A DNA stretch of 64,000 nt from contig NC_052154.1 in the NCBI RefSeq assembly GCF_902713615.1, positions 137,929,263 to 137,993,262 on the forward strand, in the 5' to 3' direction. Position numbers and translations under genes: made by a program. Below, piece by piece: positions 1 to 64,000 of this stretch; positions within the stretch are counted from its first letter, which is position 1; each line of letters starts with the position of its first letter. The DNA comes from Scyliorhinus canicula. Lineage: Eukaryota. Under the pieces are notes generated by a model. The model made no database searches. It worked only from the letters and a program-made list of their open reading frames with translations, and was not told the DNA's origin.

Positions 1-80
1 ACAGACAGTGACCCAAGCCGGAATCGAACCTGGGACCCTGGAGCTGTGAAGAGATTGTGCTATCCACAATGCTACCGTGC
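1..80 (-). mobile_element. HE1-like tRNA-derived SINE, 5' part (cut by window edge)
   Basis: Reverse complement shows Pol III A/B-box-like 'GGTAGCATTGTGG...GGTTCGATTCC'; same family as 17158-17503. Confidence 0.8.
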
Positions 81-265
81 TACAATGTGCCATTGTCTCT
101 CCGTCGGCACAGAATCGGGAAGCTCAGAATTCCGGCTCTGGAACCAGGCAGGTGGCAAGACAATGCAATAGGAATGGGGTTGTGAAAAACTGGATGTTGA
201 ACACGGTTTCATTTTTTTTCTACTTCCTTCTGCGGATAAGAGTGAATAGTCGGAAAATGTGTGTC

Positions 266-266
<1 letters not shown>

Positions 267-300
<34 letters not shown>
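267..300. repeat. poly-C homopolymer (about 34 nt)
   Basis: Directly visible; produces the poly-Pro in ORF 77..349. Confidence 0.9.
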
Positions 301-1539
301 ACGCAACAAGGACCTTAAAAGCTACAGGATTAAAATCCTGCTTTTTTAATGGATAAATTTAAATCAACAGCTAGGAATAATTCTAAATTTATGATAAAAG
401 CAGAAAATGCAGTGAAAACCCCAGCAGGTCTGGCAGCATCTGTGGAGGGAGAAACAGAGTTAATGTTTTGAGTTAACTCAGAGCTTCTTCAGAGCTTATT
501 TTGTTTCATAGTGCTAACTTTGATTGCTCAGAACTCTTCTGCATCACAATGGAGTTTTACCTTTTCATGATATGCAATTTTTTAAAATGCTGAGAAATAT
601 GCAAAGTACCAAATCAATCAGATTATTTAACTTAACTGCTATCATGCTGCTCAGAGGAAGCAAAACAAAATTGATCAAACCCTGGAAAGCATCATCATTG
701 GAGAACTTTTTTTCCCCTGAGAGTGATAAATATGTTAATGTGCCATCAAATATCTTTGAGAAAGGATTTGTTGTGTATTTGACAGAAATAAAATTGCTGT
801 CTAAGGATAGTACAGTTGAGTAAATATCGTGGGCAGAATTCTCCATTTCTGAGATGAAGGGCTGGATTCTTCGGTTGCCGACGCTGAAATTGCGTTTGGC
901 GATCAGCCGGAGAATCACAGTTCCAGACCAAATCGGGGGTGGTGCCACTTTTGCGATGCAGCACCACTGGGGAATGAGTGGTAGCTGCTGGTAATGCAAC
1001 CTCTCCCCAGAGGACCAGGACCAGCAAGAGGCCCCGTGCCACAGGTGTGAGAGTGAGACTGAGGTCAAAGAGCAGTGTTGTAGGAGATGGGCCAGACATA
1101 TGGTTGGCTCTCAGGTCCCTCCCTTCCTGAGAGGTAGCGAGTGCCTTTGAACAAGGGTCACCTCATTTGAAAAACCTCTTAGTTTGCTTTACTGGCTGAT
1201 GCTGGATGAGTACGAGTGGCAGTGGGATGAAGCCTTTGAGTAAGTATTAATTGCTTACTTCACGGCCCCAATTGATGCCAGTAAGGTCATCCATGAACCT
1301 TCCGGCCCTGAATTTAACCAGCGCAGAGGTGGGAAAACGGTGGGGCCCACACCCACCACCCATCCACCAAATTAAATGTCTCCCTGAATCTAGAATTGCC
1401 TGGGGGAGGACTTTCAATTTTGACCACAGGGTGCCTTTTCATATAAAAATGTCTCACAATGCTTTCCTCCATGAATGTCTTTCCAGGTATGTAACTGCTT
1501 GCTAGGCAAACTTAAAAGGCGGCCGTTTTGCATCAGCAA

Positions 1540-1812
1540 TATGGCACAAAGAACAAGGAAATGAATGACCAGCTAATATGTTTTTGTTGTGCTATTGAAG
1601 GAAGAATGTAATTGGCCAGGACGCCAGGAGAATTCCTCAACTAGATGTTTTAATATTCACCTGAACTACCAGGACAAACTGACATTGCCTTGCTTTAATG
1701 ATTCATTTTGAGGGTGGACTTTTGCCAGCACAGCCTTTTCTCAGTATTGAGCAAAGCAATCGAGGCTCAGTTTGCACCGTCTGACCCAGAATTGAAAACA
1801 CTACCACCTGAC
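1540..1812 (-). mobile_element. Old DeuSINE/SacSINE1-like SINE remnant
   Basis: Degenerate resemblance (from memory) to the Deu core, e.g. 'CAGCCTTTTCTCAGTATTG'; boundaries approximate. Confidence 0.4.
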
Positions 1813-2919
1813 AAACAGTAGAGTTTATGGTTGAATGGGATATACAGGAAAAATGGAAGAAATGGATTTAGTGACCAAAATGTGTGTCTTGCTGTGTGCT
1901 ATTCAGATAGCCATATTCCTAATTCAACCACCAGTCAGTTCCAAATTTCTGACTGTGCTCTTCTGGAAATAAGCAAAGTTCATTCCTCGTTATCTGGTTT
2001 AATTACTGGATAGCAAACACATTTAAAAACATCTTTTTACTGTCTGTTGATTCAAAGGATCAGCACATGCTCCATTCAGGGTTTAATTAAGCTTGTTGAA
2101 GATAAGGGACCATCATAATATTTATTAACCTAATTGTATGGAGTCCTTGTTTGTTTAGCTAGATAGGAGTTACAGTGCAAATCACAGCGTGATTAGGATG
2201 GACCTCTTTTTTTGCTTTTGCAAAGCTTGCAACATACTCCTTTCAGACAGCATCTGACCTCTGACATTCAAAACTGTAGCTATCATCCACATGTATTGTT
2301 TACTGGCTGAAATCCCTGCAGGGTTTTTACTTGACCTTCAGTTCAGATGGAGTAATGCATTTGTCAGGAGTCGCTGATCAGCTGCTTGCCCTAACAGACT
2401 GACTTCAGAATTTCTGACACGTTTAAAAGTTGTTCTGTCACTGTCTCACAGAGATCTGTGCGCGCTGACCTTCCATTTTCAGTGAACTGGCAGATAGGTG
2501 GGTTCTGCAAGTTGAATCCGAGACTGACATGCGTCAAAGGAGCTGTTTGAAGGAACCCGCTGGACCTACAAAGAGCAGAGGTCTGTGCTGATCGGGTTTG
2601 ATACAGGCTCAGGTGGTTTGAGGCTTTGTGCGAAAAATATTCATGCCTTTCGATGAGATCATTTACACCCCTATCTGGATGTATTGGAACAGCACTTTGG
2701 GAATGCCATTAGTGAGGACGAATGTATAACAATACATTCATTTAGGGCCTCCCCTGTATCCTCAGACTCTAGGCACAAGTTCCCTCCACTATCCCTACTC
2801 TCACTCTGATCATCCTCTTATTTCCCACATAAGTGTAAAACGCCTTGGGGTTTTCACTAATCCTTCCCGCCCAGGCTTTTTCATGCCCCCTTCTAGCTTT
2901 CCTAAGTCTCACCAAAATG

Positions 2920-3086
2920 TCTCAAGGCTAGAACTGTGCCGTATGCCATCAGGTTAAAGGTTGAAGAGGAACTTGAAAGGCTAGTCCAACCAGGAGTAAT
3001 TGAACCAGTTGCTGCAAGTGGTAGCACAGCACCGATAGTTCCTGCATTGAAACGTGATGGCTTAATGAGAATATGTGGAAATTACT
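2920..3086 (+). mobile_element. Ty3/Gypsy RT N-terminal fragment
   Basis: Translates KARTVPYAIRLKVEEELERLVQPGVIEPV...APIVPALKRDGLMRICGNY. Confidence 0.8.
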
Positions 3087-3211
3087 CGACGGTCCAGATC
3101 CTGGCTCCTTGAGACCTTGGAAATATCCACTTTTCCCTCGGTAGGCAGTACCTCCTGTGAAGTTACACCAGTTTCCATCTCTATAGTTATTAGAAAATCC
3201 TCAGAAACAGA

Positions 3212-3885
3212 GGGCGAAATTCTCCCATCAAGTGTTTCACTCTGGCGTCGGAGGCCTCTCCTCGCCCCCTATTCTCCCACCCCCAGGGGGCTAGGAGCGG
3301 CGCCGCGTCAATTTCGCGCACCGGGCCGTGGCGCCGCGTGTAAGCGGCGCGCGTAAATTACATGGCCGGCGCCGCGTAAATGACGTCACCCGCGCATGCG
3401 CTGATTGGCCAGCGCCAATCCGCGCATGCCGTTGCCATCTTCCCCGCGGGCGCCCCGCAAGACATGGAGGATTGATCTTGCGGGGCGGCGGAGGAAAAGA
3501 GTGCATCCTTTAGAGATGCCGGTCCGCCGATCAGTGGGCACCGATCGCAGGCCAGACCCCTACTGAGCGCCCCCCTGGTGCTCGATCCTCTCTCCTCCCC
3601 CACAGGCCGCACACGCAGCATTCGTGCGCTGTTCACGCCGGCAGCGACCAAGTGTGGTTGGCATGAACCCGTCGGATTGGGCAGGCCGCTCGGCCCATTG
3701 GGGCTGGAGAATCGCCGCTCGTCTGCTACAAACGGCAAGCGGCGATTCTCCGAGCGGCCTGTCGTGAAGCATGCCGTTTTGGGGGAGGTGGGAGAATCAT
3801 GTGCTGGTGCCAGAGCGGCATGGAGGGAATCGCCCGGCACTCCCACGGTTCTCCCACCCGGCGTGGGGGTCGGAGAATTGCGCCC
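3212..3885. mobile_element. GC-rich MITE (PIF/Harbinger-type TIRs)
   Basis: Ends GGGCGAAATTCTCC...GGAGAATTGCGCCC, flanked by 3-bp AGA duplication. Confidence 0.8.
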
Positions 3886-3959
3886 AGAATCTGAGCTTGT
3901 CTCTCAGTTTGGTCTCAGACATATCACTGTTTAGATTTTTCGATGGAAATATTCTTGGG

Positions 3960-5018
3960 AAGTTTCAGCATTTTCACTTTGTGAAGCTGGTAGATGGTCA
4001 GCATGACATCGCCAAATTTCCTCATCATCTGTCTGTACAATGTATGATATTGGACCTGTTATTGCTTGGATAACAGCAGGTACTCATTTCTAATTGGTAG
4101 TGTAGCTTCTGGCTACCACTCGCTCTCCTTGAGTGGATACTTGATTTTTAGAGTGTTGTTCTCTCCTCATAATCTGTGCTTGTTGTTGTCATTTGACAAT
4201 CTCTGAACTATAAGGTAGTATCAAAAGATCAAACTGTGTTCGCAGTTTCCTTTAAATGGCAGCATTGCTAGTGAACTCTATGTTGTTGTCTGTGCGGGGT
4301 CCTGGTAAAAGATTAAGAATTTGTTCACTCTTCTCGCTAATGTATCTTGGTTCTTTAATGAAATGTTTCAGTAACAATAACTCTACAAATCATTCATCCA
4401 ATTGATTTGTTGCAGGATAGTACGGAGTTGACTTTATGTACTGAATACAATCCCCTCTTAAGTAGTCTTCTAACTAAACTCTTTAGAAGTGAACTGAGTA
4501 CCATTGTCACTTACTACCTGCTCCAGTGTACCAAATTGCGCAAATATTTTGTCGAGCTTCTCAATACTTTGTTCAGTCACCGTTGATTTCATAATTACTA
4601 CTTTCAACCATTTAAAACGTGCACCCACAATCAGTGGGAACATGTGTCTCTCAATTGCATCAGTGTAGTTTATGTGTATTCTCTGCCATGAATATATTGG
4701 CCATTCCTACAGATGTAATGGTTGCAGTGGTGGAGTCATTCTTGGTTTTGTACAGGACAGACATTGCCACTTTCTCTTCAACTTGAGCATCTAATCCTGA
4801 ATAACAAAAATAACGACATGCCAGTTTTTTTATCCCCACCACATCAGAATGTCCCTCATTCAGTTGGTCAAGGACTTTATTACACACCACGAAGGAACAA
4901 TCACTTGAATTCTCCATGATAAAACTCCATTCTAGATGTCAACTTCTTGTGATGGATTGCTTGATGTTTTGATTTTTATGATGTATGTCAGTCATTGAGC
5001 TATTTTGGATCATGTCCA
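3960..5018 (-). mobile_element. Degenerate Ty3/Gypsy integrase region
   Basis: ORF 4660..4917 (VLDQLNEGHSDVVGIKKLACRYF, decayed HHCC) followed by core fragments (SDNGTQFTS, TPYYPATN). Confidence 0.75.
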
Positions 5019-5619
5019 TGTTATGGTCCAGGGTTCAGAGAATCCCAAAGTGTATCATGGAGTTCACCTGACCCACAACTTTTAATAGATTGTGGTATGG
5101 GGAGCACACGGCCCACTCTACAGGTGTGGTACAGCAGAAATGGAAAAGTATTTTTTAAAGCAAAACGATGTTTATTCTATGAACTCAAGTTAACCTTTTT
5201 AAAACATACAGTGAACATCGTAGCAACCATTAATTCAAATACAACCCCCAAAGAATACAACATTAAGTAATCCTTAATAACTTCCCAAACAACATCCAGA
5301 AGACAAAACAAACACCTTTTAAAAGAAGCACATCAGGTTTACATTCACGACTGAGAACATTTACAATTCTGAATTCACCAAATGATCAAGAGATAGTCTT
5401 TTCATGGCAGAGAGAACAGCAGTACATCTGCTTTGTCTGGCTTCAGCTCCAACACAGAAAACAAAACTAAAACACACCCTGTAGCAAACAGCCTAAAATG
5501 AAAGTAAAAAGCTGACAGACAGCCCAGCTCCACCCACATTCTGACATCACTATTAAACGCTCATTTCTTAAAGGTACATTTCTAAAACACCAATTTCTTA
5601 AAGCTACTCTCACATGACA
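5019..5619. mobile_element. Solo LTR inserted into the Gypsy remnant
   Basis: TGTTATG...CATGACA termini with 4-bp TCCA duplication on both sides. Confidence 0.8.
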
Positions 5620-5679
5620 TCCATCAGCTTCCACATCACTGGATTAGTTTTTTTGTATCTTTGAACTTGAGATGCTGGC

Positions 5680-6748
5680 CCGGGAAGGAAGTTCACAAGA
5701 ATGATCCCTGAAATGAAGAGCTTGTCATATAAAGAGCGGGTTGAGGACTCTGGGTCTGTAATTGTTGGAGTTTAGAAGGATGAGGGGGGATCATGTTGAA
5801 CATTACAGGATATTGCGAGGCTTGGATAGAGTGGACGTGGAGAGGATGTTACCACGAGTAGGAAAAACTAGAATCAGAGAGCACAGCCTCACACTGAAGA
5901 GAGTTGAGGAGGAATTTCTTCAGCCACACGTGGAAAATCTGTGGAACTCTTTGCCCAGAAGGCTGTCGAGGTCAAATAACTTAATGGACTGGATTCTCCG
6001 ATTTGGGGACTATCTCCCCATGCAGGCGTGGGAACGGTGCCATTTCACACCAGAACAACTTGTGCAAAACGGCCACTGATTCCCTGTTCGCTGCGGGCTA
6101 GCAGTAAAGCAGCGTTGAGCACCCAGCTCTAGCTGCCGAAATGGCCTGGAGATTTGCCGGATCCGAGGCCGCGCATGCACACGGTGGCAGCCTGCAGTGG
6201 CCGTGCAGTGCTTCATGGCTGAGGCTGCTCGTGATCCAACCTGTGAAATAGTCCCCCCTTCGGCCGGCTCGCGGGCCCTGGTCCACCCCACCACAGTGTC
6301 CCCAGCCCTGAATAATGTTCCCCCGACCCGCAGCCGCCACGCTGAGTTCCCGAAAGGTGAGACCATGAGAGACACATGCCGTTGGGAACTTGGCCAGTCG
6401 AGATCAGAGCATCAGGGGGGCAGATCCCAGGCAATGGCCTGAGGCCATGGATACATGGTGCTTTGGGGGGGGGGGGAGCATCACAGAAGCGGCGCCACCC
6501 CCGATTCTGTCGGGAATTTGGATTCTCCAGCCAGTCACCAAATACGATTGCGGCGTCGGTGACCGGAGAATCCAGCCCAGTGTCTTTAAGACAGAGATAG
6601 ATAGGTATTTAATTAATAAGGGAATCAGGGGTTATGGGGAGAAGGCAGGAGAATGGGGATGAGAAAAATATCAGCCATGATTGAATGGCGGAGCAGACAC
6701 AATGGGCCAAGTGGCCTAATTCTGTTCCCATGTCTTATGGTCTTATGG
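5680..6748 (+). mobile_element. CR1 LINE 3' end, interrupted by a MITE
   Basis: LEFRRMRGDHVEHYRILRGLDRVDVERM CR1 ORF2 C-terminus; typical 3' tail resumes at 6579. Confidence 0.8.
5986..6578. mobile_element. GC-rich MITE
   Basis: TIRs GGACTGGATTCTCC...GGAGAATCCAGCCC; splits the CR1. Confidence 0.75.
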
Positions 6749-6886
6749 GAGGGGTGCTATGTATCAGAGAATACATCCCTGCTGGGGGAATGTCACAAAG
6801 ATCCGTAGTGGCATCAGTTTGTGCGGGCTTCCAATTCTCCATCTTAGATTGTATGAGCAACAGCTCCTAATAAAATCTCTCATCAT

Positions 6887-7562
6887 GGGCGGCATTCTCC
6901 CCTACCCGGTGTGACGGAGGGTGCCGGCGTAGGGGAGTAGCGCCAACCACTCAGGGGTCGGGCCTCCCCAAATGTGGGGAATTCTCCCCACCTTTGGGGG
7001 CCAGCCCCGCGCCGGAGTGGTTTGCACCAGAAGACTGGCGCAAAAAAACGGCGCCCCCGGCAGCGGGGCTGGCCGAAAGGCTTTTGTCGGTCGGCGCATG
7101 CGCCGACAGTGACGTCAGCGGCAGCTGGCCGCTGACGTCACTGCCGGCGCATGCGCGATGTGGGGTTCTCTTCCACTTCTGCCATGGTGGAGGCCATGGC
7201 GGACGCGGAAGAAAATAGTGCACCCAGGGCACTGGCCCGGAACCCGATCGCGGGCCAGGCCACCGTGGGGGCACCCCCCGGGGTTCGATCGCCCCCCCGC
7301 CAGGACCCCGGGGCCCGCTCGCGCCGCTGATGCTGCCGTTCTAGAGATGGTTTAAACCTCGGCGGCGGGAGAGGCCTCCCAGCGGCGGGACATCGGCCCA
7401 TCCGGGCCGGAGAATCACCGCAGGGGCCTCTCCGATCGGAGTGGCGAGATTCCTGCCGCCGCCACTTCCCGGGTGGCAGAGAATCTCTGCCACGGCGGGG
7501 GCGGGATTTTCGGCGGCCCCAGGCGATTCTCCGACCCTGCTGGGGGTCGGAGAATTTCGCCC
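6887..7562. mobile_element. GC-rich MITE with internal long palindrome
   Basis: TIRs GGGCGGCATTCTCC...GGAGAATTTCGCCC; 3-bp CAT duplication. Confidence 0.85.
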
Positions 7563-7848
7563 CATGTTTGTAAGAGATCCAAATGTGTGGCACCTCCATA
7601 ACTTTTCTCTTTACAGCAGTAAGAAAATATAACAATTTGGCACTAATAATTTAAAAACATTGCACCTCTGTTGAGATGCTGCTGGCTCTACGAGGGAGTT
7701 GAGGCAGTGGGGTGCATTTCACACTTTACAATAAGTTGAACTGAAAGAACTGAGAGTCCTGCTGCTTTTCAACTCCAGGCACAACCAGTTCCGTATCGTA
7801 TTCAAGTATTCTGATGAGTTTCACAAGGTTCCTGCAGTGATCTCTGTA

Positions 7849-8201
7849 TGTAGTAATACATGATCAGACTATGTTAAGCTAGTACAGGCAACTGAACACT
7901 AGATGGCCACACTATCAGGACCTATATAAATGTTTTCACGCTTTTTCGTAGAGGAGTGTGTGTCTGGAGTGCAGAGAGTACAGAGCTAGAGAGAAGAAGT
8001 TAATAAATATCAGTAATTATTTTTATCTTATTTAATAGTTTGATCTACAGTTATTTGTTTGTTTATGAGTTTAGTATTAAGTAAAAAGAACTCACGGGAT
8101 TATTTTATATTAGTCATTAAATTACTTTATCATCACTGGAAGACTACGGCTATATTTCAACAACTCGGCTCGACAAAAAGAGTAATATATATATTACTAC
8201 A
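7849..8201 (+). mobile_element. Solo LTR
   Basis: TGTAGTAATA...TATTACTACA inverted termini, TATATAAA near 7923, AATAAA near 8002, CTGTA/TTGTA flanks. Confidence 0.7.
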
Positions 8202-9315
8202 TTGTAATATAACAATTCCTACTGGAACCACAGTTAAAATTCAGTGGTACGCCAGAGGAATTTCATAGTGATATTCATCAATTGTTCATGGCCAATAACA
8301 CAGGCAAGTTACTCATGCAATACATATTCATAATCATGTTGGAACAACCTCCAAATGATCCCTGGTTTAATGAAGATATGGGTTCATAATTTAATTCCCC
8401 CAAAGATTTTCAAACTTGCCTTGCTGCCTGGGGGTAAAAAAGCCACAGGAGGAATTGATAGGATTGAAGGGGAATAAGGTGACAATTCATTCTTCTGTTA
8501 CTGATATGTTACTCTTAAAAGATCATTCAATTATTTAATGACCCAGGTTTCTCAGCAGAACACCAGTCTTTGATCCATGAATGGAAACATGGCAACCAAG
8601 AAATGTGATGGAGTCAAAATATAGACAGAATTTCCTGAGTCCAACCTGAGGTTGTTGTTCGGACCGTATGATAGCTGAACCAATTAGAATGAGTTACTTT
8701 TGTTTCAAACTTGATCTGGAACTGCCTCCTTCCTGAATCAATTCTCACTTCAGCACCACAAGGCATAATTGGCAAATACGTTTGTGAGTTTTCAGCGTCT
8801 CCATTGCGAGTCACTAAATTTCTTCAATAAATTATAGGATGTGCTGGTGCATGACCATTAGTGACTCCTGAGCTTTATGGAATGTAACAGTGCAGTGAAA
8901 GGAATAGCTAAGTCGGGCTGCTGTAGCCGTTGGTGGGAAGAGGGATGAAATTGCTGAATGTAGGCAGCAAGACAGTTGATGATTCAAAGCCTGGAAACAA
9001 ATGGAGATGGGAAAATTGGAGGGGTTACTTTGACTAGCAGTGGTAATGTTACAGGCAGAACTCTTCACAGCAGATTCAATAGTTCTGTAATGGTCTTTCT
9101 GTTAATCTCGTACCTGTAAAGACAATGCATGCCAGGTAGGTGTGCAAACACCCACAGTTTTGGTTCATTGCACATTAAATTCAAATGCCAACATGCCTAT
9201 CTCATATGCCTTCTTTAACTTCAGTCTTAAATATCTATGAAAAGAACACTTGAGAAGCAAAGGCACAATAGTTAAAAATAGCAGCACATTTATAAAATGT
9301 GCTGCCTGAAACCTG

Positions 9316-10028
9316 GGACGGGATTCTCCGACCCCCCGCCGGGTCAGAGAATCGGCGGGGGACGGCGTGAATCCCGCCCCCACCGGTCGCTGAATTCTCC
9401 AGCACCGGAGATTTGGCGGGCGTGGGAATCGCGCCGCGCCGTGCCGATCGGCGCCCCCCCCCCAGCGTTTCTCCGGCCTGCAATGGGCCAAAGTCCAGCT
9501 GCTGTAATGCTGGTCCTGCCGGCGTGAATTAAACCACCTCCCTTACCGGCGGGACCAGGCGAGTGGGCTCCGGGGTCCTGGAGGGGGCGCGGGGCGATCT
9601 GGCCCCGGGGGGGGGGGGAGTGCCCCCACGGTGGCCTAGCCCGCGATCGGGACCCACCGGTCCAAGGGAGGGCCTGTGCCGTGGGGGCACTCTTTCGCCT
9701 CTGCAGAGGCGATGGCCGATGTGGAGGTGACACCCCCCCCCCCCCCACGCGCATGCGCGGAGATGACGTCAGCAGCCGCTGACGCTCCCGGGCATGCATG
9801 GACTTCCGCCGGCTGGCGGAGTCCCTTCGGCTCCGCTGGCGTGACACTAAAGGCCTTCCACGCCAGCTAGCAGGACGGCAACCACTCCGCCACGGGCCTT
9901 GCCCCTAAAGATGAGGTCTTGGCCACTAAAGGTTTCCGCACCTTTGGGGTGGCCTGACGCCGGAGTGGTTCATGCCACTCCATCCTGCCGGGACCCCCCG
10001 CCCCGCCGGGTAGGGGAGAATCCCGCCC
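9316..10028. mobile_element. GC-rich MITE, related to 6887-7562 in opposite orientation
   Basis: TIRs GGACGGGATTCTCC...GGAGAATCCCGCCC; shares GCGCATGCGC and TGACGTCA core. Confidence 0.8.
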
Positions 10029-11645
10029 AGTGTTGCTGGTCTTCACTAAGTACTTTCAATAGATGGGCCTAAATCTGAATAGGCAACTTATTTGAGCTAG
10101 AATATTGCAGACAACATCTCAGTTCACTTAATTATACACCTTTCCTGCATACGCTAAAACAACAATGAGGGAAAATGCACATCAGAAAATTGTGCGCGTT
10201 AAGTTTGAAGACGTGACAAAATGGATAACGTTCAATTTTCAGAATTCTCTTCACCTTGTTCTGACAGCAGAACCCATTGTGTCAAAGAGAATAATTATAT
10301 TTCTGCTGTGCATCTGTTCTTTTTTCTGGGATTGGATTCAATACTCTACAGGAGTTGAAAGAAATCTCCCAAATGTATTCACTGAACCAGAAATATCATT
10401 TTTGATCTCACACCACAACTTGCTGGCGGCGAAATTGGGCCGTATAGCATCTGTTTTTTTTTCAGAAGTGCTTAAGACTTGAAAATGAGGTCCATGATGC
10501 TCCCATGTATCTCCGACATGAGTGCATGGGAACCTGGTTTGGTAATGGGGTTTGTGAGTGCACACCCAACAATTGCTGGCAGTGAGTAGATCAGTGAGAC
10601 AAAGGTGTGGATCAATGTACAATGCAGGTTTGAAGTCATACTTTCAACTGTAAACTCCAATTCTTAGCTTCACACAGCTGAACAAATCAATAAACAAAAT
10701 GAGGAACCATCAACTGTGCCATTTTAAAAAATTATAAAGTGTTTACAGGGTAGATGCTGGATTATTTCTTCTGGGACAATTCAGTACATTTTTAGAGGTT
10801 TCATGTACTTGTTTGAAGTTTCAGTACTCTGTAAAGTGTTCTGACTGGTCATGCAGTACTTCTGTGTCTGGTAAAATGTGCTACAAAAAGAAATTGCTTC
10901 CAGGCATAGGTGATCTGGAACCTTCCTCTTTATGATAATCATGAGGATTCTCAAAAAGGTAAACCGAAGAATTTATTTTCTTACTCACAGTAAGACTACA
11001 GAGTGATGAAGAGCACACCTAGTCCTAGCTGAGACCATCTGAAGAAGATGGCTCCCTGCTGGGCCAGCTTTTATCACGGAAAATTAACGAGCCCTGTTGT
11101 TGGATCTCTGCCCATCAGTGTGGGAGCTCGTGTTCCACTAGACCCATGGGGGAAATCAATCGGGTTGTCCCCGCGGGTCTCATGGAGGTTACGACACCCG
11201 TGGAATTGAACCTGAGGAGGAAAATGAGGAGAGGCTATGGAGAGCAGGAAAAGCTATGAGAAGAAGGAGCAGGAGGGGATGGAGGAAGTGGAGCAGGGCA
11301 TTCAACAGGAAGCAATATCCTCTGAGAGTCTTCAGGAACAATTTTCCTACCTCAACCTCAGTGAGGATGAATTCATTGTTATGGGTCAGGGCTGAGCAAC
11401 CCAAAGTATATTATGGATTTCATTTGACCTACAACCTTTATGTTGAATTTGGCGGGGATGAGCACAAAAGCCTTCACTGCAGGTGTGATTCATCAGACTT
11501 CCGAGGCACTTTAATCAAAACAAGGTTTATTCGAAGAATGTAATTAACATTTATATATAAATATACACACATATATATATATATATAAACACAGCAAGAA
11601 TTTTTATCAATTACAAGCATAAAGACACCATACAGTGACACTTGT

Positions 11646-11820
11646 TGGGCTAAAGAGCTGGCTTTTAAAGCAGGCCAAGGCAGGCCAGCAGCACGGTTCA
11701 ATTCGCGTACCAGCCTCCGCGAACAGGCACTGGAATGTGGCGACTAGGGGCTTTTCACAGTAACTTCATTTGAAGCCTACTTGTGACAATAAGCGATTTT
11801 CATTTCATTTTTCATTTCAT
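11646..11820 (+). mobile_element. Short SINE with (ATTTC)n tail
   Basis: B-box-like GGTTCAATTC; tail AATAAGCGATTTTCATTTC; related copy at 28958-29130 on - strand. Confidence 0.7.
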
Positions 11821-12341
11821 TCCCACCGCATATGTCCCGTGCAGAATATTACACATCTTATATTTGAAGTTCATTGAGCTCTAATTTTTCACTGACAAAC
11901 TCATCTTTTGTCCGTGAACTTTGGTTCTCTGCACAGAGCCTCAACAGAGCCTCATCCTTGTGCGTTATCCTTCAACCTCACATTCTTTAATTGCGCTTCT
12001 GCTAATTGTTTCTGAACCTCTTCATGTTCCTTTGTGAGCACTTCTGCTTTCGCTTGGGTATGCTGTAGAAATGGTGGAGAACTTCTTTTTGACTTAATTG
12101 GATCTGCAGCCTATTTTTTCTTGACATGTCCTTTTTTTGACTTTCATTTCAGCTCTGTCATTTTTCAGCAACTCAATGATTCTCAGTAAATTCTAGCCAT
12201 CCAGTGCTTTTCCTCTTCATTCCTTGATCTTCAGCATCAGATTTACAATTTACAATCTTATTTCTGTCTTTTCATTCTTTGTCTAAAACAGAGCTTTCTC
12301 GTTCTCCATCACTTTGGTTTCACAGTTGGTCAAGTCCTTCT
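11821..12341 (-). repeat. Copy A of an inverted duplicated degenerate coiled-coil segment
   Basis: Reverse complement of about 28433-28958 with only about ten differences counted by eye. Confidence 0.9.
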
Positions 12342-12374
12342 TAATAAGTGATTTTCATTTCATATTACATTTCA

Positions 12375-12779
12375 TGAATTCCCCCTTAGCTGTTCCAATT
12401 CAATGACAAAATCCAATGAACCAAAGTCCCTTTCCAAGGGCATGGCCCAGCACACTGTATTCACACTTGAATGGGGATGGTCCTTTTCCTGAAATTCTGA
12501 TCTATGTCCAACCAGCAGATTCACCCCCCTCCAGAAAGCAATTATATCTTTAAAGTTACCAAGGCAGTCAGTCACACCCAATGTGCTTTTTACTGGAACA
12601 GCTTTTAAAATGAAAACAGAGAAAAACAGGGGAAAAACTGTTCTCCTTCTGCAGTCCAAAGCAGTAAAACTGACACTGAAACCTAAAAAAAAACCTTCTC
12701 ATCTGGCAGCCACAGCCCAATGTGCTATAAGTCACATGATAAGAGACTAAACCTTTCTTAAAGGGACACTCACATGACA
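12375..12779. mobile_element. LTR fragment related to 5019-5619
   Basis: Shared terminus 'CTTAAAGGGACACTCACATGACA'. Confidence 0.55.
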
Positions 12780-12929
12780 TCATGAAACAGTGTTGTTTCT
12801 GTAAAGAAGCCATGAACTGCTGCAGATACAATTGCAACCTCAGGACAGGCAAGGACAGCATTAATAGCCGTTAACCTGATTATGATTCTTAACATTTTTG
12901 TATCAGGCTTAAGCAACACGTGGGAATTT

Positions 12930-15830
12930 GTAATGTACTGCTATCTATGGGACATACTAAGGATCTCTGTAAAAGAGAAGCAGTTTTCACTCATTGCCAG
13001 AGGCAAGCACGTGGTGTGAGAACATGGGCTTGGAACAATTGCAGGCTTTACCGTGCTTCAGGATGCATTGAGTGCAAGCATGTATTCACATTTCGATTCA
13101 GCCATTTTTATCAACCAAAATGGACCCATTTCTTCATTGTGAAGCTTGTGTCTGACTACAGGCAGCGAGACATGTAGATGAATATCCGCTCGCCTAACAG
13201 CAGTTACGATTATTTCATTCTGTGACCTTTTTCCACTTCTATCTGTATCTGATCCACAACAACAGGCTGGCTACTGGGCAAGGAGGATTATCTGGTCATG
13301 ACATGGTTCACGATACCAAAGCGAAACTTATGCGCATGTGCACTGCAAGGTCAACAGTGTGAGTGGAGCCATCACAAGGAATAATATAGAGAATACCAGT
13401 GACCTCCCCAAGCAAGGTTTCTACTTCATGGAGCACTCTGGAAGAACTCTGGAATACTCAGCTGAGTAAGTATGAAGATTTGTGACAGTGTGCTGCATCA
13501 GGCACTACCTGGTTGTTATGAGGCGACAGTAGTCACAAGCTATTCGGTGAGAAGCTGAGGTGCACGACCATGAGGAAGAGGAGGCTGTTGTGGAGGAGGA
13601 GGAGGTGGAGGATGAGGAGCAGGCAGTGCAAGAGGAAGTTGAGGAAACAGAAGGGCAAAGGTGACTACAATATGGACAATCTTTTTCTGCCCAAGCACTA
13701 TGTTATCAGATTATTTATGATTGATACAAATATTTTAACTTGACCTCCCCATTCAACAGCCCCACAATCCTCACCTTTCCTCGATCATTGACCATCACGA
13801 TTTTCTTTATGATGAAACAAAATGAGAAACATTAATAAATGCAAATTCAAGTGTAATTTTATAAATTCATTCATTAAATGAATTATGTTTCAGTATTTCC
13901 ATAGTTTCTGTCTTTCATGTGCCTCTGCCTATCCCAGTGTTCCTATGAGGTGCTCCCACAGTGGATAAACTGGTGGCAGACTGTTGGCTTTCAACTGGGG
14001 AGATTGGAGATGGTTTTGGAGGATAGTCTCTTGCAACAGTGGTGGAGTAGTATCCAAAGCCACAATGTCAGCAGTCTGAGCTATGATGCAGGCTGTTTGC
14101 AATAAAAGCCATGACGTTGGTCATCAGATGTTGTATCATAGCTGGTGCACGGATGGGTTTGACTACTCATTCCATGTTGGAAAAGTTGCAGTCCAAGCTC
14201 TGGCTGAAGGCCTGAACCAAACTGGTGGTGGATTCCTTCAGGCACCTTTACATTGTGAGGAGGCTTTCTGGAAAGTTTTGCAGTGCACCAAGGTTTTGAT
14301 TGTGTGGACCATCAGCCTTCTGTAACTTGGTCCATTTATCTTACTTTTCTACAGCAAAATCCATCTGTGACCTCACACTCTTGAGAGTAAGGAGAGGGAT
14401 TGGATAGTCCTGAGGGAAAAGGAGAAAGTGTGAAGTACATGCTTATTCAAGTCTGCAGCTTGTGAGTCAGAAGCGATTGTCGGAAGAAAGGAGGATTAGA
14501 CAGACAGGTACCCTCACCATCCATCTTTCTATTCCCCATCTACAGTCATGGACCCAGCAGTGCTGGCTCTCATGGCTAGCACTGTCTCCACCATAGGGAT
14601 AAATGTGTGGTGATGTGTTTGTCCTCCTCCAGTTCTTTCCCGTTGCCTCCTATTCGCACCATCTTCTCCTGTCAGTGAGTGTGCTGCAGTATGTTTGAAT
14701 GATGTGGCAGTCATGGTTGAATACCTACCTGTGTTTATGTGCTGTCAGTAGATGGGTGTATGAATTGCCACTGTATGATGGCGAGGTAAAACAGATATGT
14801 TGAAGGGTTCAGTAATGATTGACATAGATTGCTGGTAGGAAGCTGATGAGAGTGTAGTTGAGTTATGAATGAAGCAGTTGGTAGGTTATGCCACTCAACA
14901 ATTCATGTGGTATTATAAAATATCTTTCCACATCATGCCCAGGTTTTTTTGTTCATTGGATGTGGGCATCGCTGGCTGGGCCAGCATTTATTGCCCATTC
15001 TGAATTGCCCTGGAACTGAGTGTTTGCTCGGTCAATTCAGAGGGCACTTCAGAGTCAACCATATTGCTGTAGGACTGGAGTCACATGCCAGCCAGACCAG
15101 ATAAGGATGGTAGATTTCCTTCCCTAAAGGGCATCAGTGAACCAAGTGGGACAATTAATAAATGACAATGGTTTCATGGTCATCATTAGACTTTTAATTC
15201 CAGATTTTTGTGGTGCAATTCGAACCTGGGTCTCTGAGTATTACCCTGGGTCTCTGGAAACTAGTCCAGTGACAATACCACTATGCCACTGCCTCCCTTC
15301 TTGGTATGGACCACCTGTTTCCACTGCCTTCAGAACATATGTCCTGAGGATTTAGAGTCATTGAATCTCTATGGTTCAGAAGGAGGCCATTCGACCCATT
15401 GGGTCTGCATCAATCCTCTGAAAGAGCACCCTACCTGGGCTCACACCCCCATCCCATCCCCACAGCCCCACCTAACCTGCACATCCCTGACTCTAAGGGG
15501 CAATTTTATCATGGCCAATCCACATAACCTGCACATCTTGGACTGTGAGAGAAAACCGGGAAACCCGGAGGAAACCCACACAGTCACGGGGAGAACTCGC
15601 AAACTCCACACACACAGTCACCCAAGGCCGGAAGTGAACCTGGATCCCTGGTGCTGTGAGGCATCAGTGATAGCCACTGTGTCCCCATGCTCTCCCTCTC
15701 TCTCCATATCTTGCACCAAGGTTTCCAGTACATTATCTCTTGCATGTTTTGCCATTGCGTCAATCTTTCACAGCAGAATCAGTTCACAAAAGGCTCCCGC
15801 CAATTCCTCCAGTCACAGTGCCGTGCTCTT
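12930..15830. mobile_element. Decayed PIF/Harbinger transposon: transposase remnant (+) converging on Myb/SANT remnant (-), interrupted by SINEs
   Basis: 13262: TGWLLGKEDYLVMTWFTIP (cf. HARBI1-type GWLLGDxGY...WLxTP) then an acidic tail; ORF 14529..14714 ANRRQRERTGGG typical of the Myb partner. Confidence 0.6.
15351..15690 (-). mobile_element. HE1-like SINE
   Basis: Family motifs CCGGAGGAAACCCAC and GGCCAATCCAC. Confidence 0.8.
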
Positions 15831-17157
15831 TAAGAGGTGCAGGCTGTCTTTAAGTAGCGCTAGTCACTCATGCTATCGGGTCCTCTGCTGCTTCGTGCAG
15901 GCAATGAACAGTGCCAGTAGCACTGGCTGAATGCAGAAATCATATGAAGTAGCAGGCAGAAGGAATATAATGTGCAGCCTTTGACAAAATGAACCACTGT
16001 GAGTTAATCACACAGTGTCATCCTCTTGCTTGTTTTTGATGGGCATCCAGTTCAGCTTCCAACCAAATTTAAACTCATATTTGTTGTTCCCCTGCCAACA
16101 TGTTAATAGGTAAAATGCTTTTTTTAAATAAAATCCAGTCAGGTTTTGTATAGTAATGTACATAATGGGAAATATTGAAAGACATCAAGGTAGAATAAAG
16201 ATTTGCAACAGTATAGAAAAGATTAGTTTTTCAATGTTGCTACTTAGCTACATGTTACTTTACCGCAGAAGGGTCTACAATTCAAAACTACTGCATTGGC
16301 CATGAAGCACTTTGGGGAGTATTGAGCTGCTGAAAGGTGCTCTCTGAACGCAAGTCTTTTTTTCTTTCTTCACAGTTTCATTGTACTCATTCTTCAATAA
16401 TGGCATGAAACTTAGGGAGGGTTAGAGGGCATTAATAATAGATATTAACAGAATTAGATTTATGATACTTTTGAACTACAGCCGCCATAGAACATGCAGA
16501 AGGTAAAATCTGTTTTTTAATGAACTTCAGAATATGAATATTTAGATTAACTGTGCTGCAGGCAAAAACATCCATTTATCGTCATCAGCTCAGGAGGAAT
16601 AATTGAAAACTGTCATGCTGCATTTTTAGAAATATGGTTGATCTTCCATGAGATCATCTTGCCGATAGGTAGAATGGGCATGAAGCGGACAGGGATAATG
16701 TGGGTCAGTGGCTGGCTGGCCTGCGGGTCTACAGCACTACAGAATAGGCAAGGAGAGTGAAAGAAAAATTGTTGGTTTCTAATGTTTGCCACATTTATCA
16801 TGTTGCACTGGAAGGACAGGGTACATCCTAATTGCCGCTCCATTCCCAGTTGAGGTCAGGATAGTTTCCCTGTGTCATTGTTAGTGTATTCTTGACGTGG
16901 CATTTTGCTGCTGTGTAAATTGGTAATGGCCATGGCTACTTTCAGCTTTAGATCTTACAAAACGGACTCTACATTCATACAGCTCAACTTTTCTATTGAA
17001 TGCATAGGTTTAGTGGTGCCAAGGAACAAACGTTGCACTCCAATTCAGAACCAAAGTGGTATTAGCCTGGCTAGGAGTTAGTTTAAAAATTAAATTTGTC
17101 CAAATTTGCTGTTTCAAACGTGACTCACCAGAGATTTTAAAGATTGTGCTCGCATAT

Positions 17158-17503
17158 AGAACATAGATAGAACAGTACAGCACAGAACAGGCCCTTCAGC
17201 CCTCGATGTTGTGCCGAGCAATGATCACCCTACTCAAACCCACGTATCCACCCTATACCCGTAACCCAACAACCCCCTCCTTAACCTTACTTTTTAGGAC
17301 ACTACGAGCAATTTAGCATGGCCAATCCACCTAACCCGCACATCTTTGGACTGTGGGAGGAAACCGGAGCACCCGGAGGAAACCCACGCACACACGGCGA
17401 GGACGTGCAGACTCCGCACAGACAGTGACCCAGCCGGGAATCGAACCTGGGACCCTGGAGCTGTGAAGCATTTATGCTAACCACCATGCTACCGTGCTGC
17501 CCC
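17158..17503 (-). mobile_element. HE1-like SINE, full length
   Basis: Starts GGGGCAGCACGGTAGCATGG on - strand; near-identical to 35739-36076. Confidence 0.85.
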
Positions 17504-17715
17504 AATATGGAGCAGATTAAAATTCTACTCAGGGCATGGACTATTTCCATGGACTACTGAAAGTAGTTCTGCTGGACTAATGGAAATGAGAGGAAGAATG
17601 TTTAAGTGTCTAATTTTTGCTGGTCTTGGGCAAAAGTTAGAATATGCTTTAGTCCATTGTGATCTCAGGAGAAAGGAGTATGCATCAAACCTATACTGGT
17701 CTAATGGAAAGAAAG

Positions 17716-18045
17716 GGGCATGGTGGCACTGTGATTAGCACTGCTGCCTCACGGTGCCAGGACTCAGGTTCAATTCGGCCTTAGGTGACTGTCTGTGAGA
17801 AGTTTGCACGTTCTCCCTGGGTGCTCCTGTTTCCTCCCACAGACCAAATATGTGCAGGTTAGGTGGACTAGCCAAGTTAAATTGCCCCTTAGAGCCCAAA
17901 GATATGCAGGTTATGTGGGGTTATGATTATAGGGTGGGTGATTGGGCCTAGGTAGGGTGTTCTTTCAGAGAGCCGATGCAGACTCGATGGGCCAAATGGC
18001 CTCCTTCTGCACTTTAGGGATTCTATGGATTCTATGGATTTTATG
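17716..18045 (+). mobile_element. HE1-like SINE
   Basis: GGGGCATGGTGG...GGTTCAATTC...GATTCTATG tail. Confidence 0.8.
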
Positions 18046-19401
18046 AAAGAGAGATGGGCTTTAGGTTCAGTTGGTTTCCTGCAGCACAGATTCTAAAGAA
18101 TCAGGAGTACGTCAAAAACTGAGGCCTGGAAAAAAACAAGATTTTCTCCCTATACCTCGTCTTCTGTTTGCAGGACAATCTTCCGGTTCGAGTTCTAGCT
18201 GATTTTGCCCGAACGCAGAAGAAGATCTACTGACACAGAGCCACGACCCATCATTTTTCAGCGAAAAGCACCTGGCCTGGGCCAGGGAAAATAGACTGCT
18301 CTGATATTCATATTCAGACATTTTTGTAATCACTTCTTGCTGAACATTAGATTAAATGTAATTAAGGCTTATGAAATCTTTATACCCATTGATCATGCAT
18401 TTTATTCTCTTTTACCATGTGCTGGGCCAGGATAACTTTTCTTTTCATTCCAACAGTTATTGAAACCTGAAAATATTTATAAAGAGCCTTCCCTAAAGAG
18501 GCTGTATGGGTTAATGCCCATATTAGATTGCACTCAATTTATGGTACTACCCATTTTGATGGGTCAAGTTTAGCAAATTCAAAGAAAAATAATTAGGCCA
18601 CCTTGAGGATGTGATACTAATAGATTAATTCATTTCTTCAACGACAACAAGCTGAAAATGTCAGCATAGAACCGGTGTCAAGAGTCTAATGTAAGAATAG
18701 AGTAAGGTTCATGTGTTAGAGACACCAAAATAAATACGTTCCCACTATAATTTGACTCGCAATATAGTGCTAATTTTATTTTACTTCAAAACACAATTTT
18801 AATAGAAGCCTACAGCTCATGGGATTCACAGCTTTGTGAAGTGCAATGTTGTTCCTGTTGCTGTTGCTAAGCAGAGTTTGTGTGGAAGCCAATAGAGCTT
18901 TGGAGTGGGAAACTAAGTGATGATTAAAAAGAATCTGGTTTGGGTATTGAATTGGTCGTGGCCTTGGTTCAAAGCTTAAAAAATGGTTATGTTGAGTCCT
19001 GAAACTGTTACTCGCAAGAAAAAAAATTTGATTTTCTTAAATCAGCAAGTAACGAGAATATGGAATTTGGTAACATTTGGAGTGATTTTGACAAATAATT
19101 TTAACCTTTAAGGGGAAGCTGAATAAATGCACAAGGGTAAAAGAAATAGAAGAACATATTGATAGGATTAGACAAAGAAGGGCAATGAGGTGGATTATGT
19201 GGAACATTAATAGTGAGTGGCCTGTTTCTGTGCTGTAATTTCTATGTAATCTATATTAAATCAAGTGGCCGGATTCTATGTACAATGTGACCATTTACAC
19301 CCTGCAGTACACCCTGCCTCACCAATGTAATTATCCTTTTGATAATCTAGCATAGAATTGAGGTAATTCATACTTAATCCAATTATTGACCTGTACTCAA
19401 T

Positions 19402-21574
19402 GGCCGGAATCTTCCGTTCTGGAATCTGCGTTAGGTGACAGGAGCGGAAGTGGGACTGACTTCTGCTAGGTTTGGTATGGTTGGCCAGGCACAATCTTGC
19501 ACTGCTCAGCTTATTATAAATGCATCTGTGAGAATCCTGTTGATTCTTATGGCGGGGCAGGACAGGAAGTACCCATCCCTGCCCTTACCTCATGGGGTCC
19601 AAGGTCTATGTGCCATATTTAAACAAAACCTGGACAGCCATTCATTCACGGCTAGCCAGGAGCTCCATATTACTCACCCATAACGTTTCAAAGCAGACAA
19701 TGCTCAGTGAAGCTTCCCCGGAGGCTCCCCTGCAGGAAAGGCCAGAATGGCAGAAGGAGACCCTCCATCCTGAATATGGCACAGGCAAAGACCACAATAG
19801 ACGTTAGCACCCATGAGGCCCACAAAAGAACTGTCTAATTGTACAGAAAGAGGATAAACAATCTACTGTACTCTGCCAAAGTAAATGGCACTGTTTACTC
19901 ACTACGAAGTGACACTTATAAGGGTGCATCAGGCAGTGTAAGTGTGCATGTGTATAGGGATGTCAGGCAGGAGTTTGGCTTGCAGGACTCAGCAGCAGAT
20001 AGGACATGTGCACTGAATGTGTGGCAATAACTTCATGATCTCACTTTTTTTAAGCAATCACAGGACATCCTGCTTGTTAATTGCCGACTGGGAAGGGCAA
20101 AGGAACTGCCATTATCATGAATACTCCTAAGCTGCTCCTGCACCCATTGGGATGATAATCAATACTTCTGTCTATCTGCAGGACAAGAATAATCACAATA
20201 AGAGGGAATGGGTCAAGACCCTAGCCAGAATTCCGGACATTTGTGTCCTTACCCTTTTGAGGAGCAGGCCATCAAGGGAGCCTGGGAGGTACAGGCCAAT
20301 GCCTGGTGAGATAGGGCGCTCCTGGCAAGCCAGTGAGGATGCCTTCAGTCTGCAGTTGTGAGATTCACCAACACAGTAACAGTTGTTTAATTAAAGAGCC
20401 TGCTTAAGCATCTACTTAATCTTTCTCTTCTCCATTCTAACTACTAGCAAGGAAAGAGAGAAGCCCACAATAGAGTCAAACCATAGCTCCATTTGCAACC
20501 TGAACTCTGAGGATGATGCCTCAGAGGATACACCATCACAAAATTTACCTGCACCCTCCACCAGTGCAGACATATTAATCTCAGAGGGTGCATATTCTAG
20601 AGTTGGCTCAGGGTCACAGTCTGGTGAGCACATCACTGACACGGGTACAGCTGGTGGAGGAATTGACAGCTGAGGTCTGTGACACACAGAGGACTTCTGG
20701 AGACCAGACCCCTGCTGAACCCTATGCAGATGATGAGCCTCTGGACTCAGCCATAAGAATCATTTTGGAGATGCAGAGGCAAGCAGGGGAGCATCAGGCA
20801 AAGATGCCATTGTCCATGCAGAGACAGAACTGAAGGTTTGAAGAGTCCATCCACATTCTGTCGGCTATCATGGCTCCAGCATGCAAGAGCTTGGCTGCCT
20901 CCATGGAAAGGGTGGTGGCTACCTTGGAGTCACAGATGCAGAAGAACACACAGTGACTGGCAGATGTGTGCTCGGACCTGTAATCTATCGTCTCGCCATG
21001 GATGTAATGCAGCAATGAATAGACGATGGTGGAAGGGCACCTTGACATCCCTTCAGAAGCCCCTTCACTTCAAGCAGTCAGGGAGGTATAATCAGGCCCT
21101 AACAGAGAAGAGAAGTGCAAGCAAAATACCCTGGGGGCTTCAGTCCAGGACACTCCAAGGGTGCCCTGCCACTCCCCCTCCTGTCTGCCTGTGACCCCAT
21201 TGCCTCCAGCAGGTCAGGCTGAAGAGGATGCACCTGTACCCGTGCAGAAGACCCATAGCAGGCTAATGAGGGACAGCTAAGCTCCAGACCACCAGACGAT
21301 GTCGGCCAGAATCATCACAATCAATAGGGCATAGCAATCAGTAGGCTGCCTCCACCTCAGTGTGGATGTTGGGGCTGCTTCTCCACATAGTAATAGAAAA
21401 AGGAAGATACAGGCGTTTTGGAGGCACACAAGTGGTATAGGTGGACAACCATTGTATATACTTTTGGGACCTGTAAGTAAATATTCACCTGCACAGGTTG
21501 GAAGTGTCCTGCATTCCGTCTTGCTGCTAGTTGCTTCAATGGTCGCGGTCATTTCAGATTTGGAATTTGGGCCC
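19402..21574 (+). mobile_element. Harbinger-derived element with decayed spliced Myb/SANT-like gene
   Basis: TIR-like ends GGCCGGAATCTTCC...GGAATTTGGGCCC; exon-like pieces RKRINNLLYSAK|gtaaat and cag|DKNNHNKREWVKT...PDICVLT. Confidence 0.55.
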
Positions 21575-21600
21575 CATCAGAGTCTGATAATGAAATCCTA

Positions 21601-21912
21601 GCAAGTGGTTAGCACTGTGGCTTCACAGCGCGAGGGACCTGGGTTCGATTCCCGGCTTGGGTCACTGTCTGTGCGAAGTCTGCACGTTCTCCCCATGTCT
21701 GCGTAGTTTTCATCCGGGTGCTCCGGTTTCCTCCTACAGTTCAAAGATGTGCATGGATTAGCCATGCTAAATTGTCCTTAGGTTAGGTGGGGTTACTGGG
21801 TTACGGGGATAAGATGGAAATGTGGGCTTGGGAAGGGGCTGTTTCCAAGGGCCGGTGCAGACCCAATGGGACTAATGGCCTCTTTCTGCACTGTAAATTC
21901 TATGATTCTATG
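21601..21912 (+). mobile_element. HE1-like SINE
   Basis: GGTTCGATTCCCGG B box; TTCTATG tail. Confidence 0.8.
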
Positions 21913-23559
21913 ATAAGATGCACGTCTCACACATTGTTAACATAATGATTGATTAATAATCTCACATGTGCATGGTTAATCACTGGCACTCATTTGTGAA
22001 TGTGCAGTCTAGGCACACATAATGGAAGCCATTACTTGCATACCATGCTCTGACCACTGAAAATGAACTCAGTGAGGTCATTGCATCTCCTGTTGCTGTT
22101 GCCCTGATGTGAAATATGGATGCAACCAAGGAGTACTCAAGGGAAGTTAAATCTGCTACTGTGTGGCAAGGAACACTGTGCATGCAGTTTTAGGGGTGAA
22201 AGGGTGAATCTCTACACTGCATTCTTAACAGAAGAAAACCAGAGGCTGCCCTACCAGTTTGGAGAAAGCTATGTTGAGCACATCCAATCATTACTGGCTG
22301 TTCTTAGCGATTTGTCAATTTGAGCTAACATGCAGATGAAGGCTGCAAGTAAGGAGACAACAGGTAAGTTAACCCTGACTAAAAGAGGGATTGGAACAGT
22401 TGACTGAAACCTTTGTCAGACCCCACATAGAGAATTGTTTGGCCTGTTTGTCTGCTTATCAAGGGTTGCAGTAGCCTTGCAACCAAAATGTATTGGACAT
22501 CACTGAAGGACTGGGTCTTAGTTCATGAGGTAGGATAGAGTAAAATGAGCTTATGTGCTGGACTATGCATGACTGTGAGTCTATCCATGTGAAGAACCAA
22601 TAGTCCTAACAGGGTTCTGCACAGTCCATGCAGGAAAGGTGGACTGAGGTGTTCCCTATAACCGATCAAAGTCTTGCACTAATAGTGAGCCCATTTATGA
22701 CTTAGACAGAGTTCCTGCGATTGGAGGATCCAGACTGGTTGCTATTCAACAACCTATAGTGCAAGTGAGGTACTCTCGGTGAGTGGACTTTAAAGTAACC
22801 ATAAAGATGTCAAGAGATGTTGGTTTACTATGGTGATCAAGGTCCACAGTAACCTTCTCTGATCAATCTGTATGGAGGAGAGATCTTGAGGGCCGAATAC
22901 TGTTCTCATGGGCCTCCTTCATGCGCACCCATATCTGTCTCTGCTTGAAAGAGCTCTAAGCAAGGTCTAATGCCTTTTGGGAGAGGTGTGAGGATAACAT
23001 GAGTGCATCCCTGCAAAGGTAAGATCTTTTGGTCCCCCACCTCCATGTTTCTCAGCAGCGTGCCATTTGCTGGTGGCGAGATTCTCTACTCTTGCACTTG
23101 TCAATGGGATTTCCCATTGAAGACATCCCACGCCATCAGGAAACAGCAGGTGAGGGTGCGTTGCCAGTGGGAATAGAGAATCCCGATGACTGGAGAATTT
23201 TGGCCATGATATTACTTTTAAGTTGCCATGGACTTTGTGAGGGCATGGGGAAAAATTTAAATTCTACTTACAGGTGCCTGAGGATGTGGGCGAATGGATT
23301 GCTGTGCATGTTTTAGTGCATGCATTTAATGTCCGGGCTCTGTATATCAAATCAATTTGACACATGCAAAGGATAAACCACCAGAAGTGCAGAAGTTAAA
23401 TAGTGTAATTTAATTCAGCTATCATAAATACAAGCATATTAGAGTAAAGTATAATGTCTGTAACCAAAAAGCAGCTGTAGTCTGCCAACCAGCACAGAAA
23501 TCCAAATAGTAAAGGAAATCTCTCAGTAGCTTACTCCGTCAGGAATCTGTTACCTATCT

Positions 23560-24480
23560 GATTGTCACTTGGGCCTGTCTGCCATGTTGTACCTTTGAAA
23601 AAGCTTCAGCTGTGGATCCGCAACATCCTGACCCTCATCAACAACATTCCCTTCACTGTTCTCATCACCATGTCTTCCTCAGCCTAGACCTTTTACAGCA
23701 CTTTGTAACTAGATGTGCAGGGCGTAGCAGACAACAATGATCTGCGACACTGTCTATGGTAAATATTGGAGAACTCCATCTGAGTGATCCAAATATCTGG
23801 ATCCCATCTTGAGGAGACCTATTGTCCACTCAATGGTGGACCTTATGGAGGTACTTGGGGCATTGTATGCCTCTTCCGCAACACTCTGCTGATAGTGAGC
23901 TGGCATCATTAACCAGGTTTTCTAGGGATATCACTTATCCACAAGAAACCAGCCCTACAATCATCAAAATACCTTAAATGTCTGTGGCACCTGGGTAAGA
24001 ATTTATGCAATGTGAGAAGTTCCTTGGAACTGAGCAGAAACAGACAGGATTTGCCTTCTGTGATCATATATTAGCTGTACTTCAAAGAGTGGAAAACTTT
24101 CCTATTGATGAATGTGACTGACTGTTGCCAGGGAGCTCACAAGGCCGCATCTGTGCAGACAATAGCACTTTGCAATTGAAGGAATCCTATGATTGCTGCA
24201 AAGCCCAACACTCTTGTAGTCAGGCTGTCATGATTCAGGTGTAACTGGATCACCACCCGGATGCAATTCTGAGTTGTTGGCTGGGAGATGCTGCATAGGC
24301 CCACAGTAGAGCGCTGGTAGGAACCTCTGGCAAAGAAGTTCAAGGCACAAGATACCTTTACTACCACTGGCAAGGGACTACCTGTGGAGAAGCTGGCAGA
24401 TGTGAACAACCACATCCCAGGACACTGTAAGGTGCCTCCAGTGTTACCTTTAACCCATCTGTAGATAGCGGCACCCCCTG
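23560..24480 (-). mobile_element. Decayed Harbinger (HARBI1-like DDE) transposase
   Basis: ORF 24137..24415 LPVVVKVSCALNFFARGSYQ...ISQPT..CI; downstream fragments include 'DKxYP', 'FKMGSRYLD' and 'IIVVCYALH'. Confidence 0.75.
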
Positions 24481-25469
24481 CGATCTACCCAAATTTGGGC
24501 TCATGCTCATCGTCACACTGGCCCCTTGTTGCCAGTGTCCTGACCTTCTTGAGGTCCTGTTGCCTCTTGTTACTCAGGCTGTTGCTCCTCCTAATACTGG
24601 GCTAACCTGCACTGCTCCCTCTTCGTCCTCATCCGGACTAGAGCCAGAAGCAAGGCAGGATTGCTTGGAGATTGCGCCATCTAGGCCTTTGATCAGTGGA
24701 TCTGTGAATGAATTGCAGTAATCAACCTCGTGAACACATTCTATTTGGGTTCGCTTCCATCTCAGAATCACCAAGCCAGTACTAAGTCCTGTGCCTGGCT
24801 TCTATGAAGACAAGACATCCCTACCACCCCTTCCAAGTGATAGATGACCTTGCGGAACAACGCTGAGCATTCTTCACGTTTATACATGACTGTGCATGGA
24901 GACATCGCTCTTTGACCTGTGTGATCACACTCATGTGAGTAACCTTCCTCAGACACTGCTCAGCTTGCCTCCATTACATTTGAGACTCTATAGAGAGATC
25001 CTTGCCTTGGCAACATAGAGAAACTTACCACATGAGCCCTTGTTGGCTATGCCCATTCACCTGGGAGGATGGAGGTTTGGAGTTGGGGACTTGCTGCCCC
25101 TTGGAGGCATTCACCTCCTTCCCTCCCTTCCTCTGAAAGCAGCACATGACAAATGGCACAGAATGAATGGCAGCTCCAAATCTTGCTGGGATCTTGATGC
25201 TATGAGACCCAAGAGTCATGGAAGAATCCTGCTGCTGTGTGGGCTTTACCATAGAGAGGAGAACACAGCTAAACATGGTTTTCATCCAGGTGCCTCATGA
25301 TCATTACAGCCTCTTTAGTTGGCCAATTGAGCTCGCCTTGAACTCCACCCACCCAAAAAGACCCTCCCATTTGAAGGGATCACAGTTTCAGAACAACAGC
25401 ATTGTATAACTAAGAGTTCCTAAAAGTTGAGCGTAACATGCAAGGCTCACTCGACCATCTTGTATTTCC

Positions 25470-25687
25470 TTTTTTTTTAAATTTAGAGTAGTCAATTCAT
25501 TTTTTCCAATTAAGGGTCAATTTAGCGTGGCCAATCCACCTACCCTGCACATCTTTGGGTTGTGAGGGCGAAACCTACGCAAACACGGGGAGAATGTGCA
25601 AACTCCACACGGACAGTGACCCAGAGCCGGGATCGAACCTGGGACTTTGGCGCCATGAGGCAGCAGTGTGATCCACTGTGCCGCCCC
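25470..25687 (-). mobile_element. HE1-like SINE (short variant)
   Basis: GGATCGAACC and GGAGAATGTGCAAACTCCAC motifs. Confidence 0.8.
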
Positions 25688-25825
25688 AACCTTGTATTTC
25701 CTTACTGGCAGGGAACTTAATTTGGAGGGGAAATTCAATTTCGGTGATGACTTTTTAATGAGCATGCATGACATTCTAATATATGTATCAGGGCTGCCCA
25801 ACCTTTAATGTCCCAAGAACCTATT

Positions 25826-25982
25826 TCATAGAATTTCATAGAAGTTTCACAGAATTTACAGTGCAGAAGGAGGCCATTCGGCCCATCGAGTCTGCACCGG
25901 CTCTTGGAAAGAGCACCCGACCCAAGCCCATACCTCCACCCTATCCCCATAACCCAGTAACCCCACCTAACACTAAGGGCAA
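25826..25982 (-). mobile_element. HE1-like SINE 3' fragment
   Basis: GAATTTACAGTGCAGAAGGAGGCCATTCGGCCC tail. Confidence 0.75.
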
Positions 25983-26854
25983 TAAGTGCTGGAGCTCTTA
26001 GATTTGGGTTTGAGATAAGAGCGACATGTACACTGGAAAAAAAATTATGTTTGTTTAGCTGTTGGTGGCACGAAAGCTGCACAAAATCTCCTGTTTAGAC
26101 CAGTAGCAAGTGAGACTTGCCTGCATAAAGGAACAAGTTGACACAGGCTTCTTTTTTTAACCAACTATCAACTTGTATATTTATTTAGGCCTCACTTCAG
26201 CAGTTGGATCACAGCTCTGCCACATTTACAATCTGGTCACAGTTTAATTCTTTTTTTTAAACTGCTTTTAGCTCGCTTCACAATGACAGAGTAATGACAT
26301 CTCTGAGTGTTCTTTTTTCTCCTTTTCATTATTGTAGGGTCAGCATTCTGCCACCCCAATTTGAGAATTCCACTGCTTTCTCTCAGTTCCACTTATTACT
26401 CTTCACACAGAAGTGATTATCAGAATACACTTGCTATTATTTGGACTAAGTCACTTTCACTTGTAACGGTTGCGTCTGACAGCTCTGGCAGAATCAATCC
26501 TTTTTTTTCCCCAGCTGTTTCCATGAAGTTTTATATTCCAACAAGCTTCGAAATTACTCATATTGAGGATACAATTGGTCAAAGCCTGATTGTACTCATT
26601 ATAGCTCATTATAGCTGCAATTTGGAATCAGTGACCCACTTAAGGATGGTAGGCAATTGGGCCCAGGTTAGGGACGGAGAACGGCACCAGGGTGGAAGAT
26701 CATGGTTCAGGCTGATCTTTGTGTGATAATTGGCTGGCAGAATGTAACACAGCTTGGAAAGGGGCTAGGTAAGGGAAGTAGGGGATATAGTGCTGGCTGA
26801 AGGGGTGAGGGTGCGATTGGGCCCCCAGGTGTTCAACAGGTGAGTAGAGTAAGG

Positions 26855-27220
26855 GGGCGGCATTCTCTGATCCTGAGACAAATTGTTGACACCATCGTAA
26901 ATGCCGTTGTGTTTCTCGACGGCATCAACATGCCCTCAGGAGCAGCGATTCTGACCCCTACAAGGAGCCAGCACGGCACTGGAGCGACCCACGCCGCTCC
27001 AGCTGCTGATACCAGCGTCAGATGGGCGCCGCGGGTCTGCGCATGCGCAGTGGGACAGCTCCCTTCTCCGCGCTGGCCCCGACGCAACATGACGTAGGGC
27101 TACAGGGGCCGGCGCGGAACTAAAGAGGCCCCCAGCCCGAGAGGCTGGCCTGCCATCGGGAGGCCCCGATTGCGGGCCAGGCCACAGCGGAGGCCCCCCC
27201 GGGGTCAAACCCCCCCCTCT

Positions 27221-27251
<31 letters not shown>

Positions 27252-27545
27252 CCAGGCCGCTCCCGGATGCATGCACGCCGAGGTCCTGCTGGGTAAGGCC
27301 AGATGTGAACGGCACCGGCAGGACTCAGATTTTCTGTGTGGCCGCTTGGCCCATCCTGAGCGGAGAATTGCTGGGGGGACTGTGTAGAGTGGTCCCCGAC
27401 TGGTGCAGCACCGACGGCGACGGCTCCAATGGTGCTGATTTTCCGCTCTCCGGAGAGTCGGTGGACCAGCGTCAGGGTGGCGTCGCGCGATTCGCGCCCA
27501 TTCCGGCGATTCTCCGGCCCGGCCTCGGCTGAGAGAATCCCGCCC
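26855..27545. mobile_element. GC-rich MITE containing a poly-C tract
   Basis: TIRs GGGCGGCATTCTC...GAGAATCCCGCCC. Confidence 0.8.
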
Positions 27546-27656
27546 ACGCTTAATGTGGGACTGGAGAATAGAACTACCCATAGTATGATGTACAGACTCA
27601 CATGATGGTAGACTGTGTGCAGTCAAATCTAGCAGACGTTAACATGGGCACAGTAG

Positions 27657-27880
27657 GCAGCACGGTGGTGCAGTGGGTTAGCCCTGCTGCCTCACGGCGC
27701 TGAGGTCCCAGGTTCAATCCCGGCTCTGGGTCACTGTCCATGTGGAGTTTGCACATTCTCCCTGTGTTTGCGTGGGTTTCGCCCCCCACAACCCAGAGAT
27801 GTAGGATAGGTGGATTTAACATGCTAAATTGCCCCTTAATTGGAAAAGAATGAATTGGATACACTAAATTTTTTTAAAGA
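27657..27880 (+). mobile_element. HE1-like SINE (short variant)
   Basis: GGCAGCACGGTGG start, GGTTCAATCC B box. Confidence 0.8.
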
Positions 27881-27929
27881 TTTAAAAAAAACATGGACAC
27901 AGTAGCCATGCAGGGCTGTACCTTGGAGA

Positions 27930-28040
27930 TGTATATACTTACGAGTTATGAATAAACAGTTTATGTCCAAGCATACAAAACTAAAGACTCAAGACCTCTT
28001 AGGAAGACACAAAGCAACATGGTGTCAGAGAAGGATGGTT
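27930..28040 (+). mobile_element. LTR 3' end followed by tRNA-Leu-like PBS
   Basis: AATAAA, then ...AAGCAACA followed by TGGTGTCAGAG. Confidence 0.5.
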
Positions 28041-28380
28041 CCCAATATCCACAAAGGATAAAAAAATAAAGAGACTACAGTTTGACCTGTGAGAAGTGCA
28101 GCTAAATCAAAGATAGAGCTCGAAAAGACCAAAAAAAGCTACATTGCCAGACCTGAGTGAACACAGAGTCAAGAGACGAGCCAGATCATAAAAGGGTGAG
28201 AAAAATGCAGAAAAAGGAAAAAGGCTGAAAGGCAGAAGAATAATCCATTGTGTAGATGAAAAGAAGAACCTGACCGAACGCAAAGTAAAGGGACCCGGCC
28301 AGATCACAAAAAGGGCGAGCAAAATACCTTAAAAAGGAGCAGCATGGTGGCGCAATGGGTTCGCCCTGTTGCCTGAGGCG

Positions 28381-28958
28381 TCATTTAGTTTAAAGAGTTG
28401 GCTCGCAATCACTACAAGTTGAGAGTTCACTGAAGAAGGACTTGACCAACTGTGAAACCAAAGTGATGGAGAAAGAGAAAGCTCTGTTTTAGACAAAGAA
28501 TGAAAAGACAGAAATAAGATTGGAAATTGTAAATCTGATGCTGAAGATCAAGGAATGAAGGGGAAAAGCACTGGATGTCTAGAATTTACTGAGAATCATT
28601 GAGTTGCTGAAAAATGGCAGAGCTGAAATGAAAGTCAAAAAAAGGACATGTCAAGAAAAAATAGAAAGGCTGCAGATCCAATTAAGTCGAAAAGAAGTTC
28701 TCCACCATTTCTACAGCATACCCAAGCGAAAGCAGAAGTGCTCACAAAGGAACATGAAGAGGTTCAGAAACAATTAGCAGAAGCGCAATTAAAGAATGTG
28801 AGGTTGAAGGATAACGCACAAGGATGAGGCTCTGTTGAGGCTCTGTGCAGAGAACCAAAGTTCACGGACAAAAGATGAGTTTGTCAGTGAAAAATTAGAG
28901 CTCAATGAACTTCAAATATCAGAAGTGTAATATTCTACACGGGACATATGCGGTGGGA
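28381..28958 (+). pseudogene. Copy B of degenerate coiled-coil coding segment
   Basis: Fragments KKDLTNCETKVMEKEKAL, KVKKRTCQEKIERLQIQL and KAEVLTKEHEEVQKQLAEAQLKNVRLK, broken by stops and frameshifts. Confidence 0.55.
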
Positions 28959-29130
28959 ATGAAATGAAAATCGCTTATTGTCACAAGTAGGCTTCAAATG
29001 AAGTTACTGTGAAAAGCCCCTTGTCGCCACATTCCGGCACCTGTTCGGGGAGGCTGGTACAGGAATTGAACACGCGCTGCTTGCCTGCCATGGTCTGCTT
29101 TAAAAGCCAACTATTTAGCCCTGTGCTAAA
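28958..29130 (-). mobile_element. Short SINE with (ATTTC)n tail
   Basis: Homologous to 11646-11820. Confidence 0.7.
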
Positions 29131-29359
29131 CACTTGTCTTCCCCATGCTCCTTGTGCAGTATGAGTTCCCCCGCTACGGAAGGGGTAGCCTAATTACCCT
29201 GTATATAAAGTAGGCCAGTAAGGCACCAACCAAAGCAGGTATCCGTAGGGGTCTACCGGAAATTGTATATATATATAACTTGTAAATAAAACTTTTACTC
29301 TGTATGAGCTCGCTGCTTCCTTATTAAAATAAATATTTATTAACTACCATGAAAACGAG

Positions 29360-29565
29360 GGGCAGCACAATGGCACAGTGGTTAGCACTGCTGCCTCACA
29401 AAGCTGAGGTCCTAGGTTCGATCCTGGCTCTGGGTTACTCTCCGTGTGGAGTTTGCACATTCTCCCCGTGTTTGCGTGGGTTTCAACCCACAACCCAAAG
29501 ATGTGCAGGCTAAATTGCCCCGTAATTGGAAAAAATGAATTGGGTACTCTAAATTTCTTTTTAAA
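29360..29565 (+). mobile_element. HE1-like SINE (short variant)
   Basis: GGGGCAGCAC start, GGTTCGATCC B box. Confidence 0.8.
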
Positions 29566-29649
29566 ACTATCATGAAAATGTGAAAAAATGCTTCTAACAG
29601 GAAAAGGGACTGCTGATTGATCAAAGAAGTTGGTTAAATGCAGAATTAA

Positions 29650-30109
29650 CAACCAACACTCATGGTTTCCAACCCTGATCCCACCACCAACCTCCTGGCC
29701 ACCCCCCACTGCCCCCAACCCTGGCAGAAGACCCCCCTGGCCAGCGGCCCAATTGTCAGCAAACAATGGCGATGTTGGGCACTTTCCATACCTCCCTCTC
29801 TCTCCCTCAGCAGCCATGGTGCCTGTTTCACAATTTTTAAAAGCGTAAGTGAGCATCGCCGTCGGGAATCCGCCCCAGTGGAGGTGAAGCATCACGAGGC
29901 CACGAAGAATACCGGGTCAGGCCCACTAATGATATGCCAATGGACGTTTACCGTACGTGCGTTATGGAACGCATTGCCATTGCTGTCAAGGCACCAGAGA
30001 ATTGCGATTTGGCGTGAAGCCGGCACACGCCACAATTTCGGCGTCAAAACCGATTCTCCGCCGAATCGGCTTTCCCAATTTTGGTGGCAGCTGACGGAGA
30101 ATCCCGCCC
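29650..30109. mobile_element. Truncated GC-rich MITE
   Basis: Right TIR GGAGAATCCCGCCC; left end not found. Confidence 0.55.
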
Positions 30110-31879
30110 AGGCTTCATCTGAATATGCTAATTGAAAATCAATTTGTCTTAATTAGATAACAAAGACAATTTAACCCAGCATTCCTTGGGAAAAAACTGT
30201 AAAGATATTTGACTTTCATGAACTCGCCCTTCAAAATTGTGAATCTGAGTTCAAATCATGAACATATAGAAGAGTTTCAACCAAATATTCCTCGGAGGTC
30301 GAATTGTCCTTGATCATAAATCATACAGATTGTTCTTGGGTTTCCTCCGGGTGCTCCGGTTTCCCCTCACAAGTCTTGAAAAACATGCTTGTTAGGTGAA
30401 TTGGATATTCTGAATTTTCCCTCACTGTACCCGAACAGGCGCCAGAGCGTGGAGACTCGGGGATTTTCACAGTAAACTCATTGCAGTGTTAATGTAAGCC
30501 GACTTGTGACAATAATAAAGATTATTATTATATTTATCAACAGCTAAATGCCTGCAGCCAGGTGGGAGAGAAATTCCAACCAACAAGTTCATTTCGGCAT
30601 CAAGTTGCAACAATTCAGTTTCACTCTTCCTCGTTTAAGTTGGGATTCATTTCTACAAACTGCTTCATTTGTCAACTTAGATTGTGAACATCAGCATGTG
30701 ATTTGCCTTTGCAAGTGTCACAGCTGATCTCAACATTTACGGTATTCTATGTCCATAAAGAGTCATGCAGCATACATTTGGCTCATTGTATGTGCCGGTT
30801 CTGTAAAAAAGTGGTTCAGTTAGTCCCAATCGCTACTCTTTACCCATAGTCCTGCAAATGTCTACTTTTCTGGTATTTTTCCAAATCTCTTTCAAACGTT
30901 GCATCTAGCAGCATTCTAAGGACGAGTACTTTACAGGAGGACATTGCTGGATTGTGATCAACAATGAACATTAGATGATCTTTGGGAGATGCTTCTTACA
31001 GCAATAGGGTTTTTCTTTCCCCCAACCAGCTGGTGGTTGCCCGATAACAGCGATAAGCACCCCTCCAGATGGTCAGAACAATCTTAGAAAGTGTGGCACC
31101 AATTTAAAAGGTAATTATAAATGTTGAACCAATGTAACTATAATGTGCACCAGTTACAAAATGATTGAGGGAATGTCCACATGGGTTTGAATAATATAGG
31201 GACATTCTCTTAATGATCATTATCTGACAGTACATTAAGTTTAAAGCAGGCTTGTCCAAACCATGGCCCATGGGCCGGATGCAGCTGCTGCAAACATGTA
31301 TTTTCACAGACTTAATTCGTGAACACAAAAGGTAGTTATTTAGTCATACGAATTGTACAGCAACTGCATGGCTGTAGCCATCTCCTAATATCTCTTTGAT
31401 TAGGAAACCCTCTCACCATGGGGTGATTCTACACTCCCGATCAGTCGCATAGGCCATATGATCCTTTGTCTGCTGTGTAGCCCTTAAAGGAACAATCACC
31501 ACATCGTTCCCCCTTTAAGTCCTTTATACAATCTTTAATAACTATTTCACTCAGTCCTAAATACTAACTAAACATTAGATACAAGAGTTGGACAGTTTTA
31601 AATCGGCTTTTTGGAGGTTAACTGTTCCTTGTAGAGCGGTGCAACTCCATAGTCGCAGATGGTTTCATAGCATCGACATTAACAGAAACTGCAATAATGG
31701 GAACATCTTCTGCCATGGGCATTTCATTATTATTTCCTTCTACGGAAGACATCAGTAATGTCTTTAACAGTTTAAACAGGTACTTAGGTGCTTACAAGTT
31801 CAAAAACATTTCTTAATGGCAATACTGACTGCTGGTCTACTGCTCAAGTGGTCTGCATGTTTACGAATCATCCATCCCT

Positions 31880-32604
31880 CTATAGCCATTTAAGATGGCC
31901 ATCTGCAAAGGACCATGGGAATTATGGCCAACCCAGAACTCAGGCATATACAGAGCCTATGTGTATCTGAAACACAGGTAACCAGACCTGATCGAAACCC
32001 CCGTACGTTAGCATTTTAATGGCCAATTTTCCCAGGACAATAGAACTCCAATCAAGCAACCAGTACAACCACAGACTGATCGGCCCCACCTCCCTCACTT
32101 AGAAAGCACAACTGCCAAGGTCAATGACAGCTGAGGACCCACCCAGCCACCAAGGCACCCGCCCCTTTATTGGCCAAAATCGAAGACAGTGATCAGAGCT
32201 CTGTCAAACTATTGGGTCCACAGTTAAGGACCGCCCCAAAAAGCGCAAAATTCCAGTGGGATAAAAGAGGACAAAGCCATGTGTTCTGTCTCTTTTGGAT
32301 CCGGCCTGTGCCAACCCAATCGTACCAGGAACAGCCAGCCAAGTTCAAGACCAACGATCGCTACCTTTCTTCGAACCAGCCAAGTGAAATCTAGATAAAG
32401 GCCTTATCCATTTGCACAGTGCCGGTCGCCCTGAAGTTAAGTATAGGTTATTGTAGCTGATAGGGTGTAGTTTAACTCGTAGTAGATATTGTGTTTGCAT
32501 GTCGAGATAATTCTTATGTATGTAAAAAAGCCATCTTTATGAACTAACTAACTTGTTGTGTGGTCATTTGATCGATATAAGGGAAGGCTTGTGGTTCACC
32601 AACA
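31880..32604 (+). mobile_element. Probable ERV-like solo LTR
   Basis: CCAAT/ATTGG boxes, TATA-like GATAAAA near 32260, ends ...CACCAACA; left boundary uncertain. Confidence 0.5.
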
Positions 32605-32993
32605 TTATTGGCAACATCTCCATGTCTACTTGTCCGGTCTTAGAAGTAATAATTCCGGGGATCTATCTTGATTAACTACTGGAGTTTCTCATATATACGG
32701 TTTTGTTTATCATAAATAATTGTGCTGTATTATGTGAATCATGGGTTGCTTTCTGATTACTTTGGCTGGCACCTCTTCTCCCAGGCATATTTGGAAACAC
32801 GAGGTTGAGTCTCCCCCTGAGAGGCCATTTCATTAGCAGTTCTGCTGATGAAGTCCCATTGTTGCATGTTTAATGGTACAGTAATGGCTAATCTTGCTCT
32901 TCAGTCATCCTGACAACTCAATTCATTCTTGTGGGTAAAGACTGGTTTCATTTGCTTGGAAACTGGCTCATCTTCGTGTAACACCGTGGCGTG

Positions 32994-33330
32994 GCACGGT
33001 GGTACAGTGGTTAGCACTGCAGTTTCACTGCACCAGGGACACAGGTTCATTTCCGGCCTTGGTTGACAGTCTGTGTGCAGTTTGCACTTTCTCCTCATGT
33101 CTGTCTGGGTTTCCTCCGGGTGCTCCAGTTTCCACCCACAGTCCAAAGATGGGCAGGTTAGGTGGATTGGTCATGTTAAATTGCCCCTTAGTGTCCAAAG
33201 ATATTCAGGTTAGGTGGGGTAATGGGGTTACGGGGATAGGGCGGAGGAATGGGCCTAGGTAAGATGCTCTTTCAGAGGATTGGTGCATTAGCTGAATGGC
33301 CTCCTTTTGCACTGTAAGAATTCTATGGTC
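32994..33330 (+). mobile_element. HE1-like SINE
   Basis: Family motifs GGGTTTCCTCCGGGTGCTCC and TTCTATG tail. Confidence 0.8.
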
Positions 33331-33427
33331 CTATATGGCTTCAACTCTGGGTTTGCTTCCATGGTCTTTCTACCAAGTACCATGTCCACAATGTCTAACA
33401 GGAGTCGATTATTTCTGGTATACATCT

Positions 33428-33642
33428 TTTAAAAAAAATTTAGAGCAGCCAATTATTTTTCTTTTTCCAAGTAAGGGGCAATTTAGCATGGCCAATCCAC
33501 TCAACCAGCACATCTTTGGGTTGTGGGGGTGAAATCCACGCAGACACGGGGAGAATGTGCAAACTCCACATGTCCAGTGGCCCAGGGCCGGGATTCAAAC
33601 CCGGGTCCTCAGCGCCACAGTTTCAGTGCGAACCACTGCACC
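33428..33642 (-). mobile_element. HE1-like SINE (short variant)
   Basis: GGCCAATCCAC and GGAGAATGTGCAAACTCC motifs. Confidence 0.75.
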
Positions 33643-33687
33643 ATTCTGGTAGACATCTTAACTTGCCCTGTGGGTATAGGAGTGTTA

Positions 33688-36362
33688 TCAACTTTTTCTA
33701 AATAAAAAAATATGACCACGCAAGCTATTCATTGACGACTCGCCAGGTAAAGATAATGTAGAGAGTCCATCAGTGTTCCCATTGAAATTTGATTGACGAT
33801 CTTTTATTGTACACGTATGTGCTGACAACAGCAATGCCCAACTCTGCATCTGGCTTGCTGCCAGAGATGGAATACTGGTGTGGTATCCAAGAGTCACTGT
33901 CTGTGATTGATGATCCATTAGTAAAGTAAATTTTCGTCCATATAGGTATCGGTAAAAACATTTGATTCCAAAAATGATGCCCAGTGCGTTCTTCTCAATC
34001 TGTGCATAGTTCATTTCTGCTTTGATGCAAATGCTATTGGTTTTCCTTCACCATTAGACATTGTGTGAGAAACCACATCTCCCACCCCATAACGTGGTCC
34101 GTCACAAGCCAGTTGCAAAGATAACTTCAGATCAAATTGTGTTAGGACTTTTGTAGTCCCTCTTTAGCTTGTACGAAGGCCTTCTCGCACTGATCCACCC
34201 ATTTCCTGTTTTGACACAATAAGTTGTGCAAAGGCTTGAGAATAGTTGATAGATGAGAGACAAACCTTCCAGAATAGTTTAATAAATCCAAAAACAATCA
34301 AAATTGATTTACATTTTGAGATGCAGGTGCCTCAGTTATAGCTTTTACTTTTGAAGGTGATTTGTGCAGTCGCTTTGTCTCTGTGATGTGCCCAAGGTAT
34401 TCAATAGAAGTTTAAAAGAATTCATATTTATCTTTCCATACCTGTAGTCCATGATCTTCTAGCCTCTGGAGAGTAGCATCTAAATTTTGAAGATGCTCTA
34501 CTTCATTCGTTCCCATAACTAAGATATTGTCCAAGTAGCATTGGACTCCACTAGTCTGCTTAGAGTTTCATCCATGGCACGTTAGAACAATACAGGTGCG
34601 GATGTGATGACAAATACAAGTCTTTTATATCTGAATAACCCTTTGTGTGTCACGATTGTCAAATATTGTTGCAAATCTGGATCCATATTTATCTGGAGAT
34701 AAGTTTGATTGTGGTCAATTTTACTGAACTGCTGGCCTCCAGACAACCCAACAAATAAATGACTAATTAAAGGCAGAAGGTACTTCTCCGCGTACAGTAC
34801 CATATTGATAGTGATTTTAAAATTGCCGCATATGTGTACTGTACCTTCTTTCCTCATTATGGATACTGTCAGCTTGGTCCAATCACTTACATTAACAGGT
34901 TCAGAGACCCCCGTCTTCACCGGCTTCTCTATTTCTGCCTCCACTTTAGGGATGATGGCATAATGCACTGACCTACCCTTCAAGCATGTTACTTGGTTTT
35001 TGTCCTTAATCTTTAGCTTGACTGAGATCTCGTTCATGCGTCCCAGCTCTCCATTAAAGACAATAGCATGTTCCTTTAAAATCTTCAGTAGACCTGCTTC
35101 GGCTACAACACGAGATTCACCTCAGCCCAGTTTAGCTACATTCACACCAGTCAGATTCTCCTCATTAGGGCTGGATAGTTACATTAAACAATGTGCAGGC
35201 ACAAGTCTGAGGTCTGTCCATTTAGCTGCATATTTACATCAATGCGGCCCCTCAGTAGAACTATTACAGTGGTATAGGTTTTTAGTATTATCTTTAAGCG
35301 TTTTAAGGCGATATGTCGTTGTTTCTCTTGGTAAACAGTTTCTGACACCAATGATATGGCTGCGCCAATATCCACCTCCATTTTCACCGATTGTCCGCGC
35401 AGTAAAGGAGTGGCCCAGTAACGGTTTGTTGCACCCACAATGGCCATTACGTTCAACAATAGTTCATCGTCTGACTGTGACTCTGGTCGTTTTTTGCACC
35501 TTTTTTGGATCACAGGGATCTTTTCCCTCTTATTCCATTTGATACAGTTTTCTTGTTCATTAAAGTCCTTGTTCGGAACTTGTTTCTTCCTCCAACACAA
35601 GGATTCATTTCCTGAATTTTGCAGCTTTGCACCAGCAGTCTGCTATTGGTGCCAAGTTTTTAAAATTTCAAACCTGTGTTCGGGTCTCAGCTGACATTTT
35701 ATGGATTTTAGTGCTCAAACTCAATTGTTGGGCTTCCTTAGAATTTAGAACAGTACAGCACAGAACAGGCCCTTCGGCCCTCGATGTTGTGCCGAGCAAT
35801 GATCACCCTACTCAAGCCCACGTATCCACCCTATACCAGTAACCCAACAACCCCCATTAACCTTATTTTTTTGGACACTAAGGGCAATTTAGCCTGACCA
35901 ATCCACCTAACCCGCACATCTTTGGACTGTGGGAGGAAACCGGAGCACCCGGAGGAAACCCACGTACACACAGGGAGGACGTGCAGACTCCGCACAGACA
36001 GTGACCCAGCCGGGAATCGAACCTGGGACCCTGGAGATGTGAAGCATTTATGCTAACCACCATGCTACCGTGCTGCTAGTTCCATAGAGATTGTGAATTC
36101 TAAAGCCTTTCTTAGGTTCAAGTTGTTTTCTGTTATCAAACGTTTTTGGAAAGCTTCACTTCTTAACCCACACACTAGTCTGTCTTTAATGGTATTGTTC
36201 AAGACATCCCTAAATTCACAGTACTCAGCTAATTCTTTTCAAATTATTTATGAACTGTGCAATTGATTCACCTTTTTGTTGGTTACGTTTATGAAACCTG
36301 AACCTCTGAGCGATGACCAAAGTTTAGATGTAAAGTGGCCCTGCAATATCTCCACAATCTCA
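33688..36362 (-). mobile_element. Degenerate Ty3/Gypsy gag-pol
   Basis: Protease KMEVDIGAAISLV (35184..35600), RT HICGNFKITIN...GLFRYKRL (34582..35037), RNase H YAQIEKNALGIIFGIK...DHQ (33688..34014). Confidence 0.85.
35739..36076 (-). mobile_element. HE1-like SINE inserted in Gypsy gag
   Basis: Near-identical to 17158-17503. Confidence 0.85.
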
Positions 36363-38130
36363 TCATAGGTTTTGAGTCAGTTTTATTTTGGCTGCACCAG
36401 GCTTCACAGGAAGTCGAACATTTTCCCTTCCTGCCAGCATTGCATATCGGTCTTCAATTCTCGAGATTGGATATTTATCCAGCTTGGCAGCCCGATTGAC
36501 CGTTAACTTATACGCGCTGCAAATGTGGATGGTCTTGTCCAGTTTCAATATTGGGAGTAAAGTGCTGCCCATTCTAACAACTGAACTGGATGGATAATGC
36601 TTAGTTCCTCCAATCTGTTTAAGCCAGGATCCACTTTTTCTCATAAGGGATATGATACTGATCTTGCTGGAAAGAATCACCTCTGGATCCACATAAATCT
36701 TAGCTTGTACTCCTTTGATTTTGCCTAATTCATCGCAGAAGACGCTCTCATAGTTTTAGATCAGTTCAGACAGTCCCACTTCATGCTCTTGAAAAATCTT
36801 AGCCCAATTGAACTTGATTTCTTTAAGCCAGTTGTAGCCGAGAAGGCTTGTTCGTTCACCCATCATTATTATCACTGGGTAGATTGTTGTCCATAGCTTA
36901 CAGGTACCATTGCGGTGCCTTTTATTTTTATTGCTTCTCCTGTATAAGTCTTCAACTTGTCAGAAATGCTCTTCAAGTTCAACGTTTGAAATCCCTCTCT
37001 TACATACTGAAATGTCTGCTCACTCATCACTGTCGCTGATGCCCCTGTATCCACTTCCATCTTAAGAGGCTTCCCATTCACCTGACAGTAATATGGTCTA
37101 ACTTGAATACCAGAATCACTGTTACTAGGCTCGTCCACATTGTATATTTGTAACATCTTGTGTGATTGATTACTCAGAGATTTTAATTCAGCTCTGCACT
37201 GCTTTATCAATGCCCTCTTTTGTGACAATAAAAATACTCAGCCTCCTTGAACCCAAATGATTCAGAGATGTGGTTACATTTGGTAGCATTCCACTTTAAG
37301 CATTGTCTGTTCTGTGCCTTTTTGTTGTGTTGGTGGTTGAAATTTTTCCTGCTTTGTGATTGCTTCAGCGGTTTCAGCGCCACGGCTGGCTAACGGGTTC
37401 TGCTCTAACTGGTAAATTGCACCATTTTGTGTATTCTGCAGCTATTGTATCAATGCTTTCCATGGCCAGTGGTATCTCCATTGCTTCTTTAAAATTTATG
37501 TTGTCCTCTGCAAGCCATCTGCATTGAATAGCCACAGTCTAGCCACAACATCCATAGTCTGCATTCATGCCACAGACTAATCTATCCCATTACATGTCAT
37601 TTAGGGTGGCTCCAAAATGACAATACTCCAATAATTGCCTCAATATAGCAATGTAAGTCATGATTGGTACACCTGGGGCTCTCACCCTCAACTTAAACTT
37701 GAATCTCTGGACTAACTGTTGAGGTTGCAATTGGGCCTTCTTAGATCCACAGGCTGACTGAATGGTTTGGAGTCAGGCACACTTCGTGTTGTAAGACTGA
37801 AAATAAGGTTATAGTTCTGAGTTCCATAGACATTTAGGAAAATTGCTTTGTGTTTCGCCTCCTCCCCTATTTAATTTGCTTGGAAATAATACCCAAGGTG
37901 TTCAATGTATTGTGTCTAGTTCAACGAGAGGCATTCTGGTGAGTAATTCTTTTTTAACCAGACTTTGATTAAAACAGAATACTCATAGGTGTCAGGCCAG
38001 AGGAAGTGTCAGATAATTTATCCTCATTGCCAGATGTAAAGATGCACTTTCACAGACTTCACTAGTGAACACAAAGGTGTTTGTTAATAAGAATTGTACT
38101 CATTACTGGTTTCGAAGAAATTCTCTAACT
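36363..38130 (-). mobile_element. Second degenerate Ty3/Gypsy element (5' LTR end, PBS, gag, PR, RT start)
   Basis: PBS-like TGGCAATGAGGA (rc of 38021-38032); protease KMEVDTGASATVM (36872..37228); RT HICSAYKLTVN...YPISRIED (36363..36692). Confidence 0.8.
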
Positions 38131-40107
38131 TACGGAGCATAATACAATGGTTCCAAATCTTTTCCCCACTGTGACCCTGTTTTAATGATTGAGAGCTGGG
38201 TGATGGGGGAGGCAGGGGTGGAGCAGGTGGAGAGCTGTTGATTGAGGTGGGGGGGAAGGCCATTGTTATGTAGAGAGGAGATTTTGAGCAGGGGTGCTAC
38301 TGAGTTGGGGAGAGTGGGGGCTATCGTTGAGCAGGGAGAGCAGAAATTGTTAATGGGATGGGGGGTTACCAATGGATTTGTCCACAATAGTTTTGAAGAC
38401 TTTTATGAGACCGCTGAGCAGAGAATCAATGCGAATATGGACTTGGCACTGATCCCATGCTTATCCCACCATTCACCACAATGCATATTCAAAGGACCTC
38501 CTCCATTGTAAGCACATCCAAGGAAGTCACCAATTAGCCTGTTGGGCTCTGAACTGAACAGCCAATCCGGTCATTGAAAGAATGACCAACCAGGGCAGCT
38601 AAAACAGTCCCATTGACAAACTGTTTGGAAAAAGAAAATTCATGTACTGGTCAGAATATTCGCTCAAAGGTCTTCATTGGTGCCTCAGTGCTGGAGTCAC
38701 AACCCACAGTTTAGGAACAAAGAGGATAAGGCCTTTTGCTGAGAGCCTTTCTCTCCCTCCATTGCTTTCCTCTGAGAGCAGCTTATTCAGCAGCTTATTT
38801 TCTCCTTTACTGCCTCTGCTGCATCTCCGTCTCATGCTACAACCCAAGATGGATGGTCTGGGAGCAAATGTTCTGACCAAACCATTGAAGTCGAAACCAA
38901 TGCCTACTCCATGTGTAGCAATCCTCCCAGTCAACATCACCAACTTTAAGCCATTCTGAAAGCACTCCTACACCTTAGGCAGAGCTAATAGAATTTAATC
39001 AGCCAGCTATTGCAGACTATACCAAGAATGGAAAAAGCAGCTCTCTTGACCCGTACTGACTAACACACTAATTAGTGCAGATAATTTAGTTACTGAGCCA
39101 AAGAGAAACAGTTCTTCTTGGAATTCTACATAAAGGGTGTGAATGAAAGTGGCCTTGACATCTGGAACTTATACAATGGGAGTAAGTAGCAATGGTTTTG
39201 GGCCCATTGAAATTCATATAATAGGAATGAATAAAAAGTGGTTTGGTCTATTGAAGCACTGTATGCTCCGAGGAAGTTAGAAAGGGTTTGTTTTAAAGTT
39301 TATACATTGATATGGGAACTACTTTTTTCACAAAATGACAAACCATTCGGTATTACATGGCACTAATCATGGGGCTGCAAGTGATGAAGCTGGGAGTAGA
39401 AGCAGCTGGGGAAGGGTGAAAGCAACTAATCACATTGAAACAGAATTAGTCGAGAGCAAAGACAGGCCAGTTGTCAGCTTAAGGAGCCATCATAATGTGT
39501 AAACAAATGTTCACGTTACTATGTGAATAGGGGATGGTTGCCATGAACTTTCACATCAATGCATAGTTACTGGCGTCAAATTTCACTTTCTGTCAAGCTT
39601 TTAAAAAATAATTATTTGTATGTCTGCATTTTTGTGTATAATTAATTGGATTTAGCAGTGTTTGATATTGTACATCCGAATAATAATCCCACATAAATCA
39701 TTTCAAGTTAATTAAAGGGAGACAGTCTCCATTATGTTCCCACAAAGGACTGACTGAGGAGCAGAAATGTAATAACATACTGGTTCAGTTGTCTCTGAAA
39801 CATTTCCATTTCTTTCTTGAAAAGCTGATACTAATTCACAATTACCACTCAGTTAACATATGTAAAAATACAATTGAAGAGAAAGGCTGACTTTAGTTTA
39901 TTTTGACACCAATAGAGCCCGAACCATGACATCCTTCTGCTTGTGATTCCAAGCATACCTTACAATGAGTGAACAAACCTTCTCGTTGCATAATTTCAGA
40001 CATCTCAACATGGAAAGGGGCTGTATGGTCCTGAACCTCCCTCGAATTTAGGACTCTGGTGGTAGAAATGCTGCCTGATCAGCACTGCCAGCCAATCAGA
40101 AGATGGC

Positions 40108-41760
40108 AAAGAACAAATAACAAAGAATAAAGAACATTACAGCCCTTCGGCCCACCAAGCCCGTGCCGAACCAGATTCTTTATTTAGACCGACTACTTAT
40201 TGCCCAAACAATCTGGATCCCTCCATGCCCCGCTCGTTCATGTGTCTATTAAGAGACATCTTAAATGTTGCAATCGTGTCTGCCTCCACCATCTCCACTG
40301 GTAACGCATTCCAGGCACCCACCACCCTCTGCGTGAAAAACATTCCCCACACATCTTCCCTAAACTTTCCCCCTCTCATCTTGAACCTGTATCCTCTTGT
40401 AATGGAGTCTTCCACCCTGGGAAACACGACTGACTATTCACACTGTCTATACCTCTCGTAATTTTGTACACCTCAATAAGGTCTCCACTCAGCACCCACC
40501 TTTCCAACAAAAACAATCTGAGTTTATTCAACCTCTCCCCATAGCTAACACCCTCCAGGCCAGGCAACATCCTGGTAAACCTTCTTTGCACTCTCTCCAA
40601 AGCACCCACGTCCTTCTGGTAGTGTGGCAACTAGAACTGCAAGCAATATTCCAAATGTGGCCGAATTAAAGTTTTAAACAACAGTACCATGACCTGCCAA
40701 CTCTTGTACTCAACGTCCCGGCCAATGAAGGCAAACATGCCTTATGCCTTTTTGACCAACTTATCCACCTTTGTTGCCACTTTCATGGAACTCTGAACCT
40801 GAGCACTCAGATCCCTCTGCAGTCAGTGTCCCTAAAGATTCTACCATTTACTGAATAATTCACACCTGAATTTGATCTTCCAAAATGCATCACCTCGCAT
40901 TTGCCCAGATTGAACTCCATTTGTCATTTCTCTGCCCAACTCTCCAATCTATCAATATTCTGCTATATTCTTTGACAGTTCCCTTCATGATCTGCAACTC
41001 CACCTTAGTGCCATCTGCAAACTTGCTAATCAGACCATCAACATTTTCCTCCAGGTCATTTATATATTTTACAAACAACAGTGGTCCCAGCATTGAACCC
41101 TGTGGAACACAACTAGTTACAGATCTCCATTCTGAAAAACACCCTTCTACTGTTACTCCCTGTCTCCTGCTGCCGAGCCAGTTCTTTATCCATCTAGCTA
41201 TCACACCCTGAATCCCATGTGACTTTACCTTTTATACCAGTCTGCCATGAAGGACCTTGCCAAATGCCTTACTAAAGTCCATGTAGATGATGTCACAGCC
41301 TGTCAAGGGGATTAATTTTGTCATCTCCTCAAAAAACTCTATCAAGTTTCCTCCCCTGCGCAAAACCATGTTGCCTATCACTAACAACTAACAAGTCCAT
41401 TCGCTTCCAAATGTCCAAATCCTGTCCCTCGGTGTCTTCTCTAACGCTTCCCTACCACGGAGGTCAGGCTCACTGGCCTATAATTACCTGGATTGTCCCT
41501 GGTTTTCTTTTTCAACAAAGGGACAACATTGGCTATTCTCCAGTCCTTTGGAACCTCAGCTGTGGTCAAAGATGATGCAAAGATATCTGTTAAGGGCCCC
41601 AGCTATTTCCTCTTTTTGTCTCTTGCATCCCACAATAACCTGGAATATATCCCATCTGGCCCAGGGGATTTGTTTACCTTAATGCATTTTAAGATATCCT
41701 TCATTATGCTGACATGTTCCAGAATATTCACACACCCATCCCGAACTTCAGAATCCATTG
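40108..41760 (-). mobile_element. CR1 LINE (5'-truncated, decayed ORF2 RT)
   Basis: KSPGPDGIY, VPQGSMLGPLLF, KFADGTK, LERVQRRFTRM, FFTQRVVGAWNALP; (TTCT)n-type tail. Confidence 0.9.
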
Positions 41761-41835
41761 TTGGCAGCACCACCAGGAATGGTGACTTCTGCTGGTAATG
41801 CTCTGAGGACTTCATCATGAATTGTCATTGGATCC

Positions 41836-42783
41836 TGTAGCCATGCTGGCCACGCAAAATGGACACTGAGCCAAACTAAAATGGAAGACTGCTGGGAAAC
41901 AGACAGTTTAGCCAGAACAGCAGTCTGCAAAGAGCAGTTTGCATTCTGCAGCAGCAGAAACCAGTTTGGGCTCAGGTGAAAAGACCTTAGCTAGGTGCAA
42001 ATGGCAAAACGCTTTGCATGCTAATGAGGCCATCAGACTTGAACACCCACACAATAGATACATTTGGTTCTGAATGGACACATTCTAATCAAGACCCAGA
42101 CATCGAGGCACCAGAAACCTCCAAACAAAAGGACATAAGAAACGCCCCCTCCATCACGGAGACCCCCTCGCATTGGGGAATTAATCCAGTATCGATAAGA
42201 AATTGATCCAATAGGTAGAGCCCGCCCGAGAAGAGGGAAGGACAATGGAACCCCTATAAAAGATAGGGACCTCGTGTTGTCCGGTCTGTTAAACCCGTGC
42301 TCCGGCTCCGACTGACATCGCGCATCCTGACTCCAGCCGTTGAGCACCAGCCGCCGAAACCGTAAGTTCAACGCTCGCTACGCGATCCAAGCCCACTAGA
42401 CTCCCAAGTACCGGAACGCTTGCTGAAGGCTGCAGACAAAACCAGGACGAAGGCCTCGTTCTCTGACCTTGCCTGTTCCTGTTAGATAAGTATTCTGCTT
42501 GCTTAAGTTTAGTTATAGCTTAGTCTCTTAGTGTGTGCATGAGTATTTATTATAACTGTATAATAAATATTGATCGTTTGAACTTTACTAATCGGTGTAT
42601 CGTCTTTATTACTTTGAACTTGACCTTGGAATACTTGTGACGTTGCCTATACGGCAACTGGCGACTCCAGAGCTAAATAATTACATAGAACAGAGCCTAG
42701 CAGTGTTAAGCACACGTCGAACTCGGAGGCGTGTTAATACACTCCAATAAACGCGTTTTACGCCCATAGTAAAACGTGCAACA
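41836..42783 (+). repeat. 5' LTR (948 bp)
   Basis: TGTAGCC...GTGCAACA; repeated 8866 bp downstream; ORF-track translations inside both LTRs are identical. Confidence 0.97.
42208..42261 (+). promoter_or_regulatory. LTR U3 core promoter
   Basis: CCAAT 42208-42212, GC box CCCGCCC 42221-42227, TATAAAA 42255-42261 in canonical order. Confidence 0.75.
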
Positions 42784-42788
42784 TTTAG

Positions 42789-42806
42789 TGGCGACTCTGG
42801 TGGGAC
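42789..42806 (+). promoter_or_regulatory. Primer-binding site, tRNA-Arg(UCU)
   Basis: TGGCGACTCTGGTGGGAC is the reverse complement of GTCCCACCAGAGTCGCCA, the 3' end of vertebrate tRNA-Arg-TCT as I recall it; starts 5 nt after the LTR. Confidence 0.85.
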
Positions 42807-43102
42807 CCTGTTGTAAGTGGAAACACCACAGTGTCCAGGACCCTGAAATTTGAATTGGAACTCCAAATTGCAGAGAAAGAAAGAGATCACAAGTATTCAA
42901 GGTGTTCAAAATAATAAGCGAAATTCGGAAGTGTGTTTTAGTGCATGCGTACTAACAGGGCTGTAAGGTAAAACTGAAAGCTTTTTGTTGCGACAAACTT
43001 TCGGTAGTTTTGTTAACGGAAAATAGCGTAAGCCGTACCCTTTTTTCGAAACACCACCCCAGCAACCCCCTGTTCCAAATTATAAAAAGAGAGTCAGAGG
43101 AA

Positions 43103-44851
43103 ATGGCCATGCAGGCAATGGAACGTCTGATGGATCCAGCAAAGTTTGTGGTCGCAGCGACCAGCAGCAGTAGCAGGGTAGGCCAGTGTCCCACGTGGGA
43201 GCTGGAACTCCGCAAATATCTGCAGGGAAAGGGATGGCCCCTTTGGAAAGAGTTTTGTGCAAATGAGGAGACAGGTCCCGGGAGTATAGGTCATACTTGG
43301 TGGGAGAACCTCTCTCAAATACACAAAAAGAGTTTAGGTAAAGCACGCAAGCCGATGGCGATTGTGTCCTGCTTGGCACAGTTGCGAGGCGCAGAGGAGG
43401 TCATCAGGACGCTCCGGACAGATTTAGAGGAAAGGAACCGAATGAGTAAGGTCGATGTCAGGGACATCGAGAAAGAAAACCTGGAATTAAAAGGGAAGTT
43501 GGCAGAGAAGGGTAGAGAGGTGGATGATGCCAAGAGGGCTCACCAGTCTTGTCTAGCTCATCTGAACAGTTCCCAGACCCAGTATGAGAAAGCCTATCAG
43601 GACGTGCAACGTGCCGTTCTGATAAGACAGGAATCGGAAAAGCAGGTGGAGGCATTGCAGAGGCAATGTTCCGATCTCAAAGCAGCTTTGAGAGCACTCC
43701 ATGCTGCAACAACCGAACAAAGACAAAGCACAGTTGACCACGCGAAATGCAGGAAACAGATTGCGGAACTGCAATCTCTGCTTTCGGTGCAGAATGGCTT
43801 CCAAAGCACCTTTGGAGCTCAGTTAGATGGGGAAAATGCCCCAGATTGGCAGGAATTAAGCGAGACAGCGCAGCGTTATGTTCAGGGAACATGTGCGCCA
43901 GCAGCTCAGCAGAAACGACAGGCACCCCAACCCCCCACAGCTCAGACCATAACCGCACCCATGAATCCCGTAACCACGCAGAGGAAAGCCGAATCAGAAG
44001 GCGCCCCAGACATAACTTACACCACCCCTTTAACAGTAACCCAGTTAAGGGACGCTTGTGAAAAGATCACTCCGTTCCTCCCCACCGCAGACCCCCACCA
44101 GTTTTTCGCTAAAGTAAAACAGCAGGCTACCATGTACGGCCTGGATGAGAGAGAGCAGGTTAAGCTCACCGTGCTGAGCTTAGACCAGAGCGTAGTAGCA
44201 GCCCTCCCCGACCCACAGAACGTGGCAGGAGGCAGCCTAGAGGAGATGCACACTGCCATTTTAGATGCCATCGGGTACAATAGAGGTGACCCCGTAGAAG
44301 GATTGAATAAGTGCAGGCAGAAGAGATCCGAACACCCCACAGCATTCGCAGGAAGGCTGTGGATTCATTTCAGCGCAGTTTTCGGACAGCTAGATAGAGC
44401 GCATTTAACCCGCGAAAACATGGTTAAGTGGACGCGCACAATTATCTCACACGCAACAGAAGCAGGACAGAGCGCTTGCAATAGCTACGACCCCTCAGAA
44501 GAGGCCCATAACGAAAAATGGGTCCTGAAAAGATTGTCCCGCGCTTGGGAGCAATCGCTTCAGGCAAAAGGAAAAGTTAGATCCCCAGAAGAGGCTCAGG
44601 CTGCTGCAGATATCCAAGCAGTCAGAGAGCACCAGAAGCCCGCATGGGTAAATGAAGGCAAGAGCAGCCCTCAACAGAAAGGACAGGAATGCTATAACTG
44701 TGGACAGTTAGGGCATTGGGCAAAAGAATGCCAAGCACCCCAGCGATCTCAGAGAGGCCAGCAGACAGGCACTCTGAACCGCAACAAAGCAAAACCCATC
44801 CACAATGTAGCAGTACAGTCAGGACCCACCAATGTGGACGAGACGAACTGA
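43103..44851 (+). CDS. gag: Gag polyprotein (582 aa from first ATG)
   Basis: Strong Kozak gaaATGg; long heptad coiled coil; MHR-like QKRSEHPTAFAGRLW; zinc knuckle CYNCGQLGHWAKEC. Confidence 0.92.
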   Translation: MAMQAMERLMDPAKFVVAATSSSSRVGQCPTWELELRKYLQGKGWPLWKEFCANEETGPGSIGHTWWENLSQIHKKSLGKARKPMAIVSCLAQLRGAEEVIRTLRTDLEERNRMSKVDVRDIEKENLELKGKLAEKGREVDDAKRAHQSCLAHLNSSQTQYEKAYQDVQRAVLIRQESEKQVEALQRQCSDLKAALRALHAATTEQRQSTVDHAKCRKQIAELQSLLSVQNGFQSTFGAQLDGENAPDWQELSETAQRYVQGTCAPAAQQKRQAPQPPTAQTITAPMNPVTTQRKAESEGAPDITYTTPLTVTQLRDACEKITPFLPTADPHQFFAKVKQQATMYGLDEREQVKLTVLSLDQSVVAALPDPQNVAGGSLEEMHTAILDAIGYNRGDPVEGLNKCRQKRSEHPTAFAGRLWIHFSAVFGQLDRAHLTRENMVKWTRTIISHATEAGQSACNSYDPSEEAHNEKWVLKRLSRAWEQSLQAKGKVRSPEEAQAAADIQAVREHQKPAWVNEGKSSPQQKGQECYNCGQLGHWAKECQAPQRSQRGQQTGTLNRNKAKPIHNVAVQSGPTNVDETN

Positions 44852-47800
44852 CGGTGTTCGGGCTCCCCCACTTGGGTCTGTGACACACTATGGGACTCAT
44901 CAGGGAGGCCCGTAGTCACGGCAAAAGTCAAAGGGAAGCCCATAGAGTTACTGTGGGACACAGGAGGATCCCGCACCACCATTAACTCCACAACCACGGC
45001 ACACGCAGACACGTGGCCGACCACCTCCACCATCACACTTAGCGGGTTCACCGGACACTCGCAGCAGGGATATATCACAGCACCCGTAGCGATCCAGCTA
45101 GGGAACATTAGCACAAGGCACCCCGTAGTTTTAGTAAATCTTCCCCGGACAGCAGAGCACATCCTGGGGATAGATTTTATGAACGCTCATAGCTTGTCAT
45201 TCGACCCAGTGAACCAGTGTGTCTGGCGAATGGCAAGATCAGACAGAGCCCCAGCCACCCTCACAGTAGGAGACTACGCTAATCGGATTAGCGCAGTGGG
45301 AGAGTACTCATTCGACCTGACTACACTCCACACCGACCGACAAATTAAGGCCCTAGTAAACAAACACAGGACAGCATTTGCAAGTCACCGTCATGACTGT
45401 GGTAGAATGACTGGACAAGTTCATGTTACCGGACAGGACCCCCGACCGCAAAAGCAGTATAGATTTCCCCTCGAGGCAGAGGTGGAAACAGAAAAGGTTA
45501 TAGGCAGCTTGTTGGACCAAGGTGTACTGAGAACGGTAGCCTCCACCAACAATGCCCCTATTTGGCCAGTGAGGAAGCCCGATGGATCATGGCGTCTGAC
45601 CATCGATTATCGGGAACTCAATAAAGTAACCCCCGCAGTAGCCCCAACGGTAGCTACTAGTCCCGAGACCATGCTCAAGCAGGGTCTCAACGCCAAGTAC
45701 TTCACGGTATTGGACATCAGTAATGGATTCTGGTCAATACCATTGGCAAAAGCGTGCCAATACAAATTCGCATTCACTTTTAAAACACAGCAGTACACGT
45801 GGACATGCCTCCCACAAGGATTCCACAATTCACCCTCCATTTTCCACCGACAGCTGGCAAGTGGATTAGAGAAATTTTCCCGACCCGAATGTCTGGTACA
45901 GTATGTAGACGACCTACTACTGCAGACAGACACAAAGGCAGAGCACATTTCGCTTCTGGCCGAACTCCTGGAACTCTTAACTGAAATTGGCTGTAAAGTT
46001 AACCCGAAAAAGGCCCAAATATTGGAAAGTAAAGTGATGTATTTGGGATCAGTCATCACGCACGGCAAACGCGAGATCGAATTCAAGAGAATTGATTCGA
46101 TTGTCAAATTGCCCCTTCCCCAGAATGTTTCAGCCCTCCGGTCGTTTTTAGGACTGGTTGGCTATTGTCGGAACCACATAGACGGATTCGCGACAAAAGC
46201 CGCCCCACTTTCAGACCTCCTTAAGAAAGGAGCCCCCTGGGAATGGCTTCCGCAGCATACAGGCGCTGTGGAAGAGTTGAAACGAGCCCTTAGTGCAGCA
46301 CCCGCGCTGCTAGTCCCCGACCAACTTTCACCGTACGCAATAGAGGTAGCGAGCACCGATCTGACCCTCTCGGCCGTGTTGCTTCAGGAACGGCACGAGC
46401 AGCTAAGACCAGTGGCTTATGCCTCCCGACTGTTAGACCCAGTAGAACAAGGATTTTCAGCCTGTGAGAGGCACCTCCTTGCTGTCTTCTGGGCAGTACA
46501 GTATTTCTCATACATCACCGGACTAAACCCCATCACCATTCTAACCGAACATACACCCACACAGCTACTACTAGACGGTCGACTGAAGGACGGTTCAGTT
46601 AGCCAGATTAGGGCAGCTAGGTGGACCCTACTTTTACAAGGACGGGACATTACAGTGAAACGGACACGCACCCACACATACTTAGCAGACAACCTCCAAT
46701 ACCCCGGACAGCCCCATGACTGTGAAATTGTAGCTCCCCTGCATAACACAGGACCCTTTTTAGCAAAAACACCCCCCAGGAAGATAGGGAACCCGAAACA
46801 AAGCCCCCAGCCCACAGACACGTGTGGACCCTTGAGGATTTATGTAGACGGTTCCTCCACAGTTTTAAATGGTGAGCGTATCACAGGATGCGGCATCTAC
46901 GTAGAGGACGCGCAGGGGCGCGCTCTCGAAGAGATAGCTCTTAAGTTACCAGGTCACTTAGGCGCGCAGGCAGCAGAGCTAGCAGCCATAGCGTACATAG
47001 TGGACCACCCCGATTCTTTCCCCAGCCCAGCAGACATATATTCAGACAGCTTATATGTCTGCAATAGCCTAACAGATTTTCTGCCCCTGTGGAGGACACG
47101 AGGTTTTGTCTCCGCAGACGGAAAACCCCTTCCATCAGCCCCTTTACTCCAGCATATCCTAGAGAAAGCGAAGGACAGGACCTTCGGCATCATAAAAGTT
47201 CGCAGCCACCATAGGTCATCACCCCCTGGGAATGTAAAAGCCGACGCATTGGCTAAGGCAGGTTCCAGGAGAGGACACTTATGGAACCCCCCAGCTAGCG
47301 CACCAGCTAGCGCCCCTGTGAGCGCAGTCCAAGTCTCACAGACTGATATTAAAGATCTCGTGGCAGCACAGAAACAGGACGGAGACCTCAGGGAGGTTTT
47401 CAAGGGAAATTTTGTGCCTGCGTACGAGCACTTTAAACACGCACTGACCACACATGAGGGTGTGATCATTAAAGACCAACTTTATGTGGTCCCACAGCAG
47501 GACAGGAATCAGATGATTGCCTTGTTCCATGACGGACACGGGCATCAGGGAATTGATGCAACAACGAGGCACCTCAGGCAACTCTGCTGGTGGCCTAATC
47601 TCAGGAATGATGTAACGCACTACATAGAGAATTGCCTGATTTGTGCTCAGAATAACCCGGAGAGGTATTCTAAGAAGGCACAACTTCGGCATACTCGCCC
47701 AGTTAACGGCCCTTGGACAAACCTCCAGATCGACTTTATAGGTCCATTGCCCCCTTGTCGGAATGGCTATAAATACGTTCTGGTGGTGATAGATACCTTT

Positions 47801-49078
47801 ACCAAATGGGTAGAGGCATTTCCCTCACGAACAAACACAGCTAAGACAGCTGCAAAGATCCTGACCCACCACATCTTCACGAGATGGGGTTTACCCCGAA
47901 GTATCGATTCGGACCAGGGATCTCACTTTACAGGACGGGTCATGAGGAACGTCCTGACAATATTCGGAATCAAACAGAACTTCCATATTGCGTATCATCC
48001 ACAGTCCAGCGGGATTGTGGAGCGCATGAATCGGACCCTAAAAACTACCCTTAGGAAAATGGTTCAAGAGAACAATTCCACATGGGATTCAGTGCTCCCC
48101 TTTGCACTTATGTTCATAAGGAACACTGTCTCCACATCGACAGGATACACACCACACACACTCATGACCGGACGCCCTATGAAAGGTACAGAATTCCTTT
48201 TAGGACTGGACATGACAAGCCCCGAAGTGACGGCCCTCACACATGAAAAGGCAGTTAAAGATCTAGTTGAGACTGTGAGGTCTGCACAGCTCGCAGCCGC
48301 AGTCCAGCTAGGGAAACGCCGACAGCAACGTACTGCCTGTTTCAATAAGACCGTACACACCACAGAATTCCAGGTTGGGCAACAGGTAATGTTATCTGTT
48401 TATAACCCCAGCAGTTTTTTGGCTCCAAAATATTCCGGTCCCTACTCAATTTCGGACAAAATTAGCCCCTCCGTTTACAGAATAAAGTATCCTAATGGGA
48501 AGACCGCGTGGTTCCATATAAACCAGTTAAAGGCATATGGAACACAGGCCAACCATGCTCACCATGTCCTGCTGGATGCAGCAGAACACTTCACCCCGCC
48601 CACCAGAAACACTTTTCCACCATCCCCCTCACAGACCAGTTCATCAACGGACTCGCCCACGACTCCGCCCACAGACCACTACAGACCACGCCCCGACACG
48701 CCCACAAGCTGCCACAGCAGAGACAGCAGGACTGACACTGACTCTGAAGACAGCGACAGCACACAGCCATACAGCCCACACTGCACCAACTACGACCCCG
48801 ACTCCAGTGACCCCATGGAAGTCACCTACCTCAAATATCCAGAACCACCACCCGACCCCGACTACCCCGACAACACACTCGACGCTACACAATGGCACAG
48901 GGACAATTCCTACAGACTTGTCCGCAATGATGAAAGTGACCCCCGGTCACACAACTCCAAAATAGCATGCCTGATCCACACAAGGGTGTGGGATCCGGGA
49001 GAGCAGGACGACACGGTGTCTGACTCCCGACACGGCAACCCCTTTGTGACCCTGTTCACAGAGGCAGAATCAAAGTGA
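44852..49078 (+). CDS. pol: Pro-Pol (protease, RT, tether RNase H, RNase H, integrase), in frame with gag via UGA readthrough
   Basis: Frame is open from the gag stop: LLWDTGGSRT and ILGIDF (protease); LPQGFHNSP and YVDD (RT); YVDGS/AELAA/YSDS/KAD (RNase H); HHCC and D,D35E, GPY (integrase). The ORF track starts it late, at 45179. Confidence 0.95.
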   Translation, partial: RCSGSPTWVCDTLWDSSGRPVVTAKVKGKPIELLWDTGGSRTTINSTTTAHADTWPTTSTITLSGFTGHSQQGYITAPVAIQLGNISTRHPVVLVNLPRTAEHILGIDFMNAHSLSFDPVNQCVWRMARSDRAPATLTVGDYANRISAVGEYSFDLTTLHTDRQIKALVNKHRTAFASHRHDCGRMTGQVHVTGQDPRPQKQYRFPLEAEVETEKVIGSLLDQGVLRTVASTNNAPIWPVRKPDGSWRLTIDYRELNKVTPAVAPTVATSPETMLKQGLNAKYFTVLDISNGFWSIPLAKACQYKFAFTFKTQQYTWTCLPQGFHNSPSIFHRQLASGLEKFSRPECLVQYVDDLLLQTDTKAEHISLLAELLELLTEIGCKVNPKKAQILESKVMYLGSVITHGKREIEFKRIDSIVKLPLPQNVSALRSFLGLVGYCRNHIDGFATKAAPLSDLLKKGAPWEWLPQHTGAVEELKRALSAAPALLVPDQLSPYAIEVASTDLTLSAVLLQERHEQLRPVAYASRLLDPVEQGFSACERHLLAVFWAVQYFSYITGLNPITILTEHTPTQLLLDGRLKDGSVSQIRAARWTLLLQGRDITVKRTRTHTYLADNLQYPGQPHDCEIVAPLHNTGPFLAKTPPRKIGNPKQSPQPTDTCGPLRIYVDGSSTVLNGERITGCGIYVEDAQGRALEEIALKLPGHLGAQAAELAAIAYIVDHPDSFPSPADIYSDSLYVCNSLTDFLPLWRTRGFVSADGKPLPSAPLLQHILEKAKDRTFGIIKVRSHHRSSPPGNVKADALAKAGSRRGHLWNPPASAPASAPVSAVQVSQTDIKDLVAAQKQDGDLREVFKGNFVPAYEHFKHALTTHEGVIIKDQLYVVPQQDRNQMIALFHDGHGHQGIDATTRHLRQLCWWPNLRNDVTHYIENCLICAQNNPERYSKKAQLRHTRPVNGPWTNLQIDFIGPLPPCRNGYKYVLVVIDTFTKWVEAFPSRTNTAKTAAKILTHHIFTRWGLPRSIDSDQGSHFTGRVMRNVLTIFGIKQNFHIAYHPQSSGIVERMNRTLKTTLRKMVQENNSTWDSVLPFALMFIRNTVSTSTGYTPHTLMTGRPMKGTEFLLGLDMTSPEVTALTHEKAVKDLVETVRSAQLAAAVQLGKRRQQRTACFNKTVHTTEFQVGQQVMLSVYNPSSFLAPKYSGPYSISDKISPSVYRIKYPNGKTAWFHINQLKAYGTQANHAHHVLLDAAEHFTPPTRNTFPPSPSQTSSSTDSPTTPPTDHYRPRPDTPTSCHSRDSRTDTDSEDSDSTQPYSPHCTNYDPDSSDPMEVTYLKYPEPPPDPDYPDNTLDATQWHRDNSYRLVRNDESDPRSHNSKIACLIHTRVWDPGEQDDTVSDSRHGNPFVTLFTEAESK

Positions 49079-50017
49079 GGTGTCCAGATGATGTAAGATA
49101 GGAATCGTTTGAGGGAAACGATGTCCTTTCTGATGGAACCTGCACGTATGTTTGTCTTCGTTTTATGTTTGTTTGTCTCAGGATTGTACATTGTTCAGCT
49201 GGAGGATGGACATCTTCTTTTCAGCTGAAAAGATTGTGACCACCTCACATACACGTTAGCTTGTCCGCAGATACTTTTGAGAACTTCGGTTTGATTGGAG
49301 ATCTTTTCCAAAGTTGTAAGGCCACACGCCAAATAGTTTATCTGCAGATATCTCTGAGAACTTCAGTGATGTCCTCAGTTGGAGCATCTTGGCTCCCTTG
49401 GTTTTTTAGGTGCCCCTCTATTCGGCGAAATAGAGGCTGCAAGTCATGGTCAACACATTCGTACCCGTTTCTTTCCAGGTTACTCAGGCAGTGGACAAAC
49501 GGCACTGAGGACCCGCCCTGTCTGAGAACCAACCCTTGGTCAGCCAAGCTCGGGTATGGCACAGCACGCCCTACCCGGGGATCCCATCCAACTCGTACCC
49601 GTAGCGGCCCATACGCAACTCATTCGGATGTTTATTTCCAAGTTTGTTTTCATTTTAGGTTAGGTAGCCCTTCGGCCACCATCCCACATGCTATTTACAT
49701 CCGGGAACATTCGGATGGTAAATCAGCAAAGCCTGCGAGACGGCTCGCAGAAGGAAGGATTGTTAGGTGTATGCTGGTCTTTAAATTCGCTTTTTGAAAA
49801 AAAAAAAAGAGGGGAGTCACAGGGTGTGACTTAGCCAGTCATTTTAAAGGGTCAATTGGGTTTTGAAAGACAGATGCACTAACAAGTAAAGGTCTTAAGC
49901 TGTGTATTGACAGATACTGTGCTTGATCCCAAAGGTTTCAAAGGACGAGACAGAGGTCGAAGCCAGGATTGTCAATACCGGAGGAAGAAGGAAGAGAAAG
50001 AAGAAGAACAACAAAAG

Positions 50018-50371
50018 ATGATGGAAGCCCACTTATTACTGTTTAATGTCATATGTATATGTGTGGAAACAAGACACGTTTCCCCCACAACCCCCACCGT
50101 AAATGTTAGTACAACAAACCCCCAGTGCTCAGCTCTGATCAGCGAGGTTCAGACCTGGTGTACTAAATTCATGACGTGGTACTCCATGTCCTACATAATC
50201 GAATCACTGTTGGTGATCGCGATCCTCATCATCCTAGTGCAGACCCTCAGGTTGAGGAAATGGAAGAGGAGAGCCTCTCGTTCCAGCACCTCACCCATCT
50301 ATAGAGTGCAATCCCCCATCTTCGGATTCCACCAAACCCCTCAACCCCTCACTGATTACAACACTCTGTAA
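50018..50371 (+). CDS. Small single-pass membrane protein (117 aa) in the env position
   Basis: ATGATGG good Kozak; hydrophobic N-terminus, S/T/P stalk with NVS sequon, Cys pair, TM YIIESLLVIAILIILVQTL, basic RLRKWKRR, C-terminal YNTL. Confidence 0.7.
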   Translation: MMEAHLLLFNVICICVETRHVSPTTPTVNVSTTNPQCSALISEVQTWCTKFMTWYSMSYIIESLLVIAILIILVQTLRLRKWKRRASRSSTSPIYRVQSPIFGFHQTPQPLTDYNTL

Positions 50372-50691
50372 ATAAAATTCAGCCATGTATTATATTGTTC
50401 CATACTCGACTGCCGAGTTGGGAAGTGTGATGTTGTGGTGTGAATGGTTAAGGTTTTAGAGTGATTAAATGTTTAAGTTAAGGTTAAGGTTAATAGTGAT
50501 AGGTAGAGGTTCCCAGTTGTAGTAATGCATGTCCCTTTGACATAGGGCCAAGTAGAAATGTTAGTTAAAATTTTTTTTCTCTTCTTCCCATAGTTTAGAA
50601 CAGAGTAGAACAGGAACTGGCAAGAGGTCAGAACACAAGGAAGGCAAAGTACATAGGTGATCCTTCACAATAGTATGATTGTGAGGATCAC

Positions 50692-50701
50692 AAGGAGGGA
50701 A
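50692..50701 (+). promoter_or_regulatory. 3' polypurine tract
   Basis: AAGGAGGGAA directly abutting the 3' LTR. Confidence 0.8.
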
Positions 50702-51649
50702 TGTAGCCATGCTGGCCACGCAAAATGGACACTGAGCCAAACTAAAATGGAAGACTGCTGGGAAACAGACAGTTTAGCCAGAACAGCAGTCTGCAAAGAG
50801 CAGTTTGCATTCTGCAGCAGCAGAAACCAGTTTGGGCTCAGGTGAAAAGACCTTAGCTAGGTGCAAATGGCAAAACGCTTTGCATGCTAATGAGGCCATC
50901 AGACTTGAACACCCACACAATAGATACATTTGGTTCTGAATGGACACATTCTAATCAAGACCCAGACATCGAGGCACCAGAAACCTCCAAACAAAAGGAC
51001 ATAAGAAACGCCCCCTCCATCACGGAGACCCCCTCGCATTGGGGAATTAATCCAGTATCGATAAGAAATTGATCCAATAGGTAGAGCCCGCCCGAGAAGA
51101 GGGAAGGACAATGGAACCCCTATAAAAGATAGGGACCTCGTGTTGTCCGGTCTGTTAAACCCGTGCTCCGGCTCCGACTGACATCGCGCATCCTGACTCC
51201 AGCCGTTGAGCACCAGCCGCCGAAACCGTAAGTTCAACGCTCGCTACGCGATCCAAGCCCACTAGACTCCCAAGTACCGGAACGCTTGCTGAAGGCTGCA
51301 GACAAAACCAGGACGAAGGCCTCGTTCTCTGACCTTGCCTGTTCCTGTTAGATAAGTATTCTGCTTGCTTAAGTTTAGTTATAGCTTAGTCTCTTAGTGT
51401 GTGCATGAGTATTTATTATAACTGTATAATAAATATTGATCGTTTGAACTTTACTAATCGGTGTATCGTCTTTATTACTTTGAACTTGACCTTGGAATAC
51501 TTGTGACGTTGCCTATACGGCAACTGGCGACTCCAGAGCTAAATAATTACATAGAACAGAGCCTAGCAGTGTTAAGCACACGTCGAACTCGGAGGCGTGT
51601 TAATACACTCCAATAAACGCGTTTTACGCCCATAGTAAAACGTGCAACA
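50702..51649 (+). repeat. 3' LTR (948 bp)
   Basis: Same sequence as the 5' LTR; followed by ATCC. Confidence 0.97.
51428..51433 (+). terminator. LTR polyadenylation signal
   Basis: AATAAA followed by T/GT-rich sequence; a second AATAAA lies near the LTR end. Confidence 0.65.
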
Positions 51650-52022
51650 ATCCCTGGACACAGGTCAGTGAAGGTGGAATGGGGGTCATGAGGACAGTGA
51701 TGCAGGGAGGAGCTAGGGGGTTGGCTGGTCGATGGCAAGGGAGTAATGTTCAGCCGTCTCCCACTTCATGGTGCCGGTTCCCTGAATTTGGCAGAGTGCC
51801 TGGTAACAAGGCATCCTACCCCATCCCCTTGTAGGCAGATGGGAAATCTGACAGGGTTTGATAGATTGCCTTTAGGGACCACAAAATTCTAGTGAGTTCA
51901 GAGATAATTAGTGCCAATTGGCTCATTAATGAGTCTTAATGGACATCCCACAGTGAATGGGCAAGTTCCTTGCCTTGACCCCTTCCCTCCTTCGACACAT
52001 TCAAGTGGAGTGGGGTATTACT

Positions 52023-52250
52023 TGATGCACGATCAATAACTCCTGAAGCGAGATTGTAGGACAATTGAAGGCTTTATTGAACTAGATGTTTCCCCCAGCA
52101 GCGCAGGTACAAAATGCAGCAGCTAGGGAAACACAGACTCTTATACTCAGTCTTCCTGGCAGAATCAGTAGGCAGGCTTCACCAATGATCTTACAGCATC
52201 AGGTACCTCCAACCTAGGTACCGTAATACCCCTAATACCGACTACCACAT
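52023..52250 (-). mobile_element. Short solo LTR
   Basis: TG...ACCACA termini; TTTATT and TTATA motifs give AATAAA and TATAA on the - strand. Confidence 0.5.
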
Positions 52251-54480
52251 TATCCGTCACAGAAAAGTGATGCACAGCCTCTCTCTCTTTCTCACTCTCT
52301 CTCCCCACCCACCCACCCCACCACCACCACCACCACCACCCCATCCCATCAACCACCCAATTTCATACCATCGGATGCTGGATGTTTCAGGTGGGCAGTG
52401 AGTGCATCCAGGAATTTTAACGAGAAGGGGATATCAAACTAACCCTTTCTTCACCAGCAGGCCACATAGTTGCATCAGACAACAATCGAGAGAGGAAACC
52501 CTGACTGATTTTTCCTTTCCAAGGGAATCCTGACACAAATTTCAAAGAATACTAAATTACCGCCCTGACTAAGATCAGCTAATGAAAGCTGTGTTCTTGC
52601 CACCCGAGTGGTGTGTGCGTTTATCTTTCCCTTGGAGTTAAATGGATTCGCAACAGGAGCTATATTTTCAGTGGCATTTTACGGATGACACGGTTTTGTC
52701 ACCTCAAATCTGTAATATTAGCAGGTCAATTAAACAGTGAATTACCTTTGTATATTCTAAAGTTCTATTTAAAAATTTCCTGCAATTCTATCTTAATGAG
52801 ATGTGGAGTGCGATAACTTACATACTCATTAACATAAGCATAAACTGTTGAATATCGTCATCGCGAATCATTTTATGAAATCTTTGCAATTATATAAGAA
52901 GCACTTGGAGCTTTCGTTTTATTTTGATATGCTGCTCACATCATTGTACAAGCTTTATATAGAGCAAACTTATTCCGCTTTAATTACACCGCCTCTCTAT
53001 CAGGTATTTCTTAACTGTCTCCTACAGACTGTTAGTCCCTGTGCTAATTTTGGCTCCATGCTTCATTACTTTTGCAGACCATATGCACATCGCAAAACCC
53101 GTGTGTACAATTTAATACATGCTCTGGATTAATACACAGGCTAGAGTTTGTTATTACAGGATAACTATGAGAAAAATGAAACATTCTTTTCCGACAAATT
53201 GCTCCTTGGCTTCTTTCTTGTTAATCATATTATGCACTGGTTAAAATTAAAACTAAGCACTATTAGCTGTTTAATGAGAATCGCACCCTGTGGTATTGAA
53301 AACTTTAGCTGACCACCAGCGGATAAAGGCAACAACTATTTATTTACAAGCAGAAAAACTATTTACATTCACCTATTTACAAGACACAGCAACAGCAAAC
53401 CACAACACCCTCAATCTCTTAATTCAGGCCTTGACTTCAGGTATTAAAGCTTGCACTCAGCTTTGATCCGCACGCACTCCCATTCCATTGGGTGGGGAGT
53501 CAGGTGGCCTCCAAGATTTGCCAAAACATCGGACGAGAAAGTCATGTGGTCTCTGAGGTCCGCCTCGGCATTCTTCCCCCTTCAGGTCCCCGGTACCTGA
53601 AAATGCCGATGTTAATACCCAGTCTATTGGGATCTACTTTTTATGTTGAAAGTGACCAAGTATCAGTATTGGAGTTTCTCCCCGGGAGTTGTCTCGCAAC
53701 GGCCAGCCTCTCCAATTGCTTCTCCTGGGACAAGTACCTCCTCGGCTAAGCCTCTCCAACCCCTGTGGCAAAAGACTCTGGGCGTGATCTTCCCAAAGGG
53801 GAACAAAGTCCCCAAGTGAGCCCGTTTAGCCGCCTGATTCCCAGCACTTGCAGTGCCTAGAAACACGTGGCTATTCAATGCGACTTGTTTTGAATAAAGG
53901 GCCTGAACAGGGAATGCATAGCCAAGGCCGCACATAGCCCCATTTTTTACAATGTGAGGTCCCACCGCTGGAATTCCCCGTTGTAGCAGAGATTGGGATG
54001 CTATTTTTAAATGGCATCACGATCTCCGAGGCCCCCAAATGAATTCCCGACCCCTCCCCAGCCTGAACGCAGTTTGGGAGGGTCCCCCCTCCGGTCCCTC
54101 CCCCCCCCCTCCCCCCCTCTGGGCCACCCCAACCCCACCACATCCACGCTGGGCAACCCTGACCTCATCACACACATGCATAAAATGCCAGCTTGGCACC
54201 TTGGCAGTGGCCCTGCCAGCTGGCACTATCACCTGTGCACCTTGACAGTGCCAGGATGTCACCTGGGTGGCACTGCCAGGGTGCCAGACTGGTACAGCTA
54301 AGGTGCCAGGCTGGCACCATGCCCAAAGAGCATGGAGCTAGGAGCCTCCGATCCCCTTGGAGACCCCCGTTTGAGGGGACCAGTACCAAACAGCACTCTT
54401 CCGCGGCAAAGGGATTGATTCCCCAAGCCTCAGGTACCTTGCGAATCTGACACATGTGGCACCCCACTAGTTACATCTTG

Positions 54481-55810
54481 TCATCCAGAAAAAGACCCAT
54501 TTATCCCGACTCTCAGTCTTCTATCCATCATCCAGTCTTCTATCCAAGCTAATAAATTGCCCCTAACTCCAGGCGATCTAGCCTTGTGTATTAACCTTCT
54601 GTGTGGCACTTTATCAAACACCTTCTGGAAGTCCAGATATACCACTTCTGCAGAATGACTATTATCCGCTTGGCCTGTTGCATTTTCGAAGAACTCTAGA
54701 AAATTGAATCCTCTCATGGAGTGAACTGATTTCTACGCATCTTCTCTACTGTTGTGGCACAATACTCTGTATGCTTCAGCCAATGTCTATGTCCATGTAT
54801 TTACAATGTGTATTTATTGTATGTCCGATTTTTCTCATGTATGGAACGATTACACATCTTCTCTATTGTTGCAGTACTATACTCTGCATGCTTCACCCGA
54901 TGTCTATGTCCATGTATTTACATGTATTTACATTGTGTATTTATTGTATGTCCTATGTTTCTTATGTATGGAATGATCTGCCTGGACTGAACGTAGAACA
55001 ATACTTTTAACTATACCTACACATGACAATTAATCTAAGTCTAATCTAAACATGATTTACCCTTCACAAAACCATACAGACTCTGATGGATTGTGTTTTG
55101 ACTTTCCAATTGTCCTGATATTACTTCCTTGATAATGGATTCTAACAATTTCTCAACAACGTATGTTAAACTAACTGGTCTGTAATTTCCTACATACTGC
55201 ATCCCTCCCTTTTTGAATACGGGTGTTACATTAGCATTTTTCCAATCCACTGGAACCTTTCCCGTGTCCAGGGAATGTTGGAATATTATAATCAATGGAT
55301 CTGCTATCTCCACTGCCACTTCCTTTAACACTCTAGGATATAGACCATCAGGTTCTGGGAACTTGTCTGCCTTCAATATGAACAGATTGTTGAGTATGTT
55401 TCCCTATTGATATTGATCGTTCCACCCTTTCTATTACCTCTGAATTATCCGTTCCTATCGGAATGGTACACATGTCCTCCATTGTGATAACTGGGGCAAA
55501 ATATTGATTTAGCATCTCTGTCATTTCTGGAATCCCCACTGTTAACTCTCCTGTTTCTTCTTCCAAAGGACCAGCATCCACTTTAGCGACCCACTTTCCT
55601 TTTATGTGCTTATATAAGCTTTTGCTATCCTTATGGATATTTTGCACTAGCTTTCTTTTGTAATTTATCTTAGCTCTTCTTATTACTTTTTTCATAACCC
55701 TTTGTTTATGTTTGAAATGTTTCCCAATCTTCTCGCCTGCCACTGGTCTTTGCAACATAGTATACCTTGGTTTTTGTCTTTATATTGTCCTTAACCTCCT
55801 TGCTCAGCCA
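54481..55810 (-). mobile_element. CR1 LINE ORF2 remnant, interrupted at about 54720-55045
   Basis: KFPEPDGLYPRVLKE, WKNANVTPVFKKG, NYRPVSLT, YLDFQKVFDKVPH. Confidence 0.88.
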
Positions 55811-57489
55811 TGGTTGTTTTTTTCCTGCCCACTCTACTCAGGCCAAATCTGTCCTCATGCAACAATTTCAACAATTTCAGCGTGTACTCCATTTTTTTTC
55901 CTTTCCTAAACCTGTTCCTCTTTTTTTTCCTTTCAGTTGGCAGTACAACTATTCTAGGTACATAGTTTATTTTTTTGTCTCTTTCCTTGTTGCATCACCA
56001 TTCCCTATGACCCTGTAATACAAACTCTTCTATCACTAAATCGAACCTATCTCAAACGTCCTTTTTGTCCTCGTCCCACCCACCGCTTTTTCAAACTACA
56101 TCTCTAACTTTTCCCAGTTCTCGTGAAAGGTCACAGACCTGTAACATTAACTTTGTTTCTTTCCGTAAATGCTGCCTGATGCTGTTTTTATTTCAGGTTT
56201 CTAACATCTGCAGTATTCTGGTTTTCAATTGCTGGAAATTCAAATATAGGTCTCCACGGGGATCATAATACCAACTAAGATCATCAAACAGAATAACGTG
56301 CCTTGGGGTGTTTAGCTCCATCTTCTAAACTTTGAGATAGTTCCTGTTTTTGCAATGCATTGAAGCCTGTTGCAATGCATAAGCAGGAGTTTTTGGGACC
56401 CAGCTGCATTCTATTTTCACATTGTACATTTTTGGCAGACAACAGATGTCATGTTACATGGCAACAAATGGTCGACACCAGTGTTCAACTCATGCACTTC
56501 CAACTGCTTTGTACTATTATAGTCTGAATTTCAGTGACATCAAGTTATGCAGGGGAATTGTATATGCTGCATACTGTACAATTCAACAACAAAAAATATC
56601 TCAAGGTGAGGTTCCTTTGTGGAGCAGAATATAAAAAAAACATATTGTGCATTGTAAAAATTATATGTGGAATGTGATAGAGCAGCCAGGGAACTGAGAT
56701 AGATGTAGAGATTAAATCAAATTGATTGCAATGTTCTGTACTAACAACAAACATTCAAAGATCTTAGAGATAGACAGCCACATGGAAACAGGTGACCATT
56801 TTTGTCTTCAGTTTACACATACTGTTGCAATTTAACCATTGCATTTGTGCAGATCTGGGCGCACTGGTTAAATAGCGGGAAATAGCAAAATCAAGATTTG
56901 CACAGGCGCAGACCAGTTTAAAATTCACCCAACCCGCTCCCAGTGGCAAGTCCCAGATCTCACTCAAAATTGGCGGCACATCATTACCCCTCATTTGCCT
57001 TTGTGTCAATCTCATCAGCAATATTGAAATGGAATGCAGTGGTCTTCTCGGAGTTAACCGGCTCTCCAGAGAGAAATTATGCGGGTGTCATTTAATACTT
57101 TTTTTTAAAATGTGAAACTGGTGAAATAGCTGCTGAGGTGAAATGAGGAGGTGACGAGCCATTTCCATTTTCTAGCATGCAGCTCAAGAGCACTGGAGCA
57201 CTACCCAGTGCTCGGTGGACGGGGACCCCTCAGGGGCTTGGGCTTGGTCAGGAGGCTGAAGCATTCCAGTTGGGGGTCACCCTGGGCCGGAGGGGGTGAA
57301 GAGCTTTGCGTCTGTGAGGCCTTCAAGCTATCTTTAAATATTGTGGAGATCCATAACAGGGGCAATTTTCAGCTAAAGCCTGTCTTTCCTACTAAACGCT
57401 TCCAGGACAGAGCCCTGCTGTGCCTTCAATGCTGAAATTCAATTTCATTCCCTTTGACTGTCAGCAGCCGCTAGCTGCACAACTGAAGA

Positions 57490-58440
57490 CTGTCATGTTC
57501 TGTACATTGCTCGAAGTGAATGATGAACTACAGACCATCTAGTTTAAAATAATTTATTCTAGAACAACTACGGGATTAGATAACTAAGATAAATTGAATA
57601 ATAAACAAATAACATTAAACAACTATCGTGGAACTACTGCAAACACGTTTATCTCCCAGCACGAGCTACTCCCAACTCCCAATCTCCCAATCACAGGGTC
57701 ACGTGATGGGTTTACAATGCCACCTAGTGGGCGTAGGTCGTGCATTACATTATGTACAAACTTGCCCTATCCATATCATCACATCCCCTTTCCTTTGTAA
57801 AAGAAAACTATTTACAAGCATTAAATTACTTTTTACATATCAACATGATATGCCTAACTATAAACACATTCAGGATATTTTTCTTTTTACAGTCTGTTAC
57901 AAGTTCAGTCTTTCTGGCTTACGCCTTATTTTTGTAGATCTTTTCAGTGTCTGCCGAACTGGCACAAGTTCTTCATGTTCTTTAACATTTGTAGTTTGCC
58001 TTTAATTTTCTTCATGTACTGCCGTGTCAACTTCTTGTTGTGTTGGTTCCGTATGTTCCTCAGATGTTTTAGGACTGTTGTATGCTTCTTCTGGTGGTTG
58101 TGTCATACATGGCTTGAGCATTCGCAGACTCATCGGCAAACCTCTTTATAGATTTAGCTTGAAATCTCTCCCTTGCCCCCTTTTTCTTTTACTCAGAGTG
58201 GTTGCTTCGCTGCTTCTGGATCAGCAGAGTTCTCCAACACTTGGAACTGAAGCAGTTCACACCATATGCCTTTTGTTTGCTTCCTGCACTGTGTCCAGAC
58301 GTTTACTCTCCTGCACCATGTTCAGTTTCGTCCAATTGTGATGATGTCCCTGAGGATGTCTGGCCAATCGTTCCATTGTTCTCACTTAACTCTGCTCTCA
58401 TGTTGCTGAGACAGGAGCAGGAGTCTCTGGGCCACCCTTC
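57490..58440 (-). mobile_element. Gypsy 3' LTR with PPT and adjacent internal remnant
   Basis: LTR boundary at about 57783 followed by TCCCCTTTCCTTT (PPT on - strand); IN-tail-like RRNRTWCRRVN on - strand. Confidence 0.55.
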
Positions 58441-59389
58441 ATGAAGACATACTTGATCTCTTACTGCGACATTGGATCCTTCTCAATTTCTTCTCTTTTG
58501 GTGACTAGGAATCTACTGTGGGGTTTAAGTGTAGTCTTGTATACACTTCAAAACTCAATAGAATTTAAGTTACACTTCTTGGATGCAAAGTAAAATACTT
58601 TTATTGTGTCTATTGATTATAATTGAGAGACTAATATCTTCTTGCGGTTACAAATCAAATGTTCTCAAAAAGCCCTTGCCAGCAAAAGACTTCATTAATG
58701 GACTTAATGGTTTACAACAGATTTAACTTTGAAAAATACAGTAACGGTTCTTTACTTAAAGCAAAACAGCTTGCGTGAACTTCAAGAGTTAGAGTGGAAA
58801 TATGAAAATACGAAATAAGGATAACGAGTAGTTATATGAAAGATATAGAGTGATCCTGGTTAGAAAATGTCTGCCTGGACCTCTATCTTTAAGGAGAATG
58901 TTATCAGTCTGACTCCATCTGTCCCGACCCCTGCAATGTGCTGATTGGCTTGGATGGGTCTCAAATGCATTTGGTTGGATGGTTAGTTGACAATCATCAA
59001 TGTGCAACATTATCTTGTTGAACTTTTAAAACTAATATGCATGTTGCATGTGGAATTCTTAAATGTGTGTTGGAATGAAAACTCTGCTCGTATCATTAAA
59101 CTGGTATGTGCTGAACTGTGCAATTCTGTTCATTTGAACAAAGGCAGAGCTCATATGAACTATAATGTCAATTTGACCTTCAGTATAATGTTGCATAAGC
59201 TTTAGCTAGCTTTCTTAGATGTTTCAAATTCTGTGCTTTGCCACTGCAAATTCTGCAAGCTGCGTGTTTTTGTAATCTAAGTCATGCTTGACATTATGTG
59301 ATGAAATCCAGTTTAAAATGGATTTTAAACTGGGATTTAGTATTTATATTAAAATGGCTAAATTAATTACCCTTTTACCTATCAGAAAT

Positions 59390-61010
59390 AGCCAGTTCCC
59401 TTCAGTACCTGACATCACCTCCTGAATGTCACAGCTATGTTGTATCACCTGCATCAGCTCCGGGATAACCTTGTCCAGAGGCCCAGAATCTGACTGGGAC
59501 CCAGCTGAGTCCTGGGATCCAGTGACCTCCGACTGCTGTCTCACTCAGATGTCCCTGCCTCCTCTACCTGATGTCCATCAGCAACTGTTCGGTGCTCACC
59601 AGATTGTGCCCCAGAAACCTGTCCATTAATATTGCCCATCAAGTTGTGTGTCTCTGCACTGGTGGACGCTGAGGGTAATGTGATGTTCTTTGCTTTCTGA
59701 ATGAGGATGGCTTCAAAGTGTAGTGTTTCACAAAGAACATCAAGCTAAGTTTTGAACAATGTGAATTTATTTACACTACAACTAAATTGATTAGACTTTC
59801 CTGCTAAGGTATAAAAGATTACAGATTCACTGAAACGATGATTCTAATCACTGAGCACCTGATAACACCTGTATATCTTGCCTAACAACCTTCTACCTGA
59901 ATCAAGAGTATCATGTGGTCCATGTGTATGCGCTTGATCACCATCTAGTGGTTGGATACAGTTACAGCAAATTGTTGATCCTTTATTACTCTTACAATAT
60001 ACATAATGTCATAGGTGATAGTTATGACCCTTCGATGGTTGTCTCCTCAGACCTCTCTTCCAGGGTTGTCTCTTAGGTGGTGGGATGGGGCATGACACCA
60101 GATGGCCTGGCCTCATCAGATGGAGCTCCTGCGAGACAATGGACATGTGTTTTAAGGTAAAGATAGATAGTTTTTTGAAGAATAAAGGGATTAAGGGTTA
60201 TGGTGTTCGGGCCGGAAAGTGGAGCTGAGTCCACAAAATATCAGCCATGATCTAATTGAATGGCGGAGCAGGCTCGAGGGGCCAGATGGCCTACTCCTGT
60301 TCCTAGTTCTTATGTTCTTATGTTCTTATGGTTAGTGAGAGGGAAGGATAATTATATCTGACATGAACTACTCACTTGAGACAGGTCATCTTGATGAAGG
60401 GGCAGTGGATCCTCACCTCTCTGGCCAGCCCCGCGATCTCCAAGCTCCATTCCTCCATTCCATAGGGGGTGAGGATTCGGACCTCTGGTACTCTATCCCT
60501 CATTTTGGCCTTTTCCCATTTATTATGGGCTATCTTCTCTTGTGAGGACAATGAGATAGCTTTGTGAGCCACACGCTTGTTGGGTTAGGTGTGTCTGTAG
60601 CAGGTGACATGTGTGGGCACCGTACCTGGACATGAAGGGGTCGTGCTGGTGGGTACCAGGAGATTCTGTACAACAAACATGAAGGTAGGTGTGGAGAGAG
60701 TGTGAGGTGTCAACCAGTGATCTGTGTGGGTGAGGGTTTGGGAATTTGAGGCGTGGCAGGTGGCACTTATGCCTGGAGAGAGGTGGTAACCTACCCTTGC
60801 AGCTCAGTGGAGATCATTGGTCTTCTTCTGACATTGGACGGCGGTTCTCATGGTCATGCTGCCCGCCACTGCTGCCACTGCCTCCCAGGCGCCATTGCTG
60901 ACCTGTCTGCTGGGTCTCCGACCCCCTCAGGGGAACAGGATGTCCCGTCACACATCCAAAGTGTGGAGAAACCTGGCCAGGTCAGCATCCCCAAAGCAAG
61001 GAGCAGGTTG
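59390..61010 (-). mobile_element. Third Harbinger Myb/SANT-like remnant
   Basis: ORF 60372..60572 QEKIAHNKWEKAKMRDRVPEVRILT resembles the 20172 region. Confidence 0.55.
60150..60330 (+). mobile_element. CR1 3' end
   Basis: GAATGGCGGAGCAGGCTCGAGGGGCC and (TTCTTATG)n tail. Confidence 0.8.
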
Positions 61011-62079
61011 TGCACTCTGCCAAACCTATGTGTTGACGAGGAGTGATTGCTGAGTTTTAAAAGCAGCTCTCCTTGTTAGCGACAAGACACTGAAGCGCCA
61101 GTCTGCCGAATCAGATGGCCAGTGTTGACGAGACTCACATGGGGGATTATTTTCAGCATTAAGTGCCGTTGAATTTGGGTCGCAATCTAGCCAATGCGGC
61201 TGTCGAGGAACATCAAACTCGCTCAAAATGAACTTAGAAATGTTTCCATTAAATAGCACCCACTATCTTTACTTGCCAAATCCCATTAAAAGATACGAAA
61301 CGTGTTGTCAAAATAATTTCTATGTGCTAGACACAGATGTAAATCTATTATGTGAAGTTGAGGGAATGTATTTTGTCAGCAGCAAACAATAACCTAACTT
61401 CCTCATATTGAGAAAAGGGATGAATCCAGTTTCAAATCTGAATCATCCCAATACTGATAGACTTGGAAAAAATCCAGTTCAAGCCTGATTTTTGATAACA
61501 GGAACAACAGAGATTTGATATGACAGCAAAATTGAACAACTCACATACAAATTATTTTAGAAACGTCTGCAGTACATTTGTGAGAGGGAGAATAAAATAA
61601 AAGTACCAATAATTTGAGTCTGCTGCTCTTTGATGTAATCTTTAAATAGCGTTTGACAATGCAGAGTTACAGGAAATATGCCCTTCCACTGAAAGAACAT
61701 TGTATTGAGGGAACGCTGATAGATAATAACCTTTTAGAATTGTATAAGTTTGGTACTTTCAAAATCAACTCCATAGAGTCTGTTCTTTGACAGTTGTTCA
61801 CCTCCAAGTGCCAACCCATTTCATTTTTACTTTTTCTGTTGTTTCACCTCTTGTCTTGAAATCACAGGACGCATGACTACTTTGCTGCACCAGTTCATGG
61901 ATGGAAAAACACCATAAGACCATCAGACCTAGGAGCAGAAGTCGGCCATTCGCTTCTCCCCGTGTCTGCATGGGTTTCACCCCCACAACCCAAAGATGTG
62001 CCGGTTAGGTGGATTGGCCATGTTAAAATTGCCCCTTAATTGGAAAAAAAATAATTTGATACTCTCAATTTTACTAAAA

Positions 62080-62570
62080 AGAAGTAGGCCATTCGGCCCA
62101 TCGAGTCTGCTCCACCATTCAATGAGACCATGACTGATCTGATATGATAATCCTCAACTCCACTTTTCCACCTTATCCCCATGACCCTTGATTCACTTAC
62201 TGATTAAAAGTCTGTCTATCTCAGCCGTGAACATACCATCCACTACAGCTCTGGGTAAAGACCTCCACAGATTTCTACTCTCTGAGAGAACAAATTCCTC
62301 CTCTTAAATGGGTGACCCCTTACTCTTTGATTATGTCCTCTCCCACAAGAGGAAACATCCTCTCAGCATCTACCCTGTCAAATCCCCTGAGAATCTTATA
62401 TACCTCAATAAGGTCACCTCTCATTCTTTTAAACTGCAATGAGTACAGGCACAACATACTCAACCTCTCCTCATAAGAAAATCCCTCTAAACCTGGGATC
62501 AACGGAGTGAACCTTCTCTTGACTGCCTCCAACGCCAATATATCTTTCCTTAGATAAGGGGACCAAACCA
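62080..62570 (-). mobile_element. CR1 LINE 3' end
   Basis: ALEAVKRRFTPLIPGLEGFSYEERL...RGDLIEVYKIL. Confidence 0.85.
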
Positions 62571-63209
62571 GGTTTCCATGTTATTTTACGGATTTATACG
62601 ACTTGCTGTGACTTCTAATGATCAGTTATGTAAATAGGTATCCAGGGTTGTTAGGCATCGAGATTATCAAAGAAGTTCAAAGGGATTTGCCTGATAGTTT
62701 TACAGTTTTTACGGATGGTTTGCAAACTTAGGATCTTGTTTTTTTGGGTTCTCATGAGCTTTTGTTTTAATTTTTTGCCAGCAGCATTATTACTGGGATC
62801 AATGTGTCACGGAAGAGGAATCCACAACTGGAGGGTGACAGGTAGATCAGGCTGTGTGAGAGTTGGTCTGCCAACTTGCACAGACCAAGGTGGACATCTC
62901 ACACTATAATAGGCAATTATTACATATGGGACAGCACCTCTGCAGGGTAGTAATGACAATAGGTTTGATGACACCTTTATATGTGAAAGCCTGACTGTTC
63001 TCCAGGATGATTCTCCAGAAGTACTCCAATCACAGCATGTAATGGTTCATGTAAACTATATGAAAGAAGTCATGCCAGGGTAATAATCAACCAGCAAATC
63101 CTGCCAAGGTGCCAACAGCCGTACGAGCAGGCATATCTTGCCTAAATTATATCAAACTTCTTATAGCCAGTTGGTGAATAAAGAGGCCAGGAGTGAATCG
63201 TTCAGGTTT

Positions 63210-64000
63210 TAGATTTATTCACTAAGTGATACATTACAAGTATAGATCCTCACTCTGAGGCCCACCACCAATGTCGATAAGTATCTCTTTATATTTCTTA
63301 TAGCACCAATAACCAATTGGGTGTTCCATGTGTTAGGAGCACTATTAACTCCCTGTAAGGACCTTGACCAGGCCCAGAAAGCTAACAAGGCAGTCCCCCA
63401 ACCACCCACAGCTATCCACATTGTGTGGCCAATGGTCAGGGGCTGGGCCCTCCATCGGCGGGGTCTTCCTATTTGCCGGCAGCACACTCACGGCCGCGGA
63501 TTTCCTGACAGCGTGGGGGTGCCCACAATGGGAAACCCCATTTGGCCTGCTGCCGGGACGGAGGATCCTGCTGTCGGCAGGGGTCTGGGAAGGAGAATCC
63601 TGCCCCAGGACTGTGGGTTGAAATGGAAACAAGACTTCAGGAGCAGCCCTTTTCATAGTGGAACAGGATCTGAAACCTCATATATTATATAGGCATGGAA
63701 TACAGACTCTCCGAGGCCACAGAAAATACAAGCGGCCTGAGATTCCATGAACAATCTTGTTTATTATACAGGGCCGCTGCATTCAAAACCCTCCACGCCG
63801 AAGGGATGGACTGCTCCATAGAGAATCCTCCAATGGGGGCTCGTGCCACCTCCAGATTCCAGGATGGAAAACCATGGCATATCCGGGTGGTTGACGAATG
63901 CAAGGAAGCAAAGAGTGTACAGCAGTAGCCTGTGCAGGAAACCCTCCATGCAGAATGGAAAGGCACAGAGGGAATTTCGGCGAGACAGCTCAAATTGCGG
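63210..64000 (-). mobile_element. Tx1/L1-clade LINE ORF2 C-terminus with a small MITE inserted at about 63440-63605
   Basis: WRVLNAAALYNK...QAACIFCGLGESVFHAY zinc-finger region across frameshifts. Confidence 0.7.

What the first reader, a model, noticed from the sequence alone, without database searches (positions are those of the whole stretch)
41836..51649. Apparently intact, very recent provirus of a divergent env-less retrovirus lineage
Seen: 948-bp LTRs with no difference found by eye, a perfect 4-bp TSD, all catalytic motifs present and about 6 kb of gag-pol with no disabling lesion, in a window where every other element is decayed. The RT (WPVRKPDGSWRLTIDYRELN, LDISNGFW, LPQGFHNSP, YVDD) resembles spuma-like/basal retroviral RTs more than the neighbouring Gypsy RTs. 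Inference: a recently or currently active element near the retrotransposon-retrovirus boundary (lokiretrovirus-, Odin- or snakehead-retrovirus-like), probably insertionally polymorphic.
Basis: partly seen in the sequence, partly recalled or inferred. Interest (0 to 1): 0.85.

Follow-up and report, generated by a model that had tools for sequence, protein, structure and literature searches.

The report
Young intact env-less endogenous retrovirus
This is a real, very recently inserted and fully open-reading endogenous retrovirus without an envelope gene.

Summary
Bases 41836-51649 are a 9,814-bp provirus with two 948-bp LTRs that are 100% identical, TG..CA ends and a perfect 4-bp duplication (ATCC). 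It has a PBS-like site, a polypurine tract, an open gag (582 codons) and an open pro-pol (1,408 codons). One in-frame TGA separates gag from pro-pol. Relatives share this layout, so it is a read-through design and not a lesion. All PR, RT, RNase H and IN catalytic residues are present. The 1.6 kb between pol and the 3' LTR holds no env.

Pol has the retroviral double RNase H, so it is not Ty3/Gypsy (100% bootstrap). I anchored lokiretroviruses by their F-like env, and the element falls outside them (88-96%). It sits in a clade of "NYNRIN-like" Pol genes from frogs and coelacanth, at 42-48% identity. In one of two analyses that clade is sister to a bird/turtle group (80%). RT is equally distant from gamma- and foamy-virus RT. 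RNase H and IN look foamy/loki-like. The 4-bp duplication, one CCHC box, GPY motif and read-through look class-I-like.

Side lead: the retroelement half of mammalian NYNRIN matches this clade best.

SnRV, ERV-L, Odin and foamy reference sequences could not be placed in the trees.

The parts
41832..41835 (+). Left copy of the 4-bp target-site duplication (ATCC)
   Evidence: Identical tetranucleotide directly outside both LTRs
41836..42783 (+). 5' LTR, 948 bp, TG...CA ends. TATA-like box at 42255. AATAAA at 42562 and 42746, so the R/U5 boundary is not resolved
   Evidence: 100% identical to the 3' LTR over 948 bp. Motif positions. CpG o/e 0.81
42789..42806 (+). Primer-binding-site-like sequence starting TGG, 5 nt after the LTR. 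The primer tRNA was not identified
   Evidence: Read directly. No tRNA gene in the window to compare with
43103..44851 (+). gag, 582 codons plus TGA, no break. N-terminal long helix / coiled coil, all-helical central part, one CCHC zinc knuckle near the C-terminus
   Evidence: ORF. zf-CCHC E=6e-8 and only weak coiled-coil families. One C-X2-C-X4-H-X4-C box. Low-confidence single-sequence model with a helix at residues 119-207. Homologous to gag of L005 (E=3e-50) and L002 (E=3e-13)
44849..44945 (+). Putative read-through signal: in-frame TGA followed by C, an 8-nt spacer, then a G+C-rich stem structure
   Evidence: gag and pol share a frame with this single stop between them. Fold is -38.7 kcal/mol, z = -2.5, 2 of 200 shuffles as good. 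The stop context is nearly the same in relative L005, with one compensatory pair. Six related loci show the same one-stop, same-frame layout
44852..49078 (+). pro-pol, 1,408 codons plus stop, no break. Domains: PR 44903-45187, RT 45569-46051, tether (degenerate RNase H) 46244-46639, added RNase H 46835-47266, IN zinc domain 47489-47659, IN core 47723-48001, IN SH3/GPY 48404-48538, P/D/S/T-rich tail 48569-49075
   Evidence: Pfam hits: RVP 1.7e-6, RVT_1 9e-34, RT_RNaseH_2 7e-21, RNase_H 7e-16, Integrase_H2C2 1e-18, rve 2e-16, SH3_Tf2-1 1e-6, and no dUTPase. Catalytic residues. AlphaFold model mean pLDDT 83.5. Structural matches to foamy PR-RT and MLV RT, TM 0.86-0.88 on the RT part
49079..50691 (+). 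3' internal region without an env gene; 19, 39 and 21 stops in the three frames
   Evidence: Longest ATG ORFs are 142 and 117 codons. No Pfam hit. No similarity to the env-like ORFs of relatives L001/L004 or to the other downstream ORFs
50018..50371 (+). Orphan 117-codon ORF with a signal-peptide-like start, one transmembrane-like segment and a basic tail. Status unknown, possibly chance
   Evidence: Hydropathy. No Pfam family. No homologue in the 5.8-billion-protein search
50692..50701 (+). Polypurine tract (AAGGAGGGAA) abutting the 3' LTR
   Evidence: Read directly
50702..51649 (+). 3' LTR, 948 bp
   Evidence: 100% identical to the 5' LTR
51650..51653 (+). Right copy of the target-site duplication (ATCC)

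Best explanation
This is a single, very young germ-line provirus of a retrovirus-type LTR element with a double RNase H. It has no envelope gene, and its gag and pro-pol are fully open.

Shown:
- Structure is LTR-PBS-gag-TGA-pro-pol-1.6 kb non-coding-PPT-LTR, with a 4-bp target duplication.
- LTR divergence is zero.
- All enzyme active sites are present.
- It sits in a clade ('clade A') with Pol genes from frogs (Rhinophrynus, Pyxicephalus, Aquarana, Xenopus), coelacanth and a few unnamed contigs.
- That clade is outside Ty3/Gypsy and outside lokiretroviruses. In one of two analyses it is sister to a bird/turtle group.

Inferred mechanism:
- Transcription starts in U3 of the 5' LTR.
- Gag is made by normal termination.
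- Occasional read-through of the UGA, helped by the downstream structure, gives a Gag-Pro-Pol fusion, as in gamma- and epsilonretroviruses.
- A tRNA primes reverse transcription at the TGG... site, and the polypurine tract primes the plus strand.
- An integrase with an N-terminal extension like that of foamy/gamma integrases inserts the DNA with a 4-bp stagger.
- Without env, new copies would arise inside germ-line cells (retrotransposon-like) or with help from another virus.

From zero differences in 948 bp, the insertion is at most about 0.8-3.2 million years old (95% bound), assuming 2e-9 to 5e-10 substitutions per site per year. It could be far younger and polymorphic.
For: - Anatomy and identity of LTRs and TSD.
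- Open frames and domains.
- Active sites on invariant alignment columns.
- Read-through layout shared by L001, L004, L002, L003, L006 and L089, with the same TGA-C context in the closest relative L005. Downstream fold z = -2.5.
- Purifying selection between this element and L005 in RT (pN 0.135, pS 0.85 and saturated, 80% aa identity).
- Phylogeny, RT plus tether, 303 taxa: all double-RNase-H sequences 100%, loki 100% and basal, the rest 96%; WIN+P0079 100%, +P0004 96%, clade A 49%.
- Second alignment and distance method, 200 bootstraps: double-RNase-H 100, loki 100, non-loki 88, clade A 51, clade A plus bird/turtle 80, clade A plus loki 0.
- Group-profile scores for the element (RT-tether / RH / IN): clade A 620/151/451, bird/turtle 467/79/363, loki 354/41/315, gamma-like 334/59/254, Gypsy 335/-/376.
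- No env.
- Undepleted CpG.
Against: - Clade A itself has only 49-51% bootstrap. Its position relative to class I and other retroviral groups is unresolved (23-26%).
- Trees are neighbour-joining only. They hold no named foamy, SnRV, ERV-L/ERV3, class II or Odin sequences, because none came back from the searches and fetching them by accession was barred.
- The CA fold of Gag is not shown (single-sequence model, pLDDT 47).
- The read-through structure rests on two sequences.
- The primer tRNA is unknown.
- Identical LTRs could also come from assembly polishing or gene conversion.
- Only one copy is visible, so activity of the family is inferred and not shown.
- The host species is unknown.
Confidence: 0.78

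Rival explanations
1. It is a lokiretrovirus or an Odin-like element, at the retrotransposon-retrovirus boundary.
For: - Double RNase H without env, as in Odin (PMC9040795).
- The RNase H groups with loki and bird/turtle RNase H rather than with class I (82%).
- Gag has an N-terminal coiled coil, as in the loki-related BHIKHARI Gag (bioRxiv 10.1101/2024.03.25.586437) and in loki locus L089.
- Relatives are named NYNRIN-like, and loki IN was reported as sister to CGIN1 (PMC7947760).
Against: - Loki anchored by F-like env (PF00523, E=2e-5 and 1e-4) forms a separate 100% clade.
- The element is on the other side of a 96% / 88% split.
- Clade A plus loki: 0 of 200 bootstraps.
- Profile score against loki is 354/41/315 versus 620/151/451 for its own clade.
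- The loki representative P0082 is much closer to Ty3 than the element is: whole-protein score against the Ty3 Gag-Pol chain 304 vs 237 bits, and against the Ty3 RT/RNase H chain 168 vs 134 bits.
- No Odin sequence was available, so Odin is excluded only indirectly, through its reported sister relation to loki.
Confidence: 0.04
2. It is a divergent class I (epsilon/gamma-related, ERV1) endogenous retrovirus that has lost env.
For: - 4-bp TSD, one zinc knuckle, GPY motif after IN and no dUTPase are the ERV1 traits in Table 1 of PMC4299795.
- gag-stop-pro-pol in one frame, with an 8-nt spacer before a stem, is the gamma/epsilon design.
- RT is 32-34% identical to MLV/XMRV RT with TM 0.86-0.88.
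- In the first tree the element falls with class I and others, although support is only 23%.
Against: - It lacks the MLVIN_C domain that marks the class I hits.
- Its RNase H is not of the class I type.
- Profile scores against two class-I-marked groups are the lowest of all retroviral groups.
- A class I fish ERV scores 427 bits against MLV RT where the element scores 232.
- The second tree puts clade A with the bird/turtle group at 80%.
Confidence: 0.1
3. It is a foamy-like (spuma-related) endogenous retrovirus.
For: - Best solved-structure matches are foamy for RNase H (2lsn, 7ksf, 7o24) and for IN (PFV IN 149 bits, E=2e-42, aligned from PFV residue 11-12 so including the N-terminal extension).
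- Among full-length viral Pol models with a name, the best is equine foamy virus (E=6e-74, 26% id); an unnamed entry ranks first.
- Gag has a coiled-coil N-terminus.
- PFV also makes 4-bp duplications (my own knowledge, not tested here).
Against: - Foamy viruses and foamy-like fish ERVs lack Cys-His boxes in Gag, and their RT motif is YXDD(I/V) (PMC5210030). Foamy viruses also make Pol separately from Gag (my own knowledge).
- Here Gag has a CCHC box, pro-pol is fused to gag by read-through, and the RT motif is YVDDL.
- No Spuma protease family hit.
- Identity to foamy Pol (26%) is no higher than to WDSV or a gammaretrovirus (28%).
- RT-tether bits: foamy 207 vs gamma 212.
- No full-length gamma IN is in the PDB, so 'foamy is best for IN' is partly by default.
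Confidence: 0.06
4. The apparent youth is an artefact. The two LTRs were made identical by assembly collapse, polishing or gene conversion, and the element is older than it looks.
For: Nothing in the sequence points to this. It simply cannot be excluded without reads.
Against: - Perfect TSD and clean LTR boundaries.
- No break in 5,976 bp of coding sequence, while every other element in the window is decayed.
- CpG is not depleted in the whole 9.8 kb, not only in the LTRs.
Confidence: 0.05

Closest known systems
'NYNRIN-like' / 'Gypsy retrotransposon integrase-like' Pol genes of frogs and coelacanth (clade A: P0001 Rhinophrynus dorsalis, P0002 Pyxicephalus adspersus, P0003 Aquarana catesbeiana, P0073 Xenopus tropicalis, P0005 Latimeria chalumnae; unnamed contigs P0004, P0006, P0079)
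   Same: Same Pol architecture: RT, tether, added RNase H, H2C2, rve, no MLVIN_C. Where gag is seen it has a CCHC box (L002, L005, L090). gag-stop-pol share one frame (L002, L003). RT is 57-60% identical and whole Pol 42-48%. The P0079 fragment is 80% identical in RT.
   Different: No member is close at the DNA level; the best is 68% over 1.9 kb. Whether the others carry env is unknown, because contigs end too early or DNA was not retrievable. The clade has only 49-51% bootstrap. I found no paper that names it.
Bird/turtle group (P0007-P0022, P0025, P0120, P0260, P0318; loci L001, L004). It may correspond to Ovex1/SpeV or ERV4 of the literature, which was not tested
   Same: Sister to clade A at 80% in one analysis. 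Second-best profile for RT-tether and RNase H. Same RNase H type. Same gag-stop-pro-pol frame design.
   Different: It carries a third ORF of 835-839 aa with no Pfam family, which the element lacks. Its gag has no zinc knuckle hit. Identity is 35-38%. ERV4 as defined in PMC4299795 has 5-bp TSD, no zinc finger and no GPY/F, all unlike this element.
Lokiretroviruses (PMC7947760), anchored here by L088/P0275 and L089/P0261
   Same: Double RNase H of the same type, coiled-coil Gag, and gag-stop-pol in one frame.
   Different: Separate 100% clade on the far side of an 88-96% split. They have an F-like env (PF00523) and are closer to Ty3.
Gamma- and epsilonretroviruses / ERV1
   Same: 4-bp TSD, CCHC, GPY, no dUTPase, stop-codon read-through with an 8-nt spacer, and RT 32-34% identical to MLV RT (PMC4299795).
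   Different: No MLVIN_C, a different RNase H type, the lowest profile scores among retroviral groups, and no env.
Foamy viruses
   Same: Best solved-structure matches for RNase H and IN, including the N-terminal extension. RT is as close to foamy as to gamma.
   Different: CCHC in Gag, Gag-Pro-Pol fusion by read-through, YVDDL motif, no env or accessory genes (PMC5210030).
Odin retrotransposons of sea anemones (PMC9040795)
   Same: Double RNase H and no env.
   Different: Odin is reported as sister to loki and lives in cnidarians. The element is separated from loki with support and its relatives are vertebrate. No Odin sequence could be compared directly.
NYNRIN (CGIN1), a domesticated therian gene
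   Same: Its tether, RNase H and IN part matches clade A best.
   Different: It is a host gene fused to KH/NYN domains, with no RT, gag or LTRs. It is only 28-30% identical to this element.

Membership tests
Retrovirus-type LTR element (Ortervirales with double RNase H) | Paired LTRs with TG..CA, target-site duplication, PBS next to the 5' LTR, polypurine tract next to the 3' LTR | tested here: met
   The primer tRNA was not identified.
Retrovirus-type LTR element (Ortervirales with double RNase H) | Pol order PR-RT-tether-added RNase H-IN with intact active sites | tested here: met
   Pfam hits. Residues on invariant columns. Model pLDDT 83.5. 100% bootstrap with all other double-RNase-H sequences.
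Retrovirus-type LTR element (Ortervirales with double RNase H) | Gag with capsid fold and nucleocapsid | tested here: inconclusive
   One CCHC box is present. The capsid fold is not shown: the single-sequence model has pLDDT 47 and is all-helical.
Retrovirus-type LTR element (Ortervirales with double RNase H) | env gene | tested here: not met
   No ORF over 142 ATG-codons, no family hit and no similarity to relatives' env-like ORFs in 49079-50701.
Lokiretroviruses | RT falls inside the loki clade | tested here: not met
   The loki clade, anchored, is separate. Support for the split is 96% and 88%. Clade A plus loki: 0 of 200 bootstraps.
Lokiretroviruses | Env related to paramyxovirus-type fusion glycoprotein (PF00523) | tested here: not met
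   No env at all in the element. PF00523 is found only in L088 and L089.
Lokiretroviruses | Double RNase H, with RNase H of the loki/foamy type | tested here: met
   (82% cluster with loki and bird/turtle RNase H).
Odin retrotransposons | RT sister to loki; cnidarian host; double RNase H without env | not testable with these tools
   No Odin sequence was returned by any search. Structure alone (double RNase H, no env) matches. Separation from loki argues against membership indirectly.
Ty3/Gypsy (Metaviridae) | Single RNase H directly after RT; RT inside Gypsy diversity | tested here: not met
   The added RNase_H domain (PF00075) is present. The element is outside 149 Gypsy-type sequences at 100% bootstrap. 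RT-tether scores 131 bits against Ty3 versus 207-212 against foamy/gamma.
ERV1 / class I (gamma, epsilon) | 4-bp TSD, 1-2 zinc fingers, GPY/F after IN, no dUTPase (PMC4299795 Table 1) | tested here: met
ERV1 / class I (gamma, epsilon) | Pol groups with class I; MLV-type IN C-terminal domain; class I RNase H | tested here: not met
   No PF18697. RNase H clusters elsewhere. Lowest profile scores. The RT position relative to class I is unresolved and separate.
Spumaretrovirinae / foamy-like ERVs | Gag without Cys-His box; Pol not fused to Gag; RT motif YXDD(I/V) | tested here: not met
   CCHC is present, gag and pro-pol share a frame with one stop, and the motif is YVDDL. The Cys-His and RT-motif criteria are from PMC5210030; separate Pol expression is my own knowledge.
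Spumaretrovirinae / foamy-like ERVs | Pol inside the foamy clade | not testable with these tools
   No foamy sequence could be placed in the trees. By similarity only: 26% identity to equine foamy Pol, equal to WDSV/gamma at 28%.
ERV4 (PMC4299795) | 5-bp TSD, no zinc finger, no GPY/F | tested here: not met
   4-bp TSD, one CCHC box, GPY present.
SnRV-related retroviruses (clade Huo of PMC6001957) | RT groups with snakehead retrovirus and class III ERVs | not testable with these tools
   No named SnRV or ERV-L sequence came back. Two unnamed BFVD entries (Q2VF30_2; Q88285_1 with 47% identity over 251 columns) could not be identified.

The most novel reading that the evidence does not exclude
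Clade A, perhaps together with the bird/turtle group, may be a deep retroviral lineage of its own. On this reading it lies between lokiretroviruses and the recognised genera, and combines class-I-like gag/read-through/integration traits with a loki/foamy-type RNase H and a Gypsy-like IN C-terminus. It would be the source lineage of the retroelement half of the therian gene NYNRIN, and this window would hold a still coding-competent, env-less member of it.
Probability: 0.2. Interest if true: 0.65.

Novelty: new member of a known kind. Interest (0 to 1): 0.42.

Why it matters
Young, fully open proviruses are the best material for describing how a retroviral lineage is built, and this lineage has no described exogenous or well-annotated member. 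The element shows a complete gene plan for it: coiled-coil Gag with one zinc knuckle, UGA read-through, double RNase H, an integrase with an N-terminal extension and a GPY tail, and no env. That helps sort the many 'NYNRIN-like' gene models in frog, coelacanth, bird and turtle annotations into what they are, namely ERV pol genes. If the side lead holds, it also gives a concrete living relative for the retroviral donor of NYNRIN, which the literature calls Ty3/Gypsy-derived or loki-like. As a single locus it is otherwise an ordinary kind of thing. Intact ERVs with identical LTRs are common in lower vertebrates, and secondary env loss is common among ERVs generally.

Tried and rejected
- Exact look-up of the element's Pol in public assemblies: not on record, so no host and no copy count.
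- DNA around the frog and coelacanth relatives: file too large or not on record.
- Closest full-length relative P0004/L090: the contig ends about 1 kb after the called pol gene. The ORF after pol is the continuation of the IN C-terminal domain (pol interrupted once there), so it gives no information on env.
- Metagenome scan with a clade A profile: only 27-43% relatives, nothing close.
- Single-sequence Gag model: too poor for a fold search.
- Sequence search of the L001 env-like ORF against solved structures: nothing.
- Rfam, tRNA and tandem-repeat scans of the window: empty.
- The 117-codon ORF: no homologue.
- Hope of named SnRV or foamy Pol among protein hits: none.
- UniProt ids of two unnamed BFVD hits: not found in the paper library.
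- Considered and rejected: Ty3/Gypsy; lokiretrovirus; ERV4; foamy-like, by gag and expression design.
- The consensus lines printed by the alignment tool were not used.

Full report
**Observation**

The region 41836-51649 is a complete LTR element. The two LTRs (41836-42783 and 50702-51649) are 948 bp each and match at every base. The match ends exactly at both outer edges. The ends are TG...CA, and the tetranucleotide ATCC flanks both sides. The window holds no second copy or solo LTR.

Five bases after the 5' LTR there is a TGG-initiated PBS-like site. A 10-nt polypurine tract abuts the 3' LTR. The LTR carries a TATA-like box and two AATAAA signals, so U3/R/U5 cannot be fixed from sequence alone.

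**Genes**

- gag runs from the ATG at 43103 to a TGA at 44849-44851 (582 codons).
- The next codon continues in the same frame for 1,408 codons to 49078. An open frame of that length has a chance probability of about 4e-30.
- Pfam finds one CCHC knuckle in Gag. In pro-pol it finds a retropepsin, RVT_1, the degenerate RNase H ('tether'), a second RNase_H, the integrase zinc and core domains and an SH3/GPY C-terminal domain. There is no dUTPase.
- The catalytic residues are all present and sit on invariant columns of three alignments. They are DTG; motif-A D and YVDD; D-E-D-D; HHCC and D,D-35-E.
- An AlphaFold model of RT-to-IN built on 47 relatives has mean pLDDT 83.5. It superposes on foamy PR-RT and MLV RT with TM 0.86-0.88 over the RT part.
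- Neither gene has a break.

**The stop between gag and pol is a design feature**

In six related loci from four groups the gag stop is the only in-frame stop before pol. These loci are clade A (L002, L003), bird/turtle (L001, L004), a class-I-like element (L006) and loki (L089). The closest relative, L005, has the same TGA-C context.

After the stop come 8 nt and then a G+C-rich stem. The 100-nt fold is -38.7 kcal/mol, z = -2.5. With only two sequences the covariation evidence is thin, at one compensatory pair. By analogy with gamma- and epsilonretroviruses (established knowledge), I infer Gag-Pro-Pol synthesis by UGA read-through.

**No env**

The 1.6 kb between pol and the 3' LTR has 19, 39 and 21 stops in its three frames. 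Its longest ATG ORFs are 142 and 117 codons. It has no family hit and no similarity to the third ORFs of relatives. The 117-codon ORF looks like a small type-I membrane protein, but it has no homologue among 5.8 billion proteins. I treat it as unsupported.

**Age**

- Zero differences in 948 bp give a 95% upper bound of roughly 0.8-3.2 Myr for assumed rates of 2e-9 to 5e-10 per site per year (the rates are my assumption).
- CpG observed/expected is 0.65 in the element and 0.81 in the LTR, against 0.37-0.39 in the flanks.
- Outside the element no ORF exceeds 221 codons, and the other RT/IN matches are short fragments.
- Against the closest relative (L005; 68% nt, 80% aa in RT), synonymous sites are saturated (pS 0.85) while pN is 0.135. 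The family has therefore evolved under strong purifying selection.

**Relatives**

The best full-length matches are only 42-48% identical. They are gene models named 'NYNRIN-like' or 'Gypsy retrotransposon integrase-like' in frogs and the coelacanth, plus unnamed contigs. A bird/turtle group follows at 35-38%, then class-I-marked ERVs at 31-35%, then Gypsy. One 336-aa fragment (P0079) is 80% identical.

**Anchoring lokiretroviruses**

Two loci of a fish group (L088/P0275 and L089/P0261) carry a third ORF that hits PF00523 Fusion_gly, with E = 2e-5 and 1e-4. This is the reported hallmark of loki (PMC7947760). That group is therefore loki.

**Trees**

First analysis: RT plus tether, 303 taxa, 399 columns, NJ, 100 bootstraps.
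- All double-RNase-H sequences: 100%.
- Loki: 100% and basal.
- Everything else, including the element: 96%.
- Bird/turtle group: 99%.
- The element with P0079: 100%; with P0004 added: 96%.
- 'Clade A' (16 taxa): 49%.

Second analysis: L-INS-i alignment, Scoredist distances, 200 bootstraps.

| Grouping | Bootstrap (%) |
|---|---|
| Non-loki double-RNase-H | 88 |
| Clade A | 51 |
| Clade A + bird/turtle | 80 |
| Clade A + loki | 0 |

Profile scores agree, shown as RT-tether / RNase H / IN bits:

| Group profile | Score |
|---|---|
| Clade A | 620 / 151 / 451 |
| Bird/turtle | 467 / 79 / 363 |
| Loki | 354 / 41 / 315 |
| Gamma-like | 334 / 59 / 254 |
| Gypsy | 335 / - / 376 |

The RNase H clusters with loki and bird/turtle RNase H rather than with class I (82%). 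The IN tree is weak.

**Named comparators by similarity**

- RT-tether: foamy 207 bits, MLV-type 212, Ty3 131, HIV about 57.
- RNase H: best match is foamy.
- IN: best match is PFV IN at 149 bits, aligned from its N-terminal extension onward. No full-length gamma IN is in the PDB, so this ranking is partly by default.
- Predicted viral structures: the best named Pol models are equine foamy (26%), WDSV (28%) and a bat gammaretrovirus (28%). Two unnamed entries could not be identified.

**Literature criteria**

By the class table of PMC4299795, the 4-bp TSD, one zinc finger, GPY and absence of dUTPase are ERV1-like and unlike ERV3/ERV4. Two criteria from PMC5210030 argue against a foamy-like element: no Cys-His box and YXDD(I/V). 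So does separate expression of foamy Pol (my own knowledge). The five-clade scheme of PMC6001957 leaves SnRV-related 'Huo' as a possible home, which I could not test.

**Conclusion**

The element is a young, coding-intact, env-less endogenous retrovirus of a poorly described retroviral lineage. It is not Gypsy and not loki. Its traits are a mosaic of class-I-like and loki/foamy-like features.

Its 'basal/spuma-like RT' remark is fair. Its loki/Odin suggestion is not supported.

**Side lead**

The retroelement half of NYNRIN (P0052, P0058) scores best against clade A in all three segments:

| Segment | Clade A | Bird/turtle | Loki | Gypsy |
|---|---|---|---|---|
| Tether | 101-107 | 93-99 | 87-92 | 92-93 |
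| RNase H | 70-76 | 34-36 | 12-13 | not tested |
| IN | 241-243 | 185-186 | 134-135 | 156-167 |

Its best pairwise matches are bullfrog, Rhinophrynus and coelacanth members at 412-441 bits. The other groups reach 264 (bird/turtle), 251 (loki) and 206 (Gypsy). The literature calls the donor Ty3/Gypsy (PMC9447858) or nearest to loki IN (PMC7947760).

**Limits**

- Trees are NJ only.
- No named foamy, SnRV, ERV-L, class II or Odin sequences are in the trees.
- The host is unknown.
- Only one copy is visible.
- There are no reads to check the assembly.
- The relatives L005 and L090 are damaged copies. In L005, pro-pol has at least one premature stop and one frameshift. In L090, pol is interrupted once.

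One search printed the coordinate of one such stop in L005. It is not repeated here.

Noticed in passing
Proteins P0052, P0058 (NYNRIN) against clade A; corresponds to window 46244-48538: The retroelement-derived half of the mammalian gene NYNRIN (tether, RNase H, integrase) is most similar to the clade that holds this element. It is less similar to lokiretroviruses or Gypsy. It includes a match to the added, retrovirus-type RNase H.
   Followed up: partly
L005:1-261 and window 40882-41138: L005 is a JGI metagenome record and carries the closest relative of the element. It also shares a 260-bp repeat (70% identity) with window sequence that lies outside the provirus. The contig therefore probably comes from the same or a related host genome.
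   Followed up: no
window 50018-50371 (+): A 117-codon ORF with a signal-peptide-like start, one transmembrane-like segment and a basic tail lies between pol and the 3' LTR. It has no family and no homologue anywhere.
   Followed up: yes
window 48569-49075 (+): Pol ends in a 169-residue tail rich in P, D, S and T after the GPY domain. It has no family hit, and its presence in relatives was not examined.
   Followed up: no
window 2921-3103 (+), 4491-4763 (-), 33751-35103 (-): Short, weak (30-39% identity) matches to Gypsy-type Pol proteins.
   Followed up: no
window 40001-42000 and 54001-56000: Marked excess of C over G on the + strand (GC skew -0.28 and -0.25) in the host sequence on both sides of the insertion. 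No tandem repeat was reported there.
   Followed up: no
L001:4486-12532 and L004:1463-9506: Two contigs of the bird/turtle group carry open gag (565 aa), pol (1,194-1,214 aa) and a third ORF of 835-839 aa with no known family. They may correspond to Ovex1- or ERV4-type elements of the literature.
   Followed up: no
L088:224-9608 and L089:7649-17117: Two apparently open lokiretrovirus loci whose third ORF hits the paramyxovirus-type fusion glycoprotein family below Pfam's cut-off (E 2e-5 and 1e-4). In L088, gag and pol are called as one 2,510-aa product.
   Followed up: partly

Follow-up and report, generated by a model that had tools for sequence, protein, structure and literature searches.

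An intact retrovirus-like provirus of the catshark Scyliorhinus canicula carries, in the env position, an open reading frame (ORF) of 117 amino acids (aa) that is under purifying selection across families of the element, although the fusion machinery is gone. This ORF is very probably a mini-Env, an internally deleted env, as alignment with env-bearing relatives in the same genome indicates. Taken as a whole, the data are best explained, with a probability of about 0.6, by a mini-Env retained in a non-fusogenic role, in which it would anchor the particles of the element at a membrane and act as an adaptor in their trafficking. The window analysed is a stretch of 64,000 nucleotides (nt) of contig NC_052154.1 (positions 137,929,263 to 137,993,262, forward strand). 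The first-pass annotation of this window had described a vertebrate retrovirus-like element that is intact but has a small membrane protein where env should lie, and this description stands. It had also held that env was replaced by a gene resembling the FAST fusogens, and this is not so, as the env-bearing relatives described below show the ORF to consist of the joined ends of env.

Structure of the Provirus

The provirus carrying the ORF is complete and intact (41836-51649, 9.8 kb), and its two LTRs are identical over 948 bp (Table 1). A 26-base motif from inside the ORF occurred 1,061 times in the 4.2-Gb genome compared with 0 occurrences of the control. The element family has at least 1,061 copies and is very recently active. 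Young copies have near-identical internal regions and U3 regions of several types (LTR U3; loci L031-L050), and there are tandem copies with one common LTR, such as C3:20729625 and C3:20738491, which lie 8,866 apart.

Table 1. Features of the provirus and of the 117-aa ORF (positions in the window).
Feature	Position	Strand	Remarks
Target duplication ATCC, 4 bp	41832-41835		just before the 5' LTR; ATCC again after the 3' LTR
5' LTR, TG...CA, 948 bp	41836..42783	+	
Primer binding site	42789..42806	+	complementary to the tRNA-Arg(UCU) 3' end
gag, 582 aa	43103..44851	+	coiled-coil-like N-half, one CCHC zinc knuckle
pro-pol frame, 1408 codons	44852..49078	+	protease, RT, tether, RNase H, integrase
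Non-coding block	49480..49630	+	aligns in about 16/21 older-family loci at about 80% identity
Short hairpin, 3' of A-run and purine tract	49815..49831	+	similar sequence in older families
Splice-acceptor-like motif	49918..49934	+	derived from env-bearing relatives; start of the putative exon at 49935
117-aa ORF, very probably a mini-Env	50018..50371	+	env position
Predicted signal peptide, aa 1 to about 18	50018..50071	+	hydropathy and conservation
Most constrained part, aa 46-88	50153..50281	+	membrane-proximal stretch, TM and basic patch
Cytoplasmic tail motif, aa 94-103	50297..50326	+	Y-x-V-x-x-P-x-F-G type
Polypurine tract	50692..50701	+	
3' LTR	50702..51649	+	same sequence as the 5' LTR

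Gag has no Gly2, and its gene ends in a TGA in frame with pol, so that gag and pol are open across this single stop codon. The in-frame TGA occupies 44849-44851; gamma-type readthrough junctions usually have TAG. Pol contains a dual RNase H (tether and RNase H). The tRNA-Arg(UCU) match of the primer binding site was read by eye from tRNA-like loci with a TCT anticodon loop, two of them ending in CCA, and ARAGORN made no call on these loci. Two loci (L269 and L270) hold the 3' halves of mature tRNA-Arg followed by CCA and are probably tailless retropseudogenes. Transcribed copies of the element often have three linked changes in the primer site (42798-42801), which presumably match a second tRNA-Arg(UCU) isodecoder and would be consistent with priming by either tRNA.

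The non-coding block between pol and the ORF aligned in more older-family loci than the ORF did. It had a folding z of about -2 in a crude shuffle and no match in Rfam. It is probably a cis-acting RNA element and a candidate for an export or packaging element. The A-run, purine tract and hairpin at 49800-49831, kept in older families, resemble a second polypurine tract.

Classification of the Element

The nearest relatives of Pol were frog and coelacanth proteins with 43-50% identity, and not the snakehead retrovirus (SnRV). The reverse transcriptase (RT) grouped with SnRV Pol (P0031) in a 34-row cluster with full support (SH-aLRT 100) in a quick version of the tree that was built without named gamma, epsilon or foamy references and in which the element was not sister to SnRV. 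The RT reads C-L-P-Q-G-F like that of SnRV, whereas lokiretrovirus RTs read R-C-P-F-G-Y by eye in the supplement of PMC7947760. These comparisons suggest that the element is SnRV-related. The likeness to the SnRV clade (SnRV, clade Huo and elephant-shark CmiERV lineage I) includes the tether and RNase H, and the Gag without a myristoylation signal and with one zinc knuckle is also found in SnRV according to PMC2717909. SnRV differs in having, as described in PMC12193657, a complete Env, whose tail is 136 aa long, together with four accessory ORFs, while env is represented here by 117 aa. No viral contigs with the RT were found.

An assignment to the lokiretroviruses was considered and dropped, as the RT signature differs and there was no paramyxovirus-F-like PF00523 match. 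Lokiretroviruses do share the dual RNase H, and according to PMC7947760 their hosts are fish and amphibians; six cartilaginous-fish rows in the table of that paper are not marked as lokiretrovirus hosts.

Features of the 117-aa ORF

The ORF is open over its whole length where env should lie, in agreement with the first-pass annotation. The hydrophobic N-terminus (9-residue hydropathy peak of 2.8) is probably a signal peptide, and in relatives the hydrophobic leader ends in an LR-A-x-A-like sequence. An S/T/P-rich stalk bearing the N-glycan sequon N29-V-S, a single transmembrane (TM) helix (19-residue hydropathy peak of 2.3 at about residues 57-77) and a juxtamembrane basic patch (aa 78-88) are present as previously described. 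Two further motifs of that description held for the window ORF but not for its relatives. Cys residues are found at positions 13, 15, 37 and 48, and both members of the proposed loop C37-C48 are thus in place; however, among 10 full short forms the second ectodomain Cys was at the same place in two, at another spacing in two and absent in six. Similarly, the window ORF does end in a YxxL (YNTL), but this was seen in only 1 of 10 short-form rows. It is private to one subfamily, and a 113-aa subfamily with at least 150 copies does not have it.

Probable Origin of the ORF from env

A direct homologue search with the 117-aa ORF gave 0 matches at E 10, and a genome search with P0001 returned the young family only. 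A pattern excluding the codons of the young family gave 94 diverged RT loci. In the 3' regions of 40 diverged RT loci, a homologue of the ORF was located at the same place in 20, one of which is a young-family member, and the remaining 20 regions were incomplete or interrupted. In families C and D the form is longer, about 218 aa, with a six-Cys domain between the signal peptide and the stalk. A profile of 16 of these mid-size copies matched 9 proteins among 1.84 billion, and one of them (P0094) extends into further sequence. A genome search with P0094 identified an older env-bearing family with the same signal peptide and Cys domain, and the same gene is present in one genome in three sizes of about 630, 218 and 117 codons.

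In the env form, the Cys domain is followed by a furin-like R-V-K-R and a small-residue hydrophobic stretch resembling a fusion peptide, and then by heptad-like helices, a Cys-rich region, a Trp-rich stretch, the TM, the basic patch and the tail. The form at L236 spans about 1,890 nt or about 630 codons. Both the Cys-rich N-terminal domain and the TM/tail were matched in 7 of the 21 env-family loci, and the furin-like site, hydrophobic stretch and heptads were recognised by inspection at L225, L228, L229, L232, L235, L242 and L247. All of the env-bearing copies examined (21 loci) are broken, and their Gag N-termini were not recovered. The anatomy and position of the long form point to Env. No Pfam, PDB, Atlas or database match was obtained for the pieces of this form that were tried: the Cys-rich domain and env pieces gave nothing near the cut-off in Pfam and PDB, Atlas gave no usable match for the mid form or the env piece, and a search of longer proteins with the env piece retained 0 of 912 candidates. 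PF00523 matched neither the element nor the env pieces, and the PF00523 search of the genome, run without a positive control, was empty.

DNA alignment connects the three sizes. Mid-size L153 and env-bearing L236 share two blocks with 65% and 73% identity, spaced by about 120 nt in one locus and about 1,400 nt in the other, and short L138 is missing about 310 nt relative to L153. The mid form thus corresponds to the env form minus about 1.3 kb, and the short form to the mid form minus about 0.3 kb. At the protein level, the window ORF matched the mid form and the C-terminal piece of env with E values of 1e-14 and 5e-5, respectively, and the mid form matched the env piece with 3e-7. Identity between the window ORF and the env end is low (22%), and this link needs the mid form as a bridge. 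Because both ends align to env-bearing relatives, the ORF is read as the joined ends of env, a result that the first-pass annotation had itself named as counting against its reading. The furin site, the fusion peptide and most of both heptads are missing from the window ORF.

All three forms have the splice-acceptor motif, signal peptide, Trp-rich membrane-proximal stretch, TM, basic patch and tail motif, and the signal peptide, basic patch and tail motif are conserved across forms. The tail motif Y-x-V-x-x-P-x-F-G is common to the mid-size forms and one env-bearing copy. A conserved membrane-proximal pair is W-C in the short forms and W-W in the mid and env forms, and a Glu near the TM start is present in the short and mid forms and absent in the env form.

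The six-Cys domain (about 100 aa; L158:1462-2118 on the minus strand, and relatives) had no match in Pfam, PDB or Atlas; homologues are also found on four short ENA and JGI contigs. In an AlphaFold2 model of the 219-aa form (mean pLDDT 41), the TM alone was confident.

Direction of Change

The unrooted Pol tree placed the families in the order env, D, C, A, B, E, F, G and window. The opposite course to deletion would be that a small membrane gene is ancestral in this shark lineage and that the env-bearing family arose later by domain gain or by recombination with a relative that had env. The best root of the Pol tree (20 shark rows and 5 outgroups, with SnRV dropped) does lie at the window end, with short forms basal and the env family nested with mid family D. 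However, this maximum-likelihood root is not significant: the env-first order was 12 log-likelihood units worse and was not rejected (AU p 0.18, 5,000 replicates), and AU p values for the alternative roots were 0.18-0.30. The outgroups are remote and may be drawn to intact rows. Nearest-neighbour identity was 83% for the env family, 84-87% for D and C, 91% for A and B and 98% for the window family, and the env-bearing copies are among the oldest and most decayed. A simple age ladder nevertheless fits badly, because short families E and F (80%, five loci) appear equal in age to the env family. An Env is present in relatives such as SnRV (PMC12193657), and it is simpler to assume that two stretches were deleted in frame than that two were inserted between homologous ends. 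We regard an ancestral short form as improbable; deletion is the simpler reading, with the direction of change not fixed by the tree.

Selection on the ORF

Sixty copies were chosen by integrase identity alone. Copies share ancestry and p-values are indicative only, but the ORF was intact in 56 of the 60 compared with 10 of 60 for a neighbouring 142-aa control ORF at 49369 (p 5e-8), the distinct changes relative to the window ORF (46 synonymous and 49 non-synonymous) gave a pN/pS of 0.32 (p 2e-6), and indels were in frame in 7 of 12 cases within the ORF and in 17 of 138 in the flanks (p 5e-4). For aa 46-87, pN/pS was 0.11. Between the window ORF and seven copies with finite dS, dN/dS of aa 46-106 was 0.07-0.20, and two further copies were saturated at synonymous sites; relative to older families, the core of the ORF had a dN/dS of 0.15-0.20. 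Amino acids are kept (dN 0.06-0.47) although synonymous sites are near saturation (dS 0.9-3.2). In the copies examined, the ORF is mostly intact and does not evolve neutrally, and purifying selection acts on it across families.

These values bear on whether the ORF is a passive remnant or is kept for its RNA alone. The nearby non-coding block is conserved at the DNA level, and the 3' ORF region of SnRV is described in PMC12193657 as acting in cis, with the protein dispensable in culture. Retention of amino acids despite near-saturated synonymous sites, together with in-frame indels, argues against both readings; the passive reading is largely refuted by dN/dS, and we give it almost no weight.

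Comparison with FAST Proteins and sORF2

FAST proteins normally have no cleavable signal peptide, unlike the short, mid and env forms, which all have a hydrophobic leader as judged by hydropathy and conservation. The Gly2 of the FAST/sORF2 myristoylation motif was absent from the window ORF and every full-length relative (18 rows), and the cystine loop of the p10 type is not conserved here. Small size, a single TM and a juxtamembrane polybasic patch are as in FAST, and the patch is also found in the env-bearing relatives. As reported in PMC11952523, 10.1101/639070 and PMC12945298, FAST proteins and Drosophila MDG1 sORF2 likewise have about 100-120 aa, a short ectodomain, one TM and a juxtamembrane basic patch, in an element without a fusogenic Env. 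Besides lacking the myristoylation motif and conserved loop, the ORF is unlike both in its probable cleavable signal peptide, N-glycan stalk and demonstrable env origin. The TM and basic patch give no sign of convergence because they are Env-derived.

It is also conceivable that the Env stub now works as FAST or sORF2 do and passes capsids from cell to cell where cells are in contact, such as from soma to germ line. Size, an ectodomain of about 40 aa past the signal peptide, the single TM and the basic patch resemble those proteins (PMC11952523, PMC12945298); constraint is highest in a membrane-proximal stretch that is rich in Trp and looks amphipathic; selection of this strength requires a function; and no fusion in standard assays is reported for sORF2 itself (PMC11952523). 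This is nonetheless quite unlikely in our view, as the FAST marks above are missing, the leader, glycosylated stalk, TM and patch come from Env, and env-less ERVs can, according to PMC10435555, amplify by cis retrotransposition with gag and pol alone. If it were true, small cell-cell transfer proteins would have a traceable origin from a class I envelope, and the first vertebrate counterpart of insect sORF2 would have been found.

Proposed Function of the Mini-Env

Some non-fusogenic job for the element is probable. In the proposed mechanism, the env of an SnRV-related lineage would have lost its middle in two steps, from about 630 to about 218 and then to about 117 codons, with the splice acceptor, signal peptide, membrane-proximal stretch, TM, basic patch and tail kept through the shrinkage. 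The ORF would be made from a subgenomic RNA, and the signal peptide would take the protein into the ER as a small type I glycoprotein, perhaps a disulfide dimer via the one conserved ectodomain Cys. The basic patch and Tyr-containing tail may then keep capsids, or the Gag that is not myristoylated, at a particular membrane, where this would serve assembly, trafficking or retention, and the element would copy itself inside germ-line cells without infectious entry. That the job is specifically anchoring or trafficking of Gag or capsid is a tentative proposal, to which we give somewhat less than even odds.

The protein could instead be an accessory surface protein directed at the host or rival viruses, through receptor interference, antagonism of restriction factors or mimicry of immune adaptors. 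Where a receptor-binding domain would lie, the mid form keeps an N-terminal domain with six Cys, the TM Glu was gained in the short and mid forms, the short forms have a conserved Cys, and RNA over the ORF is abundant. The stretch Y-I-I-E-S-L-L may resemble the TM of FcR-gamma and CD3-zeta. However, the presumed receptor-binding domain has been lost from the window form, an ITAM is absent and the terminal YxxL lacks conservation. The Pfam matches, to K1 and adenovirus E3A, were weak only and far below the cut-off, and selection on a replicating multi-copy element favours a benefit in cis. We consider an accessory role unlikely.

Relation to Known Systems

Textbooks describe loss of Env as the way in which a retrovirus turns into an intracellular retrotransposon, and what is left of env is regarded as junk. 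IAP and MusD are env-less ERV superspreaders, and high copy number reportedly goes with loss of infectious Env in such elements; the catshark element resembles them in both respects. Suppressyn, Refrex-1 and Fv4 are truncated Env proteins co-opted by hosts and are similar in that an Env fragment without fusion function is kept by selection. They are single host loci that keep the receptor-binding SU, whereas here the element is multiplying and the membrane end is kept. The env remnants of Drosophila iERV revertants are described in PMC12992720 as frameshifted or decaying, while the remnant here has stayed in frame, with strong purifying selection on it in several families.

Env-deleted ERVs are already known; what had no counterpart in the literature searched is a vertebrate ERV that multiplies with a mini-Env shrunk in steps and kept by selection. 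A family of over a thousand young copies, along with several older families, retains an in-frame Env stub under strong selection, with intermediate and full-length env forms preserved in the same genome. Envelope remnants would then have a job other than virus entry, and the mini-Env would isolate a non-fusion job of the membrane end of Env that is testable with one 117-aa protein. Screens requiring an intact full-length env, such as that in PMC10435555, would miss such elements. Neither the small ORF of this element nor any mini-Env under selection in an ERV that multiplies was found described in a mainly open-access literature that did not include Repbase or the supplement of PMC10699275, a catshark ERV survey.

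Transcripts and Splice Signals

The branch point CACTAAC (49877-49883), TTGACAG (49907-49913) and a purine-rich run (49981-50017) that had been noted upstream of the ORF are all present. The acceptor proposed at 49913 was only partly upheld: its AG is found in 60 of 60 young copies, whereas mid-size and env-bearing relatives do not have it and keep instead the AG that corresponds to 49933-49934. The RNA joint at 49914 that the first acceptor would give was not seen in two raw-read runs, and no joint to either 49914 or 49935 was listed at a 5% threshold, at which many loose ends are not shown. A pattern search for spliced retrocopies from a candidate donor behind the primer binding site, run without a positive control, gave 0 matches.

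In the stranded poly(A) run, where reads come from the whole family and not from the window locus alone, sense depth was about 51 over the ORF compared with 1-11 over gag-pol, stepped from 19 to 75 near 49200 and remained at 35-75 from 49236 onward. The single-cell run had a similar step near 49200. This four-fold step was thus seen in two raw-read runs, in neither of which a splice joint accompanied it. One candidate acceptor is a pyrimidine-rich AG (49180-49181), for which 28 of 60 young copies have a match. From 49182 to the ORF start there are nine upstream ATGs. A loose read end at 49381 is a subfamily variant, and four others were not found among the loci fetched.

Two public gene models begin matching at the AG equivalent to 49933-49934. 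P0095, a public HEPACAM2-like gene model of another catshark, has at its end (residues of about 337-454) a stalk, TM and tail derived from the mini-Env, which suggests a host transcript spliced into the proviral acceptor.
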